Part shown: positions 1 through 64,000 of the stretch, piece by piece
Layout: each line of letters begins with the position of its first letter
Numbering within the stretch: position 1 is the stretch's first letter
Source of the DNA: Acidimicrobiales bacterium
GTDB taxonomy: Bacteria; Actinomycetota; Acidimicrobiia; Acidimicrobiales; AC-14
Direction: 5' to 3'
DNA: 64,000 nucleotides
Assembly (NCBI GenBank): GCA_036260295.1
Contig: DATAAD010000082.1
Location: forward strand, 9,965 to 73,964
Position numbers and translations under genes: made by a program
Notes under the pieces: generated by a model
Seen by the model: only the letters and a program-made list of their open reading frames with translations
Told to the model about the DNA's origin: nothing
Databases searched by the model: none

Positions 1-1683
1 CTGGCGGTCACCGCCGCGTCGGGACGGGTGGTCGGGGCGGTCCCCGACGTCGTCACCAACGGGTTCGACAGCCCGGCCGGCCGGCGGTTGGTGGTGGGCC
101 TCGGCGTCATGGCCGTGCTGGCCATGCTCGGCGTGTTCGTCGACAGCCTGCGCTGGCGCAGCGCCGACCTCCTCGGCCACCGGTTCCGGGCCGACCAGGG
201 GCGCCGCATCATGGCCGCCTTCCTCGGCCGGGCGGGCATCGACCACGCCGACGACCCGGCAGTCCAGGACGCGGCGGCGGCCGCGGACAACAACTGGCTC
301 CGCAGCCTCCCAGAGGGCCTGATGAACGTGGCCGGCAACCGGGTGAACGGCTACGGCGGCGCCCTCCTCGTCGCCCTGTACGAACCGATCGGCGCGCTGG
401 CGCTCACCCTGGCCTGGATGGCGGGCGGCCGCTGGAAGTGGCGGCGGGCGGTCGAGGACGCCAAGGCCAACCTCGGCCAGGTCCGGGCCCTGCGCCGGTC
501 GACGGCTACGGCCGAGCTGGCCACGTCTCCCCACGCGGCCAAGGAGATCCGGCTGTTCGGCCTCGGTGACTGGCTGGGCGCCCGCTTCGCCCGGGAGTGG
601 CACACAGCCATGGCCGAGGTCTGGCGCCTGAGGGGGGGCGGCGTCGGCGTCGGCGTCGGCGTGTTCGCCCTGCTCCTCGGCGCCCACGCCCTGGCCGTCA
701 CCCGGATCGCCACCGCCGCGGCCGCGGGCGACCTCGGCCTCGGGTCCGTCGCCGTGGCCCTCCAGGCCGTGATCGCCACCCGGGGGATCGGGGGGGTGCC
801 GTGGGGCTTCCACGAGGTCCAGTACGGGCTGACCGCCCTCCCCGCCATGGCCCGGCTGGAGGCCGTGCTGGCCGAGGCCCCCGACCTCGAGGGAACGGGG
901 CCGGCGCCCAGGCTGGCCGGGGCCATCCGGGTGGAGAGCGTCCGCTACCGCTACCCCCGCAGCGACCGCGACGTGCTGGCCGGTGTCGACTTCGAGATCC
1001 CGGCGGGCACGTCGGTGGCGATCGTGGGCGACAACGGGGCAGGGAAGTCCACCCTGGTCCAGCTCCTCGCCCGCCTCCGCGATCCGACGGAGGGCCGCAT
1101 CACCGTCGACGGCACCGACCTGGTCACCGTCGTGCCCACCGCCTGGCAGGAGTCGGTGGCCGCCGTCTCCCAGCGGGCCCTGCGCCTTCCCCTCTCCGCC
1201 CGGCGCAACCTGGCCGGGGGCCGCCACGTCGCCGACGAGCGGCTCGACGAGGCCGTGGCCGACGCCAAGGCGGCCGGCATCGTCGACGCCTTCGCCGGTG
1301 GCTGGGACACGCCGCTCTCGCGAGAGTTCACCGGGGGCGCCGACCTGTCCGGCGGCGAGTGGCAGCGGCTGGCCCTGGCCCGGGCCCTCGTCGCCCTCGA
1401 AGCCGGGGCCCAGGTGCTGGTGCTCGACGAGCCCACCGCCCACCTCGACGTGCGGGCCGAGGCCGACCTCTACGACCACTTCCTCCGCCTGACCCGGGGC
1501 CGCACGACGATCCTCGTCTCCCACCGTTTCTCGACCGTGCGCCGGGCCGACCGGATCGTGGTCCTCGACAGGGGCCGGGTCGTGGAGCAGGGCAGCCACG
1601 ACGAGCTGCTGGCCGCCGGCGGGCGCTACGCGGCCATGTTCACCCTCCAAGCGTCCCGCTTCGCCGAGATCGGGGACGCGTGA
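1..1683 (+). CDS. ABC transporter, fused permease/ATP-binding subunit (5' end outside window)
   Basis: Frame open from base 1. Hydrophobic N-half, then Walker A GDNGAGKST, ABC signature LSGGEWQRLALARAL and Walker B VLVLDEPTAHLD. Confidence 0.85.
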   Translation: MAVTAASGRVVGAVPDVVTNGFDSPAGRRLVVGLGVMAVLAMLGVFVDSLRWRSADLLGHRFRADQGRRIMAAFLGRAGIDHADDPAVQDAAAAADNNWLRSLPEGLMNVAGNRVNGYGGALLVALYEPIGALALTLAWMAGGRWKWRRAVEDAKANLGQVRALRRSTATAELATSPHAAKEIRLFGLGDWLGARFAREWHTAMAEVWRLRGGGVGVGVGVFALLLGAHALAVTRIATAAAAGDLGLGSVAVALQAVIATRGIGGVPWGFHEVQYGLTALPAMARLEAVLAEAPDLEGTGPAPRLAGAIRVESVRYRYPRSDRDVLAGVDFEIPAGTSVAIVGDNGAGKSTLVQLLARLRDPTEGRITVDGTDLVTVVPTAWQESVAAVSQRALRLPLSARRNLAGGRHVADERLDEAVADAKAAGIVDAFAGGWDTPLSREFTGGADLSGGEWQRLALARALVALEAGAQVLVLDEPTAHLDVRAEADLYDHFLRLTRGRTTILVSHRFSTVRRADRIVVLDRGRVVEQGSHDELLAAGGRYAAMFTLQASRFAEIGDA

Positions 1684-3497
1684 GCCCGACCGACGCCGGG
1701 CGCCTGCGCAGCCTGCTCCTGTTCGTGGCCACCAGCTGGCGGGCCGACCCGGCCCGGTTCCTGGGGTCCCTCGCTACGACCGTCACCGACCAGGTCACCC
1801 AGATCCTCGCCATCTACGCGGTGAAGGGCGTCATCGACGCCGCCGGCGCAGGCGACCGCGGCCGGGCCGTCACCTGGGCCCTGGTCATCGCCGCGGCCAT
1901 CGCCACCAGCTACACGGCGAACGCCGTCGGCTCCACGGTCTCCAACGGGCTGCGGGAGCGCACGGCCATGGCCTTCGAGGCCACGCTCCTGCGCCTGGTG
2001 AGCTCGCTCCCCGGCATCGAGCACTTCGAGCGTCCCGAGCTGCTCGACCGCGTCGAGCTCGTGCGTCAGGACCGGTGGTCGCTCGGCGCCGTGGTCCAGT
2101 CCAGCCTGAACGTCCTCAACGTCGTCCTCCAGCTCCTGGGCACCACGCTGGTGCTGGCCGGCGTGTCCCCGATCCTCCTGCTGCTGCCGGCCGCGGCCGT
2201 CATCCCCATGCTCACCGCCGTACGGAGCGACCGGATCTACAAGCGGGGTGAGGACGAGACCGCCGAGGCCACGCGGCTCGCCGTCCGCCTCCAGGCCCAG
2301 GCCGTGGACCCGGCGTCGGCCGCCGAGCTCCGCCTCCACGGGTTCGGCCCCGTCGTCCTCGACGAGCACCGGCGGGCCCACGAGAAGGTGGTCGACTCCC
2401 GGCGCCGGGTCGCCCTGAGGACGGCGGGGCTCAACATCGTCGGCGACGCCCTGTTCGTGGCCGCCCAGATGGCGGCCGTGGTGCTGGTGGTCAACCGGGC
2501 CGTCTCGGGGGGGACGACCGCCGGCGACGTCGTCCTCACCGTCACCCTGACCCTCCGTCTGCGCTTCCAGGTGTACTGGGTGGTCGGCAGCATCGAGTGG
2601 ATGCTGCGGGCCCTGCGCACGGTTGGGCGGGTGGGCTGGCTCGAGGCCGAGGTGGCGCGGGCCGGCCGCCGGGTGGACGAAGCCCCACCCGACGCACCGG
2701 CGCCCGAGCGGCTGACGTCCGGCATCCGCTTCGAGGATGTCAGCTTCAGCTACCCGGGGACGTCCACGCCCGTCCTGGCCGGGGTGGACCTCTTCTTCCC
2801 GGCGGGCTCGACGGTGGCGATCGTCGGCGAGAACGGCGCCGGCAAGACGACGATCGTCAAGCTGCTCTGCCGGTTCTACGACCCCACCGAGGGCCGCATC
2901 ACCGCCGACGGGACCGACCTGCGCCGCTTCCCCGTCGACGAGTGGCGGGCCCGGCTGTCGGGCGCCTTCCAGGACCACGCCCGCCTCGAGTTCGTGGCTC
3001 GCGAGACGGTGGGCGTGGGCCACCTGGCCGCCCTCGACGACGAGAGCGCCGTCCTCCAGGCCATCGAGAGCGCGGGGGCCTCGGCCGTGCTCCACAGCCT
3101 CCCCGATGGGCTGGCCAGCCAGCTCGGCACCCGGTTCGAGGACGGGATCGAGCTGTCCGGCGGCCAGTGGCAGCAGCTCGCCCTGGGGCGGGGGATGATG
3201 CGGGCGCCGGTCGCCCCGCTCCTGCTCCTGCTCGACGAGCCCACCGCCGCCCTCGACCCGGCCACCGAGCACCGGCTGTTCGAGCGCTACGCCGCCGCCG
3301 CCCGGTCGGCGTCGGCGGGCAACGGGGCGGTGACCGTGCTCGTGTCGCACCGCTTCTCGACCGTCCGCATGGCCGACCTCATCGTGGTCGTGGCCGACGG
3401 GCGGATGCTCGAGGCCGGCGCGCACGAGGAGCTCATGGCCGCCGGCGGCCTGTACGCCGAGCTGTACGGCCTCCAGGCCCGGGCCTACCGGACCTGA
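1680..3497 (+). CDS. ABC transporter, fused permease/ATP-binding subunit (probable heterodimer partner)
   Basis: GTG start overlaps the upstream stop (GTGA). The Arg/Pro-rich N-part of track ORF 597..3497 is not coding. Walker A GENGAGKTT, signature LSGGQWQQLALGR, Walker B LLLLDEPTAALD. Confidence 0.85.
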   Translation: MSPTDAGRLRSLLLFVATSWRADPARFLGSLATTVTDQVTQILAIYAVKGVIDAAGAGDRGRAVTWALVIAAAIATSYTANAVGSTVSNGLRERTAMAFEATLLRLVSSLPGIEHFERPELLDRVELVRQDRWSLGAVVQSSLNVLNVVLQLLGTTLVLAGVSPILLLLPAAAVIPMLTAVRSDRIYKRGEDETAEATRLAVRLQAQAVDPASAAELRLHGFGPVVLDEHRRAHEKVVDSRRRVALRTAGLNIVGDALFVAAQMAAVVLVVNRAVSGGTTAGDVVLTVTLTLRLRFQVYWVVGSIEWMLRALRTVGRVGWLEAEVARAGRRVDEAPPDAPAPERLTSGIRFEDVSFSYPGTSTPVLAGVDLFFPAGSTVAIVGENGAGKTTIVKLLCRFYDPTEGRITADGTDLRRFPVDEWRARLSGAFQDHARLEFVARETVGVGHLAALDDESAVLQAIESAGASAVLHSLPDGLASQLGTRFEDGIELSGGQWQQLALGRGMMRAPVAPLLLLLDEPTAALDPATEHRLFERYAAAARSASAGNGAVTVLVSHRFSTVRMADLIVVVADGRMLEAGAHEELMAAGGLYAELYGLQARAYRT

Positions 3498-3503
3498 GGG
3501 GCG

Positions 3504-4745
3504 TCAGGCCGCGAAGCGCATGCGGAGGTCGACCAGGCCCCGCAGGGTCAGGCTGTCCCGGTGCTGGGGCTGGCCGCCCACCAGCTCGATGGTGCCGAAG
3601 CGGTCGAGGAGACGGTCGAGGACCACCTGGGCCTCGAGGCGGGCCAGCGCCGCGCCCAGGCAGTGGTGGATCCCGCTGCCGAAGCTCATGGGCGGCGACT
3701 CGGCTCGGCCGACGTCGAGGCGGTCGGGGTCGGTGAAGCGGGCCGGGTCGCGGTTGGCGGCGCCGATGAGGGCCAGGACGGTGTTGTCGGCCTCGATCAA
3801 CGCGTCGCCGATCCGGACGTCCTCGTAGGTCGTGCGGGCCGTGATCTGCACCGGGCTGTCGTACCGCAGCAGCTCCTCGACCGCGGGGCGCAGGAGCGTG
3901 CGGTCCTCGCGGAGCCGGGCCAGCTGGTCGGGGGTCTGGACCAGGGCGAGCAGGCCGTTGCCGATGAGATGGGTGGTGGTCTCGAAGCCGGCGGCGAAGA
4001 GCAGGATGGCGGTGGAGATCAGCTCCCACTCGCTGAGGCGCTCACCCTCGTCCTCGGCGAGGATGAGCCGGCTGAGGAGGTCGTCGCCGGGATGGGCGCG
4101 CCGCTCGGCCACCAGCCCGGCGAAGTACCCCTCGAGGACCTCCGACGCCTCAGTCGCGGCGTTGAGGGCCTCGGGGCTGATGACCAGCTCGAGGACGGCG
4201 GTGACGGCCCGGACCAGCGAGCGGAACTGGGGCCGATCCTCCGCCGGCACCCCGAGCATCTCGCCGATCACCGTGACCGGGAGCGGGAAGGCCAGCACGC
4301 TCATGACGTCGACCTCGTGGGTGCCGACCTCGTCGAGCAGGCCGTCGACCAGCTCCACCACCCGGGGGCGCAGCGCCTCCACGCTGCGGGGCGTGAAGGC
4401 CCGGCTGGCCAGCCGGCGCAGCCGGGTGTGGTCCGGCGGGTCGGCGAAGAGCATGTTGGAGCGGTCGTTGCGGAATGCCGCTTGCTGGGCCTGCTGGGCC
4501 TCGGTGAGGCCCAGGGCGCTGGCCGCCCGGGAAAAGTCCTTGCCCACACCCGAGGCCCGGAGCAGCTGCACGCAGTCGTCGTACCGGGTCAGCACGCAGA
4601 ACCCGAAGGCGCTGCGGTGGACCGGCGCGATCTCCCGCAGCCGGGCGTACCGGGAGTAGGGGTCGGCCCGTCCCTCGGGGGTGGCGACGAGCTCGGCGAG
4701 GAGGGCGTCGGCCTGGACGGTGTCGACGGAGGCCGCGGAGGTCAT
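3504..4745 (-). CDS. cytochrome P450
   Basis: Heme-binding loop FGSGIHHCLGAALARLE, ExxR (EELLRY) and I-helix-like AAGFETT. Convergent with the ABC gene, 6 nt apart. Confidence 0.9.
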   Translation of the reverse strand: MTSAASVDTVQADALLAELVATPEGRADPYSRYARLREIAPVHRSAFGFCVLTRYDDCVQLLRASGVGKDFSRAASALGLTEAQQAQQAAFRNDRSNMLFADPPDHTRLRRLASRAFTPRSVEALRPRVVELVDGLLDEVGTHEVDVMSVLAFPLPVTVIGEMLGVPAEDRPQFRSLVRAVTAVLELVISPEALNAATEASEVLEGYFAGLVAERRAHPGDDLLSRLILAEDEGERLSEWELISTAILLFAAGFETTTHLIGNGLLALVQTPDQLARLREDRTLLRPAVEELLRYDSPVQITARTTYEDVRIGDALIEADNTVLALIGAANRDPARFTDPDRLDVGRAESPPMSFGSGIHHCLGAALARLEAQVVLDRLLDRFGTIELVGGQPQHRDSLTLRGLVDLRMRFAA

Positions 4746-4949
4746 GCCTCCAGTCCTACCAGCGTCCCTGGGCTATCACTCCTCGGCCGCGGCCCGACGG
4801 TCGATCACCGCCGGGCGGCCGGTGGACGAGAGTGGCCCCGATGCAGACGGACACGGCGGACGTCCGCTGGCACCGGGGCCGGGCGCACACTAGGCCGCGC
4901 GGGTGCCTCGGCGCCATCGTCGGGTTAAACGGGCGTTAATGGTCGACGG

Positions 4950-7900
4950 TCATGGTGACGGGACCGAAGAGGGATCCGGCGGCACGTGCACCTCGGGGTT
5001 TGTGTGTTCGGGGCCCGGGCGACGGCGGGTCCCGGCCCAAGCCCCCTCAGCGTGCCGGGTCGGAGACGGCGAGCCGGTGCCGGTCAGGCGCTCGGCTGAC
5101 GCCAGAGCCCGGTCGCGAAGGACCGTGGCTCCCTGCGCCTCGGCCTGCCGTGCCGCCTGCCGGAGGTCGGCGAGGGCTTCGCCGCACCGCTCGGGTTGCA
5201 GGGCGGCGTCCAGCTCCCCTCGCAGCCTGAGCACCTCGGGCAGGGAGAACGACGACCCCATGGCCTCCGCCTCCGCCTGCGCCTCGCCGACCAGACGGCG
5301 GGCCTCGTCCAGGCGGCCCAACCGCTGCCAGGTCTCGGCCGTCAGCGCCAGCCAGAACGGATGCCAGGGCCGGATGCCGGCGGTGAGGGCCGAGGGCAGG
5401 GCGTCGAGCAGCGGGAGGACGTCGCTCTCCGGCGCGCGCCCATGGGCCATCGCCCACGCCCGTACCACGCGGCCGTGGTAGGTGAAGTCCGTCAGCTGAA
5501 GCCTGTCGGCCTGGTCGATGAGCTCCCCGGCCAGGCGCCGGGCATCCGCCACCTCCCCCACCAGCACCCGGTCGAAAAGGGCGAAGGAGAGTGCGGTGGC
5601 TATGCCGAAGGGGCTCCCGAGCGCGCGTCCTCGTTCCAGGGCGGCGTCGACGAGCCGCCGGCCCTCCTGGTGGTCGCCCTGCAGGTGACGAGCCATGCTC
5701 AGCCAACTGTCGACCTGGACGCGCAGATCGGTGAAGGTCCCACCGGCCAGGACCTCCTCTTCGGCCGCGTCGGCGACCTCCTTCCCGGCGGCGAGGTGGG
5801 CCGCGCCGTCGACCACGTCGCCCACGCAGACGGCCACCAGTCCGAGGGCCAGGTGGGCGGTCACGGTGACCGCCGGGTCGGCGGAGGTGCGCCGCAGCTG
5901 CAGCATGTGGTCGGCGAGCACCCGCGACCCCTCCATGTCCCCCCTGGCCCAGGCGAAGGTGAACATGCCCCACAGCGAGCGAAGCAGGCCACGCCGGTCC
6001 TCCACCGCCTGGCACAGCTCGGTCGCCCGGGCCCAGGCCCCGGCGCTCTCGGGCGTCGCCAGGCCCTTGGCGACGCTCAGCAGCGTCGCCAGCCGAACCT
6101 GGAGGTCGAGCTCGTGGCGGTCGCGCTCGGGCCCGGCCGCCATGGTCGCCGCCAGCGCCAAGCCCCGGCGAAGGTGGTCTTCCGCCACGTCGTGGGCCAG
6201 CGCCGCCTCTGCTGCCGCTGCGGCGCGGCCGGCGGCGAGGACGGCAAGGACCGGGCCGCAGACGGGAACCGCCTCATAGCGGTGGTGGGCGACCTCGGTC
6301 GCTCGGGCCTGGTCGCCGCCGACCTGCTCGAGGGCGTCGGCGACCAAACCGTGCAGACGGGCCCGGCGCAGCTGGGTGAGGTCCTCGTAGATCGCCTCCT
6401 GCACGAGGGCGTGGGAGAACTGGAACCGCTCGACGGCATCCGATCGCTCCGAGACCAGGCCGGCCGCGATCGACACGTCGATCAGGTCGAGGGCCCGGTC
6501 GAGGTCCACCCCGGCGGCGCCGGCCACCGCCCTGAGGTCGAAGTCGTTCCCCGTCACGGCCGCGACCACCAGAAGCTCCTGCGTCGCCTCGGGCAGCCGG
6601 GCCATACGACGGCCGACGACCTGGCGGACCGCCCACGGCACGCCGGCGGCCGTGGGCGTCCTGCCCGTCCGCGCCCTCTCGGTGACAAGGAGGCGGGTGA
6701 GCTCGCCCACGAAGAACGGGTTGCCGCCGGCCCGGTCCCAGACGGCGGCGAGAATCTCGGCCACGGCCTCCTCCCCCGCCTCGTGAGCGACGAACTCGGC
6801 CACTTCATCACGGGTCAGGCCCTGCAGCGCGAGATGGACCCGCCCGGGCTGCCTGGCGACCGACGCCAGGACCTCCGCCAGGGCGGCACTCGGCGCGGGA
6901 TCCACGTCGCGATAGGTGACGACGAGGCAGCTGTTCGACCCTGAGAGGCGGCGGGCGACGTGGCCGGTCAGCTCGAGCGATGGGCGGTCGGCCCAGTGGA
7001 GGTCGTCCAGGATGACCGCGACCGGCTGGTGCTGGGACAGACGGGCCAGGAACCCGGCAACCGCTTCGAAGAACCGATGGCGGGCGGCGGTGGGGTCCAG
7101 CGGGGCGGGGGGCGGCAGGTCCTCGACGAGCTCCCTGACCTCGGGGACCAGCCGGCTGATCTCCGCCGCGTCCGGGCCGAGAGCGGCCCGCACCGCTCCG
7201 GTGTCGGGATGGGCGAGGAGCGCCCGGAGTGCCTGCAGCCAGGGCCAGAAGGGAGGGGCGCCGTCGCCCTCCTCGCACCGCCCCCATGCCACGACGCATC
7301 CACGGGTCGCGGCGCGCTCCGCCGCCTCCCGGGCCAGCCGCGTCTTGCCGATGCCGGGCTCACCGGCGAGCAGCGCGATGGGTCGCGAGTTCCGTCCGTC
7401 GGCGAGGGCGCCGTCGAGAGCGGCGAGCTCCGCCACCCGGCCGACGAAGACCTCGTGCCGGACGGACGTCTGCACCGGACGCGCCGCGACCGCGGGCGGG
7501 ACCACGCCCTCGGGCCGGGGCGGCTGCCAGTCCAGTGCCGGGTCCTGGGCCAGGATGTCGCTCTCCAGGCGGCGCAGATCGGGGCCGGGCTCGATCCCGA
7601 GCTCCTCCCGGAGCCGGCCCCGGGCGCTCATGTAGGCCCGCAGGGCGTCGCCCTGGCGGCCGGACCGGTACAGGGCGAGCATCAGCAGCTCCACCAGGCG
7701 CTCGTTGAGCGGCTCGGCCCGCACCAGGTGCTCGAGCTCGACCACGACGGCGCCGTGCGCGCCCAGGGCCAGGTCGGCGACGAGGCGGTCCTTGGTGGCG
7801 GCCAGCCGCAGCCCCTCCAGGCGGCCCGCTTCCATCTCGGCGAAGGCGAACTCCTCCATGGCTCGGCCCCGCCACAGCGCCACCGCCTCGGTCAACGTGC

Positions 7901-8252
7901 GACGGGCGCACTGGGGCCGGCCGTCGGCGAGGTGGCGGTGCCCTTCGGCGGCCAGTCGCTCGAAGTCGGCCGCGTCGTACTCCCCGGGACCGACGCGGAG
8001 CAGATAGCCGGGCGCCCGGGTGAGGATCCGCTCCGGCGGGGTACGCGCCGGGCGGTCGGGCTCGATCAGCCGGCGGAGGTTGGCGATGTAGACGGCCAGG
8101 CTGCCGGTCGAACGGGACACCCCGCCGTCCTGCCACAGGACGTCCGCGAACCGGTCGACGGAGACGACCTCGTTCCCGTGGATGAGCAGGGTGGCCAGTA
8201 CGGCGCGCTGCTTCGGCCGACCGACCTCGACCGGACGATCGTCGTACAACAC
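4950..8252 (-). CDS. large AfsR/SARP-family transcriptional regulator (wHTH-BTAD + P-loop NTPase + TPR-like C-terminus)
   Basis: SARP wHTH (KQRAVLATLLIHGNEVVSVDRFADVLW), BTAD (LYRSGRQGDALRAYMSARGRLREELGIEPGPDLRRLESDIL), P-loop GEPGIGKTRLA and a long helical-repeat tail. The in-frame codons upstream of the GTG at 8252 read LHFRLLGPLE, so the true start may be the CTG at 8282. Confidence 0.85.
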   Translation of the reverse strand: MLYDDRPVEVGRPKQRAVLATLLIHGNEVVSVDRFADVLWQDGGVSRSTGSLAVYIANLRRLIEPDRPARTPPERILTRAPGYLLRVGPGEYDAADFERLAAEGHRHLADGRPQCARRTLTEAVALWRGRAMEEFAFAEMEAGRLEGLRLAATKDRLVADLALGAHGAVVVELEHLVRAEPLNERLVELLMLALYRSGRQGDALRAYMSARGRLREELGIEPGPDLRRLESDILAQDPALDWQPPRPEGVVPPAVAARPVQTSVRHEVFVGRVAELAALDGALADGRNSRPIALLAGEPGIGKTRLAREAAERAATRGCVVAWGRCEEGDGAPPFWPWLQALRALLAHPDTGAVRAALGPDAAEISRLVPEVRELVEDLPPPAPLDPTAARHRFFEAVAGFLARLSQHQPVAVILDDLHWADRPSLELTGHVARRLSGSNSCLVVTYRDVDPAPSAALAEVLASVARQPGRVHLALQGLTRDEVAEFVAHEAGEEAVAEILAAVWDRAGGNPFFVGELTRLLVTERARTGRTPTAAGVPWAVRQVVGRRMARLPEATQELLVVAAVTGNDFDLRAVAGAAGVDLDRALDLIDVSIAAGLVSERSDAVERFQFSHALVQEAIYEDLTQLRRARLHGLVADALEQVGGDQARATEVAHHRYEAVPVCGPVLAVLAAGRAAAAAEAALAHDVAEDHLRRGLALAATMAAGPERDRHELDLQVRLATLLSVAKGLATPESAGAWARATELCQAVEDRRGLLRSLWGMFTFAWARGDMEGSRVLADHMLQLRRTSADPAVTVTAHLALGLVAVCVGDVVDGAAHLAAGKEVADAAEEEVLAGGTFTDLRVQVDSWLSMARHLQGDHQEGRRLVDAALERGRALGSPFGIATALSFALFDRVLVGEVADARRLAGELIDQADRLQLTDFTYHGRVVRAWAMAHGRAPESDVLPLLDALPSALTAGIRPWHPFWLALTAETWQRLGRLDEARRLVGEAQAEAEAMGSSFSLPEVLRLRGELDAALQPERCGEALADLRQAARQAEAQGATVLRDRALASAERLTGTGSPSPTRHAEGAWAGTRRRPGPEHTNPEVHVPPDPSSVPSP

Positions 8253-8358
8253 CTCGAGCGGGCCGAGGAGCCGGAAGTGCAGCGCCGGTTGCGGTATTCG
8301 CCCAGGCTAAAGGGTGACGGGCGAGTTGTGGTACCCGCGGTCCCGACCGCCCCACGAG

Positions 8359-9120
8359 CTACGGCCCCGCCGCTACGGTCAGCGACTCACCGACGCGGAT
8401 GCACTCGACCAGCCGCTCCCCTCGGTGCACGACGCCGTCCGGCCACACCACGGAGCGCACGAGCTCGCCCTCCACCCGGGCCCCGGGCCCGACCACGCTG
8501 CGCCCGCCCGAGGCGGTGAGGTTGGCGGCCAGGTAGTCGGCCGGCGTGCCGCAGTCGAAGAACGGCCCGACCTGGGGCACCAGCTCCAGGCGGCCCTCCG
8601 CCCATGCCCGCCCCCACGACACCTCGTAGAGGCCGGTGGGCGTGGCCGGGAGGGGGTCGACCTCCGGCCACGGCATGAGCGCGGCGCCGCAGTACCGCCA
8701 CGTCCCGAAGTCGCCCCGCGCTCGGTCTTCCACGACGAGCAGGCGAGTGCGCTCGCCGTCCCACCCGTCGAGCAGGACCGACAGTTCGAAGCGGTGCCAG
8801 GCGTCGGCGTTGACGACCAGGGTGGGCCGCCCGGCGATCCACTCCCGCAGCCGGCCCAGGGCGCCCGCCGTCCCCAGTGCCTCGGGCTCCTCCACGGAGA
8901 CGTGGACCGCTCGCCCGGCGAGGTGGGCCTCCATCTGGTCGCGGCCGTGGTGGACGTTCACCGCGATGCTTCCCGTGACCGGCCGCACCCGGTCCAGCGC
9001 CAGCTCCAGCAGCGGGACGTTGTCCACCGGGCACAGCGCCTTGGGCCGGATGTCGGTGAGCGGGCGCAGCCGCGTCCCCGCGCCCGCGGCGAGGACGACC
9101 GCCGCCGGCTGGGCGGTCAC
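8359..9120 (-). CDS. sugar-phosphate nucleotidyltransferase (NTP_transferase family)
   Basis: N-terminal VVLAAGAGTRLRPLTDIRPKALCPV motif typical of glucose/mannose-1-phosphate nucleotidyltransferases. Start overlaps the upstream gene's stop. Confidence 0.75.
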   Translation of the reverse strand: MTAQPAAVVLAAGAGTRLRPLTDIRPKALCPVDNVPLLELALDRVRPVTGSIAVNVHHGRDQMEAHLAGRAVHVSVEEPEALGTAGALGRLREWIAGRPTLVVNADAWHRFELSVLLDGWDGERTRLLVVEDRARGDFGTWRYCGAALMPWPEVDPLPATPTGLYEVSWGRAWAEGRLELVPQVGPFFDCGTPADYLAANLTASGGRSVVGPGARVEGELVRSVVWPDGVVHRGERLVECIRVGESLTVAAGP

Positions 9121-9686
9121 GCGGCCGGCGGCGACACCACCCCGAGGCCCTCGATGATGGTGAAGAAGCCCCGGGCGAACGGGTCGTGCTCCGTACGGCG
9201 GCGGACCGACTCCCAGTCGACCTGCTCGCGGACGGCCCGGGCCGTCTCGATCAGCCCCTCGTAGGTCATGTGGTGCTCGCTCATCGACAGCAGCTGGGTG
9301 ACGAGCACGTCGTCGATGGGGAGGACGGGCATGGTGACCGCGTGCACCTCCAGCTCCTCGGCCCGGGCCAGGACCTCAAGAGTGATCTCCAGCCCCGAGG
9401 GGTGGACCATGAGGTCGACGGTGACGCCGCCGTCGTGGGCCTTCATCAGCCACTCCTCGGGCGGGTCCTCGGTCTCCATCCCCGCCTCTTCGAGGGCGGC
9501 CATGGCCCGGGGCAGATCGTCGTCGGTCACCACGATGTCGACGTCGTCGTCGCGGACCGGCGCACCTCGGGCCCAGCAGGCCAGCCCGCCGGCCACCGCG
9601 AAGGGGACGCCCGCATCCCGGAGAGCGGCGGCGGTGCGCTTCAGCGCCCGCAGCATCTCGTCCATGCGCTCCTCGTCCTGCGGCAT
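9117..9686 (-). CDS. nucleotidyltransferase-fold protein, function unknown
   Basis: GG...x...DVDIVV pattern (AVAGGLACWARGAPVRDDDVDIVV), resembling minimal nucleotidyltransferase-fold proteins. Coupled to the downstream NTP-transferase gene. Confidence 0.5.
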   Translation of the reverse strand: MPQDEERMDEMLRALKRTAAALRDAGVPFAVAGGLACWARGAPVRDDDVDIVVTDDDLPRAMAALEEAGMETEDPPEEWLMKAHDGGVTVDLMVHPSGLEITLEVLARAEELEVHAVTMPVLPIDDVLVTQLLSMSEHHMTYEGLIETARAVREQVDWESVRRRTEHDPFARGFFTIIEGLGVVSPPAA

Positions 9687-9712
9687 CCCGATGGTTATGC
9701 CCCGCCTTACAC

Positions 9713-9752
9713 GCAGCGACCCCGCCTGCGTCGTTGGAGGCGGGGTCGCTGC
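9713..9752 (-). terminator. strong GC hairpin downstream of the PadR gene (14-bp perfect stem, 12-nt loop)
   Basis: GCAGCGACCCCGCC (9713-9726) pairs perfectly with GGCGGGGTCGCTGC (9739-9752). No clear U-tract. Confidence 0.4.
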
Positions 9753-9810
9753 TGTTGAACCTGAACGGCGGGGGGGGAACCGCTCCCCTGTTGTATCGGC
9801 AGCACGACCC

Positions 9811-10335
9811 TCACCTTGAACGGATCTCGGGCGGAAGATGGTCGAACCACTCGAGGACGGCGGTCTCGTAGCGGATGCCGAAGTCCAGGGTGGCCGACGC
9901 GTAGGCGTCGAGGTGGTCGCCGGCCTCGGCCCGCAAAGCCCGGTACTGCTCCAGGCGCTGCTCGTGCACGCCCCGGTGATCGGCGACGAACGACGCCAGG
10001 CGCCCGGGCGGCAGGTGCCGGCCGAAGGCGATGGTCAGGAGGAGCGGGTAGCGGATCTGCTCCGGCCCCGGTCGCTGCTCCAGCCAGGCCCGGAAGGCGG
10101 CCCGGCCGGCGTCGGTCAGCTCGTAGGGACGGCGGTCGCGGGGACCGGCCGGTCCGGCCGCGATCAACCCGGCCGACTCCATGGCGGCCAGCTCCCGGTA
10201 CACCTGGCTACGGGTGAGCGACCAGAAGTCGCCGATGAGGGCCTGGGCCGTCGCCACCAGGTCCCATCCGCTCATGGGCCGCTCGTGGAGGAAGCCGAGC
10301 AGTGACGCGGCGGTGGCGTTCAGTTGACAGTCCAC
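9811..10335 (-). CDS. PadR-family transcriptional regulator
   Basis: N-terminal wHTH LLGFLHERPMSGWDLV...SQVYRELAAMESAGLI, typical of PadR. GTG start. Confidence 0.8.
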   Translation of the reverse strand: MDCQLNATAASLLGFLHERPMSGWDLVATAQALIGDFWSLTRSQVYRELAAMESAGLIAAGPAGPRDRRPYELTDAGRAAFRAWLEQRPGPEQIRYPLLLTIAFGRHLPPGRLASFVADHRGVHEQRLEQYRALRAEAGDHLDAYASATLDFGIRYETAVLEWFDHLPPEIRSR

Positions 10336-10369
10336 AGTGGCATGTTATGCTCCCCTCAGTCCACAGTGG
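10329..10369. promoter_or_regulatory. two copies of AGTCCACAGTGG (palindromic core CCAC-N-GTGG) in the padR/membrane-protein divergent region; candidate PadR operator
   Basis: Exact 12-nt direct repeat at 10329-10340 and 10358-10369. Each copy contains the inverted repeat CCACaGTGG. Confidence 0.45.
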
Positions 10370-10382
10370 AAGGTAGTCGCCC

Positions 10383-10841
10383 ATGCTGCGAACCCTGCTC
10401 CTCTCCGTCCACGTCGGTGCCGGGGTCGCCGGGCTCCTCGCCGGGCCGCCGGCCATGGCCGCCGCCCTCGAGGGCCGGCGGGGGACGACGGCCGGCCGCG
10501 TCTACCTGGCCGCCGTCACCCTGCTGACGGCGACCGCCGCCGGGCTCGTGGCCCTCCGGCCCGCCGCCCTGTGGCCGTTCCTGCTCCTCGCCGTCGGAAC
10601 CGAGGCGGCCATCGTGGGCGCCGGCCGCGTCCGCCCGCACGCCCGCCACGTCCGGCTGGTCTGCGGGTCCTACGTGTCGCTGGTGACCGCGCTGCTGGTC
10701 GTCAGCTGGGGGTCGGTCCTGGCCTGGGTCCTGCCGACCGTGGTCGGCACCGTCCTGGTCGAGCGGGCCGCGTCCTCTACCCGCCTCCCACGACCCGCTC
10801 GAAGATCTTCTCGTAGCCCCGCACCATCACCTCTGCCGTGA
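10383..10841 (+). CDS. small integral membrane protein (about 4 TM segments)
   Basis: Hydrophobic throughout (LLLSVHVGAGVAGLLAG..., LLTATAAGLVAL..., LLLAVGTEAAIVGAG..., LVTALLVVSWGSVLAWVL). Divergent from padR. Confidence 0.55.
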   Translation: MLRTLLLSVHVGAGVAGLLAGPPAMAAALEGRRGTTAGRVYLAAVTLLTATAAGLVALRPAALWPFLLLAVGTEAAIVGAGRVRPHARHVRLVCGSYVSLVTALLVVSWGSVLAWVLPTVVGTVLVERAASSTRLPRPARRSSRSPAPSPLP

Positions 10842-11805
10842 AGTTGTCGGCCACGCGGGCCCGGCAGGCGGCGGGAGAGATCTCCCCCAGGCGGGCCACG
10901 CACGCCACCATCTCGTCCACGTCCTCCCGGAGGAACCCGGTCTCCCCGTCCACCACCAGCTCCGGGGCCGCCCCCATCGGAGGGACGATCACCGGAGTCC
11001 CGCAGGCCATGGACTCGGTCATCACCAAACCGAACGGCTCGGGCCACTGGATGGTGCACAGCGTGCCCTGGGCCCGGGAGAGGAGGTCGACCTTCTCGTC
11101 GTGGGAGACATCGAGGACGATCTCCTCGTCGCCGGTGAGCCTGGGCTCGACCATGCGCTCCCAGTACTGGACCTCCGCCGGCTCCGACCGCTTCACGACC
11201 ATCTTCAGGTGCTTCCCGGCCCGCTTGGCCACGTCGACCGCCACCTCGGGCCCCTTCTCGGGGTTGCAGCGGCCGAGGAAGAGCAGGAAGTCCTCCTTCT
11301 CCTCCCGGTAGGGATAGGCGTCGATGTCCAGCCCGTTGTAGACGACGCCCTCGTACCTCAGCTCGTCGTTGAAGCCGGCCTGGGACTGGCTGATGGCGAC
11401 CAGGTGGACCCGGTCGGCGAGGGCGGCGTGGAAGCGGCGGGCCTCGTCACTCCAGGGCCCGTGCAGGGTGCGGACGACGGGCGGTCTCCCGTTGAGCAGG
11501 GCGCCGAAGGCGGGGCCGAAGCCGGAGTGGTCGTGGATGACGTCGAAGTCCGAGGCCTGAAGGTACGACGTGAGCGTGTGGATGATGTCGTCGGTGACGC
11601 TGAGCCCCATGTCGGCCAGGTCGGGCGTCTCCTCGAGGGGAGTCACCAGCTTCCCTTTGGTCTTCGAGCCGCCGCTGGCGAAGAGGGTGACGTCGTGACC
11701 CCGGTCGACCAGCCCGTCGGCGATCAGGCTCACCATCAACTCGATGCCGCCGTAGCTGGGAGGGGGGACGCTCACCCATACCGGGGCGATCTCGGCGATG
11801 CGCAA
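10777..11805 (-). CDS. glycosyltransferase, GT-B fold (GT4-like)
   Basis: N-terminal GGIELMV and C-terminal EPFGLVMTESMACGTPVIV (E-x7-E type motif). Confidence 0.8.
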   Translation of the reverse strand: MRIAEIAPVWVSVPPPSYGGIELMVSLIADGLVDRGHDVTLFASGGSKTKGKLVTPLEETPDLADMGLSVTDDIIHTLTSYLQASDFDVIHDHSGFGPAFGALLNGRPPVVRTLHGPWSDEARRFHAALADRVHLVAISQSQAGFNDELRYEGVVYNGLDIDAYPYREEKEDFLLFLGRCNPEKGPEVAVDVAKRAGKHLKMVVKRSEPAEVQYWERMVEPRLTGDEEIVLDVSHDEKVDLLSRAQGTLCTIQWPEPFGLVMTESMACGTPVIVPPMGAAPELVVDGETGFLREDVDEMVACVARLGEISPAACRARVADNFTAEVMVRGYEKIFERVVGGG

Positions 11806-11838
11806 AGCTCAGCCTCCTGTTAGACCGTTCGGTAGGTC

Positions 11839-13872
11839 CTACCCCCCGGGCGGCCCCGGCATCCCGAGCTGCCAGAGGACGAAGGCCCACGTGTCGGCGG
11901 CCTCGTCGGCCTGCTTCCACGCCGGCTTGCCCACGCCGTGGCCGGCGCGGGTCTCGATCCTGACCAGCACCGGCCGCTCCTCGGGCGTCGCCGTCGCCGC
12001 CTGCAGCCGGGCGGCGAACTTCCGGGCGTGGAGCGGATCCACTCTGGAGTCCGACTCGGCCGTGGTGACGAGGGTGGCGGGGTACGCCGTCCCGTCCACC
12101 ACGTGGTGGTAGGGCGAGTAGGCGGCCAGCACGCGGAACTGCTCGGGGTCCTCCGGGTCGCCGTACTCCGGGATCCACAGGGCGCCGATGAGAAAGCGGT
12201 GGTACCGGAGCATGTCCAGCAGGGGGACGGCGCACAGCGCCGCCCGGCATAGATCCGGCCGCTGGGTGATCGCCGCCCCGACCAGCAGGCCCCCGTTTGA
12301 GCCGCCGCGGATGGCCAGCCGGTCGTGGGTGGTCCGGCCCTCGGTTACCAGCCAGTCGGCGGCGGCGTGGAAGTCGTCGAAGCACTGCTGCTTGCCGGCC
12401 AGCATCCCGGCCCGGTGCCAGTCCTCCCCGTACTCGCCGCCGCCCCGGATGCCGGCCACCGCCCACACGCCGCCGGCCTCGCAGAACGCCACCGTCCCCA
12501 CCGAGTAGCCGGGTGTGCTGGAGATGGCGAACCCGCCGTAGGCGGTAAGCAGCGTGGGCGTGTCCGGCGAGGGCACGGTCCCCGTCGACCGCACCAGGAA
12601 CATGGGGACGTCGGCCCCGTCGGTCGAGGGGAAGAAGACCTGCTCCACGACGAAGGCGTCGGCATCCACCGACGACGGGAAGTGGGTCCACGACTCGGCC
12701 GCGTCGCCGTCGGAGGTCCAGCGCCACAGGCTCGACGGGCGGGCGAAGGACGTGAAGGTGAAGAAGGCCCGCTCGGCCGCGTGGTCGGCGTCGAGCCCGC
12801 CGATCGACCCCAGCTCAGGCAGGACGACCTCCCGGCGGTCACCGCCGTCCAGCCCGTAGTGGTGCAGCCGGGAGACGGCGTGCTCGGCCGAGGCCACCAC
12901 CAATCGTCCGCCGGCGACCACGGCGGCGTCGACGACGGCGGAGCTCTCGGGGACGATCGTCGTCCAGTGGTCGGCCTCCGGCCGGGCCAGGTCGGCCGAG
13001 ACCACCCGCCCCCGTGGCGCTCCCAGGTTGGTGACCGCGAACAGCCGGTCGCCCACCACCTGGCACCACGTGGTGGCCTCCTCCCCCTCCACCAGGACCC
13101 GGCGAAGGCCGGTCTCGCGCTCGAGGAGGACGACGTCGGTCCGGGTCGGCATGTAGGTGACGTGGAAGACCAGCCACCGGCCGTCGGGCGAGATCGTCGC
13201 CGCGGGCAGGGCCGTCTTGTCGAGGTCGCCGAGAAGGAGCTGGTCACCGGCCGGGTCGTCGCCCAGGCGGTGCCACCACACCGTCTCCCAGTACCCCTCC
13301 TCCCCGGGAGGGACGGTGGCGGGGTCGGGCAGGCGGCTGTAGGCGAAGGCCGAGCCGTCGCCCAGCCAGGCCAGGGAGGGGTGGCGGATGTGGGGGATGG
13401 CGTCGCCCAGGTGGTCGCCGGTGTCGGCGTCGACCACCCGTAGCGTGCCGTGCTCGCGGCCGCCCTCGGAGACGCCGTAAGCCACCAGCCGGCCGTCGGG
13501 CGAGGGCGAGAACCAGTCGATCGACGCCGCGTGGTCGGCGGCCATGCCGTGGGGGTCGACGACCACCCGAGCCGCGGCCTCGGGGTCGACCGCGGAGCGG
13601 ACGACGAGCACGGCCTGGTCCTGGTCGCCCTCCCGCTCGAGCGTGAACACACGGTCGCCCGCCACATGAGGGGTGCCCACCATCCCCACCTGGAGCAGCG
13701 AGAGCAGCCGCTTGTGGAGCGCGGGACGGGCGGGCAGGGCGTCGAGGACGGCCCGGGTCCGGGCGTTCTGGGCCTCGACCCACGCCCGCGTCTCCTCCGA
13801 GTCGCCGTCCTCGAGCCAGCGGTAGGGGTCGTGCACCTCGGTGCCGTGCAGCACCTCGACCACGTCTCGCAC
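11839..13872 (-). CDS. prolyl oligopeptidase (S9A family serine peptidase)
   Basis: N-terminal DPYRWLED, beta-propeller region and catalytic GGSNGGLLVGA. Start placed at the GTG at 13872, because the longer track ORF overlaps the divergent GNAT gene. Confidence 0.85.
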   Translation of the reverse strand: MRDVVEVLHGTEVHDPYRWLEDGDSEETRAWVEAQNARTRAVLDALPARPALHKRLLSLLQVGMVGTPHVAGDRVFTLEREGDQDQAVLVVRSAVDPEAAARVVVDPHGMAADHAASIDWFSPSPDGRLVAYGVSEGGREHGTLRVVDADTGDHLGDAIPHIRHPSLAWLGDGSAFAYSRLPDPATVPPGEEGYWETVWWHRLGDDPAGDQLLLGDLDKTALPAATISPDGRWLVFHVTYMPTRTDVVLLERETGLRRVLVEGEEATTWCQVVGDRLFAVTNLGAPRGRVVSADLARPEADHWTTIVPESSAVVDAAVVAGGRLVVASAEHAVSRLHHYGLDGGDRREVVLPELGSIGGLDADHAAERAFFTFTSFARPSSLWRWTSDGDAAESWTHFPSSVDADAFVVEQVFFPSTDGADVPMFLVRSTGTVPSPDTPTLLTAYGGFAISSTPGYSVGTVAFCEAGGVWAVAGIRGGGEYGEDWHRAGMLAGKQQCFDDFHAAADWLVTEGRTTHDRLAIRGGSNGGLLVGAAITQRPDLCRAALCAVPLLDMLRYHRFLIGALWIPEYGDPEDPEQFRVLAAYSPYHHVVDGTAYPATLVTTAESDSRVDPLHARKFAARLQAATATPEERPVLVRIETRAGHGVGKPAWKQADEAADTWAFVLWQLGMPGPPGG

Positions 13873-14008
13873 CGGCGTCGCCGGTGCCGGGGGAACGTTA
13901 ACGGCCGGCGTTGGGCCTCTTGCCGTGGTTGGCCTTCTTGCGCCGCTTCGTTCTCCGCTTGTTCGTCTTCTTCGACATGGTCGGAGCAGGTTAGTGCACC
14001 ATTCGCCC

Positions 14009-14485
14009 ATGCCCCTCCGACCGGTCGAGCCCGCCGACGAGCCCTTCGTGGCCTACACCCAGGAGCGGGAGGTCGCCGGCCCGTTCAACTGGTTCGAGGG
14101 GCCCGGCGAGGAGCGGGTGGCGACGGCTGCCGGGCGGATGGTCGTGACCCTCGACGACGGGACGCCGATCGGCGTGGTCAGCTGGCACGGTGTCGTCTAC
14201 GGGCCCAACCGGCGCAGCGTGGCCTGGAACGTCGGGATCACCATCGTGCCCGGGCACCGAGGCCGAGGGCACGGGGCGGCGGCCCAGCGCGAGCTGGTCG
14301 AGCACCTGTTCGCCACGACCGACGTCAACCGGGTGGAGGCCACGACCGACGTCGGCAACGTCGCCGAGCAGCGGGCCCTCGAGCGGGCCGGGTTCCGGCG
14401 GGAGGGCATCCTGCGCGGCGCCCAGTACCGGGACGGGCGCTGGCACGACGTCGTGCTCTACGCCCGGCTGAGAGGCGACGGCTAG
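14009..14485 (+). CDS. GNAT-family N-acetyltransferase
   Basis: Internal ATG at 14009 (MPLRPVEPADEPF...). Acetyl-CoA motif region HRGRGHGAAAQRELVEHLF and C-terminal NVAEQRALERAGFRREG. Confidence 0.75.
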   Translation: MPLRPVEPADEPFVAYTQEREVAGPFNWFEGPGEERVATAAGRMVVTLDDGTPIGVVSWHGVVYGPNRRSVAWNVGITIVPGHRGRGHGAAAQRELVEHLFATTDVNRVEATTDVGNVAEQRALERAGFRREGILRGAQYRDGRWHDVVLYARLRGDG

Positions 14486-15051
14486 CAGGCGATGTCGCCC
14501 ACGTCCGACGACTCGGTCTGGATCCAGATGCCGCACCGGGTGTAGTGGACGAACCGGAAGCCGAGGACCTCGGGCGGCCCCGTCTCGAGGTACTGCCTCC
14601 CGAACCGGATCGGCGTCTCACACTCGAACTGGTCGCAGTTGGCGTCGAACTCCCCGACGTACCCGCGTGTCGGGAGGGTGGGCACGAACTCACCGGTGAA
14701 GAGCAGCACGTTCTCGCCGACGACGTGGCCACGCAGGCCCTCCGGGACCGTCCCCGTGCCGGCCGGGCTGGGGCCGGCGAAGGTGGTGAAGGTCCCCGCC
14801 ACGTAGGAGATGGCGCAGAACGTGTCGGGCCCGAGCTGGTACAGCCGGAAGTGGCCTATCCCCGAGCTGAGCCCCACGACCCGCCCCTGGGAGTCGAGGA
14901 TCTGGTCGTCGGCGTAGCGGTAGTAGACGTCGACGAGCTTCGGCCCGGCCTGGCACGCCTCCCTCGGGGTCTGCCCTCCTGCCGCCGGCGCGAAGGCGCC
15001 CAGTACGGCGAGAAGCGCGACCACGGCCCCGGCCATCCGACGGACGATCAC
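14482..15051 (-). CDS. secreted Cys-containing protein, function unknown
   Basis: Signal-peptide-like N-terminus MIVRRMAGAVVALLAVLGAFAPAAG and several Cys residues. No recognisable domain. Confidence 0.55.
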   Translation of the reverse strand: MIVRRMAGAVVALLAVLGAFAPAAGGQTPREACQAGPKLVDVYYRYADDQILDSQGRVVGLSSGIGHFRLYQLGPDTFCAISYVAGTFTTFAGPSPAGTGTVPEGLRGHVVGENVLLFTGEFVPTLPTRGYVGEFDANCDQFECETPIRFGRQYLETGPPEVLGFRFVHYTRCGIWIQTESSDVGDIAC

Positions 15052-15132
15052 GAGCCACCCCCTCTGTCGAACGGATGCTAGGCCCGGGGCGGGGCCTCAG
15101 GGAACGACCCCGCCCCGGTTACCCTGGCCGTC

Positions 15133-16209
15133 ATGGAGCGTCTTGGCCTGGTCGGCCTCCCCAACTCGGGCAAGTCGTCCCTGTTCAACGCCGTCACCGG
15201 CGCCTCCGTGCCCGTGGCCGCCCACCCGTTCTCGACCACCGAGAGCCACGTGGGCATCGCCCACGTCCCCGACCCCCGCCTGCTGGCCCTGTCGGAGATG
15301 AGCAAGTCGAGGAAGACGGTCCCGGCGAGCGTGGAGTTCGTCGACATCGCCGGCCTGGTCGCCGGCTCGTCCACCGGCGAGGGGATGGGGAACCGGTTCC
15401 TGGCCGGCATCCGCGAGGTCGACGCCATCGTCATGGTCCTGCGGGCCTTCGTCGACGAGAACGTGGTGGGCGACCACGACCCCCTCGGCGACCTCCACAC
15501 CCTCGAGCTGGAGCTCGTGCTCGCCGACGTCGACTCTCTCGACGCCCAGATCGTCAAGCGCCGCAAGATGGCCCGCCACGACCCGTCGCTCAAGGCCGAG
15601 GTCGAGGCCATGGAGGCCGCCCTCGTCGCCCTGAACGAGGGCACGCCGATCTACCGGTCGAACCTGCCGGCCGAACAGCGCGCCGCCCTGCGGACGACGT
15701 TCCTGCTCACCAACAAGCCGGTCCTGGCCGTGGTCAACCTGGGCGAGGACCAGGTCGCCGACGCCGACGAGCTGACCAAGCCGGTCGCCGCCGAGCTCGG
15801 GGACGCGGCCGAGGTCCTGGGCGTGAGCGTGCAGCTGGAGTCGGAGGCCGCGTCGCTCGACGAGGCCGACCGGGCCGTGCTGCTGGAGGGCCTGGGCCTG
15901 GGCGAAGGGGCGCTCCCCCGGGTGATCCGGGCCGCCTACCAGCTCCTCGGGCGGCGGACGTTCCTGACCACCGGCGACAAGGAGTCGCGGGCGTGGACGT
16001 TCCGGGCCGGCGCCAAGGCGCCCGAGTGCGCGGGCGTCATCCACTCCGACCTCCAGCGGGGGTTCATCCGGGCCGAGGTCATCCGCTGGGACGAGCTCCT
16101 GTCATTGGGGTCGTGGCAGGCGGCCAAGGACGCCGGCCGGCTACGGGTCGAGGGAAAGGACTACGAGGTCGCCGACGGCGACGTCCTCGAGATCCGCTTC
16201 AACGTATGA
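15133..16209 (+). CDS. ychF: redox-regulated ATPase YchF
   Basis: G1 motif GLVGLPNSGKSSLFNA, G3 VDIAGLV and C-terminal TGS-like FIRAEV. Typical length of 358 aa. Confidence 0.9.
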   Translation: MERLGLVGLPNSGKSSLFNAVTGASVPVAAHPFSTTESHVGIAHVPDPRLLALSEMSKSRKTVPASVEFVDIAGLVAGSSTGEGMGNRFLAGIREVDAIVMVLRAFVDENVVGDHDPLGDLHTLELELVLADVDSLDAQIVKRRKMARHDPSLKAEVEAMEAALVALNEGTPIYRSNLPAEQRAALRTTFLLTNKPVLAVVNLGEDQVADADELTKPVAAELGDAAEVLGVSVQLESEAASLDEADRAVLLEGLGLGEGALPRVIRAAYQLLGRRTFLTTGDKESRAWTFRAGAKAPECAGVIHSDLQRGFIRAEVIRWDELLSLGSWQAAKDAGRLRVEGKDYEVADGDVLEIRFNV

Positions 16210-16315
16210 ACGAACGGAGGGCTCGGCCGGCGGGGCTTGCTCCCCCGCCGGCGGCAACGGCCTGCCTCGGCCGCGAACGAAGTGGCCGTGTCCGTAGGAC
16301 CGGGGTGCCCGTCGC

Positions 16316-16651
16316 ATGAAATCGGCGTGGTTGATGCGGGACGGCGAGGTGCTCGCCGCCCTGGAGATAACCGAGTCGCGACAGGAGCGCATGCAGGGGC
16401 TGCTCGACCGCGAGGGCATCGACGGGGCCATCCTCATCCGCCCGGCCCGGTCCGTGCACAGCGTCGGCATGCAGTTCCCCCTCGACGTGGCCGTGTGCGA
16501 CAAGGACCTCGTCGTCCTGCGCACCATCTGCCTCCGGCCCGGCCGCCTGACTCGCCCGTCCCTGAAGGGCCACTCCATCATCGAGGCCGAGAAGGGGGCC
16601 TTCGACCGGTGGAACCTGCGCCCGGGCGACCGGCTCGAGATCCGGGAGTGA
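16316..16651 (+). CDS. DUF192-like protein
   Basis: Pattern RMQGLLDR...GMQFPLDVAV...IIEAEKGAF resembles DUF192 family proteins. Confidence 0.6.
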   Translation: MKSAWLMRDGEVLAALEITESRQERMQGLLDREGIDGAILIRPARSVHSVGMQFPLDVAVCDKDLVVLRTICLRPGRLTRPSLKGHSIIEAEKGAFDRWNLRPGDRLEIRE

Positions 16652-16692
16652 GCGAGCCGCGCCGGCCGCGAGCGCAGCGACCAGGAGGGACA

Positions 16693-17523
16693 GTGAGCGG
16701 CCGGCTGGTCCTCGTCGGAACGCCGATCGGCAACCTCGGCGACCTGTCCCCCCGCGCCGTCGAGGCCCTGGCCGCGGCCGACACCATCGCCTGCGAGGAC
16801 AGCCGCCGCACCCGCGCCCTGCTGTCCCACCTCGGGATTCCCGGCGGGCGGCGGCTCCTCGCCGTGCACGACCACAACGAGGCCGCTGCCGTGGGCGACA
16901 TCCTGACCCGCCTCGACAAGGGCGAGCGGGTGGTCGTCGTCACCGACGCCGGGATGCCGGGGATCTCCGACCCGGGCGAGCGGTTGGTGGCCGCGGCCGC
17001 CGCCGCCGGCCACACCGTCGAGGTCGTCCCCGGGCCGTCCGCCCTCCTCGCCGCCCTCGTGGTGAGCGGGCTGCCGACGAGCCGGTTCGTGTTCGAGGGG
17101 TTCCTGCCCCGGAAGGGCTCGACCCGGGCCCAGCGGCTGGCCGAGCTGGCCGCCGAGCCCCGGACGGTGGTCCTCTTCGAGGCGCCCCACCGCGTCCGCC
17201 AGACCGTGGCCGACCTGGCCGCCGCGGCCGGAGGGCTGCGCCGGGTGGCCCTCGTCCGGGAGCTGACCAAGCTCTACGAGGAGGTGTGGCGGGGGACGCT
17301 GGAGGGAGCGGTGAAGCACCTGTCGGACCGGGAGCCGCGCGGCGAGTACGTCGTCGTCATGGACGGGGCCCCGCCTCCGCCCCCGGTCGGGGAGACCGAC
17401 GTGGAGGAGGCGCTGCGGGCCCGCCTCGACGCCGGCGCCGACAAGCGCTCCGCCATCGCCGAGGTGGCCTCCGACCTGGGCCTGCCCAAGCGCGTGGTCT
17501 ACGACGTCGCCTTGCGCCTGTAG
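16693..17523 (+). CDS. rsmI: 16S rRNA (cytidine1402-2'-O)-methyltransferase RsmI
   Basis: GTG at 16693 preceded by AGGAGGGA. LVLVGTPIGNLGDLSPRAVEALAAADTIACEDSRRT is the typical RsmI N-terminus. Confidence 0.85.
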   Translation: MSGRLVLVGTPIGNLGDLSPRAVEALAAADTIACEDSRRTRALLSHLGIPGGRRLLAVHDHNEAAAVGDILTRLDKGERVVVVTDAGMPGISDPGERLVAAAAAAGHTVEVVPGPSALLAALVVSGLPTSRFVFEGFLPRKGSTRAQRLAELAAEPRTVVLFEAPHRVRQTVADLAAAAGGLRRVALVRELTKLYEEVWRGTLEGAVKHLSDREPRGEYVVVMDGAPPPPPVGETDVEEALRARLDAGADKRSAIAEVASDLGLPKRVVYDVALRL

Positions 17524-17648
17524 CAGCGCAGCCCTCCCGTCGCTCGAGCGGAGGAACGCGGTCGACGTGCGGGGCGGGCCCCATTCCCGAGACGTTCGTC
17601 GGCAGATTCACGGAGGGGCACGGGCAACCGGTCGGTAACGTACGAGCC

Positions 17649-19148
17649 GTGACCCGGTTCTACGCGACGACGCCGATCTACTACGTGAACGACGCGCCGC
17701 ACATCGGCCACGCCTACACGACGGTCATCGGCGACGCCCTGTGCCGCTGGCACCGGCTTCTCGGCGAGGACGTCCTCTACCTCACCGGCACCGACGAGTA
17801 CGGGCTCAAGAACCAGCAGGCGGCCGAGGCCCAGGGCGTCCGTCCCCAGGAGCTGGCCGACCGCAACAGCAAGCGGTTCCGCGACGCGTGGGACCTGCTC
17901 GGCATCGCCTACGACGACTTCATCCGCACCACCGAGGACCGCCACCGCATCGCCGTCCAGAAGTTCCTCCAAGCCGTCTACGACAACGGCGACATCGAGC
18001 AGGACACCTACGAGGGCCTCTACTGCGTCGCCTGCGAGGCCTACTACACCGAGGACGAGCTGGTCGACGGGAACTGCCCGGTCCACGGCCGGCCGGTCCA
18101 GCGCATGCAGGAGACGAACTGGTTCTTCCGGCTGTCGCGCTACGAGCAGCGCCTGCTCGACTGGTACGAGGCCCACCCCGACGCGGTGATCCCGCCGACC
18201 CGCCGCAACGAGGTGCTCGGCTTCATCCGCCAGGGCCTCCAGGACATCTCCATCAGCCGCAGCTCCTTCGACTGGGGCGTGCCCCTGCCCTGGGACCCGG
18301 GCCACGTGGCCTGGGTGTGGTTCGACGCCCTCCCGAACTACATCACCGCCGCCGGGTACGGGTCGGACGACGAGGCGTTCGCCAAGTGGTGGCCGGCGGA
18401 CTACCACCTCATCGGCAAGGACATCATCCGCTTCCACGCCGTCTACTGGCCGGCGATGCTGCTGGCCGCCGGGCTCGAGCCGCCCCGGTGCGTGGCCGCC
18501 CACGGCTGGCTTCTCGTCAAGGGCGAGAAGATGAGCAAGACGCGGCTCAACCAGATCGCGCCCGCCCAGCTGGTCGACGAGTTCGGGGTGGACGCCGTGC
18601 GCTACCACTTCCTGCGGGAGGTCCCGTTCGGACCGGACGGCGACTTCTCCCACGAGGGAATGGTCTCCCGCTACAACGCCGACCTGGCCAACAACCTCGG
18701 CAACCTGCTCTCACGGGTGGCCACCGTGGTCGGCGGCAAGTGCGGCGGCACCGGCCCCCGTCCCCCGGAGGACAGCCCCCTGGCCGCGGTGGCCGAGCGG
18801 GTCTATTCGGACGCGGCCGCGGCGTGGGACCGGCTGTCCCCGTCCGACGCCCTCGAGGCGACCTGGCAGCTGATCCGGGAGGCCAACGCCCACCTCGAGG
18901 CCAACGAGCCCTGGAAGGGCGAGCCCGGCCCCGCGGTGGACGCCGTCCTCGGGTCGGCCGTCGAGGCCCTGCGCATCGTGGCCGTGCTGGCCTCGCCCGC
19001 CGTCCCCACGGCCGCGGCCGAGGTCTGGCGCCGGCTCGGTCTGGAGGGTTCGCCGGCCGACCAGCCCCTCCCGGCCGCCGCGGCATGGGGCGGCTACCCG
19101 GGCGGTCTCCCCGTGGAGAAGGGCAAGCCCCTGTTCCCCAGGAAGTAG
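17649..19148 (+). CDS. metG: methionine--tRNA ligase
   Basis: HIGH motif (APHIGHAYT), KMSKS motif (KMSKT) and a Cys-knuckle region (CVACEAYY...CPVHG). GTG start at 17649. Confidence 0.9.
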   Translation: MTRFYATTPIYYVNDAPHIGHAYTTVIGDALCRWHRLLGEDVLYLTGTDEYGLKNQQAAEAQGVRPQELADRNSKRFRDAWDLLGIAYDDFIRTTEDRHRIAVQKFLQAVYDNGDIEQDTYEGLYCVACEAYYTEDELVDGNCPVHGRPVQRMQETNWFFRLSRYEQRLLDWYEAHPDAVIPPTRRNEVLGFIRQGLQDISISRSSFDWGVPLPWDPGHVAWVWFDALPNYITAAGYGSDDEAFAKWWPADYHLIGKDIIRFHAVYWPAMLLAAGLEPPRCVAAHGWLLVKGEKMSKTRLNQIAPAQLVDEFGVDAVRYHFLREVPFGPDGDFSHEGMVSRYNADLANNLGNLLSRVATVVGGKCGGTGPRPPEDSPLAAVAERVYSDAAAAWDRLSPSDALEATWQLIREANAHLEANEPWKGEPGPAVDAVLGSAVEALRIVAVLASPAVPTAAAEVWRRLGLEGSPADQPLPAAAAWGGYPGGLPVEKGKPLFPRK

Positions 19149-19225
19149 GGCGGGCGCGCGCCAATCCCTCCCGGCGGCTGCCAACGTAGGTATCTACGGA
19201 AGCTCGTCAACGGGAGGACGACACC

Positions 19226-20164
19226 TTGCCTACGTCGCGTCATCGCCCACGCCCTGCGGTTCTTCGGCTGGTCGCCGCCCTCGTCGCCGCGGCCGCCATG
19301 TTCGCCGCCGCCCCGCCGGCATCGGCGGAGCCGTTCCCCGAGCACATCGACCTGCCGAACAACTGGCAGCCGGAGGGGATCGCCTCGGGCCGGGGGACGA
19401 TCGTGTACTCCGGCTCCCGGCTCACCGGCGACATCCTGGCCGTCGACGTCCGCACCGGGGAGCGGGAGCTCGTGGTGGACGCCCCCGAGGGCCGGACGGC
19501 CATCGGCATCGAGCAGGACCGCTACGGGCGGTTCTGGGTGGCCGGCGGTGCGACCGGCGACGTCTACGTCTACGACGAGGACGGCACACCGCTCGCGGCC
19601 TACGACTTCCGCGACGAAGCCACGTTCGTCAACGACGTGGTCGTCACCAGGGACGCGGCCTGGTTCACCGACTCCCAGCAGCCCGTCCTGTACAAGATCC
19701 CGATCGGGCGGGACGGCTCCCTCGGCGAGCCCGAGGTGGTCCCCCTGACCGGGGAGTACGTGCACCAGCCCGGCTTCAACCTCAACGGCATCGACGCCAC
19801 CGAGGAGGGTCGCTGGCTGTTCGCCGTCCAGTCGAACACGGGCAACGTCTACCGCATCGACCCTGACACGGGTGAGGCCGTCCTCGTCGACCTCGGCGGC
19901 GCGGAGATGACGAACGGCGACGGCATCTACGTGGAGGGCCGCCGGCTCTATGTCGTCCAGAACCGGCTCAACCAGGTGTCGGTGATCAGGCTCGACCGCA
20001 CCTACACCTCCGGCGAGGTGGTCGACGTGCTGACCTCGCCGGACTTCGACGTGCCCACGACCATCACCCGCTTCGGGAACCGCTTCTACCTGGTCAACGC
20101 CCGGTTCACCACGCCGCCGGGACCGGACACCGAGTACTGGATCACCGCCCTCGACCGCTCTTAG
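19226..20164 (+). CDS. secreted beta-propeller-like protein, function unknown
   Basis: Signal peptide (LRLVAALVAAAAMFAAAPPASA) followed by repeated blade-like segments reminiscent of SMP-30/gluconolactonase-type folds. Confidence 0.5.
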   Translation: MPTSRHRPRPAVLRLVAALVAAAAMFAAAPPASAEPFPEHIDLPNNWQPEGIASGRGTIVYSGSRLTGDILAVDVRTGERELVVDAPEGRTAIGIEQDRYGRFWVAGGATGDVYVYDEDGTPLAAYDFRDEATFVNDVVVTRDAAWFTDSQQPVLYKIPIGRDGSLGEPEVVPLTGEYVHQPGFNLNGIDATEEGRWLFAVQSNTGNVYRIDPDTGEAVLVDLGGAEMTNGDGIYVEGRRLYVVQNRLNQVSVIRLDRTYTSGEVVDVLTSPDFDVPTTITRFGNRFYLVNARFTTPPGPDTEYWITALDRS

Positions 20165-20871
20165 GCCGAGCCCTCGCCGGCCAGGCGCCGGCGGCGCGCC
20201 ACCTCCTCGTCGGTGGGGTCCTCGAAGGCGAAGGACCCGAGCGGCACGGCTCCGGCGCGCCGGTACGTCGCCATGAGCACGCCGGTGGTCGACGTCTTGA
20301 CGTCGACGAGCTCCATCCCGCCCGGGACCGTACCCCGCCCGAACAGCCGCTTCCCGGGGCCGACGACGACCGGGAACGTCCATATCCGGAGCTCGTCGAC
20401 CAAGTCGTGCTCGAGCAGGGTCTGGATGAGGTCGCTGCTGCCCTGGACCATGAGCTCGGGACCGTCCGCGTCCTTCAAGGCGCGGACGGCCTCGGCCGCG
20501 TCGCCCCCCAGGAGAACGGAGTTGTTCCACTCCACCGCCTCGAGGGTCCGGGAGGCGACGTACTTCCTGGCCGTGTTGAGGACGTTGGCCACGGGGTTGT
20601 CGACGTCGCTCGGCGTCCCGCCCCGCTGGGCGCGCTCCTGCTCGTCGACGTGGGGCCAGTGGGCGGCGAAGATCTCGTAGGTCCGGCGGCCGAGCAGCAG
20701 GTCGAACGGGCTGGCGAGGCTCTCCGTCATGGTCGCGGCCATGACGTCGTCCCAGTAGTTGACCGACCAGCCGCCCTGGGTGAAGCCGCCGGTGGGGTCC
20801 TCCTCGGGGCCGCCGGGCGCCTGCATGACCCCGTCGAGGGTGACGAAGGCGGAGACGACGAGGCGCCTCAT
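20161..20871 (-). CDS. dihydrofolate reductase-family protein (RibD C-terminal domain type)
   Basis: MRRLVVSAFVTLDGVMQAPGGPEED... and ...LMVQGSSDLIQTLLEHDLVDELRIWTFPVVVG are typical of this family. Confidence 0.75.
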   Translation of the reverse strand: MRRLVVSAFVTLDGVMQAPGGPEEDPTGGFTQGGWSVNYWDDVMAATMTESLASPFDLLLGRRTYEIFAAHWPHVDEQERAQRGGTPSDVDNPVANVLNTARKYVASRTLEAVEWNNSVLLGGDAAEAVRALKDADGPELMVQGSSDLIQTLLEHDLVDELRIWTFPVVVGPGKRLFGRGTVPGGMELVDVKTSTTGVLMATYRRAGAVPLGSFAFEDPTDEEVARRRRLAGEGSA

Positions 20872-21662
20872 CGGACCGCCTCGGCCACGAACTCGGCCAC
20901 CACCGGAGCGACCACGTCGGCCGGCGCCCCGTGGTCCTGCCCCTCGAGCACGGTGTAGCTGGCGTTCGGCAACAGCCCGGACAGCCGGACAGCCGTGTCC
21001 CGGAAGAAGTCGGGGCTGGCCGTGCCGGCGAGGACCAGCGTGGGGACGTCCACACCGCGCACCAGGTCCTCGGGGATGGTCCCGCCCCGGCTCCTGCCGC
21101 CCATGACCGCGAAGTCGTAGGGCATGGTGTGGGCCACCGCCTGCATCCCGGGGTCGGCCGCCGCCTGCTCGGCCATCTCGGCGGACACGCCCGAGGCGGC
21201 GAGGAACAGCCTCACGGCGTCGGCCCAGCGGTCCTCCGAGACCGCCGTCCGGATGTCTTCGGCAAGTCGCCGGGCCCGCTCCTTCTCCTCGTCGTCGTCG
21301 GGCCCGTACGGCGGCTCGTGCAGGACGAGGGCGGTGATCGCCACGCTGCGGGCGGCGGCCTCCAGGGCCAGGCCGGCTCCCGAGGAGTGGCCGTACACCG
21401 CCGCTGCGCCTCCGACCTCCTCGATCAGGGCGGCGAGGTCCTCGACCTCGCGTTCCACCGCGTAGGGCGCGGTGTCGCCGCTCTCACCCCGGCCACGGCG
21501 GTCGTAGTGGACCACGGTGAAGTCCGCGGCCAGCGCCTCGGCCAGCGGCTGTGTCATCGGCCGGTGGCAGAACAGGCCGCTCACCAGCACCAGCGGTGGA
21601 CCTTCGCCGAGCCGGTCGAAGGCGATCTTGGTCCCGTCGCGCGAAGTCACGTAGTTGCTCAT
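20868..21662 (-). CDS. alpha/beta hydrolase
   Basis: Internal ATG at 21662 (MSNYVTSRDGTKIAFDRLGEGPPLVLV), nucleophile elbow GHSSGAG and C-terminal His region GQDHG. The upstream part of track ORF 20868..22298 looks non-coding. Confidence 0.8.
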   Translation of the reverse strand: MSNYVTSRDGTKIAFDRLGEGPPLVLVSGLFCHRPMTQPLAEALAADFTVVHYDRRGRGESGDTAPYAVEREVEDLAALIEEVGGAAAVYGHSSGAGLALEAAARSVAITALVLHEPPYGPDDDEEKERARRLAEDIRTAVSEDRWADAVRLFLAASGVSAEMAEQAAADPGMQAVAHTMPYDFAVMGGRSRGGTIPEDLVRGVDVPTLVLAGTASPDFFRDTAVRLSGLLPNASYTVLEGQDHGAPADVVAPVVAEFVAEAVR

Positions 21663-22285
21663 GCAGGAAAGACGGTCGCCACGGCGCGAAATCATCGGTC
21701 GGGCGAAGGACGTGCAGTGACCGCGGGGCCAGCTGGGGACACCTGTCCCCGGCGGCGGCCGCCCCCGAGTCCTCGAGGCGCCCTTTTGCGGCATTGCCGC
21801 GCCGGGCGTGCTCCACGCCGTCGGACCGTTGCTCGTGCGCGAAAACGTACCCGCGAGGCAGGTCTCCGGCTCGTTGCCGGGCAGGTTGCGCCCGTCGATT
21901 GCCTTCGGGGTCGCCCCGCCCTGGGCGCGGCACTCTGGGCCATCTCGGAGGCGATCGGGCTCCAATAGGAGCCGAAGGTCCACCACCAGCGCCATGCCGT
22001 TGCATCCCCATTCCCCGGGGACCGCTCCGCTGCGGCACGGTCCTTTGCTCCTGCCATTGCCATGATCTCTCGCACGTCTGCGGACCGTACGTGGGCGACG
22101 AAGGACGATCGGCTCGCGCCACTGCTCGTAGGCACTCCAGGAACGGATCATTCTTACGGCAGAGCCGTGCCACCTGAGCGCAAGCCGGTCGGGGGAAGTT
22201 CCTGTCGGCGATCTATTTCGTTGTTGGCGCAACGACGACCGGCAACAACTTGCGCGTACAACCTTTGACAAACTTATTAGATTTT

Positions 22286-22323
22286 TTGATGTCTCCACCC
22301 GTCGCCCGGCTTATACTCCAGCC
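22286..22323 (+). promoter_or_regulatory. candidate promoter giving a leaderless or near-leaderless transcript of the diiron oxygenase gene
   Basis: -10-like TATACT at 22312-22317, 6 nt before the ATG at 22324. No Shine-Dalgarno sequence. TTGATG at 22286-22291 and TTGACA at 22265-22270 lie further upstream in a locally AT-richer stretch. Confidence 0.25.
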
Positions 22324-23436
22324 ATGGTTGACGCGCGGGACGACCTGTCACGTGCCGCGCGCTCCGACCATGTCGGGACGGCCGCCACGATCAAGGCGGT
22401 TCACGACAACGCCGACGCGGTGTTCACCTGGCGGTACGAGCGAGACCGTCCGAAGCTGGCCAACCTCTGCCAGCGCGCCGTCGCGTCCCAATGGAACAGC
22501 GAGACCGATCTGGACTGGTCGACCGACGTCGACCCCGAGCGGCTGGCGGCCGAGATGAGCGCCGACCTGGTGCCTCCGATCGTACGAGCGGCGGCCGAAG
22601 TCCCGGGCTCACCGATCGCCAACTGGGGTGAGCCGGAGTTCAACGCCCTGGGCGTCGAGCTGCTCCGGGCCCGGACGAGCCAGTTCATGCACGGCGAGCA
22701 GGGGGCGATGATGGTCGCCGCCAAACTGGTCGAGACCGTGCCGTGGATCGACGCCAAGTACCTGGCCGCGACCCAGACGATCGACGAGGCCCGCCACACC
22801 GAGGTGTTCGCCAGGTACCTCACCACCAAGCTCGAGGGTGGGTACCCGTGCAACCTCGACCTCGAGCAACAGCTCACCGCCCTGGTCGGCGACAGCCGCT
22901 GGGACATCTCCTACCTGGGGATGCAGATCGTGATCGAGAGCCTGGCTCTCGCCGCCTTCGGCTCGCTGCACGGCATGACGCGCGAGCCACTCCTGAAGAC
23001 GATGCTGCGGTACATCATGGCCGACGAGGCCCGCCACGTCGCCTTCGGCGTCATCAGCCTCGGTGAGCTCTACGTCCATCTGTCGTCGGCCGAGCTGCGG
23101 GAACGCCAGGAGTTCCTCCTGGAGGCCAGCCTGAGCCAACAGGCCCGGTCGTTCATGCCCGAGATGTGGGAACGGCTCGGAGTGCCGATCCCACCCCTGC
23201 TGGCCGCGCTGGCCGAGGCCGCGGCATCGGGCGCCGACCGAGGCTTCTACGCCACGTTCCCGCAGCAGTTCTACGCCAAGCTCGTTCCCAACGTGCGAAG
23301 GCTCGGCCTGCTCGACGCCAACGATGGCTGGCTGCGGAACAGGTGGCGTGACGCCGGGCTGCTGGCCTTCGAGTTCTCGGACGACACTTCCCGAGCCGAC
23401 GACCTCGTCGGCGAACGCGCCATGGCGGCCAGTTGA
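22324..23436 (+). CDS. ferritin-like diiron oxygenase (AurF/p-aminobenzoate N-oxygenase-like)
   Basis: Two E...ExxH-type diiron motifs (HGEQGAMM...IDEARHTEVF and IVIESLAL...MADEARHVAFG). Confidence 0.65.
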   Translation: MVDARDDLSRAARSDHVGTAATIKAVHDNADAVFTWRYERDRPKLANLCQRAVASQWNSETDLDWSTDVDPERLAAEMSADLVPPIVRAAAEVPGSPIANWGEPEFNALGVELLRARTSQFMHGEQGAMMVAAKLVETVPWIDAKYLAATQTIDEARHTEVFARYLTTKLEGGYPCNLDLEQQLTALVGDSRWDISYLGMQIVIESLALAAFGSLHGMTREPLLKTMLRYIMADEARHVAFGVISLGELYVHLSSAELRERQEFLLEASLSQQARSFMPEMWERLGVPIPPLLAALAEAAASGADRGFYATFPQQFYAKLVPNVRRLGLLDANDGWLRNRWRDAGLLAFEFSDDTSRADDLVGERAMAAS

Positions 23437-24032
23437 CGGACCAGGCCCGCGGCGAGGGCGTCGGCGCGCCGCGCCCGGTGTTCCCGAGCCTCAGCACCTC
23501 TCGCGTCCGGCTCCGGCCGGCCACGAGGGCCGACGGCGAGGCCTTCTACTCGCTGCTGCTCGAGCTCGGCCTCAGCACCCTGCCCACCCTCGACCAGTGG
23601 CTCGACGGAGGCCTCGGCATGCGGGACGCGGCGGCGCAGTTCGCCGTCTACCGGAGGTCCGACGACGCCCTCCTGGGGTTCACCACGCTGTACCAGCTCG
23701 ATCCGAACGCGCGCCACGTGAAGGCCGGCGTCTACGCCAGGTTCGAGCAGGCGCCCGGCCTGGCCGCCGAGGCGTCCGTCCTGACGCTCAACTACGGGTT
23801 CGCCATGTGGGACGTACGCAAGATCTACTTCCACACGACGGAGGCGAGCCTGCCGCACTACGGCGGGGCGATCGCCAAGGTCGCCCGTCGGGAGGCGGTG
23901 CTTCCGAATCACCTCTTCTTCCGGGGCCAACTTTGGGACGTGCACGTCTTCGCCATCTACCGCGAGGACTGGGCCGGTGCGGGTGCCAGGTTGGTCGAGC
24001 GGCTCACCCGGCACGTGCAGGCCGCGTCGTGA
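23433..24032 (+). CDS. GNAT-family acyl/acetyltransferase (RimJ/RimL-like)
   Basis: TTG start overlapping the upstream stop. RLRPATRADGEAFYSLL... and ...IYFHTTEASLPHYG... resemble RimJ-like GNATs. Confidence 0.7.
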   Translation: MTDQARGEGVGAPRPVFPSLSTSRVRLRPATRADGEAFYSLLLELGLSTLPTLDQWLDGGLGMRDAAAQFAVYRRSDDALLGFTTLYQLDPNARHVKAGVYARFEQAPGLAAEASVLTLNYGFAMWDVRKIYFHTTEASLPHYGGAIAKVARREAVLPNHLFFRGQLWDVHVFAIYREDWAGAGARLVERLTRHVQAAS

Positions 24033-24034
24033 CC

Positions 24035-24340
24035 ATGTCGTCCGAGCGACGCCCCGTGCTGACCAGGGAGGACGTCGAGCGCCGGGCCCTCGAGCTGGCC
24101 AACTCGGTGCGAGCGGACAACGCGGTGAACGGCGCCACGTACCGGCCGGCGGCCGACGGCCCCCTCGACCTCAGCGACCTCGACTCTTTCTCCCTCCTGG
24201 AGCTGATGGTGGCCTGTGAAGACGAGTTCGACGTGTCCTTCGAAGCGATCGAGCTCGAAGGCCGGACGCTGGACGAGTTGATCGACTACATCGTCGCCAA
24301 CGGCTCGCCGCCGAAAGGGGAGGTCGGACGATCACCTTGA
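24035..24340 (+). CDS. acyl/peptidyl carrier protein-like
   Basis: About 101 aa. LDLSDLDSFSLLELMVACEDEFDV matches the carrier-protein DS(L/F) phosphopantetheine-attachment helix. ATG lies 3 nt after the GNAT stop. Confidence 0.6.
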   Translation: MSSERRPVLTREDVERRALELANSVRADNAVNGATYRPAADGPLDLSDLDSFSLLELMVACEDEFDVSFEAIELEGRTLDELIDYIVANGSPPKGEVGRSP

Positions 24341-24453
24341 AGCAATAAGCCGCGCTGGTGCGAGGCTTGATTGCCAAGTAGGGTGCGGTTGACCCTGCGC
24401 ATTACGCTGGACATGTCGGGCTGGGCGGACGTCTTTCTCAAAATGGAGGAACG

Positions 24454-25389
24454 ATGAGCCTTTTCGGGTCCCTTGACGGGCTGCCACCTCTTGCCGGCGG
24501 TCGGGAGTTCACCGTCGTCGCCGACGACCCCGTGGTGGTCGAAAAGCTACGCGAAGAAGGATTGCCGAGCGTCCTATGGTCGCCCGACCTCGTCGTACCG
24601 GACGGCGCAAGGATCCTGCTGGCGTTGTGCCACCAACTGGTGAGCCGCGCCGTGCGGAAGCAGTTCAGCGAGGCCGCAGTCCTCGTCCTTCCCATCTACA
24701 GCTTCGACGACGACTACGCGTCCATCCTCTATACGCTGCGCATGGTTTTCGAGACCGACTACCTCGACGCGTGCCAGAACAACAGGGACTGGCTCGACAT
24801 GCTGGCCAACAAGCCTGATGGGACGCTCCACTTCACCGGCGGGAACTCCGACCTCCGGGCCCGGCTCCACGACAACATCCGCGCCAACACTTCGCTCGAC
24901 TTGGAGATCGGCAAGGGGGAGTGGGTAAGTGTGGCCGACTACTGCGAGGTGTCGGTCACGGCCCCGTCGCAGTCGGACTGGCTCGGCGCCTTCACGATCG
25001 ACGGGTACGCCGAGGCGGTGGGCGTCCTGGTGGCCGAGGACTCTCGCGTCACCCCCCTCGGGAAGGAGCGCATCCTCGCCGCCAAGCAGCTGCGCTCGGA
25101 GCTGGTGGAGAACGGGCCGGTGCGCCTGGTGGTCAAGGAGGGCGTCCTCCAAGAGGCGATCGTCGCCGGCCGCGACCGCTCGAAGGAGATCTCCGAGGTC
25201 GTCAACCCCGAGTACGGGCTCCACACGCTCGAACTGGGCCTCGGGAGCAACCCGAGCATCGCCCCTCTGGTCGACTGGCAGTTCAACTCCCAACTCAACG
25301 AGGGCGTGGGCAAGGTGCACCTCGGTTTCGGTGAGGGGATCACCGGCGCCCACATGGACTTCATCATCGATCAAGTCTCCGTCAGCTGA
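24454..25389 (+). CDS. hypothetical protein, C-terminus reminiscent of M29 (aminopeptidase T/PepS-like) fold
   Basis: GGAGGA RBS. C-terminal LGLGSNP...GKVHLGFGEGITGAHMDFIIDQVSV resembles the HxALG...H.D motif region of M29 peptidases. The N-half is unrecognisable. Confidence 0.4.
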   Translation: MSLFGSLDGLPPLAGGREFTVVADDPVVVEKLREEGLPSVLWSPDLVVPDGARILLALCHQLVSRAVRKQFSEAAVLVLPIYSFDDDYASILYTLRMVFETDYLDACQNNRDWLDMLANKPDGTLHFTGGNSDLRARLHDNIRANTSLDLEIGKGEWVSVADYCEVSVTAPSQSDWLGAFTIDGYAEAVGVLVAEDSRVTPLGKERILAAKQLRSELVENGPVRLVVKEGVLQEAIVAGRDRSKEISEVVNPEYGLHTLELGLGSNPSIAPLVDWQFNSQLNEGVGKVHLGFGEGITGAHMDFIIDQVSVS

Positions 25390-25404
25390 GCGCTGGGGCC
25401 GTCA

Positions 25405-25422
25405 TCCCCCGGTCGCGGGGGA
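25405..25422 (+). terminator. short hairpin after the M29-like gene
   Basis: TCCCCCG (25405-25411), loop GTCG, CGGGGGA (25416-25422). Confidence 0.3.
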
Positions 25423-25453
25423 CCGAACAACCACCGAGAGGAGGTGAAGTTCC

Positions 25454-25591
25454 TTGCGCAAGGTGATCCTGGAAGACCGGTCATGGAGTGCCAACGACAA
25501 CGACACGACCACGACCGAGAAGACTGACCGACGGACGTCCGAAGACCCCGTCACCGCAGCTGGCGTCGATTACGGGTACGCCCGGATCTAG
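25454..25591 (+). CDS. unannotated 45-codon ORF (candidate small or precursor peptide)
   Basis: TTG start 9 nt after GGAGG (25440-25444). Translation M(L)RKVILEDRSWSANDNDTTTTEKTDRRTSEDPVTAAGVDYGYARI. About 80% G/C at third codon positions. Followed 10 nt later by a very strong hairpin. Below the ORF-track length cut-off. Confidence 0.3.
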   Translation: MRKVILEDRSWSANDNDTTTTEKTDRRTSEDPVTAAGVDYGYARI

Positions 25592-25600
25592 CCCTGATCC

Positions 25601-25637
25601 ATCCCCGGCCCCGTCCTCTCAGGAGGGGGCCGGGGAT
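25601..25637 (+). terminator. very strong GC stem-loop (12 bp + 4 bp stem, 3-nt loop) between the small ORF and the amidohydrolase gene
   Basis: ATCCCCGGCCCC-G-TCCT-CTC-AGGA-G-GGGGCCGGGGAT. No U-tract. Could be an intrinsic terminator, an attenuator or an mRNA-stabilising element. Confidence 0.55.
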
Positions 25638-25690
25638 GAACTCGTGACCCCGGCCCTCGGTGCATTCCGAACGGGTGGAAAGGAGGGTGG

Positions 25691-26977
25691 ATGAGCGTCG
25701 ACGTCGAGAAGTCCTACGTGGTGATATCAGCCGACTGCCACGCGGGCGCGGATCTGTTCGGGTACCGCGACTACCTCGACCCCGGCTATCGCGACGAGTT
25801 CGACGCGTGGGCCGCCGACTACGAGATCCCCTACGAGGACCTGAAGGGCGAGGAGGGCGGGAGGAACTGGGACTCGGAGCGCCGGCGGCGCGACCTCGAG
25901 TCCGACGGGATCGTCGCCGAGGTCGTCTTTCCGAACACGGTGCCGCCGTTCTTCCGCAACTCCTCGCTCGGGAGCCAGCTGGCCCCGGACAGCCAGACCG
26001 AGCTCGACCGGCGGTGGGCCGGGTTGCGGGCCCACAACCGGTGGCTGGCCGACTTCTGCGCCGCGGAGCCGGGCCGTCGGGCCGGAGTCATCCAGCTGAC
26101 GCTGCACGACATCGAGGGATCGGTACGCGAGATCGAGTGGGCTCGCTCGGCCGGCCTCACCGGCGGAGTCCTCCTGCCGGGTGCTCCTCCGGGGTCGGGC
26201 CTGCCGCCTCTGCACGACCGCGACTACTACGAACCGCTCTGGTCGGCGTGCGAGGACGCGGAGTTCCCGGTCAACTGCCACAGCGGTGGGGCGGCCCCGC
26301 GCCCCAGCGACACGCCCGAAGGCCATGTGCTGTTCATGCTGGAGCTCTCGTGGTGGGACCAGCGGGTCCTCCGCCACCTTCTCCTGGGCGGGGTGCTCGA
26401 ACGGCACCCGGACCTCCACTTCGTGTTCACCGAGGCGGGCATGTCGTGGATCCCGAGGGAGATCCAGACCATGGAGTACTTCTTCGACTCCATGAAGCGG
26501 CCTCGCGGCGCGTCGGATCTCAGCTTCGGAGAGCAAGTGGTCTCCGGCCTCTCGTGCCGCCCGAGCGAGTACTGGCGCCGGCAGTGCCACGTCGGCGCCA
26601 GCTTCATGCACCCGTCGGACAAGGCGTTCTGGGACCAGGTCGGTATCGAGTCGATCATGTGGGGCAGCGATTACCCCCACGTGGAGGCGAGCTTCCCGTT
26701 CTCACGCCAGGCCATCGCCCTGACCTTCGGAGGCGTCGTCCCGGACGCCGTGGCGCTGATGCTGGGTGGGAATGCCGCGTTGCTGTACGGGTTCGACGCG
26801 GCCGAGCTCGCCCGGGCCGCGGAAGGGATCGGCCCCCGGCAGTCCGACGTGAGCCGGGGGATCACCCCGTCGGAGGTGCCGCCGGCGGCCGCCAAGTGCC
26901 CGGCGTTCGCCGGCCTGCTCTCCGACTCCGGGCGTCTGCGGTGGGCCGACAACCGCAAGGGCGCCGCCGACGAGTAG
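25691..26977 (+). CDS. amidohydrolase-2 family metal-dependent hydrolase/decarboxylase (ACMSD-like)
   Basis: AAGGAGG RBS. N-terminal VISADCHAG (metal-binding HxH-type site) and C-terminal IMWGSDYPHVE, typical of Amidohydro_2. Confidence 0.8.
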   Translation: MSVDVEKSYVVISADCHAGADLFGYRDYLDPGYRDEFDAWAADYEIPYEDLKGEEGGRNWDSERRRRDLESDGIVAEVVFPNTVPPFFRNSSLGSQLAPDSQTELDRRWAGLRAHNRWLADFCAAEPGRRAGVIQLTLHDIEGSVREIEWARSAGLTGGVLLPGAPPGSGLPPLHDRDYYEPLWSACEDAEFPVNCHSGGAAPRPSDTPEGHVLFMLELSWWDQRVLRHLLLGGVLERHPDLHFVFTEAGMSWIPREIQTMEYFFDSMKRPRGASDLSFGEQVVSGLSCRPSEYWRRQCHVGASFMHPSDKAFWDQVGIESIMWGSDYPHVEASFPFSRQAIALTFGGVVPDAVALMLGGNAALLYGFDAAELARAAEGIGPRQSDVSRGITPSEVPPAAAKCPAFAGLLSDSGRLRWADNRKGAADE

Positions 26978-26993
26978 CGCTGGCCGGGCCCGT

Positions 26994-27848
26994 TCAGGCC
27001 ACGGCCGGTGCCACCTCGCCCATGAACGTCTCCATCTGCTGCATGAGCTGGCCGATGCGCACGAACTGGATGTTGAACAGCTCGACACCGAGCGCGCCGT
27101 CGGCCACCAGGGCGTCGGCGATCGCCGCCGGGCCGCCCAGAAGGACCGGGGCGTACGGTCTCCCGGAGAGCCGGACGGTGCCGGAGGACTCGTCCTCGAT
27201 GGCCAGCGAGTAGTTGGCGGAGACACGGGCGCGACCGGCCGCGGGTACGAGCGTGGACAAGTCCTTGCGTCCGGCGGACGGGCAGTTCCACCAGTCGGCG
27301 TAGTCGCGAACCAGCTCCATCGTCGCCGGGCCGGTCCCCCCGATGAACAACGGCACTGGCGACTGGACGGCGGTAGGACCGGAACAGGTCGCTCGAACGG
27401 TGTAGTGCTCGCCCTCGAAGTCGATCTCACCGCCGGTCAGCATCGACCGGACGATGGCGATCGTCTCGACGAGCTTGGCCCGGCGGGTGGCGCCTGGCTC
27501 GGTCGAGACACCGAACGCCCGCAGCTCCTCCGGCGACGACCCCCACCCCAGACCCAGGTCGAGGCGACCGTCGCTGATGCGGTCGAGCGTCGCCGCCATC
27601 TTCCCCAGCAACGACGGATGGCGCACCCCGGCGCAGAGCATGAGGTGCCCGACCCTGATGCCGGGGACGGCGGCGGCGACCGCGGTGGCGACCGTCCATC
27701 CTTCCATCACACCGGCGTAACCGGGGATCTCGAAGTGGTCGATGAACCAGATGTGCCGGAACCCGAACGACGCAGCCGCGGACGCGGCCTCGACGATCTG
27801 CCCGAAGCCGAGCCCGACCTGCGGCAGATAGAGGCCGAACTCCGTCAC
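26994..27848 (-). CDS. LLM-class (luciferase-like) flavin-dependent oxidoreductase
   Basis: VTEFGLYLPQVG...FGFRHIWFIDHF...RLDLGLGWG... are typical LLM motifs. Start at GTG 27848 (or TTG 27857). The upstream part of track ORF 26994..28313 overlaps the P450 gene. Confidence 0.75.
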   Translation of the reverse strand: MTEFGLYLPQVGLGFGQIVEAASAAASFGFRHIWFIDHFEIPGYAGVMEGWTVATAVAAAVPGIRVGHLMLCAGVRHPSLLGKMAATLDRISDGRLDLGLGWGSSPEELRAFGVSTEPGATRRAKLVETIAIVRSMLTGGEIDFEGEHYTVRATCSGPTAVQSPVPLFIGGTGPATMELVRDYADWWNCPSAGRKDLSTLVPAAGRARVSANYSLAIEDESSGTVRLSGRPYAPVLLGGPAAIADALVADGALGVELFNIQFVRIGQLMQQMETFMGEVAPAVA

Positions 27849-27859
27849 GCCGTGCAAGG

Positions 27860-29143
27860 TCAGGAGCCGCGCCGGGTGGCCGCGGCGAGCCGGCTGGCTA
27901 CGGGATGGACCCGTACGGGCAGCGATCGGACGCCTCGCACCGCACCCGACATCGGGCTGTGGGCCGCGGGCGGGTTCTCGTCGAGGAGCTCCGGCCAGAA
28001 CCGCTCGCGCATGTGGCCGAACACCATCTGGCCCTCCATCCGGGCGAGCGCGGCGCCGAGGCAGTAGTGGATGCCCCACCCGAAGGCAAGGGGCTTGTTG
28101 TCCGGGCGAGCCACGTCGAAGCGGTCGGGCTGCGGAAAGCGCTCCGCGTCGCGATTGGCAGCCCCCAGGAAGACGACGACCATGTCGCCGACCTGCAATC
28201 GCTCGCCGTCCACGTCGGCCGGCTCGAGCACCCTGCGCGTCACCCATTGGAACGGGGTGTCCCACCGCAGCATCTCCTCGACCGCCGAAGCGACGAGAGA
28301 GGCGTCCCCCCACAGGCGGGCCATCTCCTCGGGATGCCGGAAGAGGGCCAGCAGCCCGTTGCCGATGAGGTTCGTCGTGGTGACGAAGCCGGCCAGGAAG
28401 AGCACCAAGGCCATGGCCATGATGTCGCGCTCCGGCAGCCGATCACCGTCTTCGTCGACGGCGAGGAGGTCGGAGATCAGATCCTGCCGAGGGTGTCGGC
28501 GCCGATCGGCGATGACGTCCTGCAGGACGGACTCGAGCTCCTGCAAGGTGGCTTCGGCTCGGTCCAGATCCTCGTCGCCGGGGTCGACCCCGTAGACCAG
28601 GTCACCACCGTGGATGAACGGGCGCCGGAACCGGTCCTGCTCCTCGCGCGGTATCCCGACCAGGTCGCCGACCACCCCTACCGAGAGCGGCAGACCGAGA
28701 TCCACCATGAGGTCCGCATCCCCCATGCCGGCGATGCGGTCCAGGCAGCCGTCGACGATACCGATGACCGACGTCCGCAGTCCCGCCAGCCGCCCAGGTG
28801 TGAGCCCGGAGCCCAGGAGCCGGCGCATCCTGGTGTTCTCGGGTGGGTCGAGGTTGAGCTTTGTCAGGCCGACGCGCCGCTGGAACTCGAACCGCCTCTC
28901 CAACCGGCGCAGCTCCGCGTGGCTCAGGTCCCGCCGGGAGACCCGCTGCCCGCAGTGGCCCAAACGAGGGTCGAGGAGCAGTTGTCGGCACGTCCGATAT
29001 CCCACCGCGCACCAGATGCCGTCCTCGCCGCTGCGATGCAACGGCCCGTGCTCGAGAAGGGCGCGATACAGGGGGTACGGGTCGATCCGTCCGGCGTTGG
29101 TGAACCGGAGCTGATGGAGCGCGTCCTCAGCGGTAAGGGTCAT
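27860..29143 (-). CDS. cytochrome P450
   Basis: Heme loop FGWGIHYCLGAALARME, ExxR (EEMLRW) and I-helix LAGFVTTT. Confidence 0.9.
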   Translation of the reverse strand: MTLTAEDALHQLRFTNAGRIDPYPLYRALLEHGPLHRSGEDGIWCAVGYRTCRQLLLDPRLGHCGQRVSRRDLSHAELRRLERRFEFQRRVGLTKLNLDPPENTRMRRLLGSGLTPGRLAGLRTSVIGIVDGCLDRIAGMGDADLMVDLGLPLSVGVVGDLVGIPREEQDRFRRPFIHGGDLVYGVDPGDEDLDRAEATLQELESVLQDVIADRRRHPRQDLISDLLAVDEDGDRLPERDIMAMALVLFLAGFVTTTNLIGNGLLALFRHPEEMARLWGDASLVASAVEEMLRWDTPFQWVTRRVLEPADVDGERLQVGDMVVVFLGAANRDAERFPQPDRFDVARPDNKPLAFGWGIHYCLGAALARMEGQMVFGHMRERFWPELLDENPPAAHSPMSGAVRGVRSLPVRVHPVASRLAAATRRGS

Positions 29144-29189
29144 CGGAATCGCCTCTCCGCCGCCTGTCCGAACAGGTGCTCTTACTCTA

Positions 29190-29276
29190 CCAGAACCACC
29201 ACCGTCGCTGCAGTTCTGGAGCCACTTCTTTTCTTCCGACGACCTTGCATCGGGCCGGCATTAGAACTAGGTTCTA
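29190..29276. promoter_or_regulatory. two AGAAC/GTTCT inverted repeats in the AT-richer region upstream of the P450 gene and the small-protein/ABC genes
   Basis: CCAGAAC (29190-29196)-N16-GTTCTGG (29213-29219), and the perfect palindrome TAGAAC-TAG-GTTCTA (29262-29276). Confidence 0.35.
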
Positions 29277-29393
29277 GGGGAATCACCTTTCGTCAGGCAC
29301 AGTGGGCGATGCAGGCTGGCATCACACTCGGTGCATGATGCGTAGTCACATCCCTAGCGGCGAATGGGTCGCCCTGGTACGGAGGTGTTCAGC

Positions 29394-29669
29394 ATGGCCG
29401 AAGGTTCGGACCCGGTCCGGAATATCGTGGCTCTTGGAAGTGAGGCGCTTGTCCCGGGCGGCAGCCACTGGGTCAAGGGCGACATACCGTCGGGGCTCCT
29501 GCACACCGTTGCGGGATTGCTGGCGACCGCGGTCTGGGGCCTCCCGGGCCGAGCGCTCGTCTCAGCCAGCTCGTACAGCAAGGCGACGACGGGGAAGCGG
29601 CTGTTCGAGCACGTGCTCGGCCAGATCGGGAACAACTCCGGCACCACCCCGCCTCCTCCTGCCGGGTAA
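29394..29669 (+). CDS. small membrane protein, function unknown
   Basis: ATG at 29394, 8 nt after GGAGG (29381-29385). One clear hydrophobic segment (LLHTVAGLLATAVWGL). Confidence 0.35.
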   Translation: MAEGSDPVRNIVALGSEALVPGGSHWVKGDIPSGLLHTVAGLLATAVWGLPGRALVSASSYSKATTGKRLFEHVLGQIGNNSGTTPPPPAG

Positions 29670-29681
29670 GGGCAACCGCAA

Positions 29682-30023
29682 GTGCTTCCGAGCAAGTTCA
29701 AGCTCTATCTCGTCGGCGTGTGCTCCGGTGCCGTCCTGGTTGCCAACTACCGGCCGATCACCAAGGAGACCATCAAGGTCGGCGTTCGCAGCCTGACCAC
29801 GTTGCGGCGGATGGCCGCGCAGGGGGCCGAGAGCCTGTCCGACCTGACGGCCGAGGCTCTGTGGGAGATGGACGACAACGGCAGCAACGTCAACGCCCGG
29901 CCGGCGGGTGCGGCGTCACCCGCCGGCGGGAACGGTTCCGACGGGCGCCCGTCGAACGGGGCGGTCGTGAACGGGAACGGCGAAGCACCGAAGGAACAGG
30001 TGACGATTCGCTCCGAGGCATAG
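29682..30023 (+). CDS. small membrane protein, DUF5132-like architecture
   Basis: N-terminal TM (LYLVGVCSGAVLVA), then an amphipathic KxxIKVGV...AEAL region and a Gly/Asn-rich tail. Confidence 0.45.
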   Translation: MLPSKFKLYLVGVCSGAVLVANYRPITKETIKVGVRSLTTLRRMAAQGAESLSDLTAEALWEMDDNGSNVNARPAGAASPAGGNGSDGRPSNGAVVNGNGEAPKEQVTIRSEA

Positions 30024-30060
30024 CCGTTCGTCCCCGGCGGGGCGGTCCGAGCACAGCACA

Positions 30061-32070
30061 GTGACCGGGCCCGTCGCTCCGCGGTCGAGCATCCCGGGTC
30101 GAATCCGACTCGAAATACCTGGCCTCCGTTCGAAGGCAGCGTTGGCTCACGCGCTCGAGGACGCGGTGCGGGGCGTGCCTCATGTCAGGAGCGCGAAGGC
30201 GAACCCGGTGTCGGGCACGCTCCTCGTCACCTTTGACGACGATGCCGACCTCACCGCCCTGCTCGCCGGCATCCGGTCGCAGCTGGAAGCGCTCGAACGT
30301 TCCGAAGAGTGGGGTCTGAGGCGGTACCGTCCACCGCTGTCGCGCGTTCTCGGGCTGGGGGTTTCGGGACTGAAGGAGGCGGGCCCCTCGCTCCTCTTGA
30401 CCGCCGGGGCCCATTCGCTGAACATGCTCCAGGGCTTCTCCTTCATCGTGAGCGTCAATGTGGCCGGCGGGGACACCCTGGTATTCCTCCGCAAGCTGGG
30501 CGTCGAGAGCGTCGAGTCGCAGCTCAAGGCCGTCACCGCGGCCAGCATCGCTCTGACCTTCGGGGAGGTGTGGGCGCAGCATGCGAGGAACAAGTCGTGG
30601 CGCCGACTGGCCCGTACGACCGAGCACCGCCTTCGCACCACGATGTTCACCCACATCGAAGGTCAGGATCTCGCCTTCTTCGACCAGTACGGCACGGGAC
30701 AGCTCCTCAACCTGCTCACCGGTCAGGTCGACAACATCGGTGCGCTGGTCGAAAAGGCCGACGGCCTGTTCGAGTCGTGTATCACGGTGATCGTGGCCGG
30801 CACCACGCTGCTCAAAGCATCACCGGGATTGGCCCTTATCGCCGCCAGTGCCCTCCCATTGGTTGCCCTCCCGGCACGTGTATTAGGGCGTAGAGCAGAG
30901 GTTCTTTTCTCGAAAAGGGTGGAGCCTACGGCCACCCTGAACCAGGCATTGGAGAACATCCTCGGCGGCATGGTGGAGGTGAAGAGCTTCACCGCCGAGG
31001 ACCAGGAGACCGAGCGGGTCACGCGGCTGAGCGAGCAGGTCGTCGATGCGTCGGTCGACGCCTCGTCGGCCGCGTTGTTGCAGTCGACGGTGGTGCAGAA
31101 CCTGCTGTACCTGAGCGCGGCGCTGGCCATCGGGCACGGCGCCGGCCGCGTGGTCGCCGGCAGGATGCCCCACGCCCAGCTCATCCGGGCCGTGTACTGG
31201 ATCCCCCTGATGATGAGGGCGTTCGGCTTCACCGTCCACTCGTCCAACACGTACTACGGGGCCACGGCGGCCGCCCAGCGGCTCAGCAAGGTCCTCGATT
31301 CCACCCCCCGTATCCGCAGCGGCCCGGTCCGGCTCGAGCCCGGCGCCGTACGGGGGGAGATCGAGTTCCAGAACGTGACTTTCGCATATGACCCCGCCCG
31401 CCCCGTCCTGCGTGACGTCTCCTTTCGAGTTCCGGCGGGCACGAGCCTGGGCATCGTCGGGCCCAACGGGTCGGGCAAGAGCACGATGCTCCGCCTCCTC
31501 CTTCGCTTCTACGAGCCGGACGCGGGCCGGATACTCCTCGACGGCCACGACCTGCGAGACCTCGATCTCCGCGACCTGCGGACCGCGGTGGCCCTCGTGA
31601 ACCAGGACATCTACCTCTTCGAGGGGACCATCGGGCACAACGTGCGCTACGGGCGGCCCCGCGCCACGGACGAGGAGGTCGCACGAGCCCTCCAAGCGGA
31701 CGGCGTCGACCTCGCCGGCCTTGGGGCAGCCGACCTCGATGTGCGGGTGGGCGAGCGTGGGCAACGCCTCTCCGGCGGCCAGCGCCAGAGGGTGGCCCTC
31801 GCCCGGGCCCTGGTGAAGGACGCCCCCGTCCTGGTCCTCGACGAGGCGACCTCCCAGCTCGACGCCCAGACCGAGGCGGCCATGAGAGAACGGTTGCGAA
31901 GGGCGACCTCGGGCCGGACCTTGCTGCTCGTCGCCCACCGGCTCGGGACCATCCGCGACGCTGGCAAGATCGTCGTGCTCGACGGGGGCACGATCGTCGA
32001 GGAAGGTACGCACGCCAGCCTGGTCGAGCGAGGAGGTCTGTATTCCCACCTCTGGGGGTTGCAGGTGTGA
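30061..32070 (+). CDS. ABC exporter (fused TMD-NBD) with N-terminal HMA-like (ferredoxin-fold, no CxxC) domain
   Basis: N-terminal PGRIRLEIPGLRSKAALAHALEDAVRGVPHVRSAKANPVSGTLLVTFDDD. Walker A GPNGSGKST, signature LSGGQRQRVALARAL, Walker B VLVLDEATSQLD. Confidence 0.85.
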   Translation: MTGPVAPRSSIPGRIRLEIPGLRSKAALAHALEDAVRGVPHVRSAKANPVSGTLLVTFDDDADLTALLAGIRSQLEALERSEEWGLRRYRPPLSRVLGLGVSGLKEAGPSLLLTAGAHSLNMLQGFSFIVSVNVAGGDTLVFLRKLGVESVESQLKAVTAASIALTFGEVWAQHARNKSWRRLARTTEHRLRTTMFTHIEGQDLAFFDQYGTGQLLNLLTGQVDNIGALVEKADGLFESCITVIVAGTTLLKASPGLALIAASALPLVALPARVLGRRAEVLFSKRVEPTATLNQALENILGGMVEVKSFTAEDQETERVTRLSEQVVDASVDASSAALLQSTVVQNLLYLSAALAIGHGAGRVVAGRMPHAQLIRAVYWIPLMMRAFGFTVHSSNTYYGATAAAQRLSKVLDSTPRIRSGPVRLEPGAVRGEIEFQNVTFAYDPARPVLRDVSFRVPAGTSLGIVGPNGSGKSTMLRLLLRFYEPDAGRILLDGHDLRDLDLRDLRTAVALVNQDIYLFEGTIGHNVRYGRPRATDEEVARALQADGVDLAGLGAADLDVRVGERGQRLSGGQRQRVALARALVKDAPVLVLDEATSQLDAQTEAAMRERLRRATSGRTLLLVAHRLGTIRDAGKIVVLDGGTIVEEGTHASLVERGGLYSHLWGLQV

Positions 32071-32119
32071 GGGTCGTCATCCGCGCCGACGGCCGCCCAG
32101 ACAGCTACGGTCCCGGGAC

Positions 32120-32680
32120 GTGTTCGGCGAGCTGGACGGGCAGCACTTCACCACGGTCCTGGCCGACCCACCGTGGCGGTTCCTGAACCGAACGGGCAAG
32201 GTGGCGCCCGAGCACCGGCGCCTGTCCCGGTACGACACCATGGACGCCAAGGAGATCGCCGCCCTCCCGGTCGCCGACCTCATGGCGTCCCGGAGCCACT
32301 GCTACCTGTGGGTCCCGAACGCGCTCATGGCCGACGGGCTCGCCGTGCTGGAGGAGTGGGGGTTCACGTACAAGTCGGTGCTCGTGTGGCACAAGGTCCG
32401 CAAGGACGGCGGGTCCGACGGTCGGGGCGTCGGCTTCTACTTCCGCAACGTGACCGAGATGGTGCTCTTCGGCGTGCGGGGCGGCATGCGGACGCTCGAC
32501 CCGGGGCGCCGGCAGGTGAACCTGTTCGCCAGCCGAAAGCGGGAGCACTCCCGCAAGCCGGACGAGCTCTACGACATCGTCGAGGCCTGCTCGCCCGGCC
32601 CCTACCTCGAGCTGTTCGCCCGCCATCCCCGGGAGGGGTGGGCGCGGTGGGGAGCGGAGGCCGCGCCCGCCTACGGTTGA
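32120..32680 (+). CDS. MT-A70-family N6-adenine methyltransferase (orphan)
   Basis: Catalytic DPPW motif (VLADPPWRF) and later HSRKPDELY, both typical of MT-A70. No restriction endonuclease gene nearby. Confidence 0.8.
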   Translation: MFGELDGQHFTTVLADPPWRFLNRTGKVAPEHRRLSRYDTMDAKEIAALPVADLMASRSHCYLWVPNALMADGLAVLEEWGFTYKSVLVWHKVRKDGGSDGRGVGFYFRNVTEMVLFGVRGGMRTLDPGRRQVNLFASRKREHSRKPDELYDIVEACSPGPYLELFARHPREGWARWGAEAAPAYG

Positions 32681-32686
32681 CGGCCT

Positions 32687-33442
32687 GTGTGGGCCGACAG
32701 CCACTGCCACCTCCAGTACGAGGGGATCACCGACGACGCACTGGCCACGGCCGCCGCCGCCGGCGTAGGGCGCGTCATCTGCGTCGGCACCGACGCGCCC
32801 CAGTCGGCGCGGGCGATCGAGGTGGCCCGGGCCCACCCGGACGCGGTGTGGGCGACGGTCGGCCTGCACCCCCACGACGCCAAGGACGGCGTGGAGGGCA
32901 TCCTCGGTCTCCTCGAAGCCCCGGAGGTCGTGGGCGTCGGCGAGTGCGGCCTCGACTACTACTACGACCACTCGCCCCGCGAGGTCCAGCGGGAGGCGTT
33001 CGCGGCCCAGATCGCCCTGGCCCACCAGCGGGACCTCGCCCTCGTCATCCACACCCGCGACGCGTGGGACGACACGTTCGCCATCCTGCGAGCCGAGGGC
33101 GTACCCCGCCGGACGGTCGTCCACTGCTTCACCGGTGGGCCGGCCGAGGCGCGACTGGCCCTCGACCTCGGCGCCAGCCTGTCGTTCAGCGGGATCATGA
33201 CGTTCAAGAACGCCGGGGACGTACGGGATGCGGCGGCGCTGGCCCCGCTCGACCGGGTCCTCGTCGAGACGGACGCCCCGTACCTGGCGCCTGCCCCCCA
33301 CCGCGGGAAGCCCAACCAGCCGGCCAACGTGACCCTCGTGGGGGCGGCGCTGGCGCAGGTCAAGGGGGTGCCGGTGGAGGACGTGGAGCGGGTGACGTGG
33401 GCCAACACGGCCGCCCTGTTCGGGCTGGCCGACGGCGGATGA
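32687..33442 (+). CDS. tatD: TatD-family metal-dependent hydrolase/DNase
   Basis: WADSHCHL, GECGLDYYY, VIHTRDA, VVHCFTG and ETDAPYLAP motifs. Confidence 0.85.
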   Translation: MWADSHCHLQYEGITDDALATAAAAGVGRVICVGTDAPQSARAIEVARAHPDAVWATVGLHPHDAKDGVEGILGLLEAPEVVGVGECGLDYYYDHSPREVQREAFAAQIALAHQRDLALVIHTRDAWDDTFAILRAEGVPRRTVVHCFTGGPAEARLALDLGASLSFSGIMTFKNAGDVRDAAALAPLDRVLVETDAPYLAPAPHRGKPNQPANVTLVGAALAQVKGVPVEDVERVTWANTAALFGLADGG

Positions 33443-33774
33443 GCTTGCTTCCCGGGGAGGCCCCTTCCTGGGTCCGGGCTGTCCGAGCCGGCGGAGGAGG
33501 AAGCGGGAGCCCCGGCCGTCTCGCCTCCCACGACCACGCCGCTGACCCCACTCGCACGCTGGTGGAGGAGAAGGTGGTCCCGCGGGCGGCGGAGGTCAGC
33601 CGCGCCTTGACGAGGTCGGTCACCCGGGTGTCGCGCGGCGCCACCGCGAGCTGCAAGGTCGACGACCCGGGGTCGACGGTGGCGACCGGGCGGCTGATCG
33701 ACCTGTCCCTGGACAACTTGGAGAAGCTGGCCCACCCCGACACCGGCCTGGTCGACGCCACCATCGACTGGTAG
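33439..33774 (+). CDS. hypothetical protein (weak call)
   Basis: ATG overlaps the tatD stop (ATGA). Third-position G/C bias is consistent with coding. No recognisable domain. Confidence 0.3.
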   Translation: MSLLPGEAPSWVRAVRAGGGGSGSPGRLASHDHAADPTRTLVEEKVVPRAAEVSRALTRSVTRVSRGATASCKVDDPGSTVATGRLIDLSLDNLEKLAHPDTGLVDATIDW

Positions 33775-33796
33775 GGCGCGGGCCTAGCCTGCGGCG

Positions 33797-34630
33797 GTGA
33801 CGCTCAGCGGCGCCGACGTCCGCCGTCTCCTCGACCGGCACGGGCTGGCGCCGAGCCGGGCCCGTGGGCAGAACTTCGTGGTCGACCCCAACACCGTCCG
33901 CCGCATCGCTCGCCTGGCCGAGGTGGGCCCCGGTGACCGCGTGGTCGAGATCGGGGCCGGTCTCGGGTCGCTGACCCTGGCCCTGGCCGAGACGGGGGCG
34001 TCGGTCACGGCCATCGAGGTGGACTCGCGGCTCGTGCCTGTGCTGCGGACGGTCGTCGAACCGGTAGGGGTGGCCGTGGTCGAGGGCGATGCCCTGCGCC
34101 TCGACTGGGCCTCGTTGCTCGGCGAGGAGTCCTGGGTGCTCGTCGCCAACCTGCCCTACAACGTGGCCACGCCGCTGGTCGCCGACCTGCTGGACGAGGT
34201 GCCGGCCATCGGCCGGATGCTGGTGATGGTCCAACGGGAGGTCGCCGAGCGGCTGGCCGCCGGCCGGGGCGAGGAGGCCTACGGGGCGGTCTCGGTGAAG
34301 GTCGCCTACTGGGCCACGGCCAAGGTGGTCGGTCGGGTCCCGCCCACCGTCTTCCACCCGGTGCCCAAGGTGGAGTCCGCCCTGGTACGCATCGAGCGCC
34401 GCGCCGCACCCGCGGTCGGGCCCGAGGTCGACCGGGAGTGGCTGTTCAGGCTCGTCTCCGCCGGGTTCGGGCAGCGCCGCAAGATGCTCCGCCGTTCGCT
34501 GGCCGCGCTGGTGACGCCGGAGGCGTTCGCAGCCGCCGAGGTGCGCCCGGAGGCCCGGGCCGAGGAGCTGTCGGTCGTCGACTGGGGGAGACTGGCCGCG
34601 TGCACGTCGAGCGGGCGCCCGCCAAGCTGA
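33797..34630 (+). CDS. rsmA: 16S rRNA (adenine1518/1519-N6)-dimethyltransferase RsmA/KsgA
   Basis: GQNFVVDPN, SAM-binding VVEIGAGLGSLT and NLPYNVATP. Confidence 0.9.
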   Translation: MTLSGADVRRLLDRHGLAPSRARGQNFVVDPNTVRRIARLAEVGPGDRVVEIGAGLGSLTLALAETGASVTAIEVDSRLVPVLRTVVEPVGVAVVEGDALRLDWASLLGEESWVLVANLPYNVATPLVADLLDEVPAIGRMLVMVQREVAERLAAGRGEEAYGAVSVKVAYWATAKVVGRVPPTVFHPVPKVESALVRIERRAAPAVGPEVDREWLFRLVSAGFGQRRKMLRRSLAALVTPEAFAAAEVRPEARAEELSVVDWGRLAACTSSGRPPS

Positions 34631-35310
34631 CCGTCTCCCTGCGGGTGGCCGGCGTGCGGGACGACGGCCACCACCTCCTCGACGCCGAGATGGTGACGCT
34701 CGACTACGGCGACGTCCTGGAGATCGGCGAGGGCGACGGGCTGGAGGTGGTCGGTCCGTGGGCCTCGGGTGTCCCTGTCGGGGAGGAGAACCTGGTCCGC
34801 CGGGCGCTGGCGGCGACAGGGCGCCGGGCCTTCGTGCGGCTGGACAAGCAGGTGCCGGCGGGCGCCGGGCTGGGAGGGGGGTCGGCCGACGCCGCCGCCG
34901 TGTTGCGCTGGGCGGGCTGCCGCGACGTGGGCGTAGCCGCCCGGCTGGGGGCCGACGTCGCCTTCTGCGTGGTCGGCGGACGGGCCCGGGTGCGGGGTGT
35001 GGGCGAGGTGGTCGAGCCCCTTCCGTTCGTCGACCGGACGTTCACCTTCCTCGTGCCCCCGCTGGCGGTAGACACCGGCCGCGTCTATCGGATGTGGGAC
35101 GAGTTGGGCGGCCCGGCGGCGCCGGAGGGGTCGGTCAACGACCTCGAGGTCGCCGCCCTCGCCGTCGCGCCCGAGCTGGCCGGGTGGCGGGACCGGCTGG
35201 CCCGGGCCACCGGGGAGCGGCCGCAGCTGGCCGGCAGCGGTGGGAGCTGGTTCGTGGAGGGCGACTTCCCCGGGGAGGACAGGATCGTCGCCCGTACCGT
35301 CTCGCGCTGA
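34600..35310 (+). CDS. ispE: 4-(cytidine 5'-diphospho)-2-C-methyl-D-erythritol kinase
   Basis: APAKLTVSLRV start and GHMP-kinase motif KQVPAGAGLGGGSADAAAV. GTG at 34600 overlaps the rsmA 3' end. Confidence 0.8.
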   Translation: MHVERAPAKLTVSLRVAGVRDDGHHLLDAEMVTLDYGDVLEIGEGDGLEVVGPWASGVPVGEENLVRRALAATGRRAFVRLDKQVPAGAGLGGGSADAAAVLRWAGCRDVGVAARLGADVAFCVVGGRARVRGVGEVVEPLPFVDRTFTFLVPPLAVDTGRVYRMWDELGGPAAPEGSVNDLEVAALAVAPELAGWRDRLARATGERPQLAGSGGSWFVEGDFPGEDRIVARTVSR

Positions 35311-35399
35311 CCGGGACCGGCGCGGCGCACCGCCGCGGCGCCACCTCGCCTCGGCTCCCGGGAGGTGCAAGACTCGGCGGTTCGGCGACGGAGGATCAC

Positions 35400-36782
35400 A
35401 TGGTGAGCTCGCTGGCGAGCGCGAACGAGAAGTTCTGTGGCCCCGCCCGTCCGTGCGCCAGCACCGTTGCCGCCCGGACCACGTCGGCCATCGGCCGTCG
35501 GCCGGCGCCGGCCTGGTCGCCCCGCCCGTCGACGATCGGACCGGAGCCGGGCTCGGCGGTCCCGTCGCTGTCAGGGCCGGTCCGGCTCCAGCGGGCGTGC
35601 ACGTGCGCCTCCGGCGGGAGCGGCGGTGGCTGCTCCGCCTGTCAGGACACGGACGCAGGGTCCCTGCGACGTGTGCCCGTCACCGCCGGGGGCCGGCCCG
35701 CGACCGCCCCGCCCGAGGTGCTCTCGGTGCTTCGTGGCCCCGGGGCCCCCCTGGCACCGCCCAGCCGTGTCTTCATGGAGTCGCGACTGGGGCGCGACCT
35801 CGGAGCCGTCCGCGTCCACACCGGGCCGGCCGCCGCCTCCTCGGCCGCAGCGGTCAGGGCGCGGGCCTACACGGTGGGGGCCGACATCGTCTTCGGGGCC
35901 GGGCAGTACGCCCCCCTCACCGTCGACGGCCGCCGGCTCCTGGCCCACGAGCTGGCCCACGTCGCCCAGCAGGGGGCCCGGCGGGTGCCGGAGCCCGCCT
36001 CACTCGAGGTGGGCGCTCCGGGCACCGCGCTCGAACAGGAAGCCGACCGAGTCGCCGACGCAGTCGCCGGAGGAGGGCCGGCCCCGGCGGCCACGACCGC
36101 CCCTCGGGGAGTGTCGAGAGCGGACACCGGCCCCCTCGTTTCCGCGCCGGTCGCGGCCCCGGTCTGCCCGGCGCTGCCGGCGTCGACCCCGGCATCGTGT
36201 TCCGCGCGCCACGACGCGTACTGCCTGGCCGCCCGTTGCCGTCCCGACAACCCCTGGCTGGCGTGCGCGTGCCGGGCTTCCGGCGACGTCTGCCGCGCCG
36301 TCGACGCCTTCCTCTTCCGAGGCCTCGAGGGGGCCGGACTGCTGCTCTGCATCCAGTCCACGGTGCCGATCTGGAACACGTTCTCGGCCGTCAGGGACAC
36401 CGTCGCCAAGGGCGCCTGGCTGCTTGCCACCAACGCGTGCATCTGGCCCCACTGGCGGGCTGCCTTCGACGCCATCCATGACCCGACCTCGCCGGTGCCG
36501 ACCGGCCTCACCGCGGAGTGGGCGACGGCGGTGACCACGTGCCGGACAGCGGGTGTGGCCAGCACGGCCTGCTGCCGGGCCCACGTCACCGCTGAGCAGA
36601 CGGCCATCGACCGTTGCGGTTTTTACCCGACGGCGCGATTCGGCCGGCTGCCGACGAACGTCCCGTATGCGCCGGCGTGCGGGTATGTCGTCGCGTTCCT
36701 CGCCCCGCCGCCCCCGTTCACGGGCGACTTCGGCGTGGTCGGCGACCGCATCAGCTACGGGAACGCCCGCTGCTGCTCCTAG
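35400..36782 (+). CDS. DUF4157 (HExxH) domain protein with Cys-rich C-terminal domain of unknown function; candidate CIS cargo/effector
   Basis: GGAGGA RBS. LQRACTCASGGSGGGCSAC motif. DUF4157 core MESRLGRDLGAVRVHTG...ARAYTVGADIVFGAGQYAP...GRRLLAHELAHVAQQG. About 220-aa C-terminus with many Cys and no recognisable family. Confidence 0.75.
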   Translation: MVSSLASANEKFCGPARPCASTVAARTTSAIGRRPAPAWSPRPSTIGPEPGSAVPSLSGPVRLQRACTCASGGSGGGCSACQDTDAGSLRRVPVTAGGRPATAPPEVLSVLRGPGAPLAPPSRVFMESRLGRDLGAVRVHTGPAAASSAAAVRARAYTVGADIVFGAGQYAPLTVDGRRLLAHELAHVAQQGARRVPEPASLEVGAPGTALEQEADRVADAVAGGGPAPAATTAPRGVSRADTGPLVSAPVAAPVCPALPASTPASCSARHDAYCLAARCRPDNPWLACACRASGDVCRAVDAFLFRGLEGAGLLLCIQSTVPIWNTFSAVRDTVAKGAWLLATNACIWPHWRAAFDAIHDPTSPVPTGLTAEWATAVTTCRTAGVASTACCRAHVTAEQTAIDRCGFYPTARFGRLPTNVPYAPACGYVVAFLAPPPPFTGDFGVVGDRISYGNARCCS

Positions 36783-36807
36783 AGCTGGGCGCCACCGCCC
36801 CCGGACC

Positions 36808-36847
36808 GAGGCGGCGGTGCACGGAGGCCGACCTCGGCCGCCTCTTT
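36808..36847 (+). terminator. GC hairpin followed by TTT after the first DUF4157 gene
   Basis: GAGGCGGC (36808-36815) pairs with GCCGCCTC (36837-36844), with an inner GGCCGA/TCGGCC stem, then TTT. Confidence 0.4.
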
Positions 36848-36930
36848 GCCGTAATGCCCATTGGTCGGTAGCGTCACCGCCGGCCGAGTCCGGGAGGCTC
36901 GAGAGAACGGCGGCGAGCGGAGGGAACACC

Positions 36931-37686
36931 ATGAACATGGCGGTGCCGGCTCGGCGACGGGCGAGCCGGGAGGCGGAGCACCCTTCGGCCCACCTGCAGC
37001 TCCTCGGTGGCTTCGAGCTCGTCTGCGACGGCGAGGCCGCCTCCCTGCCGCTCGGCGCCCAGCGGCTCATCGCCTTTCTCGCCATCCGGCGCCAGCGACT
37101 CCTCAGAGCCCACGTCGCCGGTGCCCTCTGGTTGGAGCTCCCCGACAGCCGGGCGGGTGCCAACCTCCGCTCGTCGCTGTGGAGGTTGAACTGCATGGAC
37201 CGCCACCTGGTGGAGGCGTCACCGACGTCGCTGCGCCTGTCCGACTCGGTGTCCGTCGACCTCTGGGAGGCGGAGCGGAGCGCGTACCACGTCCTGCGGG
37301 GTGACGCCCGGACCGAGGACGTCGACGACCTGGAGGTCCGCGTCCTGGTCCTCGACCACGAGCTGCTCCCGGACTGGTACGAGGAGTGGATGGTGTACGA
37401 GCAACAGCGCTTCCACCAGCTCCGCCTTCACGCCCTCGAGACCCTGTGCCTGCGGCTCACCGCCGCCAGGCGCTTCGCCCAGGCCATCGACGCCGGCCAG
37501 CGCGCCGTTGCCGCCGAACCGCTTCGAGAAACCGCCCACCGGGCGCTGATCCTCGCCCACCTGGAGGAGGGGAACCGGAGCGAGGCCGTCAAGCACTACA
37601 GGCGCTTCGCCGAGCGGCTCCACGACGAGCTCGGCTGCCATCCGTCCGAGTCGATGGAACGACTGGTGGCGCCGCTCGCCATGTGA
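36931..37686 (+). CDS. SARP-type regulator (wHTH + BTAD), CIS-locus associated
   Basis: LQLLGGFELVCDGEAASLPLGAQRLIAFLAI (SARP wHTH) and BTAD ...AHRALILAHLEEGNRSEAVKHYRRFAERLHDELGCHPSESM. Confidence 0.75.
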   Translation: MNMAVPARRRASREAEHPSAHLQLLGGFELVCDGEAASLPLGAQRLIAFLAIRRQRLLRAHVAGALWLELPDSRAGANLRSSLWRLNCMDRHLVEASPTSLRLSDSVSVDLWEAERSAYHVLRGDARTEDVDDLEVRVLVLDHELLPDWYEEWMVYEQQRFHQLRLHALETLCLRLTAARRFAQAIDAGQRAVAAEPLRETAHRALILAHLEEGNRSEAVKHYRRFAERLHDELGCHPSESMERLVAPLAM

Positions 37687-37785
37687 GGCAGCCCGCCCGG
37701 GGGACCGAGACGCGACCGCGACGCGGCGGTGACGGCAACGTGATGCGCCGGTGCGAGAGTCGCCTGGCGTCGGTGAGGAGGGGAC

Positions 37786-38628
37786 ATGGCGAATGCGGTT
37801 GCTCGGGGGAACGGCCCCGTCGAGGTCGTCAACGCGAGCGGAGCCCTGATCTCGATCCCGTTGAGCTCGATCACGTTCGACGACACCGGCCGCGCCGTCG
37901 GCAGCGGTCAGCTCTATGCCGACAACCAGGCCCTCCTCGACCCCTACCTGGCCCGCCTGGTCCGCGACGGGTTGCTGGAACCGGGACCGCAGCCACCGCC
38001 GGTGCCGATCCTCGTCATCACGGCCAAGACCGCAGGTGCCATCGGCAACGACATCAGCATCGGCTTCGCCAACCTCCGCCCCGACCCGTCGGACAACACC
38101 AGGAAGGTCTTCGACGCCACCCTCACGCAGGTCGACACGTACCGCGACCTCGTGGCGGACAACTCGATCAAGGCCGTCCTCGGCAGCTCCACCGGCACCG
38201 GCAGTCGCCCCGGACTGGTGTTCGTCTCCAGCGGGGCTGCCCCCATCTCGCTTCCCAAGGTCGGCACCTACGCCCCGGACGGCGGGGGTGAGTTCACGAT
38301 CCCGAAGAGCACGGGGGCGGGCAACGCCTTCAAGCTGAAACTGCGAGCGGTTGACGCGGCGGCGACGAGCTCGGTCGAGATCCTGTCCTCGACGGAGGAC
38401 CCCGCGCCCGGCCGGTTTACCTTGGTCGCCAGCTGGTCCCGGACCATCGTCGGGGTGAAGGTGACGGACCTCGACTCCGCGGCCAACTTCGGGCCCTTCA
38501 TCACGGTGAAGGGCCCCGACGGCACCTCCCCACCGACCACGCCGCCACCCCCAGGGTCGGTGGTGCTCTCCGGCGGCTCCGACCAAGCCGCCGCCCAGCC
38601 CGCATCGGCAACGGTGACCGCCCCCTGA
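37786..38628 (+). CDS. hypothetical protein, first gene of the CIS operon
   Basis: GAGGAGGGG RBS. 280 aa with a Pro/Thr-rich C-terminal tail. I recognise no family. Confidence 0.6.
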   Translation: MANAVARGNGPVEVVNASGALISIPLSSITFDDTGRAVGSGQLYADNQALLDPYLARLVRDGLLEPGPQPPPVPILVITAKTAGAIGNDISIGFANLRPDPSDNTRKVFDATLTQVDTYRDLVADNSIKAVLGSSTGTGSRPGLVFVSSGAAPISLPKVGTYAPDGGGEFTIPKSTGAGNAFKLKLRAVDAAATSSVEILSSTEDPAPGRFTLVASWSRTIVGVKVTDLDSAANFGPFITVKGPDGTSPPTTPPPPGSVVLSGGSDQAAAQPASATVTAP

Positions 38629-38668
38629 GGGGCACGCCACAACAGCACCGGCCGCTCGAGGAGGACCC

Positions 38669-40210
38669 ATGCCAGTCACCCCCACCTATCCGGGCCTCTA
38701 CTTGGAGGAGCTGCCGAGCAACGCCCGCACCATCACGGCCGCGCCGACGTCGGTGGCCGTGTTCGTGGGCTACGGGCACCCGTACAAGACCCGGCAGCCC
38801 GACGTCGCCGTCCGGATCTTCAGCTTCACGGAGTACGAGCGCGAGTTCGGAGGGCTCTTCGCCAGCGGCGTCTTCGACCCCAACCTGGGGCACGCCGTCA
38901 ACCAGTTCTTCCTCAACGGCGGCTCCGTGGCCTGGGTGGTCGGCGTGCAGGCCAGCTATCGGACGAACACGGGCAGCATCATCGCCCCCGACCCACCGCC
39001 CGGGCCGACGGCGACGATCGGCGGTCTCGTCTTCACCGGCCGGGAGCCGAGCGACATGGTCGAGATGCGGGTGACGATCGACAACGTGAGCGGCACCACG
39101 GGCGACATTACCGTCACCTACGGGGCGGTGATGTTGGAGACGTACCGCGGCGTGAGCGTCGACCCGGCGGATGCGAACTTCGTCGAGACGGTCCTCGGCA
39201 CCGCTTCGAGTCCGAGGTCGGCTCTCGCCACCGTGGCCCCTACTCCGGGACCCGCCTACCCGGCGACGATGCCGGCGGGCTCCCAGCCGTTCAGCATGAA
39301 CCTCCCGGCCAACCTGGCGACGACGTTCAGCGCCGCCGACTTCGGCCCGGTCTTCGCCGCCGACAGCTCGCTCGACAAGGTCGACATCTTCAACATCCTG
39401 TGCGTCCCCGGCATCGCCGATCGCGACGTGCAGAGCAGGGCGCTGGTCTTCGCCGAGCGCAAGCTCGCCTTCATGGTCGTGGACCCTCCCCCCCAAGCCA
39501 TCGCCGACGGCGGGAGCCCGGCTTCGATGGAGACGCTGGTCGGGATCGTCCCGAAGAGCACGAACGGCGCCCTCTACTTTCCGTACCTGATGACGACGAA
39601 CCCGCTCACGGGCCTGCCGATGGCACTCCCGCCGAGCGGCTTCGTCGCCGGCAGGTACGCCGACACCGACCTCCGGCGGGGGGTCTGGAAGGCCCCGGCC
39701 GGGCTGGAGACCCAGATCGCGACGGCGTCGGGTGTGGCCCCGACCGGGCAGATGACGAACCAACGGCAAGGTGTCCTCAACGAGCTGGGGGTCAACTGCC
39801 TCCGGACGTTCCCCGATTCCGGCACCGTCGTCTTCGGAGCGCGAACTCTCGTGACGGCGAACGACGCCTTCCAGCAGTGGCGCTACGTGCCCGTCCGGCG
39901 CATGGCTCTGTTCGTCGAGCAGACCCTGCTGCGCAACCTCGGGTGGGCGGTGTTCGAGCCGAACGACGTGCCCCTCTGGGACGCGCTGCGCACGACGGTG
40001 AACGACTTCATGCTGGGCCTGTTCAACCAGGGGGCGTTCCAGGGGGAGGCGCCCAGCCAGGCGTTCAAGGTGGTCTGCGACCGCACGACGACCACCCAAG
40101 CCGACGTCGACAACGGGATCGTCAACATCATCGTCGCCTTCCGTCCGTTGAAGCCGGCCGAGTTCGTCATCATCAAGATCGCCCAGCTCGCCGGCCAGAC
40201 GCCGGGATGA
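38669..40210 (+). CDS. contractile tail sheath protein (Afp2/Pvc2/Cis2-like)
   Basis: Canonical sheath N-terminus MPVTPTYPGLYLEELPS...VAVFVGY and C-terminal domain GVNCLRTFPDSGTVVFGARTL. Confidence 0.9.
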   Translation: MPVTPTYPGLYLEELPSNARTITAAPTSVAVFVGYGHPYKTRQPDVAVRIFSFTEYEREFGGLFASGVFDPNLGHAVNQFFLNGGSVAWVVGVQASYRTNTGSIIAPDPPPGPTATIGGLVFTGREPSDMVEMRVTIDNVSGTTGDITVTYGAVMLETYRGVSVDPADANFVETVLGTASSPRSALATVAPTPGPAYPATMPAGSQPFSMNLPANLATTFSAADFGPVFAADSSLDKVDIFNILCVPGIADRDVQSRALVFAERKLAFMVVDPPPQAIADGGSPASMETLVGIVPKSTNGALYFPYLMTTNPLTGLPMALPPSGFVAGRYADTDLRRGVWKAPAGLETQIATASGVAPTGQMTNQRQGVLNELGVNCLRTFPDSGTVVFGARTLVTANDAFQQWRYVPVRRMALFVEQTLLRNLGWAVFEPNDVPLWDALRTTVNDFMLGLFNQGAFQGEAPSQAFKVVCDRTTTTQADVDNGIVNIIVAFRPLKPAEFVIIKIAQLAGQTPG

Positions 40211-40226
40211 GCTGAGGAGGGGCGCC

Positions 40227-40739
40227 ATGTCCAAGCCGTTCAGCGTCAACGCCAACCGGTTCGAGCCGTATTCGACGTCGCGCTTCGTGATCTTCTTCGA
40301 GAAGTCGACCACGCCGGTGGCCGGCGTGAGCAAGGTGACGGGGATCAAGCGGTCGACGGACCCCATCGAGTACAAGGAGGGAGGGAACCCCCTGGCCCGC
40401 AAAGGGCTGGGACGTACCAAGTACGAGCCGATCACCCTCGAGCGGGGGGTCACCCACGACACCACCTTCGAGGAGTGGGCCAACGCTCCCCAGGTGCTTG
40501 ACACCGGAGCGGCGACGGCAAGCCTGAAGAACCTGAGGAAGAACATCCAGATCGTGTTGCAGAACGAGCGCGGCCAGATGGTGCACCGCTACCTCGTGTA
40601 CCGCTGCTGGGTGTCGGAGTACCAGGCGTTGCCCGACCTGGACGCCGGGGCCAACGCGGTGGCCATCGAGCACATCAAGCTCGAGCACGAGGGATGGGAA
40701 CACGACCTCAGCGTCTCCGAGCCGAACCAGAACGTGTGA
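40227..40739 (+). CDS. tail tube protein (T4 gp19 / Afp1-like)
   Basis: FVIFFEKSTTPVAGVSKVTGIKRSTDPIEYKEGGNP...KYEPITLERGVTHD, typical of the conserved phage tail region/gp19 family. Confidence 0.85.
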   Translation: MSKPFSVNANRFEPYSTSRFVIFFEKSTTPVAGVSKVTGIKRSTDPIEYKEGGNPLARKGLGRTKYEPITLERGVTHDTTFEEWANAPQVLDTGAATASLKNLRKNIQIVLQNERGQMVHRYLVYRCWVSEYQALPDLDAGANAVAIEHIKLEHEGWEHDLSVSEPNQNV

Positions 40740-40740
40740 C

Positions 40741-41520
40741 ATGCCCTCGGTCCGCCTGCACGTGAGCGGGCTGGAAGTCGAGGTCCGCCAGCCGGCAGGC
40801 GCCGAGGACGTCCTCCTCGCCGAGGCCTGGTCGTTGGACGCGGCGCTGGCGGTCGAGCTCGTCAGCCGGGTCGCGGCACCGGCGGGCGCCGGCGCGCCGG
40901 AGTGGGCCGACCTCGTCCACACCGACCTCGATGCGCTCCTCCTGGTCGTGCGAGCAACGGTCTTCGGCGACGTCATCCGGTCGGACGTGGTGTGCCCTGC
41001 GGTCGACTGCCAGGCCCGGGCCGACATCACGTTCGGCATCGGCGACTACCTCCGGCACCACCGGCCCCGCCCGCCCCGCCGGGTCCATCCCGCCGCCGAG
41101 CCGGGCTGGTACCTGCTCGACGGCGCCGCCGTCCGGTTCCGGCTCCCGACCGCCGCCGACCTGCTGGCCGCCGCCGCCGAGCCGCGACCGGACGAGGTCC
41201 TCCGCGCCCGCACCACCTCTCCGTCCCGACTACCCGCGCCGTTGCGCCGACGGGTGGACGCGGCCATGGCGGCCCTGGCCCCCCCGCTGGTCGACGACCT
41301 GCTGGCCGCCTGCCCCGAGTGCCACCAAGCGTTCACCGTCCGGTTCGACCCGCGGGAGTACTGCCTGCGCGAGCTCCGCGCCCAGGCACTGTCCGTCTTC
41401 GAGGACGTCCACCTGCTGGCGTCCGCCTACAACTGGCCAGAGCAGGAGATCCTCGCCCTTCCCCGCTCGCGTCGCCTGCTCTACGCGGAGATGGCGAGGG
41501 AGGAACGCGGGCCGGCCTAG
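40741..41520 (+). CDS. hypothetical CIS protein with two Cys pairs (zinc-ribbon-like)
   Basis: Starts 2 nt after the tube gene. CPAVDC...and...CPECHQAF...C. Occupies the position of a tail assembly chaperone in phage tail modules. Confidence 0.6.
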   Translation: MPSVRLHVSGLEVEVRQPAGAEDVLLAEAWSLDAALAVELVSRVAAPAGAGAPEWADLVHTDLDALLLVVRATVFGDVIRSDVVCPAVDCQARADITFGIGDYLRHHRPRPPRRVHPAAEPGWYLLDGAAVRFRLPTAADLLAAAAEPRPDEVLRARTTSPSRLPAPLRRRVDAAMAALAPPLVDDLLAACPECHQAFTVRFDPREYCLRELRAQALSVFEDVHLLASAYNWPEQEILALPRSRRLLYAEMAREERGPA

Positions 41521-41521
41521 C

Positions 41522-42346
41522 GTGGCGCGGACCGGCTACCTCGCGCTGGTCGCCCGGGTGCCGGGTGGCACGGGGCCGGTGCTGGCTCCCCCGCGGCCGG
41601 CGTTCCGGCGGCCGGAGGCCCGCCCCACCGGCCCGGCGCGCCCACCCGCGCCCCGCCCACCCGCGGGCCGGACGAGCCCACGCTCGGCGGTACCGGTCAC
41701 GGCCGGGCCGGCCGAGGTGGGAGCACGGCCCCTCCCGGCGGTCCCGCCGCCGGGAGAAGCCTCCCGAGGCACCAGGGGGTCGCCGCTCGCCACCGCGGGG
41801 GTGGCGGCACCTCCCGCCCCCCTCCCACCGCACGTCGTCCTGCCGGCGATCGACCCGCCTCGGTCGCGCGCCGACGTCCGGCGGCCGCGCCCGGGGTCGC
41901 TCCAGCCCAGCGGAGCCGACCGCGTGGTGGCCGGACCGGCCCCGAAGACGGGCGCGGGCCGCGAGGCGGTGGCGACGACCGGCGGGCCACGGCCGCCCGT
42001 TCCCGCCGCGTCCCCGGCGGCCGGCCCTCGCGGCCCTGAGGAACGCTCGCCCGGGGCGCTCTCGCCCACCCCTGCGGCCCCTGCACCCGCGGTCGCCCAG
42101 CCCCCGGCCGAGCCGCGCCGCCCGACCGTGCTCGAACCTCCCGCCCCGGTCGCACCCGCCATTCCGTCCGGACGCCCGCCGGAGGTGCGGATCGGGTCGA
42201 TCGAGGTGATCGTGGAGCCTCCGGCGGCGGCCGCCTCGCCGCTGCCGCCCGCGCCGCGGCCGGCCCCGCCGGCCGCGGGGCCCGGAGCCGGCTCCACCCC
42301 CCTCTCCCGCGGCTACTCCGCCCGATTCGGCCTCCGGCAGAGCTGA
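41522..42346 (+). CDS. proline-rich CIS protein (possible tail length determinator / tape-measure analogue)
   Basis: GTG 2 nt after the upstream stop. Short structured ends (YLALVARV...; EVRIGSIEVIVE...SRGYSARFGLRQS) flank a long Pro/Ala-rich low-complexity region. Confidence 0.5.
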   Translation: MARTGYLALVARVPGGTGPVLAPPRPAFRRPEARPTGPARPPAPRPPAGRTSPRSAVPVTAGPAEVGARPLPAVPPPGEASRGTRGSPLATAGVAAPPAPLPPHVVLPAIDPPRSRADVRRPRPGSLQPSGADRVVAGPAPKTGAGREAVATTGGPRPPVPAASPAAGPRGPEERSPGALSPTPAAPAPAVAQPPAEPRRPTVLEPPAPVAPAIPSGRPPEVRIGSIEVIVEPPAAAASPLPPAPRPAPPAAGPGAGSTPLSRGYSARFGLRQS

Positions 42347-42357
42347 GGAGGTGGCAC

Positions 42358-43638
42358 GTGGCCCTCGCCCCGCTCGGCACGCTCGACCTCTCGGTGGTCA
42401 CCGACCGCCTGCTGGCGATCATCCGCGGCGGCATCACCACCTGGCCGCTCTGGGACGTGAACGGTGGGCCGATCGCCAGGTTCGACATCACCTCGACCGG
42501 CTCCATGCCCGAGACCGTCCGGGTGGCCGGGGGCTGCCACCTCAACCTCTACCTCCTCCATGTCCGAGAAGACCCCTACCAACGCAATGCGCCGGTGACC
42601 GGGCGCAGCCTCCCGGTCCCCCTGCAGCCCATGAGCCTGCAGCTCACCTACCTGCTCACCGCCTTCAGCGGCGAGGACTACCGCCAGGAGCAGCGGGCCA
42701 TGAGCATCGCCCTGCGCGCCCTGTACGAGAACCCGATCGTCCGGATGACCGTCGTCATCGCCGGCGTGAACGTCGACGAGGAGTTCACCGTCCAGATGCA
42801 GGCCGAGAGCCCCGACGAGCTCGGCCGTGTCTGGCAGGCGATCAGCGCCCCCTTTCGCCTGGCCACGGTGTACCGGGCGAGCGTGGTCTTCGTCACGCCC
42901 GAAGCCCCGGCGACGGCGTCCGCGCCACCGCCGGAGCGGGTCGTCCTGGCTGCGGCGCCGGCATCGCTCCCGTTCCTCGCCGGGGGGCAGGTGACGGGGA
43001 CGTCGTCCGTCGTCACGTACAAGGCGCCGGACAGCACGGTGGCCGACCCTCGGGAGCTGACCTACCACCTGTCGCCGGCGACGGTGGCGCGTGGCGGCCG
43101 GTTCCGCCTGCTCGGCGGCAACCTCGGCGGCTCGACCTCGGCGCGGGTCTTCCTGCTCCCGGCCTCCGGCGGCGAGCAGGAGGTCACTGCGTGGGTGGAC
43201 TCGGCCGAGTCGACGCCGTCGAGCATCACCTTGGAGGTCCCGGCGGCAGGTGCGGTGCCCCCGGCCGGGGTCCACCGGCTCTCGGTCGGAAGCGACGCCG
43301 CCCTCGGCGACCCGGAGACCTTCCGGTCCAACACCACGCCGTTCAGCATCTCCGCCCGGGTAGGGCCGGCCGCCAACCCACCCCTGCTCGCCCCGGTCGC
43401 CGGCACCTACACCCTGTCCGGGGGCGGCTTCGTGGCCGCCGCCACCGACGTGCTGGTCGGAACCGTATCCCTGTCCCGGGTGACGGTCGCGCCCGGGCCC
43501 GGGGAGTTCCGCGTCGTCAGCCCGGCGACGATCACCTTCCAACTCCCGGCCGGGATGCCTTCCGGCACCCGCCACGACGTGCGGGTCCGGGTGAACGACG
43601 TCGAGTCGGCGCCGGCTTGGTGGGTGGTCGTGCCATGA
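42358..43638 (+). CDS. DUF4255 (Pvc16/Afp16-like) tail terminator/cap protein with C-terminal Ig-like extension
   Basis: N-terminal LDLSVVTDRLLAII...LNLYLLHVREDPYQRN...LQLTYLLTAF, typical of DUF4255. An extra ~220 aa carries two IPT/TIG-like repeats. Confidence 0.75.
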   Translation: MALAPLGTLDLSVVTDRLLAIIRGGITTWPLWDVNGGPIARFDITSTGSMPETVRVAGGCHLNLYLLHVREDPYQRNAPVTGRSLPVPLQPMSLQLTYLLTAFSGEDYRQEQRAMSIALRALYENPIVRMTVVIAGVNVDEEFTVQMQAESPDELGRVWQAISAPFRLATVYRASVVFVTPEAPATASAPPPERVVLAAAPASLPFLAGGQVTGTSSVVTYKAPDSTVADPRELTYHLSPATVARGGRFRLLGGNLGGSTSARVFLLPASGGEQEVTAWVDSAESTPSSITLEVPAAGAVPPAGVHRLSVGSDAALGDPETFRSNTTPFSISARVGPAANPPLLAPVAGTYTLSGGGFVAAATDVLVGTVSLSRVTVAPGPGEFRVVSPATITFQLPAGMPSGTRHDVRVRVNDVESAPAWWVVVP

Positions 43639-45710
43639 GCGTCGGCGACGTCCTCGAGGCCACATGGCGCCCGGACGCGCCGGCCCTCCTGACGCGGGTA
43701 CGGGCCCGGGCCCGGCGCCGGGCGCTCTGGCTGCGCCACCTGTGGTCGCACTGGCGGGTGGAGGGCGACCAGTGGCTGGCCATCTCCCACGGCGAGGTCG
43801 ACCGAATCCTCATCGGGTGCGAGGAGCTGGCCGCGAGCGAGCTGTCGTTCTACGCCACCGATCCAGGCTGCCTGGAGCTGTCGGCGGCTGTGAACGCCTC
43901 CGATCGCGCCGTCGCCGCCGACCCGGCCTGGGCCTGGCTCCAGCAGGACCTCGGCCTCGACCCGGCCGAGGCCGATCTTCTCGCCCTGGCCCTGGCCGCG
44001 GAGATCGACCCCTTCCTGCGCCGGGCCTACGGCTACCTCCTCGACGAGACCGGGCCGGCCGACGCCAGCCCGCTGCTGGCCTCGGCGCTCTTCCAGTGGG
44101 CGCCTGAGCACGACCCGCGGGTGCCGGCCGCGCTGTTGCGATGGGCTCTGGCCAGACCGTCGGACCCCGGCGCCGACCCGGCGGCACGGTCGACCGGATG
44201 GGTCGCCGACCCCCTGCTCGTTCCCTGGCTCGCCGGGAGGGGAGACGGCCTGGGCACGGACGAGGAAGGCGCGGTGCGGCGGGTGGCGGCCGGCGGGCAA
44301 CGGGACGGTCACTGCCTCTACCCGGACCTCCTCGACGCCATGGTGGCCTTCGTCCACGCCGTCGGCGGCCCGACGCTCCCGGCGGTCGAGCTCGAGCTGG
44401 CCGGCCGGCCCGGCGACGGCAAGCGCACCCTGGCCGGCCAGCTCGGCGACCGTCTCGGCCGCGCCGTCCTGGCCATCGACGTGGCCCGGCTCCTCTCGGG
44501 CGACCTGCTCGGCCACCAACCGATCCAGCAGGTCGTCAGGGTGGGCCGCAGCGCCCGCTTGAGTGGGGCCATCCCCTACTGGCACGGCCTCGGCGGCGTG
44601 GACGCGGCGGTGATCGACCGCCTCCGGGGCCTGGCGCCCATCGCCGTCCTCGGCGTCGTCGACCCCATGCCGGTGGCCGCCCGCCCGGACGTGGTCCGGC
44701 GGGCCTTCCGGCTCCCGCCCCTGCGCCGAGCGATGCGGCTCGGGCTGTGGCGTCGGCTCTCGCACCTCCCGCCCCCACCCGTGGTCGACTGGGACCTGAC
44801 CCCGGCCGAGTTGGCCGCCGCAGCCGCAGCCGCGCCCGCCGGCCCGGAGGCCGTGGCCGAGTCCTGCCGACGCGTCCTGTCCCTCGGGCCGGGCGAGCTC
44901 TTCAACCCCCTTCCGTGCCCCTACGCGTGGGACGAGCTGGTGCTGACCCCGCCCGTCCGTCGCCATCTGGAGGAGTTCGAGGTCCAGGCCCGGCTGCGGC
45001 GGACCGTGTACGAGGAGTGGGGATTCGGGCGGCTGACGCCGCTGGGCGGCGGGGTCACCGCCCTGTTCGCAGGGCCGAGCGGCACCGGCAAGACGATGGC
45101 CGCCCAGGTCGTGGCCCGGTCGCTGGGGATGAACCTCTACCGCGTCGACCTGGCCGGCGTGGTGAACAAGTACATCGGCGAGACGGAGAAGCGGCTCAAG
45201 CGGGTCTTCGACGCCTGCGAGCGCAGCGACGTCGTCCTCCTGTTCGACGAGGCCGACGCCCTGTTCGGGCAGCGTACCCAGGTCCGAGAGGCCAACGACC
45301 GCTTCGCCAACATAGAGATCGACTACCTGCTCCAGCGGATGGAGCAGTTCGAGGGCGTCGCCGTCCTGACCACCAACCGCAAGAGCGACATCGACAAGGC
45401 CTTCCTGCGACGCCTGCGGTTCATCGTCGACTTCATCGCGCCGGGGCCGGAGGAGCGGCGGCGACTCTGGCACCTGGCGTTGCCGGACCGGGCGCCCGAC
45501 GGCACGCCGCTGCTGGAGGACATCGACTGGGACCTCCTTGCCACCCGCCTGGAGATGTCGGGAGCGGACATCAAGGCGGCCGCTCTCGCAGCTGCCTTCT
45601 TGGCCCGCGACGAGGGGGCCAGGATCGGCATGGGCCACGTGATGCACGCCGCCCGGCGGGAGCTGACCAAGCACTCCGCAGAGCTCCACCACGGCAGCTG
45701 GGAGGTCTGA
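43635..45710 (+). CDS. AAA+ ATPase (Afp15/Pvc15/Cis15-like)
   Basis: ATG overlaps the upstream stop. Walker A GPSGTGKTMAA, Walker B VVLLFDEADALFG and second region of homology TNRKSDIDKAFLRRLRF. A long N-terminal region lacks a P-loop. Confidence 0.9.
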   Translation: MSVGDVLEATWRPDAPALLTRVRARARRRALWLRHLWSHWRVEGDQWLAISHGEVDRILIGCEELAASELSFYATDPGCLELSAAVNASDRAVAADPAWAWLQQDLGLDPAEADLLALALAAEIDPFLRRAYGYLLDETGPADASPLLASALFQWAPEHDPRVPAALLRWALARPSDPGADPAARSTGWVADPLLVPWLAGRGDGLGTDEEGAVRRVAAGGQRDGHCLYPDLLDAMVAFVHAVGGPTLPAVELELAGRPGDGKRTLAGQLGDRLGRAVLAIDVARLLSGDLLGHQPIQQVVRVGRSARLSGAIPYWHGLGGVDAAVIDRLRGLAPIAVLGVVDPMPVAARPDVVRRAFRLPPLRRAMRLGLWRRLSHLPPPPVVDWDLTPAELAAAAAAAPAGPEAVAESCRRVLSLGPGELFNPLPCPYAWDELVLTPPVRRHLEEFEVQARLRRTVYEEWGFGRLTPLGGGVTALFAGPSGTGKTMAAQVVARSLGMNLYRVDLAGVVNKYIGETEKRLKRVFDACERSDVVLLFDEADALFGQRTQVREANDRFANIEIDYLLQRMEQFEGVAVLTTNRKSDIDKAFLRRLRFIVDFIAPGPEERRRLWHLALPDRAPDGTPLLEDIDWDLLATRLEMSGADIKAAALAAAFLARDEGARIGMGHVMHAARRELTKHSAELHHGSWEV

Positions 45711-45711
45711 G

Positions 45712-45960
45712 GTGGGCGACGTCGCCATCGACCGCCTGACCCTGCGCCTCCCGGGGGGGACGCCTGCGGGGACGGCGAGGATCCTCGGGTCGCTGGTCGG
45801 CCGAGGCCTTGCCGGTGCCGGCTTCGCCGGAGGCTCGCACGGCAGCGGGGTGGCCGGCACGGTGCGGCTACGGGTCCGGGCCCTCCCGGGGGAGAGCGCC
45901 GAGCGGCTCGCCGCCCGCATCGCCGCCGAGATCGCCGCCCACGTCGACGGGGGCCGCTGA
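45712..45960 (+). CDS. small hypothetical CIS ORF (82 aa)
   Basis: GTG 2 nt after the ATPase stop. Its own stop overlaps the next ATG (TGATG). No recognisable domain. Confidence 0.35.
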   Translation: MGDVAIDRLTLRLPGGTPAGTARILGSLVGRGLAGAGFAGGSHGSGVAGTVRLRVRALPGESAERLAARIAAEIAAHVDGGR

Positions 45961-46694
45961 TGGCCAACAAGTTCATCCGCGGCGCGCTCATCCAGTTCAT
46001 GGACGCCTTCGGCCTGCCCGTGCCGAACGTCATCGTGTTCCAGCTCAACCCCGAGACCATGACCCACACCTGGACCCAGCCCGAGGCCCCGGCGACGCCC
46101 GCGGGCGGGCCCGCGGGCCGGGTCAACCCGTTGGCCGTCCGCAGCCTGCCCGGCGAGACGTTCTCCTTTACCCTGGTCATGGACTCGAACGAGTCCATCG
46201 CCGACGACGAAGCCGTGGCCGGAAGCCTGGCCACCGTCTCCGGCGTGTACAGCCGCCTCGCCGCCCTGGAGATGCTCCAGTACCCGGTGCCCTCCGCCGG
46301 CGGAGGGCTGCTCGGGTCGGTGTCGGTCTCGGTCGGGCCCGGGGGCGTGGCGGGCGCCGTCGGCGGTGGGGCGGCAGCCGAAGCGAGCCGGCCCGTCCCT
46401 GCCAGCCAGGTGCCGACCGTGCTCTTCGTCTGGGGACCGGGCCGGGTCGTGCCGGTACGGGTGACGGCGCTCACCGTCACCGAGACGCTCTACGACGCCC
46501 TCCTCAACCCCACGCACGCCGAAGCCACGGTGACGCTGCGGGTGCTCACCCCCGAGGAGCTCGTGTTCGTCACCGGCCCCCTGGCAACGGTCGCCAAGGG
46601 CGCGTACGCGTACTCCCACGGCCTGCGCCAGGTCCTCGCCCTCGCCAATCTCGGGAACGCCACCGAGTCGATCATCGGCATGCTGCCGATCTGA
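45960..46694 (+). CDS. tube-initiator-like protein (Afp7/Pvc7 N-domain-like)
   Basis: VIVFQLNPETMTHTW resembles the F-x-F-N-P-E motif of CIS tube/tube-initiator proteins. Lies directly upstream of a LysM-like ORF. Confidence 0.6.
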   Translation: MANKFIRGALIQFMDAFGLPVPNVIVFQLNPETMTHTWTQPEAPATPAGGPAGRVNPLAVRSLPGETFSFTLVMDSNESIADDEAVAGSLATVSGVYSRLAALEMLQYPVPSAGGGLLGSVSVSVGPGGVAGAVGGGAAAEASRPVPASQVPTVLFVWGPGRVVPVRVTALTVTETLYDALLNPTHAEATVTLRVLTPEELVFVTGPLATVAKGAYAYSHGLRQVLALANLGNATESIIGMLPI

Positions 46695-46704
46695 GGGGTC
46701 CCGC

Positions 46705-46989
46705 ATGTTCTTTCCCGGAAGCCGGTACGAGAAGGTGGGCACCTACCTGTTCACCGTGCCCGACGGCACTCAGGTCGCGGTCTCCCGCCTGCCCCTCCCG
46801 CCCCTGCCCGGACGTCAACGTCTGCTCGGGTTCCACCGCCGGCTGGAGGGCCAGCGGCTCGACCACGTCGCCAACCACTACCTGAATAACCCCACGACCT
46901 TCTGGCGGCTGTGCGACGCCAACGGCGCCGTCTCGCCCGACGCCCTCGGCCGGCGGGCCCTGATCGCCGTGCCCGCCCCGGAGGGGTGA
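46705..46989 (+). CDS. LysM-like domain protein
   Basis: EGQRLDHVANHYLNNPTTFWRLCDANG...LIAVP fits the LysM pattern (GDTL..IA..Y......W..I...N......L.IP). Confidence 0.6.
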   Translation: MFFPGSRYEKVGTYLFTVPDGTQVAVSRLPLPPLPGRQRLLGFHRRLEGQRLDHVANHYLNNPTTFWRLCDANGAVSPDALGRRALIAVPAPEG

Positions 46990-46992
46990 CGG

Positions 46993-48123
46993 ATGCCGGG
47001 CACCTACACGCTGCTGCTCGATGGGGAGCCGGTCGACGAGGTCCTGCACGGGGCGCTGTCGTCACTCGAGGTGGAGGAGAACTGCGACCTCCCGGACGCC
47101 GTCCAGCTCAACCTGGCCGTCAACCGCACGCCGTCCGGCGAGCCCGACTTCCCGAGCGATGCCCGCCTCGGCCCGTTCGCCAACGTCGCCGTGGTGGCCG
47201 CCGTCGAGGGCGGCTCGCCCGAGTGCATCTTCGACGGCTTCGTCCTGTCCCACCGGCTGCACCTCGAGCCCGGCCTCACCGCCTCGACCCTGGCCGTGTG
47301 GGGCCAGGACGCGTCGTGGCTGATGAACCTGGAGGAGAAGGTCCGGGAGTGGGTCGACGTCTCCGACGCCCAGGTGGCGAGCGTGATCTTCGGCGAGCAC
47401 GGCTTCACCCCGTCGAGCGACAACACCGAGGACGACTCACCCTCGCACACCGAGGACGGTCACAGCCTGATGCAGCGGGGCTCGGACATCCGCTTCCTCC
47501 GGGATCTGGCCCGTCGCAACGGCAAGCTCTGCCGGGTGGTCTGCGGCCCGCAGCCCGGCCTCCGGACGGGCTACTTCGCCAGGCCCAACGTCGAGGGGGA
47601 CGTCAGGGCCACCATCGCCCTGAGCGACGCGGCGACCAGCACCGCCGACTTCATGGACTTCGAGTGGGACGTGGCCCGGCCGAGCGCGGTCCGGGCCGCG
47701 CAGGCCCTCTTCGACGACGACGACCCGGATGGCGCCAGGGCGGAGGTACGCAGCTCCGGGTTGGCTCCCCTGGACGAGCGCGACCTGGCCACCTTCGCCG
47801 GCCGACCTGTCACAGTGCTCCTCGCCACCCCGGTCGACGACGCCGGGGAGCTGGCCTTCCGGGCCACGGCCGTCGTCCGGGAGGCGGGTTGGTTCGTGCG
47901 CTGCGAGGGCCAGGCCGAGGTGTCCCGCGTCGGCGCGGTGCTGAGGGCCAACACGGTCGTGCAGCTCGAAGGCGTCGGCACGCTTCACTCCGGAAAGTAC
48001 CTGGTCTGGAGCGTCCGTCACACCATCACGCCGGAGTCCCACCAGATGCGCTTCGTCCTGTGGCGCAACGGCATGGGGCCCCAGCCCACCGGAGCCGGCG
48101 CCGGGCTGGGAGGGCTGCTGTGA
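46993..48123 (+). CDS. baseplate hub protein (phage late control gene D / VgrG N-domain-like)
   Basis: LSSLEVEENCDLPDAVQLNL..., ...RFLRDLARRNG..., ...LHSGKYLVWSVRHTI, typical of gpD-like proteins. Confidence 0.8.
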   Translation: MPGTYTLLLDGEPVDEVLHGALSSLEVEENCDLPDAVQLNLAVNRTPSGEPDFPSDARLGPFANVAVVAAVEGGSPECIFDGFVLSHRLHLEPGLTASTLAVWGQDASWLMNLEEKVREWVDVSDAQVASVIFGEHGFTPSSDNTEDDSPSHTEDGHSLMQRGSDIRFLRDLARRNGKLCRVVCGPQPGLRTGYFARPNVEGDVRATIALSDAATSTADFMDFEWDVARPSAVRAAQALFDDDDPDGARAEVRSSGLAPLDERDLATFAGRPVTVLLATPVDDAGELAFRATAVVREAGWFVRCEGQAEVSRVGAVLRANTVVQLEGVGTLHSGKYLVWSVRHTITPESHQMRFVLWRNGMGPQPTGAGAGLGGLL

Positions 48124-48635
48124 CCGGGGGCCAGGAGCAGCTGCAGGACCTGCTCGACCGGTTCCGGAACCGGTTCTTCGGCAAGTACCGGGGGACGGTC
48201 ACCCAGGTCGACGAGGCCACGCTCCGGCTGAAGGCCAAGGTACCCGCGGTGCTGCTCGACCAGGAGTCGGGCTGGTGCCTGCCCTGTGTGCCCTACGCCG
48301 GCAAGGACGTCGGTTTCGTCTTCCTCCCCGAGCCGGGCGCCGGGGTGTGGATCGAGTTCGAGGGCGGCGACCCGTCGTACCCCATCTGGTCCGGGTGCTA
48401 CTGGCGGGCGGACGAGGCGCCAGCCGACGGGACGGCTTCGGTGAAGGCGATCGTGACGCCGGCCAAGCAGAAGATCCTCCTCGACGGCGACGGCGGGACG
48501 GTCACGATCAGCGACGACAACGACAACGTCGTCACACTGGCGTCCAGCGGGATCACCGCCGAGCGAGGGGGCAAGAAGGTCGAGATCGGCACGGCCGCGG
48601 TCAAGGTCAACGACGGCGCCCTGGAGGTGACATGA
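48120..48635 (+). CDS. spike protein, gp5/gpV OB-fold type
   Basis: GTG overlaps the hub stop. FGKYRGTVTQVD...WCLPCVPYAGKDVGFVFLPEPGAGVWIEFEGGDPSYPIWSGCYW is the classic gp5/VgrG OB-fold signature. Confidence 0.7.
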   Translation: MTGGQEQLQDLLDRFRNRFFGKYRGTVTQVDEATLRLKAKVPAVLLDQESGWCLPCVPYAGKDVGFVFLPEPGAGVWIEFEGGDPSYPIWSGCYWRADEAPADGTASVKAIVTPAKQKILLDGDGGTVTISDDNDNVVTLASSGITAERGGKKVEIGTAAVKVNDGALEVT

Positions 48636-48967
48636 CCGTGGGCATGCTGCTCAACGCCTCCACCCAGCTGCTCTGCCCCCACGGGGGCACGGTGACGGTG
48701 GTCACGACCAACACGCGGGCCAAGGCCGCCGGCGCCTTCATCCTGAGGTCCTCCGACACCTTCGTCGTCGCCGGGTGCCCGTTCACGGTCGGCCCCGTCG
48801 CCCACCCCTGCGTCAGCGTCAAGTGGGTGCAGCCGACGCTGCAGAGCAAGGAGGAGGGCGTGGCGACGCTGAGCGCCGACAGCGTCGGGGTGTGCCACGC
48901 CGCCGACCAGGCCGTCCAGGGGACGGTGACGGTGGCGTCGACGCAGTCCCAGGTCGGCGGGCGGTAG
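48632..48967 (+). CDS. PAAR-like / DUF4280-like spike tip protein
   Basis: ATG overlaps the upstream stop. 111 aa with LLCPHGGTV...AGCPF...HPC... conserved Cys/His spacing, as in PAAR-like cones. Confidence 0.55.
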   Translation: MTVGMLLNASTQLLCPHGGTVTVVTTNTRAKAAGAFILRSSDTFVVAGCPFTVGPVAHPCVSVKWVQPTLQSKEEGVATLSADSVGVCHAADQAVQGTVTVASTQSQVGGR

Positions 48968-48970
48968 GGG

Positions 48971-49345
48971 ATGGACCGCCGCGACTACGCCTACCCCTTC
49001 CGGATCGGCCCGTCGGGCCAGGCCGCGCAGTCGGGATACGCGGCCCACGTGGCCCAGATGGTGCACCAGGTGCTGCTGACCGCTCCGGGCGAACGGATCG
49101 ACGTGCCCGAGTTCGGGTGCGGCCTGCGCCGCATGCTGTTCGCGCCGCACACCGAGAGCCTCGACGCCACCACCCAGATCCTCGTGCGGTCCGCGCTCGA
49201 CCGGTGGCTGGGCGCCCACATCGACGTGCGCGACGTCCGGGTCGGGACCGGCGAGGGGGGCGACGAGGCCGAGCTCGTCGTGGTCGTCGAGTACGTCCTC
49301 CGGGAGGATCTCACCGCCGCCGAGACCCGGGTGCGGGTGCTCTGA
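48971..49345 (+). CDS. baseplate wedge protein GPW/gp25
   Basis: YPFRIGPSG...VHQVLLTAPGERIDVPEFGCGLRRMLFAP, typical GPW_gp25. Confidence 0.85.
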   Translation: MDRRDYAYPFRIGPSGQAAQSGYAAHVAQMVHQVLLTAPGERIDVPEFGCGLRRMLFAPHTESLDATTQILVRSALDRWLGAHIDVRDVRVGTGEGGDEAELVVVVEYVLREDLTAAETRVRVL

Positions 49346-49346
49346 G

Positions 49347-51782
49347 ATGGCGAGCCAGAGGGACCGCCTGAACGCGCTGCTGGGCCCCGCCAACACCACC
49401 TTCAACGGCATCGACTTCGTGGAGGTGGCGAGCGCCGACCAGCGCACGTTGCGGGTGCACTTCCACACCACGGTGCCGCTGGTGGGGACGGTGAGCGGGG
49501 CCGAGATCACGGGGGGCCAGGCCGTGCCGACCGTTGCCGTCCACCCCATCGACGACGCCACCGACTGGGCGACCGACGCCGCCGGCCGGCCGGTCCTCAC
49601 CCTCACCGTTCCCGTCGAGGGCGACTTCTCGTATTACACGCTCGGGCTGGCCAGCCCCGTTCTCGACCGCTACTTCGACCACGCCGTCTTCTCGTTCAAG
49701 GCCAACTGCCCGTCCGACGTCGACTGCGCCGACCTGATCCCGCCCTGCCCGTCGGACGACGGCGACCGGCCGCCCATCGACTACCTGGCCAAGGACTTCG
49801 AGAGCTTCCGCAAGGCACTCTCCGACTTCTCGGCGCTGCGGTACCCCGAGTGGCGGGAACGCGCCGAAGCCGACTTCGGCGTGATGTTCCTCGAAGCCCT
49901 GAGCGCGGTGGCGGACGACTTGAGCTACACCCAGGACCGGGTGGCCGCCGAGGCCACCCTGGCGACCGCGACCCAGCGGCGGTCGGTCGTCCGCCACGCC
50001 CGCCTCGTCGACTACGAGCCGGCGCCCGCCCGGTCGTCGTGCGTGACGCTGCAGTGCAACGTCACGACCGGCCCCGTTCCCGCGGGCGTCGTCGTCTCCG
50101 CGGACGGCCCGGACGGGGTGGCGGTCGAGTTCGAGACCGGCACGGGCCTGTCCGACACGAGCACCTACCAGGTCAGCGGCCTGTGGAACGGCGCACGCAA
50201 CGGCGCCGGCGGCATCGTCCCGTACTTCTGGGACGACAGCGAGCGCTGCCTGCCCGCCGGCTCGACCGAGATGTGGGTGCTCGGGCACGGCTTCTCCTTC
50301 TTCGAGGGCCAGGCCCTGCTCGTCGACACCCTCGGCGACACACCCGCCGACCCCCCCACCCGCCAGGTCGTCCGCCTCTCCCCCAGCCGGCCGACGTTGA
50401 CCGACTTCGCCGTGGAGGAAACGGACCCTCTGTTCCTCGACGGCACCGGGCAGCCCACCAAGGTGACCCATCTCCGGTGGGCTGCCGCGGACGCCCTGAC
50501 CGCGGCGCGCGACCTCACGCGCACGACGCTGGCGGGGAACCTCGTGCCGGCCACCCAGGGGCGCCGGTTCGTGGAGGCGTTCACCATCGAGCCGGCGCCG
50601 GTCGCGCCAGCGCCGGCGCTCCCGGTCGCGGCTCGACGGAGCGGCCCGAACGGAGGATGGGACGCTCCTGTGCCGCAGTACCTCTTCACCCTTCGCTTCG
50701 GGCGGCTGGCGTGGCTCGACGTCGACGCCGGCGACCGAGAGCACCGGCCCGTCCCCGAGATCTCCCTGTCCGAGCCACCGGTCCCGCCCTCGACCCAGGC
50801 AACCGACTGGACGTGGCGGCGCTCCCTGCTGGACGCCGACCCCTTCGAGCTGGCGTACACGGTCGACAGCGCTGCGTACCCGCCGATCGGGACGAACGCC
50901 GACGGGACCACTGCGTTCGACTACGACGGCGACGGGGGCGACACCGTCCGCTTCGGGGACGGCGTGTTCGGCGAGATCCCCGACGAGGGCGCCGTCTTCC
51001 ACGTGGCCTACCGGGTCGGATCGGGCGCGGCGGGCAACGTGGCGGCCGATTCGATCACGAGGGTCGACGCCTCGTCACCGCTCCCGGGCCTCGACGTCAC
51101 GAACCCGTTCCCGGCGGTCGGAGGAGGCGACGAGGAGCCCGACGAGACGGTCCGCCGCCTCGCCCCGGACGCGTTCCGGGCCCGCCAGTTCCGCGCCGTC
51201 CGCCGCCGCGACTACGAGGCCGCAGCCGAGACGCTTCCGTGGGTCCGCAGCGCGGGGACCACCTTCCGGTGGACGGGCAGCTGGCTCACCGTCTTCACGA
51301 CCGCCGACCCTCAGGCGAGCGAGCACATCCCGCCGGACCGCCACGCCCTGCTCGTCCGGCTGCTGAACCGCTACCGGTTGGCCGGCTACGAGTCCTACGT
51401 CCCCTCTCCGCGGTTCGTCGCCGTCGACCTGGAGATCGAGCTGTGCGCCCGCCCGGACGCCTTCCGGTCGGACGTCAAGCTCACCCTCCTGGCCACCCTC
51501 GGCACGGGCGTGCTGTCCGACGGCGGCCTCGGCTTCTTCCACCCCGACCGGTTCACGTTCGGCACCCCGCTGGAGCGCAGCGCCCTGGCCGCGGCCGTGC
51601 AGGGGTCGTTCGGAGTGGCCGGGGTGCTGGCCATCAGGTACCGCCGGCGGGGGCTGACCTCGACCTACGAGGACATGCCCGAGACCGTGGTCGTCGGGCC
51701 CGACCAGATCCTGCAGGTCGACAACGACCCCAACCGGCCGGGAGCAGGGTCGATCCGCCTGCTCGTGAAGTGCGGGAAGTGA
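49347..51782 (+). CDS. baseplate J-like protein (Afp11-like), paralog 1
   Basis: NPFPAVGGGDEEPDETVRRLAPDAFRARQFRAVRRRDYEAAAETLPWVRSA matches the Baseplate_J signature (GG.D.E....R..AP......RAVT..DYE). Confidence 0.8.
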   Translation: MASQRDRLNALLGPANTTFNGIDFVEVASADQRTLRVHFHTTVPLVGTVSGAEITGGQAVPTVAVHPIDDATDWATDAAGRPVLTLTVPVEGDFSYYTLGLASPVLDRYFDHAVFSFKANCPSDVDCADLIPPCPSDDGDRPPIDYLAKDFESFRKALSDFSALRYPEWRERAEADFGVMFLEALSAVADDLSYTQDRVAAEATLATATQRRSVVRHARLVDYEPAPARSSCVTLQCNVTTGPVPAGVVVSADGPDGVAVEFETGTGLSDTSTYQVSGLWNGARNGAGGIVPYFWDDSERCLPAGSTEMWVLGHGFSFFEGQALLVDTLGDTPADPPTRQVVRLSPSRPTLTDFAVEETDPLFLDGTGQPTKVTHLRWAAADALTAARDLTRTTLAGNLVPATQGRRFVEAFTIEPAPVAPAPALPVAARRSGPNGGWDAPVPQYLFTLRFGRLAWLDVDAGDREHRPVPEISLSEPPVPPSTQATDWTWRRSLLDADPFELAYTVDSAAYPPIGTNADGTTAFDYDGDGGDTVRFGDGVFGEIPDEGAVFHVAYRVGSGAAGNVAADSITRVDASSPLPGLDVTNPFPAVGGGDEEPDETVRRLAPDAFRARQFRAVRRRDYEAAAETLPWVRSAGTTFRWTGSWLTVFTTADPQASEHIPPDRHALLVRLLNRYRLAGYESYVPSPRFVAVDLEIELCARPDAFRSDVKLTLLATLGTGVLSDGGLGFFHPDRFTFGTPLERSALAAAVQGSFGVAGVLAIRYRRRGLTSTYEDMPETVVVGPDQILQVDNDPNRPGAGSIRLLVKCGK

Positions 51783-51846
51783 GCGAGCACCGAAGTGGAG
51801 CGGAGGAACGAGGCACGGAGGAACGCGGCCCGGAAGGCGGCGGGGC

Positions 51847-54291
51847 GTGACCGAGACCGTCTGCCCGTGCGACGTGTTCGTCCATCCCCGGCTCCCCCTG
51901 AACCCGCCTGGGCGGTCCTCGATCTCCTACCGGGCGGGTGAGTTCGCCTCCTTCCGCCACGCCCTGTTGCTGGCCCGGCCCGGCGAGAGACAGCTGACCC
52001 GTTGGCGACCCAGCCCCAACCGGGAGCTTCCGGTCCACGACCTGGCGCTGCAGATGGTCGAGTGGTGGGCCTACGTGGCCGACGTCCTCACCTTCTACAA
52101 CGAACGAATCGCCAACCAGGCGTACCTCCGTACTGCCGACCTGCCCGAGAGCGTGAGCCGCCTCATCCGGCTGCTGGGCTACCGGCCCCGCCCGGGGATC
52201 GGCGCGACGGGCGTCGTCGCCGCCCTGCTCGGCGCCGCCGGCCCAGGGACCGGCACGGTCACGCTGCCCGAGAACTTCCAGATCCAGAGCAAGCCGGGGC
52301 CCGGGCGGCGACCGCAGATCTTCGAGGTCGACACCGGCACCGTCGTCGGGCGGCCCGAGGTCGTCGCCGTCGACCCGCCGCCCGACCCGGCCCTCGTCAC
52401 CGTCGTCGCGGGCGACGAGACGGTGCTGCTGTCGGGTGCAGCCTCGAACCTGGAGGCGGGCGACCGCGTCCTCGTCCTGCCCGCCGGCTGGACCGGGTCG
52501 GGGGCGTTGACGCTGGCCACGGTCAAGTCGGTCACCGAGGAGCGCTTGCCTCGAGGCGCGCCGGCGACCCGGGTCGCGTTCTCCTCCCCGCTCGGGTTGG
52601 GCGGGGCGCAGGCCGCCGGCTACCGCGTGCTGCGGTCTACTCTGACCGCCCGATTGTGGCCCTACGCGGCCAACGCCGCCGTGGTCGTCACCTCGGCGAG
52701 CGCCCACCTCGACTCGGTGCACCGGCTGCTCGCGCCCGGCGACCCCGTCGTCCTCGAGGTGCCCGGAGGGGCCGCCGAGGAGCGGCGGCTGCTCAGGGTG
52801 GGAGCGACCAGCGAGCTGGTGTGGTTCGCCAACGGCAACCCGGCCGATCCGGCCACACCGCGGACGTCCCCGCCGCTCGACGCCAAGGAGACGCTCATCG
52901 GCATCCCCCACACCGTCGTGGGCTTCGCCGACCCGCTCCCCGGCGCCGACGTCAGCGCCCTCGGCGCGGTCAAGTCGAGCCTGGTGGCTGCCTTCGGGTG
53001 GCAGGAGGTCGGCCGGCCCATCCCCCGCCCGGCCCGCTCGATGGCCGTCGGCGACGCCCCCCTCGTGCTCACCGCCGTCGACGGCGCCGCTCTCCCGCCC
53101 ATGGGAGCCGGCGTGCCCGTGCTGGTCGAGGACGGGAGCGGCGCGGGCGTCCGGGGACTGGCCGCGGCCGGGACGGCCCCCGGTTCGGTCTCGGTGAGGG
53201 CCGCCACCCCCGCCACGACGCTGCACCCGCCCCTCCGGGCCCTCTTCGGGGTGGTGGGCGTCTCCCGGGGGGAGACCGTCCCGTTCGAGGTGCTCGGCAG
53301 CGGCGACGCCACCAAAGCCGTCCAGGTCTACACCCTCAAGCAGTCGCCGCTCACCTACCTGCCCGATCCCGACCCGTCGTCGTCCTCGCCGTACCGCAGC
53401 ACGCTGGAGGTGTTCGTGGACGGGGTTCGCTGGACGGAGGTCCCCAGCTTCTACGACCGGGGCCCCGGGGATCGCGTCTTCGTGACGCGCGAGATCGAGG
53501 ACGGGCACACCCAGGTGGTGAGCGGCGACGGCGTGCACGGGGCCCGGTTCCCATCGGGCTCCAACAACGTCACCGCGGCGTACCGGCACGGCAGCGGCGC
53601 CGTCTCGCCCGGCCCCGGCGGCCTCAGTGTGATCGTGAGGCCCCGGCCCGGGCTGAAGGCCATCCGCAACCCCGTCGCCGTCGGCGGCGGGTCCGACCCC
53701 GACCCGCCCGACCAGATCCGGCGTTACGCGCCGAAGTCGGTGCTCACCTTCGGCCGGGCCGTCTCGGCCGACGACTACGAGACCATCGCCGTCCAGGCCC
53801 CCGGCGTGGCCCGGGCCCGCTCCTACTGGGGGTGGGACGGGGGGCAGCAGCGTGCGGTGGTCACCGTCTTCGTCGGCGACGACGATGCCGCGGTCAGCTC
53901 CGCCGAGGTCGCCTTGGCCGCGGCCGACGACCCCAACCGGCCGGTCGTCGTCCGCCTGGCCACGCCCGTGACCGCCGGCCTGTTCCTCGCCTTCCGGTCG
54001 GACGGCTCCCGGCCGCGCGCCGCTCTGACGGCCGAGGTGCGAGCCGCGCTCTCGGCGCCGAGCGGGTTGTTCGGCGGCGAGGCGACTCGCATCGGCCACG
54101 GCGTCTACGAGAGCGAGGTCGACGGTGCCTGCCTGGCGGTGCCCGGCGTGGTGGCCGTCCACCGCCTCGTCTTCTTCGTCGACCGCGGGACGGGGTTCCA
54201 GCTCGAACCGGGGCCCCGGTTCGATCCCGGCGTCGGCGCCTTCTTCACCCTCTCACCCCAGCTGCTGTTCGTGTTCCAGGAGGGAGGCTGA
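51847..54291 (+). CDS. baseplate J-like protein, paralog 2
   Basis: NPVAVGGGSDPDPPDQIRRYAPKSVLTFGRAVSADDYETIAVQAPGVARA is a second Baseplate_J signature. GTG start. Confidence 0.8.
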   Translation: MTETVCPCDVFVHPRLPLNPPGRSSISYRAGEFASFRHALLLARPGERQLTRWRPSPNRELPVHDLALQMVEWWAYVADVLTFYNERIANQAYLRTADLPESVSRLIRLLGYRPRPGIGATGVVAALLGAAGPGTGTVTLPENFQIQSKPGPGRRPQIFEVDTGTVVGRPEVVAVDPPPDPALVTVVAGDETVLLSGAASNLEAGDRVLVLPAGWTGSGALTLATVKSVTEERLPRGAPATRVAFSSPLGLGGAQAAGYRVLRSTLTARLWPYAANAAVVVTSASAHLDSVHRLLAPGDPVVLEVPGGAAEERRLLRVGATSELVWFANGNPADPATPRTSPPLDAKETLIGIPHTVVGFADPLPGADVSALGAVKSSLVAAFGWQEVGRPIPRPARSMAVGDAPLVLTAVDGAALPPMGAGVPVLVEDGSGAGVRGLAAAGTAPGSVSVRAATPATTLHPPLRALFGVVGVSRGETVPFEVLGSGDATKAVQVYTLKQSPLTYLPDPDPSSSSPYRSTLEVFVDGVRWTEVPSFYDRGPGDRVFVTREIEDGHTQVVSGDGVHGARFPSGSNNVTAAYRHGSGAVSPGPGGLSVIVRPRPGLKAIRNPVAVGGGSDPDPPDQIRRYAPKSVLTFGRAVSADDYETIAVQAPGVARARSYWGWDGGQQRAVVTVFVGDDDAAVSSAEVALAAADDPNRPVVVRLATPVTAGLFLAFRSDGSRPRAALTAEVRAALSAPSGLFGGEATRIGHGVYESEVDGACLAVPGVVAVHRLVFFVDRGTGFQLEPGPRFDPGVGAFFTLSPQLLFVFQEGG

Positions 54292-54293
54292 CG

Positions 54294-56402
54294 TTGGCCG
54301 GCGACCACGACCACTACGAGGCGTACTACGCCGACCGGCTCTGGGCCCTGGTCCCCGCCGTGTACCGGGAAGAGGACGCCGGCCCGGACGGGACCACCGG
54401 CCCCTTGCGGGAGCTGGTGGACCGCGTCGGCGCCCAGGTGGCCGTCGTCCGGCGCAGCGTCGACCGGCTGTGGGAGGACCAGTCGATCGAGACGTGCGAC
54501 GACTGGGTCGTCCCGTACATCGGCGACCTGCTCGCCACCAACCTGGTCGCCGCCCTCGACGGCCGGGGCCAGCGCATCGACGTGGCCAGGACGATCTACT
54601 ACCGGCGCCGCAAGGGGACGCTGGGGATCCTGGAGGAGATCGCCTCCGACATCACGGGGTGGCACGCACGCGTCGTCGAGTTCTTCCGCACGATGGAGCG
54701 GAACCGGCACTGCCTCGACCCGGCGATCGGCCGTCCCGCCGACACCGCCGAGCCCGCCGCCCACCGCGACCTCCAAGCCGCGCAAGGGCTCGTCGGGCGG
54801 CGGACGTCGACCCCGCTCGGCGGGTACGCCGACCTGCGCGACGCGTACGGCTCCAGCCGGGCCCACTCGGCGTTCGACGAGTACTCCCACACCGCCGACC
54901 TCCGGGCCCCCCGGGGCCGGTCGGGGTGGCACAACATCCCCCGGCTCGGCGTCTTCCTGTGGCGCCTGCGCAGCTTCGCCGTCGTACTCGGGACGCCGGT
55001 CCCGGTCGCCGGCTGTCCCGGTCACTTCACCTTCGACCCGACCGGGCGCCTCGTCCCCCTCTTCGCCAAAGGGGGGCACCGCTTCGGCGACGACTGGGTC
55101 TCGCCGGAGGAGTGGCAGCTGCCCACCCCGATCGACCGGCGACTCCTGGACGCAGAGCGGGACCGCCTGTACCCGGCGTCGATCGAGGCCCTGCACCTCC
55201 AAGGCACCTTCTTCGACGGCGTGCCGTCGAGCATGGTGACCCTGCACCCGGAGCTGGGACGCTTCTCCGTCGGGCCCCCGCTGGCCGGCGACACCTTCCG
55301 GGTGGACTACCACTACGGCTTCTCGGCCGCCATCGGTGCCGGGCCCTACGACCGGCGGGTGGCACGGCGCAGCGTCGAGCCGCCGCCCTCGCCGGTGACG
55401 ACGGTCTCCGGCGGGGGCAACGTGCTCGCTGCCGCGGTCACGGGCCTCACCACCGGCACGGTGGTCGTCGGCGACTCGGCCACGTACGACGCGGTCGCCG
55501 ATGTCGGCACCGCGGCCGCCGGCATCCAGCATGTCCGCGTCGCGGCCGGCAACCGGGAGCGGCCGGTCGTCCGCCTGGCCGGCCCCGCGGCCTGGGCGTT
55601 CACCGGCGAGGACGGGTCCCGCCTCGATCTCACGGGCCTGCTGGTGAGCGGGGCCGATGTCGTCCTGCGGGGTCGCTTCGACACCGTCCGGATCTCCTCC
55701 TGCACCTTCGACCCCGGTGGCTCGGGCCTCGACCACCTTCCCCCTGCCGTCCTGGCCACCGCGGTCGACGGACGCGCCCTGGCGCCGACCAGGCTGTGGG
55801 TAGAGGCCCAGGTCCGGCGGCTGGAGGTCGCCGACTCCATCCTCGGTCCCGTCCGCACCCGAGCCGGCGGCGACGTCGGCGAGCTCGTGGTCCGCGACAG
55901 CATCATGCAGGCCGTTCGAACCACCGACCAGGGGTCCGGCCAGCCTCCCGACACGGTGCTCGACCTGGCCAGCGGCGGTGTCGTCCTCGACCGGTGCACC
56001 GTGCTCGGTCCGGGCCGGGTGCACCGCCTCGACGCCAGCGAGTGCGTCCTCGACGACGTTCTGGCGGTCGAGGACCGCCAGAACGGCTGCGTCCGCTTCA
56101 CGGCCTGGGCCACGGGCAGCACCCTGCCCCGCCGGTACGAGTCGGTGGAGGTCGCACCCGGAGCGTCGCTCTTCACCAGCCGGGTCTACGGCCACCCCGG
56201 CTTCTGCCAGCTGCTGGGTCACGTGGACCGGCGGATCGTCGCCGGCAAGACCGGCGCGTCGATCGCCGAAGGCGGCCCCCTGGGGTCCGAGATGGGTGCC
56301 TTCGCCCGCGAGCTGGGACCGGTCCGCCAGCGCAGCATCCGCATCAAGTACCAGGAGTTCATGCCGCTCGGCCTCGACCCTGCCGTCGTGAACGTGACGT
56401 GA
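54294..56402 (+). CDS. baseplate wedge protein (P2 gpI / Afp12-like phage tail protein)
   Basis: TTG at 54294 after AGGAGGGAGG. YYADRLWALVPAVYREED...CDDWVVPYIGDLLATNLV... is typical of the gpI-like family that follows Baseplate_J. Confidence 0.7.
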   Translation: MAGDHDHYEAYYADRLWALVPAVYREEDAGPDGTTGPLRELVDRVGAQVAVVRRSVDRLWEDQSIETCDDWVVPYIGDLLATNLVAALDGRGQRIDVARTIYYRRRKGTLGILEEIASDITGWHARVVEFFRTMERNRHCLDPAIGRPADTAEPAAHRDLQAAQGLVGRRTSTPLGGYADLRDAYGSSRAHSAFDEYSHTADLRAPRGRSGWHNIPRLGVFLWRLRSFAVVLGTPVPVAGCPGHFTFDPTGRLVPLFAKGGHRFGDDWVSPEEWQLPTPIDRRLLDAERDRLYPASIEALHLQGTFFDGVPSSMVTLHPELGRFSVGPPLAGDTFRVDYHYGFSAAIGAGPYDRRVARRSVEPPPSPVTTVSGGGNVLAAAVTGLTTGTVVVGDSATYDAVADVGTAAAGIQHVRVAAGNRERPVVRLAGPAAWAFTGEDGSRLDLTGLLVSGADVVLRGRFDTVRISSCTFDPGGSGLDHLPPAVLATAVDGRALAPTRLWVEAQVRRLEVADSILGPVRTRAGGDVGELVVRDSIMQAVRTTDQGSGQPPDTVLDLASGGVVLDRCTVLGPGRVHRLDASECVLDDVLAVEDRQNGCVRFTAWATGSTLPRRYESVEVAPGASLFTSRVYGHPGFCQLLGHVDRRIVAGKTGASIAEGGPLGSEMGAFARELGPVRQRSIRIKYQEFMPLGLDPAVVNVT

Positions 56403-56414
56403 GGAAGGAGCGGC

Positions 56415-59400
56415 ATGGGCAGTGACCGAGCTCGCGTGTCCTACGACAAGACCCGGCAGTACCGCGCCGTGGTGGCGCAGCAGGGGCGGGTGGCGTTGGA
56501 GGCCGACACCAACGAGGGATGGACGATCGGCGCCGAGGAGGCCCGCGAGGAGGCCCTCGACTTCGTCGGACCGGTGGGGACACCCGACGACGGCTACGCC
56601 CTGTCCCCTACCGGCGGCGGGACGTACGACTTCGTCATAGGGCCCGGGACCATGTATGTCGGCGGCGTCCGGACGTCCCTCGCCGACTTTGTGAAGTACA
56701 GCGCCCAGGACGAATGGCTCGACCGCGACGGCGACCCCGACTGGGTGCCCGTCTCCCCGCCGGCCGATCACGGGAGCGCCAGCGAGCTGATCTACGAGGA
56801 GCTGCGCGAGGTCGAGGTGAGCGCCACCGAGGACCACGCCCTGCGCGAGGTGGCCCTCGGCGGTCCCGACACCTCCCAGCGGAGCCGGCTCGTCCAACGG
56901 ACGAAGCGATTCGCCACCGACGCCCGTACCTGCAGTGCAGCCCTGGACGACCTCGCCGCCCACTGGCTCCAGCGCGGCCTGCAGTTCGACCCGGGCACCA
57001 TGCGGCTGCGGTCCTCGGCCACACTGAAGGCGTCGTACCCACCGGTGCCCGCCCCCGCCGACCCCTGCGAGCCCGACGCCCAGAACGGCTACCTGGGCGC
57101 CGACAACCAGCTCATCCGCGTGCAGATCGCGTCGTGGGACGAGGCCAACCACCGAGGGACACTGCTGTGGGGCTTCGACGGCGCATCCTTCCTCTACCGG
57201 GTGACGGTGGTGAACCCCAACCTCGTCCGCCTTCTGTCGAGGCCACCCGACGACGCCCACCAGCCCCGGCCCAACCAGGCGGTCGAGGTCCTGCGGACGG
57301 CGGCCCGGCTCAGCCCCGCCGAGCCCGGCAACGTGGTGGCGTCGCCAACCGGAGCGGTCTTCACCCTCACCGGCGCCTACGTCCCGGACACCCAGCAGGT
57401 CGCCCTCCCGGGGGGAGGCCTGCCGGCCGCCTACCTCGACGGGGCCAAGACGCCCGCGGTCTTCCTGCGGGTCTGGGAACAGGCACTGCCCTTCACCCGG
57501 GGGACGGCCGTCCCCCTCGGCGGGACCGGGCTGCGGGTCACGCTCGACATCACGGGGGCCGGGACCTTCAGCCCGGGCGACTACTGGCTGGTGGCGGTAC
57601 GGCCCAGCACGCCCGAGCTGGTCTACCCCCACCGGTTCCTGGACGTCCCTCAGCCCCCTGACGGCCCCCGGCTGTGGGCCTTCCCGCTGGGCGTCGTCGA
57701 TTTCGTGCCTCGACCAACCGGCACCGACAAGGTGGTAATGACCGTCCTCGAGGACTGTCGGAACCGCTTCGAGGGGTTGGTGGAGCTGACCCGACGACGC
57801 GACACGGGATGTTGCGACGTCGTGGTGCGCGCCGAGGACCTCGACGACACCAGGACACTGCAGACCGTCCTCGACCGGTTCGCCGACCGAGAGGCGGTGA
57901 CGATCTGCCTCAAACCCGGGCGCTACGAGCTCCGGGCGCCGCTGAAACTCGGCCCCGAGCACTCCAACTTCACGATCGAGGCCTGCCACGACGGCGCCGT
58001 CCTGGCTGCCGCCCCGGGCACGGCCGACCGTTTCGGGGAGGGCCTGGTGGTGCTCAACCGGGCCAACAACGTGACGCTCAGGGGCCTGCGGTTCCTCCTG
58101 CCCCAGGTCCGGCTTCGAGCCGCCGACCATCTGACCACGGCTGCGGGGATGCGGCGGGCCGCGGGCGACCAGTTCGCCAACTTCAACATCTCGATCGGGA
58201 TCCGGCCCGTCCATTGCGCCGTCCTGACCGTCGAGAGCTGCCTGTTCCGCTTCTCGGTCGAGCCCGAACGTGACTGCTTCTCGGCCGGGATCTTCGCCGC
58301 CAGCGAGTGCTGGGGCCACGTCGTCCGCAACAACCGCTTCATCCGGGACGAGGACGCCCTCCGTGTCGACGAGTCGCCGGTTCGCCTGCTGTACGGCTAC
58401 CTCCTCACGTCCTCCCTGTTCAGGACGGCCAGGCAGGACTACGTGGAACCCTGTCTGCTCCAGGACGCATCCTTCCAGGACAATCGGTTCGAGGGGCTGG
58501 CGGGGGCGGTGCTGGTGCAAGGCGAGCTCGGGCTCATCGAGCTCGAGAGCAACACGGTTCGCGACTGCATCAACGGGTTCGTGTTCCTGACCGACGCGGC
58601 GGCCGCCGCGCCGGTGATCACTCGCAGCGTCGTCGTCCTCGCCCACCAACAGGACGAGGCCAAGGAGCTGCAGTCGGGGATCGTCAGCCCGCTGCAGTCC
58701 CCGGTGGCCAAGCTGGGGACCCAGCTGGCCCGCGCGTACACCCTCCCCGCGGACTACACCAAGGCCGGCATCGCCGTCGACGACGAGGTGGGGGCCAAGG
58801 CCGAGGAAGCGGTCCTGGCCGCCTACCAGCACTTCTTCGACAGCACGCTGTCGGCCGGCCCGCCGAGGGCGGCGACGGACGAGGCGGCCGCCGGCGGCAA
58901 GAAGCTGGGGCCGGCATCGGGTCCGCCCGAGTACGACTGCCTGTACAGGAGCCGGGCCATGGCCAAGAACGAGTCCCTGGACTCCCGGCTGGTACGCGCC
59001 AGCCGGGTGGTCTTCGGCGGGTTCAGACGCCACGGCCTCCGACTGTCCCTCCGGGTCACCGGGAACGACGTCGCTTCGCTCCTCGAGGACGGCGAGTCGG
59101 GGTCGAGCCTGCTGGTCTACGGCGAGCGGGGCCAGCCCGGCAACCTGACCATGGTCGGCGGCCGGTTCCGCAATCGCTCGCCGCACTCGGTCACGGTCGG
59201 CGCCTTTCTGGTCGACACCTGTGCGGTGGCCGGCAACGTCGTGGTGAACGAGACGGGCGTCAGCATCTTCCTCCTCCCGGGCTCGGGTGGAATCGCCGCC
59301 CGAGGCAAGGAGACCGTTGCCGTGACCGGCAACGTCTTCGAGGGACGGACCCAGCTGCCGCCGCGTCCCGGCGCCCTTCCTCCTCCCATGAACCAGTGGA

Positions 59401-59423
59401 ACTCCTACAACGCCGTCGTCTGA
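56415..59423 (+). CDS. DUF6519-like N-domain fused to right-handed beta-helix repeats (candidate distal baseplate / target-recognition protein)
   Basis: N-terminal YDKTRQYRAVVAQQGRVALEADTNE (QQGRV.L.AD.NE motif). The C-half has repeated NN-x-T/V-hydrophobic-x-G/N turns (NNVTLRGLRF, RNNRFIRDE, QDNRFEGL, ESNTVRDCINGF, VAGNVVVNE, VTGNVFEG). Confidence 0.65.
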   Translation: MGSDRARVSYDKTRQYRAVVAQQGRVALEADTNEGWTIGAEEAREEALDFVGPVGTPDDGYALSPTGGGTYDFVIGPGTMYVGGVRTSLADFVKYSAQDEWLDRDGDPDWVPVSPPADHGSASELIYEELREVEVSATEDHALREVALGGPDTSQRSRLVQRTKRFATDARTCSAALDDLAAHWLQRGLQFDPGTMRLRSSATLKASYPPVPAPADPCEPDAQNGYLGADNQLIRVQIASWDEANHRGTLLWGFDGASFLYRVTVVNPNLVRLLSRPPDDAHQPRPNQAVEVLRTAARLSPAEPGNVVASPTGAVFTLTGAYVPDTQQVALPGGGLPAAYLDGAKTPAVFLRVWEQALPFTRGTAVPLGGTGLRVTLDITGAGTFSPGDYWLVAVRPSTPELVYPHRFLDVPQPPDGPRLWAFPLGVVDFVPRPTGTDKVVMTVLEDCRNRFEGLVELTRRRDTGCCDVVVRAEDLDDTRTLQTVLDRFADREAVTICLKPGRYELRAPLKLGPEHSNFTIEACHDGAVLAAAPGTADRFGEGLVVLNRANNVTLRGLRFLLPQVRLRAADHLTTAAGMRRAAGDQFANFNISIGIRPVHCAVLTVESCLFRFSVEPERDCFSAGIFAASECWGHVVRNNRFIRDEDALRVDESPVRLLYGYLLTSSLFRTARQDYVEPCLLQDASFQDNRFEGLAGAVLVQGELGLIELESNTVRDCINGFVFLTDAAAAAPVITRSVVVLAHQQDEAKELQSGIVSPLQSPVAKLGTQLARAYTLPADYTKAGIAVDDEVGAKAEEAVLAAYQHFFDSTLSAGPPRAATDEAAAGGKKLGPASGPPEYDCLYRSRAMAKNESLDSRLVRASRVVFGGFRRHGLRLSLRVTGNDVASLLEDGESGSSLLVYGERGQPGNLTMVGGRFRNRSPHSVTVGAFLVDTCAVAGNVVVNETGVSIFLLPGSGGIAARGKETVAVTGNVFEGRTQLPPRPGALPPPMNQWNSYNAVV

Positions 59424-59501
59424 GCAGTGATGTTCGCCGTCGACTCCCCGCCGGTGAGGTGCGCCAGTGATTGCTCCCGCAGTGCATAGACGGGTGCCGC
59501 C

Positions 59502-61313
59502 GTGCTGAGTGCGCCGACGACCGAGTCGTCCGCCCGGGCCAGCGCCCCTCGGGCGGCTGCGCCTCGCTCCGTCCCCGCCCGCGCCCGTCCCGTCCTCCGG
59601 GCCAGCGCCGTCCCCACCGGTGCTCACCTCCTGCAGCGGGCGTGCTCGACGAAGGGGCCCGTCGACGCGGCCCACGAATGCGCCGAGTGCCGCGCCGGCC
59701 GGGCCTCTCGGGCCGGCGGCCGGGCCGGGCCGCCGGTGGTGGCCCCCTCTCGGGCCCCCATCGCCGTGCAGCGAGCCTGTGCCTGCGGGCCGGGTGCCGG
59801 AGGCAGTTGTGACGGCTGTGCCCAGGAGGTGTCGCCGTTGAGGCGGCGGGCTGTCGACGGCCATGCCATCGGCGCACCGGCCGCCCCCCCAGTGGCCGCG
59901 GCCGCCCTCCGCGCGGGCGGCGTTCCCCTCGACGGCTCGACCCGGGCGTCGCTCGAACCCCGCTTCGGCCGAGACCTCGGTGCCGTCCGGGTGCACTCGG
60001 ACTCGGTCGCCGCCGCCGGGGCGGCCGCTGTCGGTGCTCGGGCCTACACCGTCGGGGCCCACATCGTCTTCGGAGCCGGCCAGTACGCCCCAGCCACCGC
60101 CGAAGGCCGCCGGCTGCTGGCCCACGAGCTCACCCACGTGCTCCAGCAGGGCCCGGTGGCGGCTCCGGGCGGGTCGTCGCTCGAGGTCGGCGCGGCCGAC
60201 AGCCCCTTCGAGCGGGAGGCCGACCGGGTGGCGGATGCCGTGGTGCGCGGGCTCGACCTCCCTGTCGTCGTCCCGGGCGGCCCGCCCGCGCTACGGAGAG
60301 CGTGCGGGGAGGCTGCCATCGGGCCGCCGCCTCCCGGGTGCAACCTCACCTTCGCCACCCCCAGCGGCGCACGGTTCCTCTTCAACCGCGCGTGCGACGA
60401 CTGGGCGCCGGGGCAGCAGGCCGCGTTCGAGAGCGCGGTCGACGCGGTGGTTCCCGGAGCCACCGTCAACCTCTTCGGGATCGCCAGCACCGACGGGCCG
60501 GTCGGGTTCAACCTCAGCCTTTCGTGCGCCCGGCTGGCGGAGGCCCGCGCCATCGTCGTCGCCAAGGGCAAGAGTGGTCAGCTGCGGAGGAGCGAGGCCG
60601 TCGGCCCGCAGGGGTTGGCCGGGGACGTCACATTCCGGGCCGTGGCCATGGAGGTCATCGGGCCGGCGCCCCCGCCTCCGCCGGCGGCGACCACGACCCG
60701 GACCTTCGAGGTCGTCGTGAAGAGCTTCATCCGCACCATCGGCACGACCGCGGGCGCGATGTTCTGCCCGACCTTCCTCGGCGACCCGTTCGTCGGTCCT
60801 ACCGCTCGGCTGCAGGGCTTGGCCGTGGCGACCGACCTCATGTTCAGCGAGACCGCTCCGACCGCGGCCAAGGACACGCACTACAGGCTGTTCTCCCGGC
60901 GGACGTTCACGTTGACGTGCCGCCACGGCGTCCCGGTCTCGGCCCGGGCCTCGGCCCTGGACACCGACGTGGGCCTCGAGGGCCCGTTGGTGCCGCCGCC
61001 GCTGATCATCTTCACCGACACCGTCACACCGACACCGACCGGCGGGCTGCACTTCTCCTGGTCGGGGGAGGGCCGGCCCCATCTGGCCGCCGAGCCCGCG
61101 TTCCAGAGCATCTGTCCCCGGCTCTCGGTCTTCATCTGGCACCACATCGAGGGCGACGTGGATTGCGGAGGCGTTCGCATCACCGCCTTCAGCGGGAGCC
61201 GCTTCCCGAGCCGCCGGGCCTACGTCGACGGGGTGGTGACGCGCGACGTCCATCAGGGGACGTTCAACCGGCTCTGGGAATCGGCCCCGGGCGCACCGAC
61301 CCGGGTCCGCTGA
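59502..61313 (+). CDS. DUF4157 (HExxH) domain protein with OmpA-like segment and unknown C-terminal domain; candidate CIS cargo/effector
   Basis: LQRAC...C..C and VQRACAC...C..C motifs. LEPRFGRDLGAVRVHSD...ARAYTVGAHIVFGAGQYAP...GRRLLAHELTHVLQQG. VNLFGIASTDGPVGFNLSLSCARLAEARAIVVAKG resembles OmpA/MotB C-domains. Start codon uncertain. Confidence 0.75.
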   Translation: MLSAPTTESSARASAPRAAAPRSVPARARPVLRASAVPTGAHLLQRACSTKGPVDAAHECAECRAGRASRAGGRAGPPVVAPSRAPIAVQRACACGPGAGGSCDGCAQEVSPLRRRAVDGHAIGAPAAPPVAAAALRAGGVPLDGSTRASLEPRFGRDLGAVRVHSDSVAAAGAAAVGARAYTVGAHIVFGAGQYAPATAEGRRLLAHELTHVLQQGPVAAPGGSSLEVGAADSPFEREADRVADAVVRGLDLPVVVPGGPPALRRACGEAAIGPPPPGCNLTFATPSGARFLFNRACDDWAPGQQAAFESAVDAVVPGATVNLFGIASTDGPVGFNLSLSCARLAEARAIVVAKGKSGQLRRSEAVGPQGLAGDVTFRAVAMEVIGPAPPPPPAATTTRTFEVVVKSFIRTIGTTAGAMFCPTFLGDPFVGPTARLQGLAVATDLMFSETAPTAAKDTHYRLFSRRTFTLTCRHGVPVSARASALDTDVGLEGPLVPPPLIIFTDTVTPTPTGGLHFSWSGEGRPHLAAEPAFQSICPRLSVFIWHHIEGDVDCGGVRITAFSGSRFPSRRAYVDGVVTRDVHQGTFNRLWESAPGAPTRVR

Positions 61314-61366
61314 CCCCTGCTCGTCTACCCCGGACGGCGCACCGGAGCGTCACCCCCGGCGGGAGG

Positions 61367-61465
61367 CTACCGCCCGGCGCGCCGCTGCCAGCGGGTGGCC
61401 TTCAGCATCTTCTTGTGCTTCTTCTTCCGCATCCGCTTGCGGCGCTTCTTGATGAGCGATCCCAT
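61367..61465 (-). CDS. 30S ribosomal protein bS22 (actinobacterial small basic protein)
   Basis: MGSLIKKRRKRMRKKKHKKMLKATRWQRRAGR closely matches the mycobacterial bS22 pattern MGSVIKKRRKRM.KKKHRKLL. 32 codons inside a long artefactual ORF. Confidence 0.8.
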   Translation of the reverse strand: MGSLIKKRRKRMRKKKHKKMLKATRWQRRAGR

Positions 61466-61587
61466 GAGCGGCGACAGGCTAGCGGGTGGCGCCGCGCCGC
61501 GGACAGCCGGGAACGAGGGCACCGCGCCCATGGCGAACCGGCGGGCACCTTCAGATGCCCGCCGCCGGGTAGGTTCGAAGTCAGCGC

Positions 61588-61661
61588 TCGGGAGTCGTCC
61601 AACGGCAGGACATCTGGTTTTGGTCCAGAGAATGGGGGTTCGAGTCCTCCCTCCCGAGCCA
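61588..61661 (+). tRNA. tRNA-Gln (anticodon UUG)
   Basis: Hand-folded cloverleaf. Acceptor TCGGGAG/CTCCCGA, D-arm GTC..GAC, anticodon stem TCTGG/CCAGA with loop TTTTGGT, T-arm GGGGG-TTCGAGT-CCTCC, discriminator G and encoded CCA. 74 nt. Confidence 0.9.
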
Positions 61662-61703
61662 ACCCTCCCCCTCCTCGTCGGCCGGGCGCGGTAGAAAAGG
61701 TGG

Positions 61704-62813
61704 ATGCGTCTTCGTCCGCTGTCGGCGGTGGTCATGGCGGCCGGAGAGGGCACGCGGATGCGGTCGGCGCTGCCCAAGCCCCTGCACCCCCTGTGCGGGC
61801 GTCCCATGCTGCTGCACGTCCTCGACGCCCTGAGCGAGCTGCTCGTGGACCGGGCGGTGGTCGTGGTCGGCCACGGTGCCGAGCGGGTCACCAAGACGCT
61901 GCAGGAGTACGGACCGCCCGACCTGGTGATCGACTTCGTCGACCAGCACGTCCAGCGGGGGACGGGCGACGCCGCCTCGGTGGCGCTCACCGTCTTCCCC
62001 GACGACGACAGCGACGACGAGGACATCGTGGTCCTCCCCGGCGACACACCCCTCGTGCGCCCGTCCACCCTGGGCACGCTGGTCCACGCCCACCGCGAGG
62101 CCAACGCCGCGGCGACCCTGCTCACCGCCCGCCTGCCGGACACCTCGGGGATGGGGCGGATCGTGCGAACCAAGGACGGCCGGGTCAGCCGGATCGTGGA
62201 GGAGCTCGACGCCACCGAGGCCGAGCTCGACATCGACGAGGTCGGCACCTCCATCTACTGCTTCCGGCGGAGCCTCCTGGCCCCCGCCCTGCGCCGGCTG
62301 TCCCCCGAGAACGCCCAGGGCGAGTACTACCTCACCGACGTGGTGGGCGTCCTCCACGACGCCGGCCACAAGGTCGTCGCCGTGGAGAGCGAGGACCCGG
62401 CCGAGGCGGTGGGGGTGAACGACCGGGCCCAGCTCGCCGCGGCCGAGGCCGAGCTGCGCCGGCGCATCAACCACCGGTGGATGCAGGCGGGGGTCACCAT
62501 GGTCGACCCCGAACGGACCTACGTCGACGCGTCCGTCCGGCTGGCGGCCGACGTCACCCTCTTCCCGGGCACCATACTCCAGGGCCGCACGGTCATCGGC
62601 GAGGGCGCCCGCCTGGGCCCGCACGTCCGCCTCGTCGACTGCGCGGTGGGCGAGGGGGCCAACGTGGAGCAGTCCGTGGGCTACGACGCGGTCGTGGGCC
62701 AGTCGGCGATCGTCGGCCCCTTCGCCGTGCTCCAGCCGGGCAGCCATATCCCCACCGGCTCGACCACCGGCTCGTTCTACACTGCTACCTCCGGCGACGA
62801 AGAGAGCGTGTAG
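61704..62813 (+). CDS. glmU: GlmU-like UDP-N-acetylglucosamine pyrophosphorylase with truncated left-handed beta-helix (acetyltransferase) domain
   Basis: AVVMAAGEGTRMRSALPKPLHPLCGRPML (uridyltransferase motif). Hexapeptide repeats start about residue 260, but the protein ends at 369 aa, just after GPFAVLQPGSHIP. Confidence 0.75.
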   Translation: MRLRPLSAVVMAAGEGTRMRSALPKPLHPLCGRPMLLHVLDALSELLVDRAVVVVGHGAERVTKTLQEYGPPDLVIDFVDQHVQRGTGDAASVALTVFPDDDSDDEDIVVLPGDTPLVRPSTLGTLVHAHREANAAATLLTARLPDTSGMGRIVRTKDGRVSRIVEELDATEAELDIDEVGTSIYCFRRSLLAPALRRLSPENAQGEYYLTDVVGVLHDAGHKVVAVESEDPAEAVGVNDRAQLAAAEAELRRRINHRWMQAGVTMVDPERTYVDASVRLAADVTLFPGTILQGRTVIGEGARLGPHVRLVDCAVGEGANVEQSVGYDAVVGQSAIVGPFAVLQPGSHIPTGSTTGSFYTATSGDEESV

Positions 62814-62822
62814 CAGCCGACC

Positions 62823-63794
62823 ATGGAGCTGGTAACCCGGAAACGACTCGAGCTGTTCACCGGTCGTTCCAACCCGGACCTGGCCGCCGACATCGCCGCC
62901 GCCCTCGGCGTGGAGCTGGGCGAGAGCAACCTATCGCAGTTCGCCAACGGCGAGATGTACTGCCGGTTCGGCGAGTCCATCCGGGGGGCCGACGTCTTCA
63001 TCGTCCAGAGCCACAGCAGCCCGGTGAACGAGCAGATCATGGAGCAGCTGATCATGGTCGACGCGGCCAAGCGGGCCTCGGCCAAGCGGATCACCGCCGT
63101 CTGCCCCTACTACGGCTATGCCCGCCAGGACCGCAAGGCGTCGGAGCGCGAGCCGATCACGGCCAAGCTGTTGGCCGACATGCTGACCGTGGCCGGCGCC
63201 GACCGGATGGTCAGCGTCGACCTCCACTCGGGCCAGATCCAGGGCTTCTTCGACGTCCCGGTCGACCACCTGACCGCCATGCCCGTGCTGACCGACTGGG
63301 TCTCCGCCAACCTGGGCAGCGACGTGGTGGTCGTCTCCCCCGACGCCGGCCGCTTCAAGGTGGCCGAGCGCTTCGCCCAGATGCTGCACTCCGACGTGGG
63401 CTCGGTGGCCAAGCGCCGGCTGCGGGGGACGGCCAACCAGGTCGAGGCCCTCGACGTCATGGGCGAGGTGGAAGGCCGGATCTGCGTCCTGGTCGACGAC
63501 ATGATCGACACGGCCGGCACGGTCTGCGCCGCGGCCGAGCAGCTGGTGGCCCACGGGGCCACCGACGTGTACGCCATGGCCACCCACGCCGTCCTCTCGG
63601 ATCCGGCCCTGGACCGCCTCAAGAACTCGGTGATCTCCAAGGTGGTGATCACCGACACCCTGCCCCTCTCGGAGGACCGGCGCATCGACAAGATCGAGAT
63701 CCTCTCGGTGGCCAGCATCATCGCCGACGCCCTGCGCGCCGTGTTCGAGGACCGGTCGGTGTCGGAGATCTTCGGCGGGGCCAACCAGGCCTGA
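62823..63794 (+). CDS. prs: ribose-phosphate pyrophosphokinase
   Basis: DLHSGQIQGFFDVPVDHL and the PRPP-binding loop VLVDDMIDTAGT. Confidence 0.9.
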   Translation: MELVTRKRLELFTGRSNPDLAADIAAALGVELGESNLSQFANGEMYCRFGESIRGADVFIVQSHSSPVNEQIMEQLIMVDAAKRASAKRITAVCPYYGYARQDRKASEREPITAKLLADMLTVAGADRMVSVDLHSGQIQGFFDVPVDHLTAMPVLTDWVSANLGSDVVVVSPDAGRFKVAERFAQMLHSDVGSVAKRRLRGTANQVEALDVMGEVEGRICVLVDDMIDTAGTVCAAAEQLVAHGATDVYAMATHAVLSDPALDRLKNSVISKVVITDTLPLSEDRRIDKIEILSVASIIADALRAVFEDRSVSEIFGGANQA

Positions 63795-63822
63795 CTTTCG
63801 AAAGCCCCTAGACTGGTCCGCC

Positions 63823-64000
63823 ATGGATGAGGTCTCTCTGGTCGCGGACGTCGGGCGGGTCAAGGGCAGCGCCGAGGCGCGCCGCCTCCGCCGGGCCGGC
63901 AAGGTGCCCGCCGTGCTGTACGGGCACGGCATCGAGCCGCTCCCCCTCGCCGTCGGCCAGCGCGACCTGCGGGCCGCCCTGACCTCCGACGCCGGGCTCA
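63823..64000 (+). CDS. rplY: 50S ribosomal protein L25/general stress protein Ctc (3' end outside window)
   Basis: GSAEARRLRRAGKVPAVLYGHG is the typical L25 N-terminus. Follows prs, as in other actinobacteria. Confidence 0.8.
   Translation, partial: MDEVSLVADVGRVKGSAEARRLRRAGKVPAVLYGHGIEPLPLAVGQRDLRAALTSDAGL

What the first reader, a model, noticed from the sequence alone, without database searches (positions are those of the whole stretch)
59502..61313. Downstream DUF4157 protein with duplicated (L/V)QRAC Cys motifs, an OmpA-like segment and a ~300-aa unknown C-terminus: second cargo candidate
Seen in sequence: the gene lies on the same strand, 79 nt after the last structural gene. It has two Cys motifs (LQRACSTKGPVDAAHECAEC and VQRACACGPGAGGSCDGC) and the DUF4157 core with HELTHVLQQG. 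Next comes FLFNRACDDW...VNLFGIASTDGPVGFNLSLSCARLAEARAIVVAKG, which resembles the OmpA/MotB peptidoglycan-binding signature (GHTD..G....N..LS..RA). A Pro-linker follows, then about 300 aa with no motif I recognise. Inference: a peptidoglycan-binding module on a CIS-linked HExxH protein suggests a cell-envelope-directed activity. Two different DUF4157 proteins bracketing one CIS locus suggests a modular cargo set.
Basis: partly seen in the sequence, partly recalled or inferred. Interest (0 to 1): 0.7.

Follow-up and report, generated by a model that had tools for sequence, protein, structure and literature searches.

The report
CIS cargo with undescribed envelope-toxin domain
The last gene of a phage-tail-like injection system in an Acidimicrobiales genome encodes a typical "cargo" protein whose tail end combines a cell-wall-binding module with an undescribed, probably toxic domain that other bacteria also deliver on Rhs toxins and secreted proteins.

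Summary
ORF 59502-61313 (+, 603 aa) lies 78 nt after the last CIS gene. It contains the Cys motifs, a strong DUF4157/eCIS_core domain with HELTH, an OmpA-like segment, a Pro linker and an unannotated C-terminus.

Corrections:
- There are three (L/V)(Q/R)RAC motifs, not two.
- The unknown C-terminus is about 207 aa, not about 300.
- NCBI's start (codon 113) cuts off a motif conserved in homologs.

What the parts are:
- The Cys motif "LQRxCxCG...CxxC" is a family-wide N-terminal feature of DUF4157 proteins (108 of 120 homologs).
- Pfam misses the OmpA-like segment. An AlphaFold model matches Pal/OmpA/MotB/YfiB (Foldseek prob 1.0, TM 0.65-0.74), and a small profile hits YfiB.
- The C-terminal domain (CTD) belongs to a family of about 480 clusters with no Pfam model and essentially no solved relative.
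- The CTD is terminal in 151 of 164 representatives. It sits after the DPxGL end of two Rhs proteins, behind Sec signals, and after OmpA/PG-binding domains.
- The CTD is linked to DUF4157 in three independent CIS loci and has two covarying Cys pairs, which imply disulfides.

Best reading: a CIS-delivered effector acting on the envelope. The activity is unknown and nothing has been tested experimentally. It is a new member of the known DUF4157 effector class and carries an undescribed domain.

The parts
59502..61313 (+). Whole gene: 603-aa DUF4157 / OmpA-like / CTD protein, stop codon included
   Evidence: ORF list. The codon-position GC pattern fits this frame throughout. The same ORF occurs on an independent assembly, L006.
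59502..59924 (+). N-terminal low-complexity region, aa 1-141 (A37 R17 P16 G15 S11 of 141). Putative disordered loading region.
   Evidence: Composition. By analogy to the disordered N-terminal domains needed to load the AlgoCIS cargos (bioRxiv 10.64898/2026.05.27.728243). The true start is uncertain: candidates are GTG 59502, GTG at aa 79, GTG at aa 89, and TTG at aa 113, which NCBI uses.
59631..59690 (+). Cys motif 1, LQRACSTKGPVDAAHECAEC (aa 44-63). An extra, partly degenerate upstream copy.
   Evidence: It resembles the family motif LQRxCxCG...ECxxC.
59766..59819 (+). Cys motif 2, VQRACACGPGAGGSCDGC (aa 89-106). The canonical DUF4157-family N-terminal CxC...CxxC motif.
   Evidence: It lies 119 aa before HELTH, within the 118-122 aa spacing seen in 108 of 120 homologs. 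The paralog has the same motif.
59925..60152 (+). eCIS_core / DUF4157 domain (aa 142-217), including HELTH at 60123-60137
   Evidence: Pfam PF13699, E 1.7e-31. A home-built DUF4157 HMM hits 59919-60224.
60291..60341 (+). Third motif, LRRACGEAAIGPPPPGC (aa 264-280), which opens the OmpA-like module
   Evidence: Conserved in P0003 and P0004 (alignment A5) and in P0202.
60354..60671 (+). OmpA-C-like (peptidoglycan-binding-type) domain, aa ~285-390, beta-alpha-beta-alpha-beta-beta. Contains the signature ASTD331G....N..LS.CAR344.
   Evidence: AlphaFold model, overall pLDDT 84.9. Foldseek against PDB: Pal, OmpA, OprF, YfiB, MotB, TagL, prob 1.0, TMt mostly 0.55-0.74. Profile A5 hits YfiB at E 0.007. 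Pfam OmpA hits in aligned homologs.
60660..60695 (+). Pro-rich linker GPAPPPPPAATT (aa 387-398)
   Evidence: A Pro-rich linker at the same place in OmpA-CTD homologs.
60690..61310 (+). C-terminal domain 'CTD' (aa 397-603): an uncharacterised beta-rich domain. Conserved residues: K407 S408 E450 Y461 R462 G491 E493 R540 W546 H547 S566 F568 Q585 W592. Two covarying Cys pairs: C422-C538 and C473-C555.
   Evidence: Model pLDDT 96.4, pTM 0.91. The only significant structural neighbour is 3c5p, BAS0735, of unknown function. No Pfam, NCBIfam or PDB-sequence hit. 484 representative clusters. Conservation and Cys covariation.
34758..36782 (+). The other DUF4157 gene at the 5' edge of the locus (core at 35742-36047). 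It has the same Cys motif and a different, Cys-rich, unannotated C-terminus.
   Evidence: Pfam PF13699, E 3.7e-29. Translation. HMM hit.
43635..45710 (+). CIS AAA+ ATPase (WHD + AAA), the presumed cargo loader
   Evidence: Frame plot. Pfam AAA E 1.3e-28 and WHD E 5.4e-05.
38669..59423 (+). CIS structural gene block: sheath, tube, Pvc16_N, ATPase, tube-like, GPD-like, gp25, Baseplate_J, two unannotated large genes, DUF6519
   Evidence: Pfam scans.

Best explanation
The gene encodes a cargo (effector) of the adjacent contractile injection system, built from four modules.

1. **N-terminus.** An Ala/Arg/Pro/Gly-rich region carries one canonical and one extra copy of the DUF4157-family CxC...CxxC motif. 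I infer that it is the loading or attachment region used by the locus's AAA+ ATPase or spike complex.
2. **DUF4157/eCIS_core domain.** This HExxH domain is the generic CIS-effector accessory domain. Its role is unknown. In AlgoCIS it is dispensable for loading. In Streptomyces DUF4157 proteins were reported to associate with the spike complex.
3. **OmpA-like domain.** I infer that it tethers the protein to peptidoglycan.
4. **CTD.** This roughly 207-aa domain is the toxic or active moiety. I infer that it works outside the cytoplasm, in the periplasm or cell wall of a target cell, stabilised by two disulfides, on an unidentified envelope substrate.

Shown: the domain composition, the fold of the OmpA-like module, the distribution and architectures of the CTD family, and the CIS linkage. 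Inferred: loading, injection, peptidoglycan binding, toxicity and the compartment of action.
For: **Position and class.**
- The gene is the last gene of a complete CIS locus.
- The eCIS_core hit is strong.
- The NTD-DUF4157-CTD layout matches described cargos (PMC8213781, PMC11297309, bioRxiv 10.64898/2026.05.27.728243).

**CIS linkage.** The OmpA-like+CTD module recurs with DUF4157 in two other CIS loci.
- P0004 is fused to DUF4157 and sits among three DUF4157 genes after the ATPase in L001/L002.
- P0005 lies at the 3' end of L013/L014, directly after a small DUF4157 ORF.

**CTD behaves like a polymorphic-toxin tip.**
- It ends within 15 aa of the C-terminus in 151 of 164 representatives.
- It follows the canonical Rhs core end ('...DPSGL', '...DVLGL') in P0154 (3197 aa) and in the L012 protein (1918 aa).
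- P0154 is followed 13 nt later by a 169-aa protein with a signal peptide, which is the usual position for an immunity gene.

**Extracytoplasmic action.**
- Fifteen representatives have a Sec or lipoprotein signal directly before the CTD.
- Partner domains among 77 representatives are OmpA (26), PG_binding_1 (18) and SH3_3 (2); one long protein (P0079) also carries Amidase_2 and three carry Peptidase_S8.
- Two Cys pairs covary as pairs: 70 both / 11 one / 64 neither, and 101 / 12 / 32.

**OmpA-like fold.**

**Many invariant polar residues suggest an enzyme.** R462, R540, S566 and Q585 are 100% conserved; K407, E493 and H547 are at least 97%.
Against: - There is no experiment of any kind.
- No candidate immunity gene follows the target. 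The next features are bS22 on the opposite strand and tRNA-Gln, and the P0154-linked protein has no homolog in the window.
- The producer is an actinobacterium. The actinobacterial CISs studied so far (Streptomyces) act from inside the cell, so injection into a foreign periplasm is an assumption.
- The target has Arg at position 571, where 86% of the family has His. The other DUF4157-fused members P0003 and P0004 have Asp there. Either this residue is not catalytic, or the CIS-linked branch has a changed or lost activity.
- In 13 of 164 representatives the CTD does not end at the C-terminus; several of these look like fragments, but at least P0009, P0013 and P0030 carry the CTD N-terminal to a PLA2 or LCAT-like lipase domain. 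This fits a targeting or membrane-binding role as well as a toxic one.
- Most contexts of the family are not CIS loci.
- The OmpA-like segment does not reach any Pfam threshold on its own.
Confidence: 0.62

Rival explanations
1. The DUF4157 HExxH domain is itself the toxin: a Tpe1/VgrG2b-C-ter-like periplasmic zinc metallopeptidase. The OmpA-like domain and the CTD only localise it to the cell wall or membrane.
For: - HELTH is intact and is followed about 25 aa later by FEREAD, a possible third ligand.
- The VgrG2b C-terminal domain is frequently annotated as DUF4157 and is a periplasm-acting, HExxH-dependent bacteriolytic toxin (PMC6899460).
- A peptidoglycan-binding partner would fit periplasmic action.
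- The CTD sometimes sits in front of lipase domains, as a targeting module might.
Against: - phmmer of the whole protein against PDB sequences finds no metallopeptidase structure, VgrG2b included, at E<=10.
- For Cgo1, growth inhibition was reported to be independent of the DUF4157 metalloprotease motif (as cited in PMC11297309).
- DUF4157 is found with hundreds of unrelated C-terminal toxins, which suggests a generic accessory role (PMC8213781).
- The CTD is the only domain after the Rhs cleavage motif in two Rhs proteins, where the tip is normally the toxin.
- No periplasmic immunity gene lies downstream.
Confidence: 0.12
2. The protein is not an injected toxin. It is an accessory or adaptor protein of the particle, like Sle2 of Streptomyces lividans, which links another effector to the spike. 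Alternatively it is a cell-wall-remodelling or lysis factor that helps release or position the CIS in the producer.
For: - Streptomyces DUF4157 proteins associate physically with the spike complex (pull-down of Sle2 with predicted spike-complex proteins; co-elution of BN159_7576 with the tagged tip protein), and Sle2 also binds another effector (PMC13277306, PMC11126660).
- There is no immunity gene.
- eCIS release needs cell lysis (PMC8213781), and a peptidoglycan-binding protein with an unknown enzyme-like domain could serve that purpose.
- OmpA-like domains anchor other contractile machines, such as TagL of the T6SS, which is among the fold hits.
Against: - The protein has no signal peptide or transmembrane segment, so it could not reach the producer's own wall (sequence).
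- The CTD occurs at Rhs tips and behind Sec signals in genomes where no CIS genes were seen in the up to 10 kb of flanking sequence examined.
- The disulfide covariation argues for function outside a cytoplasm.
- The Sle2-type adaptors are small proteins made of little besides DUF4157.
Confidence: 0.16
3. The CTD is a binding or translocation module (membrane, lipid or receptor binding) rather than an enzyme. The protein perturbs the envelope by binding or pore formation, or the CIS-linked branch is catalytically dead.
For: - The fold is beta-rich with no match to any enzyme fold.
- The CTD is fused in front of PLA2 and LCAT-type lipases, which need membrane targeting.
- His571, conserved in 86% of the family, is replaced by Arg in the target and Asp in P0003/P0004.
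Against: About fifteen invariant or near-invariant polar and aromatic residues over 210 aa, across 145 sequences only about 30-50% identical, is more typical of an active site than of a binding surface. No amphipathic or hydrophobic stretch suggests a pore former.
Confidence: 0.1

Closest known systems
eCIS-associated toxins with an N-terminal DUF4157 domain (EATs; Geller et al. 2021, PMC8213781; Danov et al. 2024, PMC11297309) and the AlgoCIS cargos Cgo1/Cgo2
   Same: - 3'-terminal position in a CIS operon.
- Low-complexity N-terminus, then a DUF4157 HExxH core, then a variable C-terminal domain.
- A second DUF4157 gene in the same locus.
- An AAA+ ATPase in the locus.
- Danov et al. already note that 68 predicted EATs carry a peptidoglycan-binding domain.
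   Different: The C-terminal domain belongs to a family with no Pfam or NCBIfam model, and I found no description of it in the papers read. The peptidoglycan-binding module is a divergent, Cys-containing OmpA-like domain that Pfam misses. The host is an Acidimicrobiales MAG. Loading and toxicity are untested.
Rhs / polymorphic toxin C-terminal toxin domains
   Same: The CTD is almost always the last domain. It follows the DPxGL end of the Rhs core in two proteins. It is combined with many delivery and targeting modules, and it is followed by a small signal-peptide protein in one Rhs locus.
   Different: The target itself is not an Rhs protein. No immunity gene lies next to it. No shared immunity family was found among the loci examined.
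OmpA-C-like peptidoglycan-binding domains (Pal, OmpA C-terminal domain, MotB, YfiB, TagL; PF00691)
   Same: The beta-alpha-beta-alpha-beta-beta fold (TMt 0.65-0.74 to Pal, OmpA and YfiB). The signature G-x-A-S-x-D-G-x4-N-x2-L-S-x2-R, with an acidic residue (D331) and an Arg (R344) at the positions that I recall binding diaminopimelate in OmpA-like domains.
   Different: - No Pfam hit for the target sequence.
- The loop between the acidic residue and the Asn is two residues shorter than in GHTDxxGxxxxN proteins.
- The terminal NRRV motif is degenerate (FRAV).
- There are four extra Cys residues (C268, C280, C298, C342).
- There is no signal peptide or membrane anchor.
Tpe1 / VgrG2b C-terminal metallopeptidase T6SS effectors (PMC6899460)
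   Same: An HExxH domain frequently annotated DUF4157, delivered by a contractile machine, with a periplasmic site of action.
   Different: There is no detectable sequence match to any solved metallopeptidase structure, VgrG2b C-ter included, and no downstream periplasmic immunity gene. Here DUF4157 is an internal domain followed by two further domains.
BAS0735 of Bacillus anthracis (PDB 3c5p, unknown function)
   Same: The only significant structural neighbour of the CTD model (Foldseek E 1.5e-4, prob 1.0).
   Different: TM is only 0.43-0.46, rmsd about 16 A and identity 10%. A profile search gives no sequence-level match, and the function of BAS0735 is unknown. It gives no functional lead.

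Membership tests
DUF4157 / eCIS_core (PF13699) | Pfam HMM score above the gathering threshold | tested here: met
   108.7 bits against a cutoff of 22, E 1.7e-31, aa 142-217 covering model positions 1-76 of 79.
DUF4157 / eCIS_core (PF13699) | HExxH zinc-binding motif | tested here: met
   HELTH at aa 208-212.
DUF4157 / eCIS_core (PF13699) | Metallopeptidase activity or zinc binding | not testable with these tools
   This needs biochemistry. The domain's role is unresolved in the literature (PMC8213781; bioRxiv 10.64898/2026.05.27.728243).
eCIS-associated toxin (EAT) / CIS cargo | Encoded within or next to a CIS operon, typically at the 3' end | tested here: met
   The gene starts 78 nt after the last CIS gene, on the same strand. 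The locus contains sheath, tube, Pvc16_N, AAA+, GPD-like, gp25 and Baseplate_J genes.
eCIS-associated toxin (EAT) / CIS cargo | Disordered N-terminal loading sequence | tested here: inconclusive
   Only composition was examined: 68% of aa 1-141 are A, R, P, G or S. No disorder predictor was run, and the start codon is uncertain.
eCIS-associated toxin (EAT) / CIS cargo | Physically loaded into or ejected by the particle | not testable with these tools
   This needs particle purification and mass spectrometry.
eCIS-associated toxin (EAT) / CIS cargo | Toxic to a target cell | not testable with these tools
   This needs expression assays in the cytoplasm and in the periplasm.
OmpA family peptidoglycan-binding domain (PF00691) | Pfam HMM hit | tested here: not met
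   No PF00691 hit for the target at E<=1. Five of the 21 aligned homologs in A1 and 26 of 77 representatives do score PF00691.
OmpA family peptidoglycan-binding domain (PF00691) | OmpA-C-like fold | tested here: met
   The top 28 Foldseek hits of the aa 255-603 model are all OmpA-like peptidoglycan-binding domains (Pal, OmpA, OprF, YfiB, TagL, PorE), prob 1.0, TMt 0.55-0.74 apart from two full-length OmpA chains at 0.32-0.33, rmsd mostly 2-3.5 A over about 105 columns (up to about 8 A for OprF and PorE). MotB appears lower in the list. Profile A5 hits YfiB at E 0.007.
OmpA family peptidoglycan-binding domain (PF00691) | Conserved acidic and Arg residues of the peptidoglycan (DAP) binding site | tested here: inconclusive
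   D331 and R344 are present in the ASTDG....N..LS.CAR signature and are invariant in A5. The loop is 2 residues shorter, and no residue-level structural superposition was available.
OmpA family peptidoglycan-binding domain (PF00691) | Binds peptidoglycan | not testable with these tools
   This needs a pull-down with aa 264-395.
Polymorphic-toxin (Rhs-type) C-terminal toxin domain | Occupies the extreme C-terminus behind varied delivery modules | tested here: met
   151 of 164 representatives end within 15 aa of the CTD. The N-terminal partners include DUF4157, RHS, Peptidase_S8, Amidase_2, PG_binding, OmpA, SH3 and signal peptides.
Polymorphic-toxin (Rhs-type) C-terminal toxin domain | Follows the Rhs core-terminating DPxGL motif | tested here: met
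   P0154: '...NDPTCVVDPSGL', then the CTD about 25 aa later. L012 protein: '...NNAVGFWDVLGL', then the CTD.
Polymorphic-toxin (Rhs-type) C-terminal toxin domain | Cognate immunity gene immediately downstream | tested here: inconclusive
   A 169-aa protein with a signal peptide starts 13 nt after P0154. There is none after the target, and no shared downstream family was found among 8 loci.
Tpe1 / VgrG2b-C-ter metallopeptidase effectors | Sequence similarity to the solved VgrG2b C-terminal domain, and a downstream periplasmic immunity gene | tested here: not met
   phmmer against all PDB sequences at E<=10 returned only an unrelated dihydropyrimidinase. The downstream features are bS22 and tRNA-Gln.

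The most novel reading that the evidence does not exclude
The CTD is a new enzymatic, disulfide-stabilised toxin family that acts on the envelope and has a fold with no characterised relative. It is delivered by at least three routes: CIS via DUF4157, Rhs, and Sec or lipoprotein export. In this locus a Gram-positive-type Acidimicrobiales bacterium would use an extracellular CIS to place a peptidoglycan-tethered toxin into the periplasm of diderm competitors. In addition, the family-wide N-terminal CxC...CxxC motif would be a zinc-knuckle-like recognition element for CIS loading. A related GCGxxCxCxxC motif is seen on stand-alone CTD proteins.
Probability: 0.25. Interest if true: 0.65.

Novelty: new member of a known kind. 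Interest (0 to 1): 0.42.

Why it matters
Most predicted CIS effectors have C-terminal domains of unknown function: 983 of 1130 DUF4157 EATs have no second annotated domain (PMC11297309). For this gene the unknown domain can be tied to a defined family of about 480 clusters.

Rhs tips, Sec signals, peptidoglycan-binding partners and paired-Cys covariation all point to an extracytoplasmic, probably antibacterial activity. The model is confident (pLDDT 96) and there is a short list of invariant residues to mutate. That makes it a practical candidate for discovering a new envelope-targeting toxin activity.

The work also shows two more things. The 'LQRxCxCG..CxxC' motif is a general N-terminal feature of DUF4157 proteins, relevant to the open question of how CIS cargo is recognised. 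Automated annotation can cut this motif off by choosing a late start codon.

If the protein turns out to be an ordinary accessory protein, little is lost. The class itself is already well known.

Tried and rejected
**Searches for a CTD annotation or relative that found nothing**
- Pfam on the target and on 52 family members at E<=1, and NCBIfam on the target.
- phmmer and profile searches against PDB sequences.
- Foldseek against BFVD viral structures: nothing below E 0.08.
- tblastn of the CTD against the plasmid and phage collections: no match.
- Literature search for BAS0735, 3C5P and DUF3238: no relevant paper.

**Weak or uninformative matches**
- The Foldseek hit to the Fusarium 'protein D' defoliating toxin (9fei, E 0.016, TM about 0.3). 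That protein is itself described as a unique fold of unknown mechanism (PMC13439237).
- The genome-contig scan with the 52-sequence alignment failed because no stretch was conserved enough. With the 18-sequence alignment a single strict pattern returned only 4 loci, so that scan says little about the family's true frequency.

**Ideas considered and dropped**
- A shared immunity family downstream of CTD genes. All-against-all BLAST of neighbours in 8 loci found only the L005/L010 synteny, which involves unrelated genes. The P0154-linked 169-aa protein has no homolog in the window.
- The conserved unannotated cluster around Cys-motif CTD genes (L003, L015, L016, L018) might be a cryptic CIS. It has no sheath, tube or baseplate hits. 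One of its small proteins carries an H..GRAADI...DHIH motif that looks to me like a LAS-type peptidase rather than a tube protein. That reading is by eye and was not tested.
- The CTD as an ADP-ribosyltransferase, a colicin-M-like toxin or a GH-type hydrolase. The motif order does not fit the ART R-S-E pattern, and Foldseek found none of these folds.


Full report
**1. The observation**

The window is high-GC (0.66-0.76). The identical protein is annotated in NCBI as 'MAG TPA: DUF4157 domain-containing protein [Acidimicrobiales bacterium]'.

ORF 59502-61313 (+) encodes 603 aa from a GTG, which is the first start after an in-frame TAG. GC at the third codon position is 0.75-1.0 in this frame along the whole ORF, although the first ~300 nt are compositionally flat.

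The gap to the previous gene (56415-59423, DUF6519) is 78 nt. Pfam finds one domain, PF13699 'eCIS_core' (the former DUF4157), at aa 142-217, E 1.7e-31. NCBIfam and a PDB sequence search find nothing.

Three corrections apply:
- There is a third motif, LRRACGEAAIGPPPPGC (aa 264-280).
- The region after the Pro linker is about 207 aa, not about 300.
- NCBI starts the protein at TTG codon 113 (491 aa). This removes both N-terminal Cys motifs.

**2. The locus**

Pfam scans show a complete contractile injection system on the + strand:

| Coordinates | Gene |
|---|---|
| 38669-40210 | sheath |
| 40227-40739 | gp19-type tube |
| 42358-43638 | Pvc16_N |
| 45960-46694 | tube-like |
| 46993-48123 | GPD-like spike |
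| 48971-49345 | gp25 |
| 49347-51782 | Baseplate_J |
| 51847-54291, 54125-56425 | two large unannotated genes |
| 56415-59423 | DUF6519 |

- The AAA+ ATPase was hidden inside a longer ORF. The frame plot and Pfam place it at about 43635-45710, with WHD + AAA domains.
- A second DUF4157 gene (34758-36782) and a BTAD regulator sit at the 5' edge.
- The block lies between tatD/ksgA on one side and bS22, tRNA-Gln, glmU and prs on the other.

**3. The Cys motifs**

- The paralog at 34758-36782 has 'VRLQRACTCASGGSGGGCSACQDTDAGSLRRVPV' immediately before its core. This nearly superimposes on the target's 'VQRACACGPGAGGSCDGCAQEVSPLRRRAVDG'.
- Among the 120 best homologs of aa 1-255, 108 carry 'LQR[KA]CACG-x(6-8)-C-x2-C'. 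It usually lies at residue 20-30 and 118-122 aa before HExxH.
- The target's motif 2 is 119 aa before HELTH, so it is the canonical copy. Motif 1 is an additional upstream copy.
- The 108/120 count is inflated, because the query contained the motif.
- I found no discussion of this motif in the CIS papers I read.
- Because the motif is a conserved coding feature, the NCBI start is probably too late. Whether translation begins at 59502 or at the GTG of codon 79 cannot be decided here.

**4. The OmpA-like segment**

Pfam does not detect it in the target. Three independent lines support it.

- **Alignment with homologs.** A search with aa 255-603 found 23 proteins. In their alignment the target's 'VNLFGIASTDG..FNLSLSCAR' columns align with segments that score PF00691 in 5 of the 21 aligned sequences, including P0005, P0007, P0012 and P0016.
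- **Structure.** An AlphaFold model of aa 255-603 (pLDDT 84.9) has a beta-alpha-beta-alpha-beta-beta unit at aa ~285-390. Its top 28 Foldseek PDB hits are all peptidoglycan-binding OmpA-like domains (Pal, OmpA, OprF, YfiB, TagL, PorE), with MotB lower in the list: prob 1.0, TMt mostly 0.55-0.74.
- **Profile.** A profile built only from the four DUF4157-linked segments hits YfiB (E 0.007) and, more weakly, other OmpA-family chains.

An acidic residue (D331) and an Arg (R344) occupy the signature positions, but the intervening loop is two residues shorter than in GHTD..G....N proteins. Peptidoglycan binding itself is untested.

**5. The C-terminal domain (CTD, aa 397-603)**

*No annotation or close structural relative.*
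- The model built from a 52-sequence alignment is very confident (pLDDT 96.4, pTM 0.91). It is a beta-rich domain with three helices.
- Foldseek against PDB gives one significant hit, BAS0735 (3c5p, unknown function; E 1.5e-4, but TM only 0.43-0.46). Nothing else falls below E 0.01.
- The viral library gives nothing.
- No Pfam model matches any of 52 members at E<=1.
- There is no profile hit in PDB sequences.
- There is no match in the plasmid or phage collections.

*Family size and architectures.*
- A profile search of 1.84 billion representatives finds 484 clusters at E<=1e-3, of which 186 are at E<=1e-30.
- The CTD ends within 15 aa of the C-terminus in 151 of 164 representatives.
- Partner domains among 77 mid-length representatives are OmpA (26), PG_binding_1 (18), PG_binding_3 (13), eCIS_core (12), RHS_repeat (3), SH3_3 (2) and LCAT/lipase (1).
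- Long proteins combine Peptidase_S8, PG_binding and OmpA with the CTD, one of them (P0079) also with Amidase_2. One 3197-aa protein (P0154) combines Laminin_G_3 and RHS repeats with the CTD.
- In P0154, and in a 1918-aa Verrucomicrobia Rhs protein (L012), the CTD starts right after the canonical Rhs core end (...DPSGL / ...DVLGL).
- P0154 is followed 13 nt later by a 169-aa protein with a signal peptide.
- Fifteen representatives have a Sec signal directly before the CTD. A further Polyangiaceae protein (L011) has a lipoprotein signal before it.
- A few members carry the CTD before a PLA2 or LCAT-type lipase domain.

*Conserved residues.*
- Across 145 full-length CTDs, R462, G491, R540, S566, F568, Q585 and W592 are invariant. 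K407, E493, P526, W546 and H547 are at least 97% conserved.
- The target has R571 where 86% have His. P0003 and P0004 have Asp there.

*Cys covariation.* Four Cys positions covary strictly in pairs:

| Pair | Both Cys | One only | Neither |
|---|---|---|---|
| C422-C538 | 70 | 11 | 64 |
| C473-C555 | 101 | 12 | 32 |

This is the pattern expected for two disulfide bonds, and so for a protein that functions outside the cytoplasm.

*Taxa.* The named taxa are Acidimicrobiales, Acetobacteraceae, Acidobacteriaceae, Polyangiaceae, Verrucomicrobia and Nitrospiraceae. All are MAGs.

**6. Link to CIS**

Besides the window, the OmpA-like+CTD module is tied to DUF4157 in two other CIS loci.
- P0004 (DUF4157-OmpA-like-CTD, 534 aa) is one of three consecutive DUF4157 genes after the AAA+ ATPase in L001/L002.
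- P0005 (OmpA-CTD, 360 aa) lies at the 3' end of L013/L014, directly after a small DUF4157 ORF, and another DUF4157 ORF follows.

Other family members sit in non-CIS contexts. This is expected for a module shared among delivery systems.

**7. Mechanism**

Published work supplies the frame.
- DUF4157 marks eCIS effectors and sits N-terminal to varied toxins (PMC8213781, PMC11297309).
- In AlgoCIS the disordered N-terminal domain is required for loading, while DUF4157 and the CTD are dispensable (bioRxiv 10.64898/2026.05.27.728243).
- In Streptomyces, DUF4157 proteins associate with spike-complex proteins (PMC11126660, PMC13277306).
- A DUF4157-annotated domain is a periplasmic toxin in VgrG2b (PMC6899460).

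On this basis the most likely reading (about 0.6) is a CIS-delivered effector. Its OmpA-like domain tethers it to peptidoglycan, and its CTD carries out an unknown, probably enzymatic, attack on the envelope.

Rival readings:
- DUF4157 itself is the toxin (about 0.12).
- The protein is an adaptor or release factor rather than an injected toxin (about 0.16).
- The CTD is a binding or pore module, or the CIS-linked branch is inactive (about 0.10).

Main weaknesses: there are no experiments, there is no immunity gene next to the target, characterised actinobacterial CISs act intracellularly, and the target has the R571 substitution.

**8. Novelty and score**

The class (DUF4157 effector at the 3' end of a CIS operon, sometimes with a peptidoglycan-binding domain) is established, so the gene is a new member of a known kind. 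The additions are:
- the definition of an undescribed CTD family, with coherent evidence for extracytoplasmic toxin-like use;
- structural confirmation of a cryptic OmpA-like domain;
- the recognition that the Cys motif is a family-wide N-terminal feature that current annotation truncates.

Interest is moderate at 0.42: a good, testable toxin-discovery lead, not a surprise to specialists.

Noticed in passing
window 61367-61465 (-): A 32-aa ORF, MGSLIKKRRKRMRKKKHKKMLKATRWQRRAGR, lies convergent with the target gene and 53 nt from its stop. It matches NCBIfam NF047430, 30S ribosomal protein bS22 (51.2 bits, cutoff 34). In the mechanical ORF list it is buried at the end of a spurious 295-aa ORF.
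   Followed up: yes
window 61704-62813 (+): The glmU ORF is only 369 aa. It matches positions 6-356 of a 488-position GlmU model, and its score is below the equivalog cutoff. prs starts 10 nt after its stop, so the C-terminal part of the acetyltransferase domain appears to be missing. This could be a truncation, a frameshift or an assembly error.
   Followed up: partly
window 33797-63794: The ~26.5-kb CIS block (34758-61313) sits between tatD/ksgA and bS22, tRNA-Gln (61588-61661), glmU and prs. From memory, these housekeeping genes are neighbours in other actinobacteria. This looks like an island next to a tRNA gene, although its GC content does not differ from the flanks.
   Followed up: partly
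window ~43635-45710 (+): The CIS AAA+ ATPase (WHD + AAA) is not visible as its own ORF. It is the 3' two-thirds of ORF 42351..45710, whose 5' part overlaps the Pvc16_N gene in another frame.
   Followed up: yes
window 34758-36782 (+) and 36553-37686 (+): The first DUF4157 ORF probably starts near its internal Met (about aa 215); the upstream part is Gly/Arg-rich. Its C-terminal ~200 aa are Cys-rich with no Pfam hit, so it is a second unknown cargo domain. The ORF overlaps the BTAD regulator ORF by about 230 nt, so one of the two boundaries is wrong.
   Followed up: partly
window 41550-42300: GC is high (0.76-0.92) at all three codon positions, so no reading frame stands out. Two overlapping ORFs (40902..42209, 40931..42346) have no Pfam hit. 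What is encoded between the 40741-41520 gene and the Pvc16_N gene is unresolved.
   Followed up: no
L003 1-11600; L015 283-9575; L016 1-10106; L018 427-15632; the contig of P0013/P0030: Stand-alone CTD proteins with an N-terminal GCGxxCxCxxC motif sit in a conserved same-strand cluster of unannotated genes (about 464-488, 263-293, 156-175, 151-173, 446-462 and 156-186 aa). The surrounding genes include PLA2, an LCAT-like lipase, trypsin-like, M35-like and metallophosphatase genes plus a methyltransferase. The 151-173-aa protein has an H..GRAADI...DHIH motif that looks LAS-peptidase-like. No CIS markers were detected.
   Followed up: partly
L013 9465-11083 and L014 5382-7000: The DUF4157 core upstream of the OmpA-CTD gene P0005 is split over two reading frames (hits at 9714-9857 and 9845-9973) in two independent assemblies. 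A frameshifted or recoded DUF4157-OmpA-CTD fusion is possible.
   Followed up: no
L007/L008 17607-18116 (+): A 169-aa protein with a signal peptide and a lipobox-like LAMSC sequence starts 13 nt after the Rhs-CTD gene P0154. It is a candidate periplasmic immunity protein. It has no Pfam hit and no homolog in the window or in the other loci.
   Followed up: partly
L005 and L010: PG_binding/OmpA-CTD genes in two Acidobacteria-type contigs share synteny: an aminotransferase gene upstream and a sigma-54 activator gene downstream. L005 also has an Amidase_2 gene next to the CTD gene. This points to a conserved non-CIS chromosomal context for the module.
   Followed up: no
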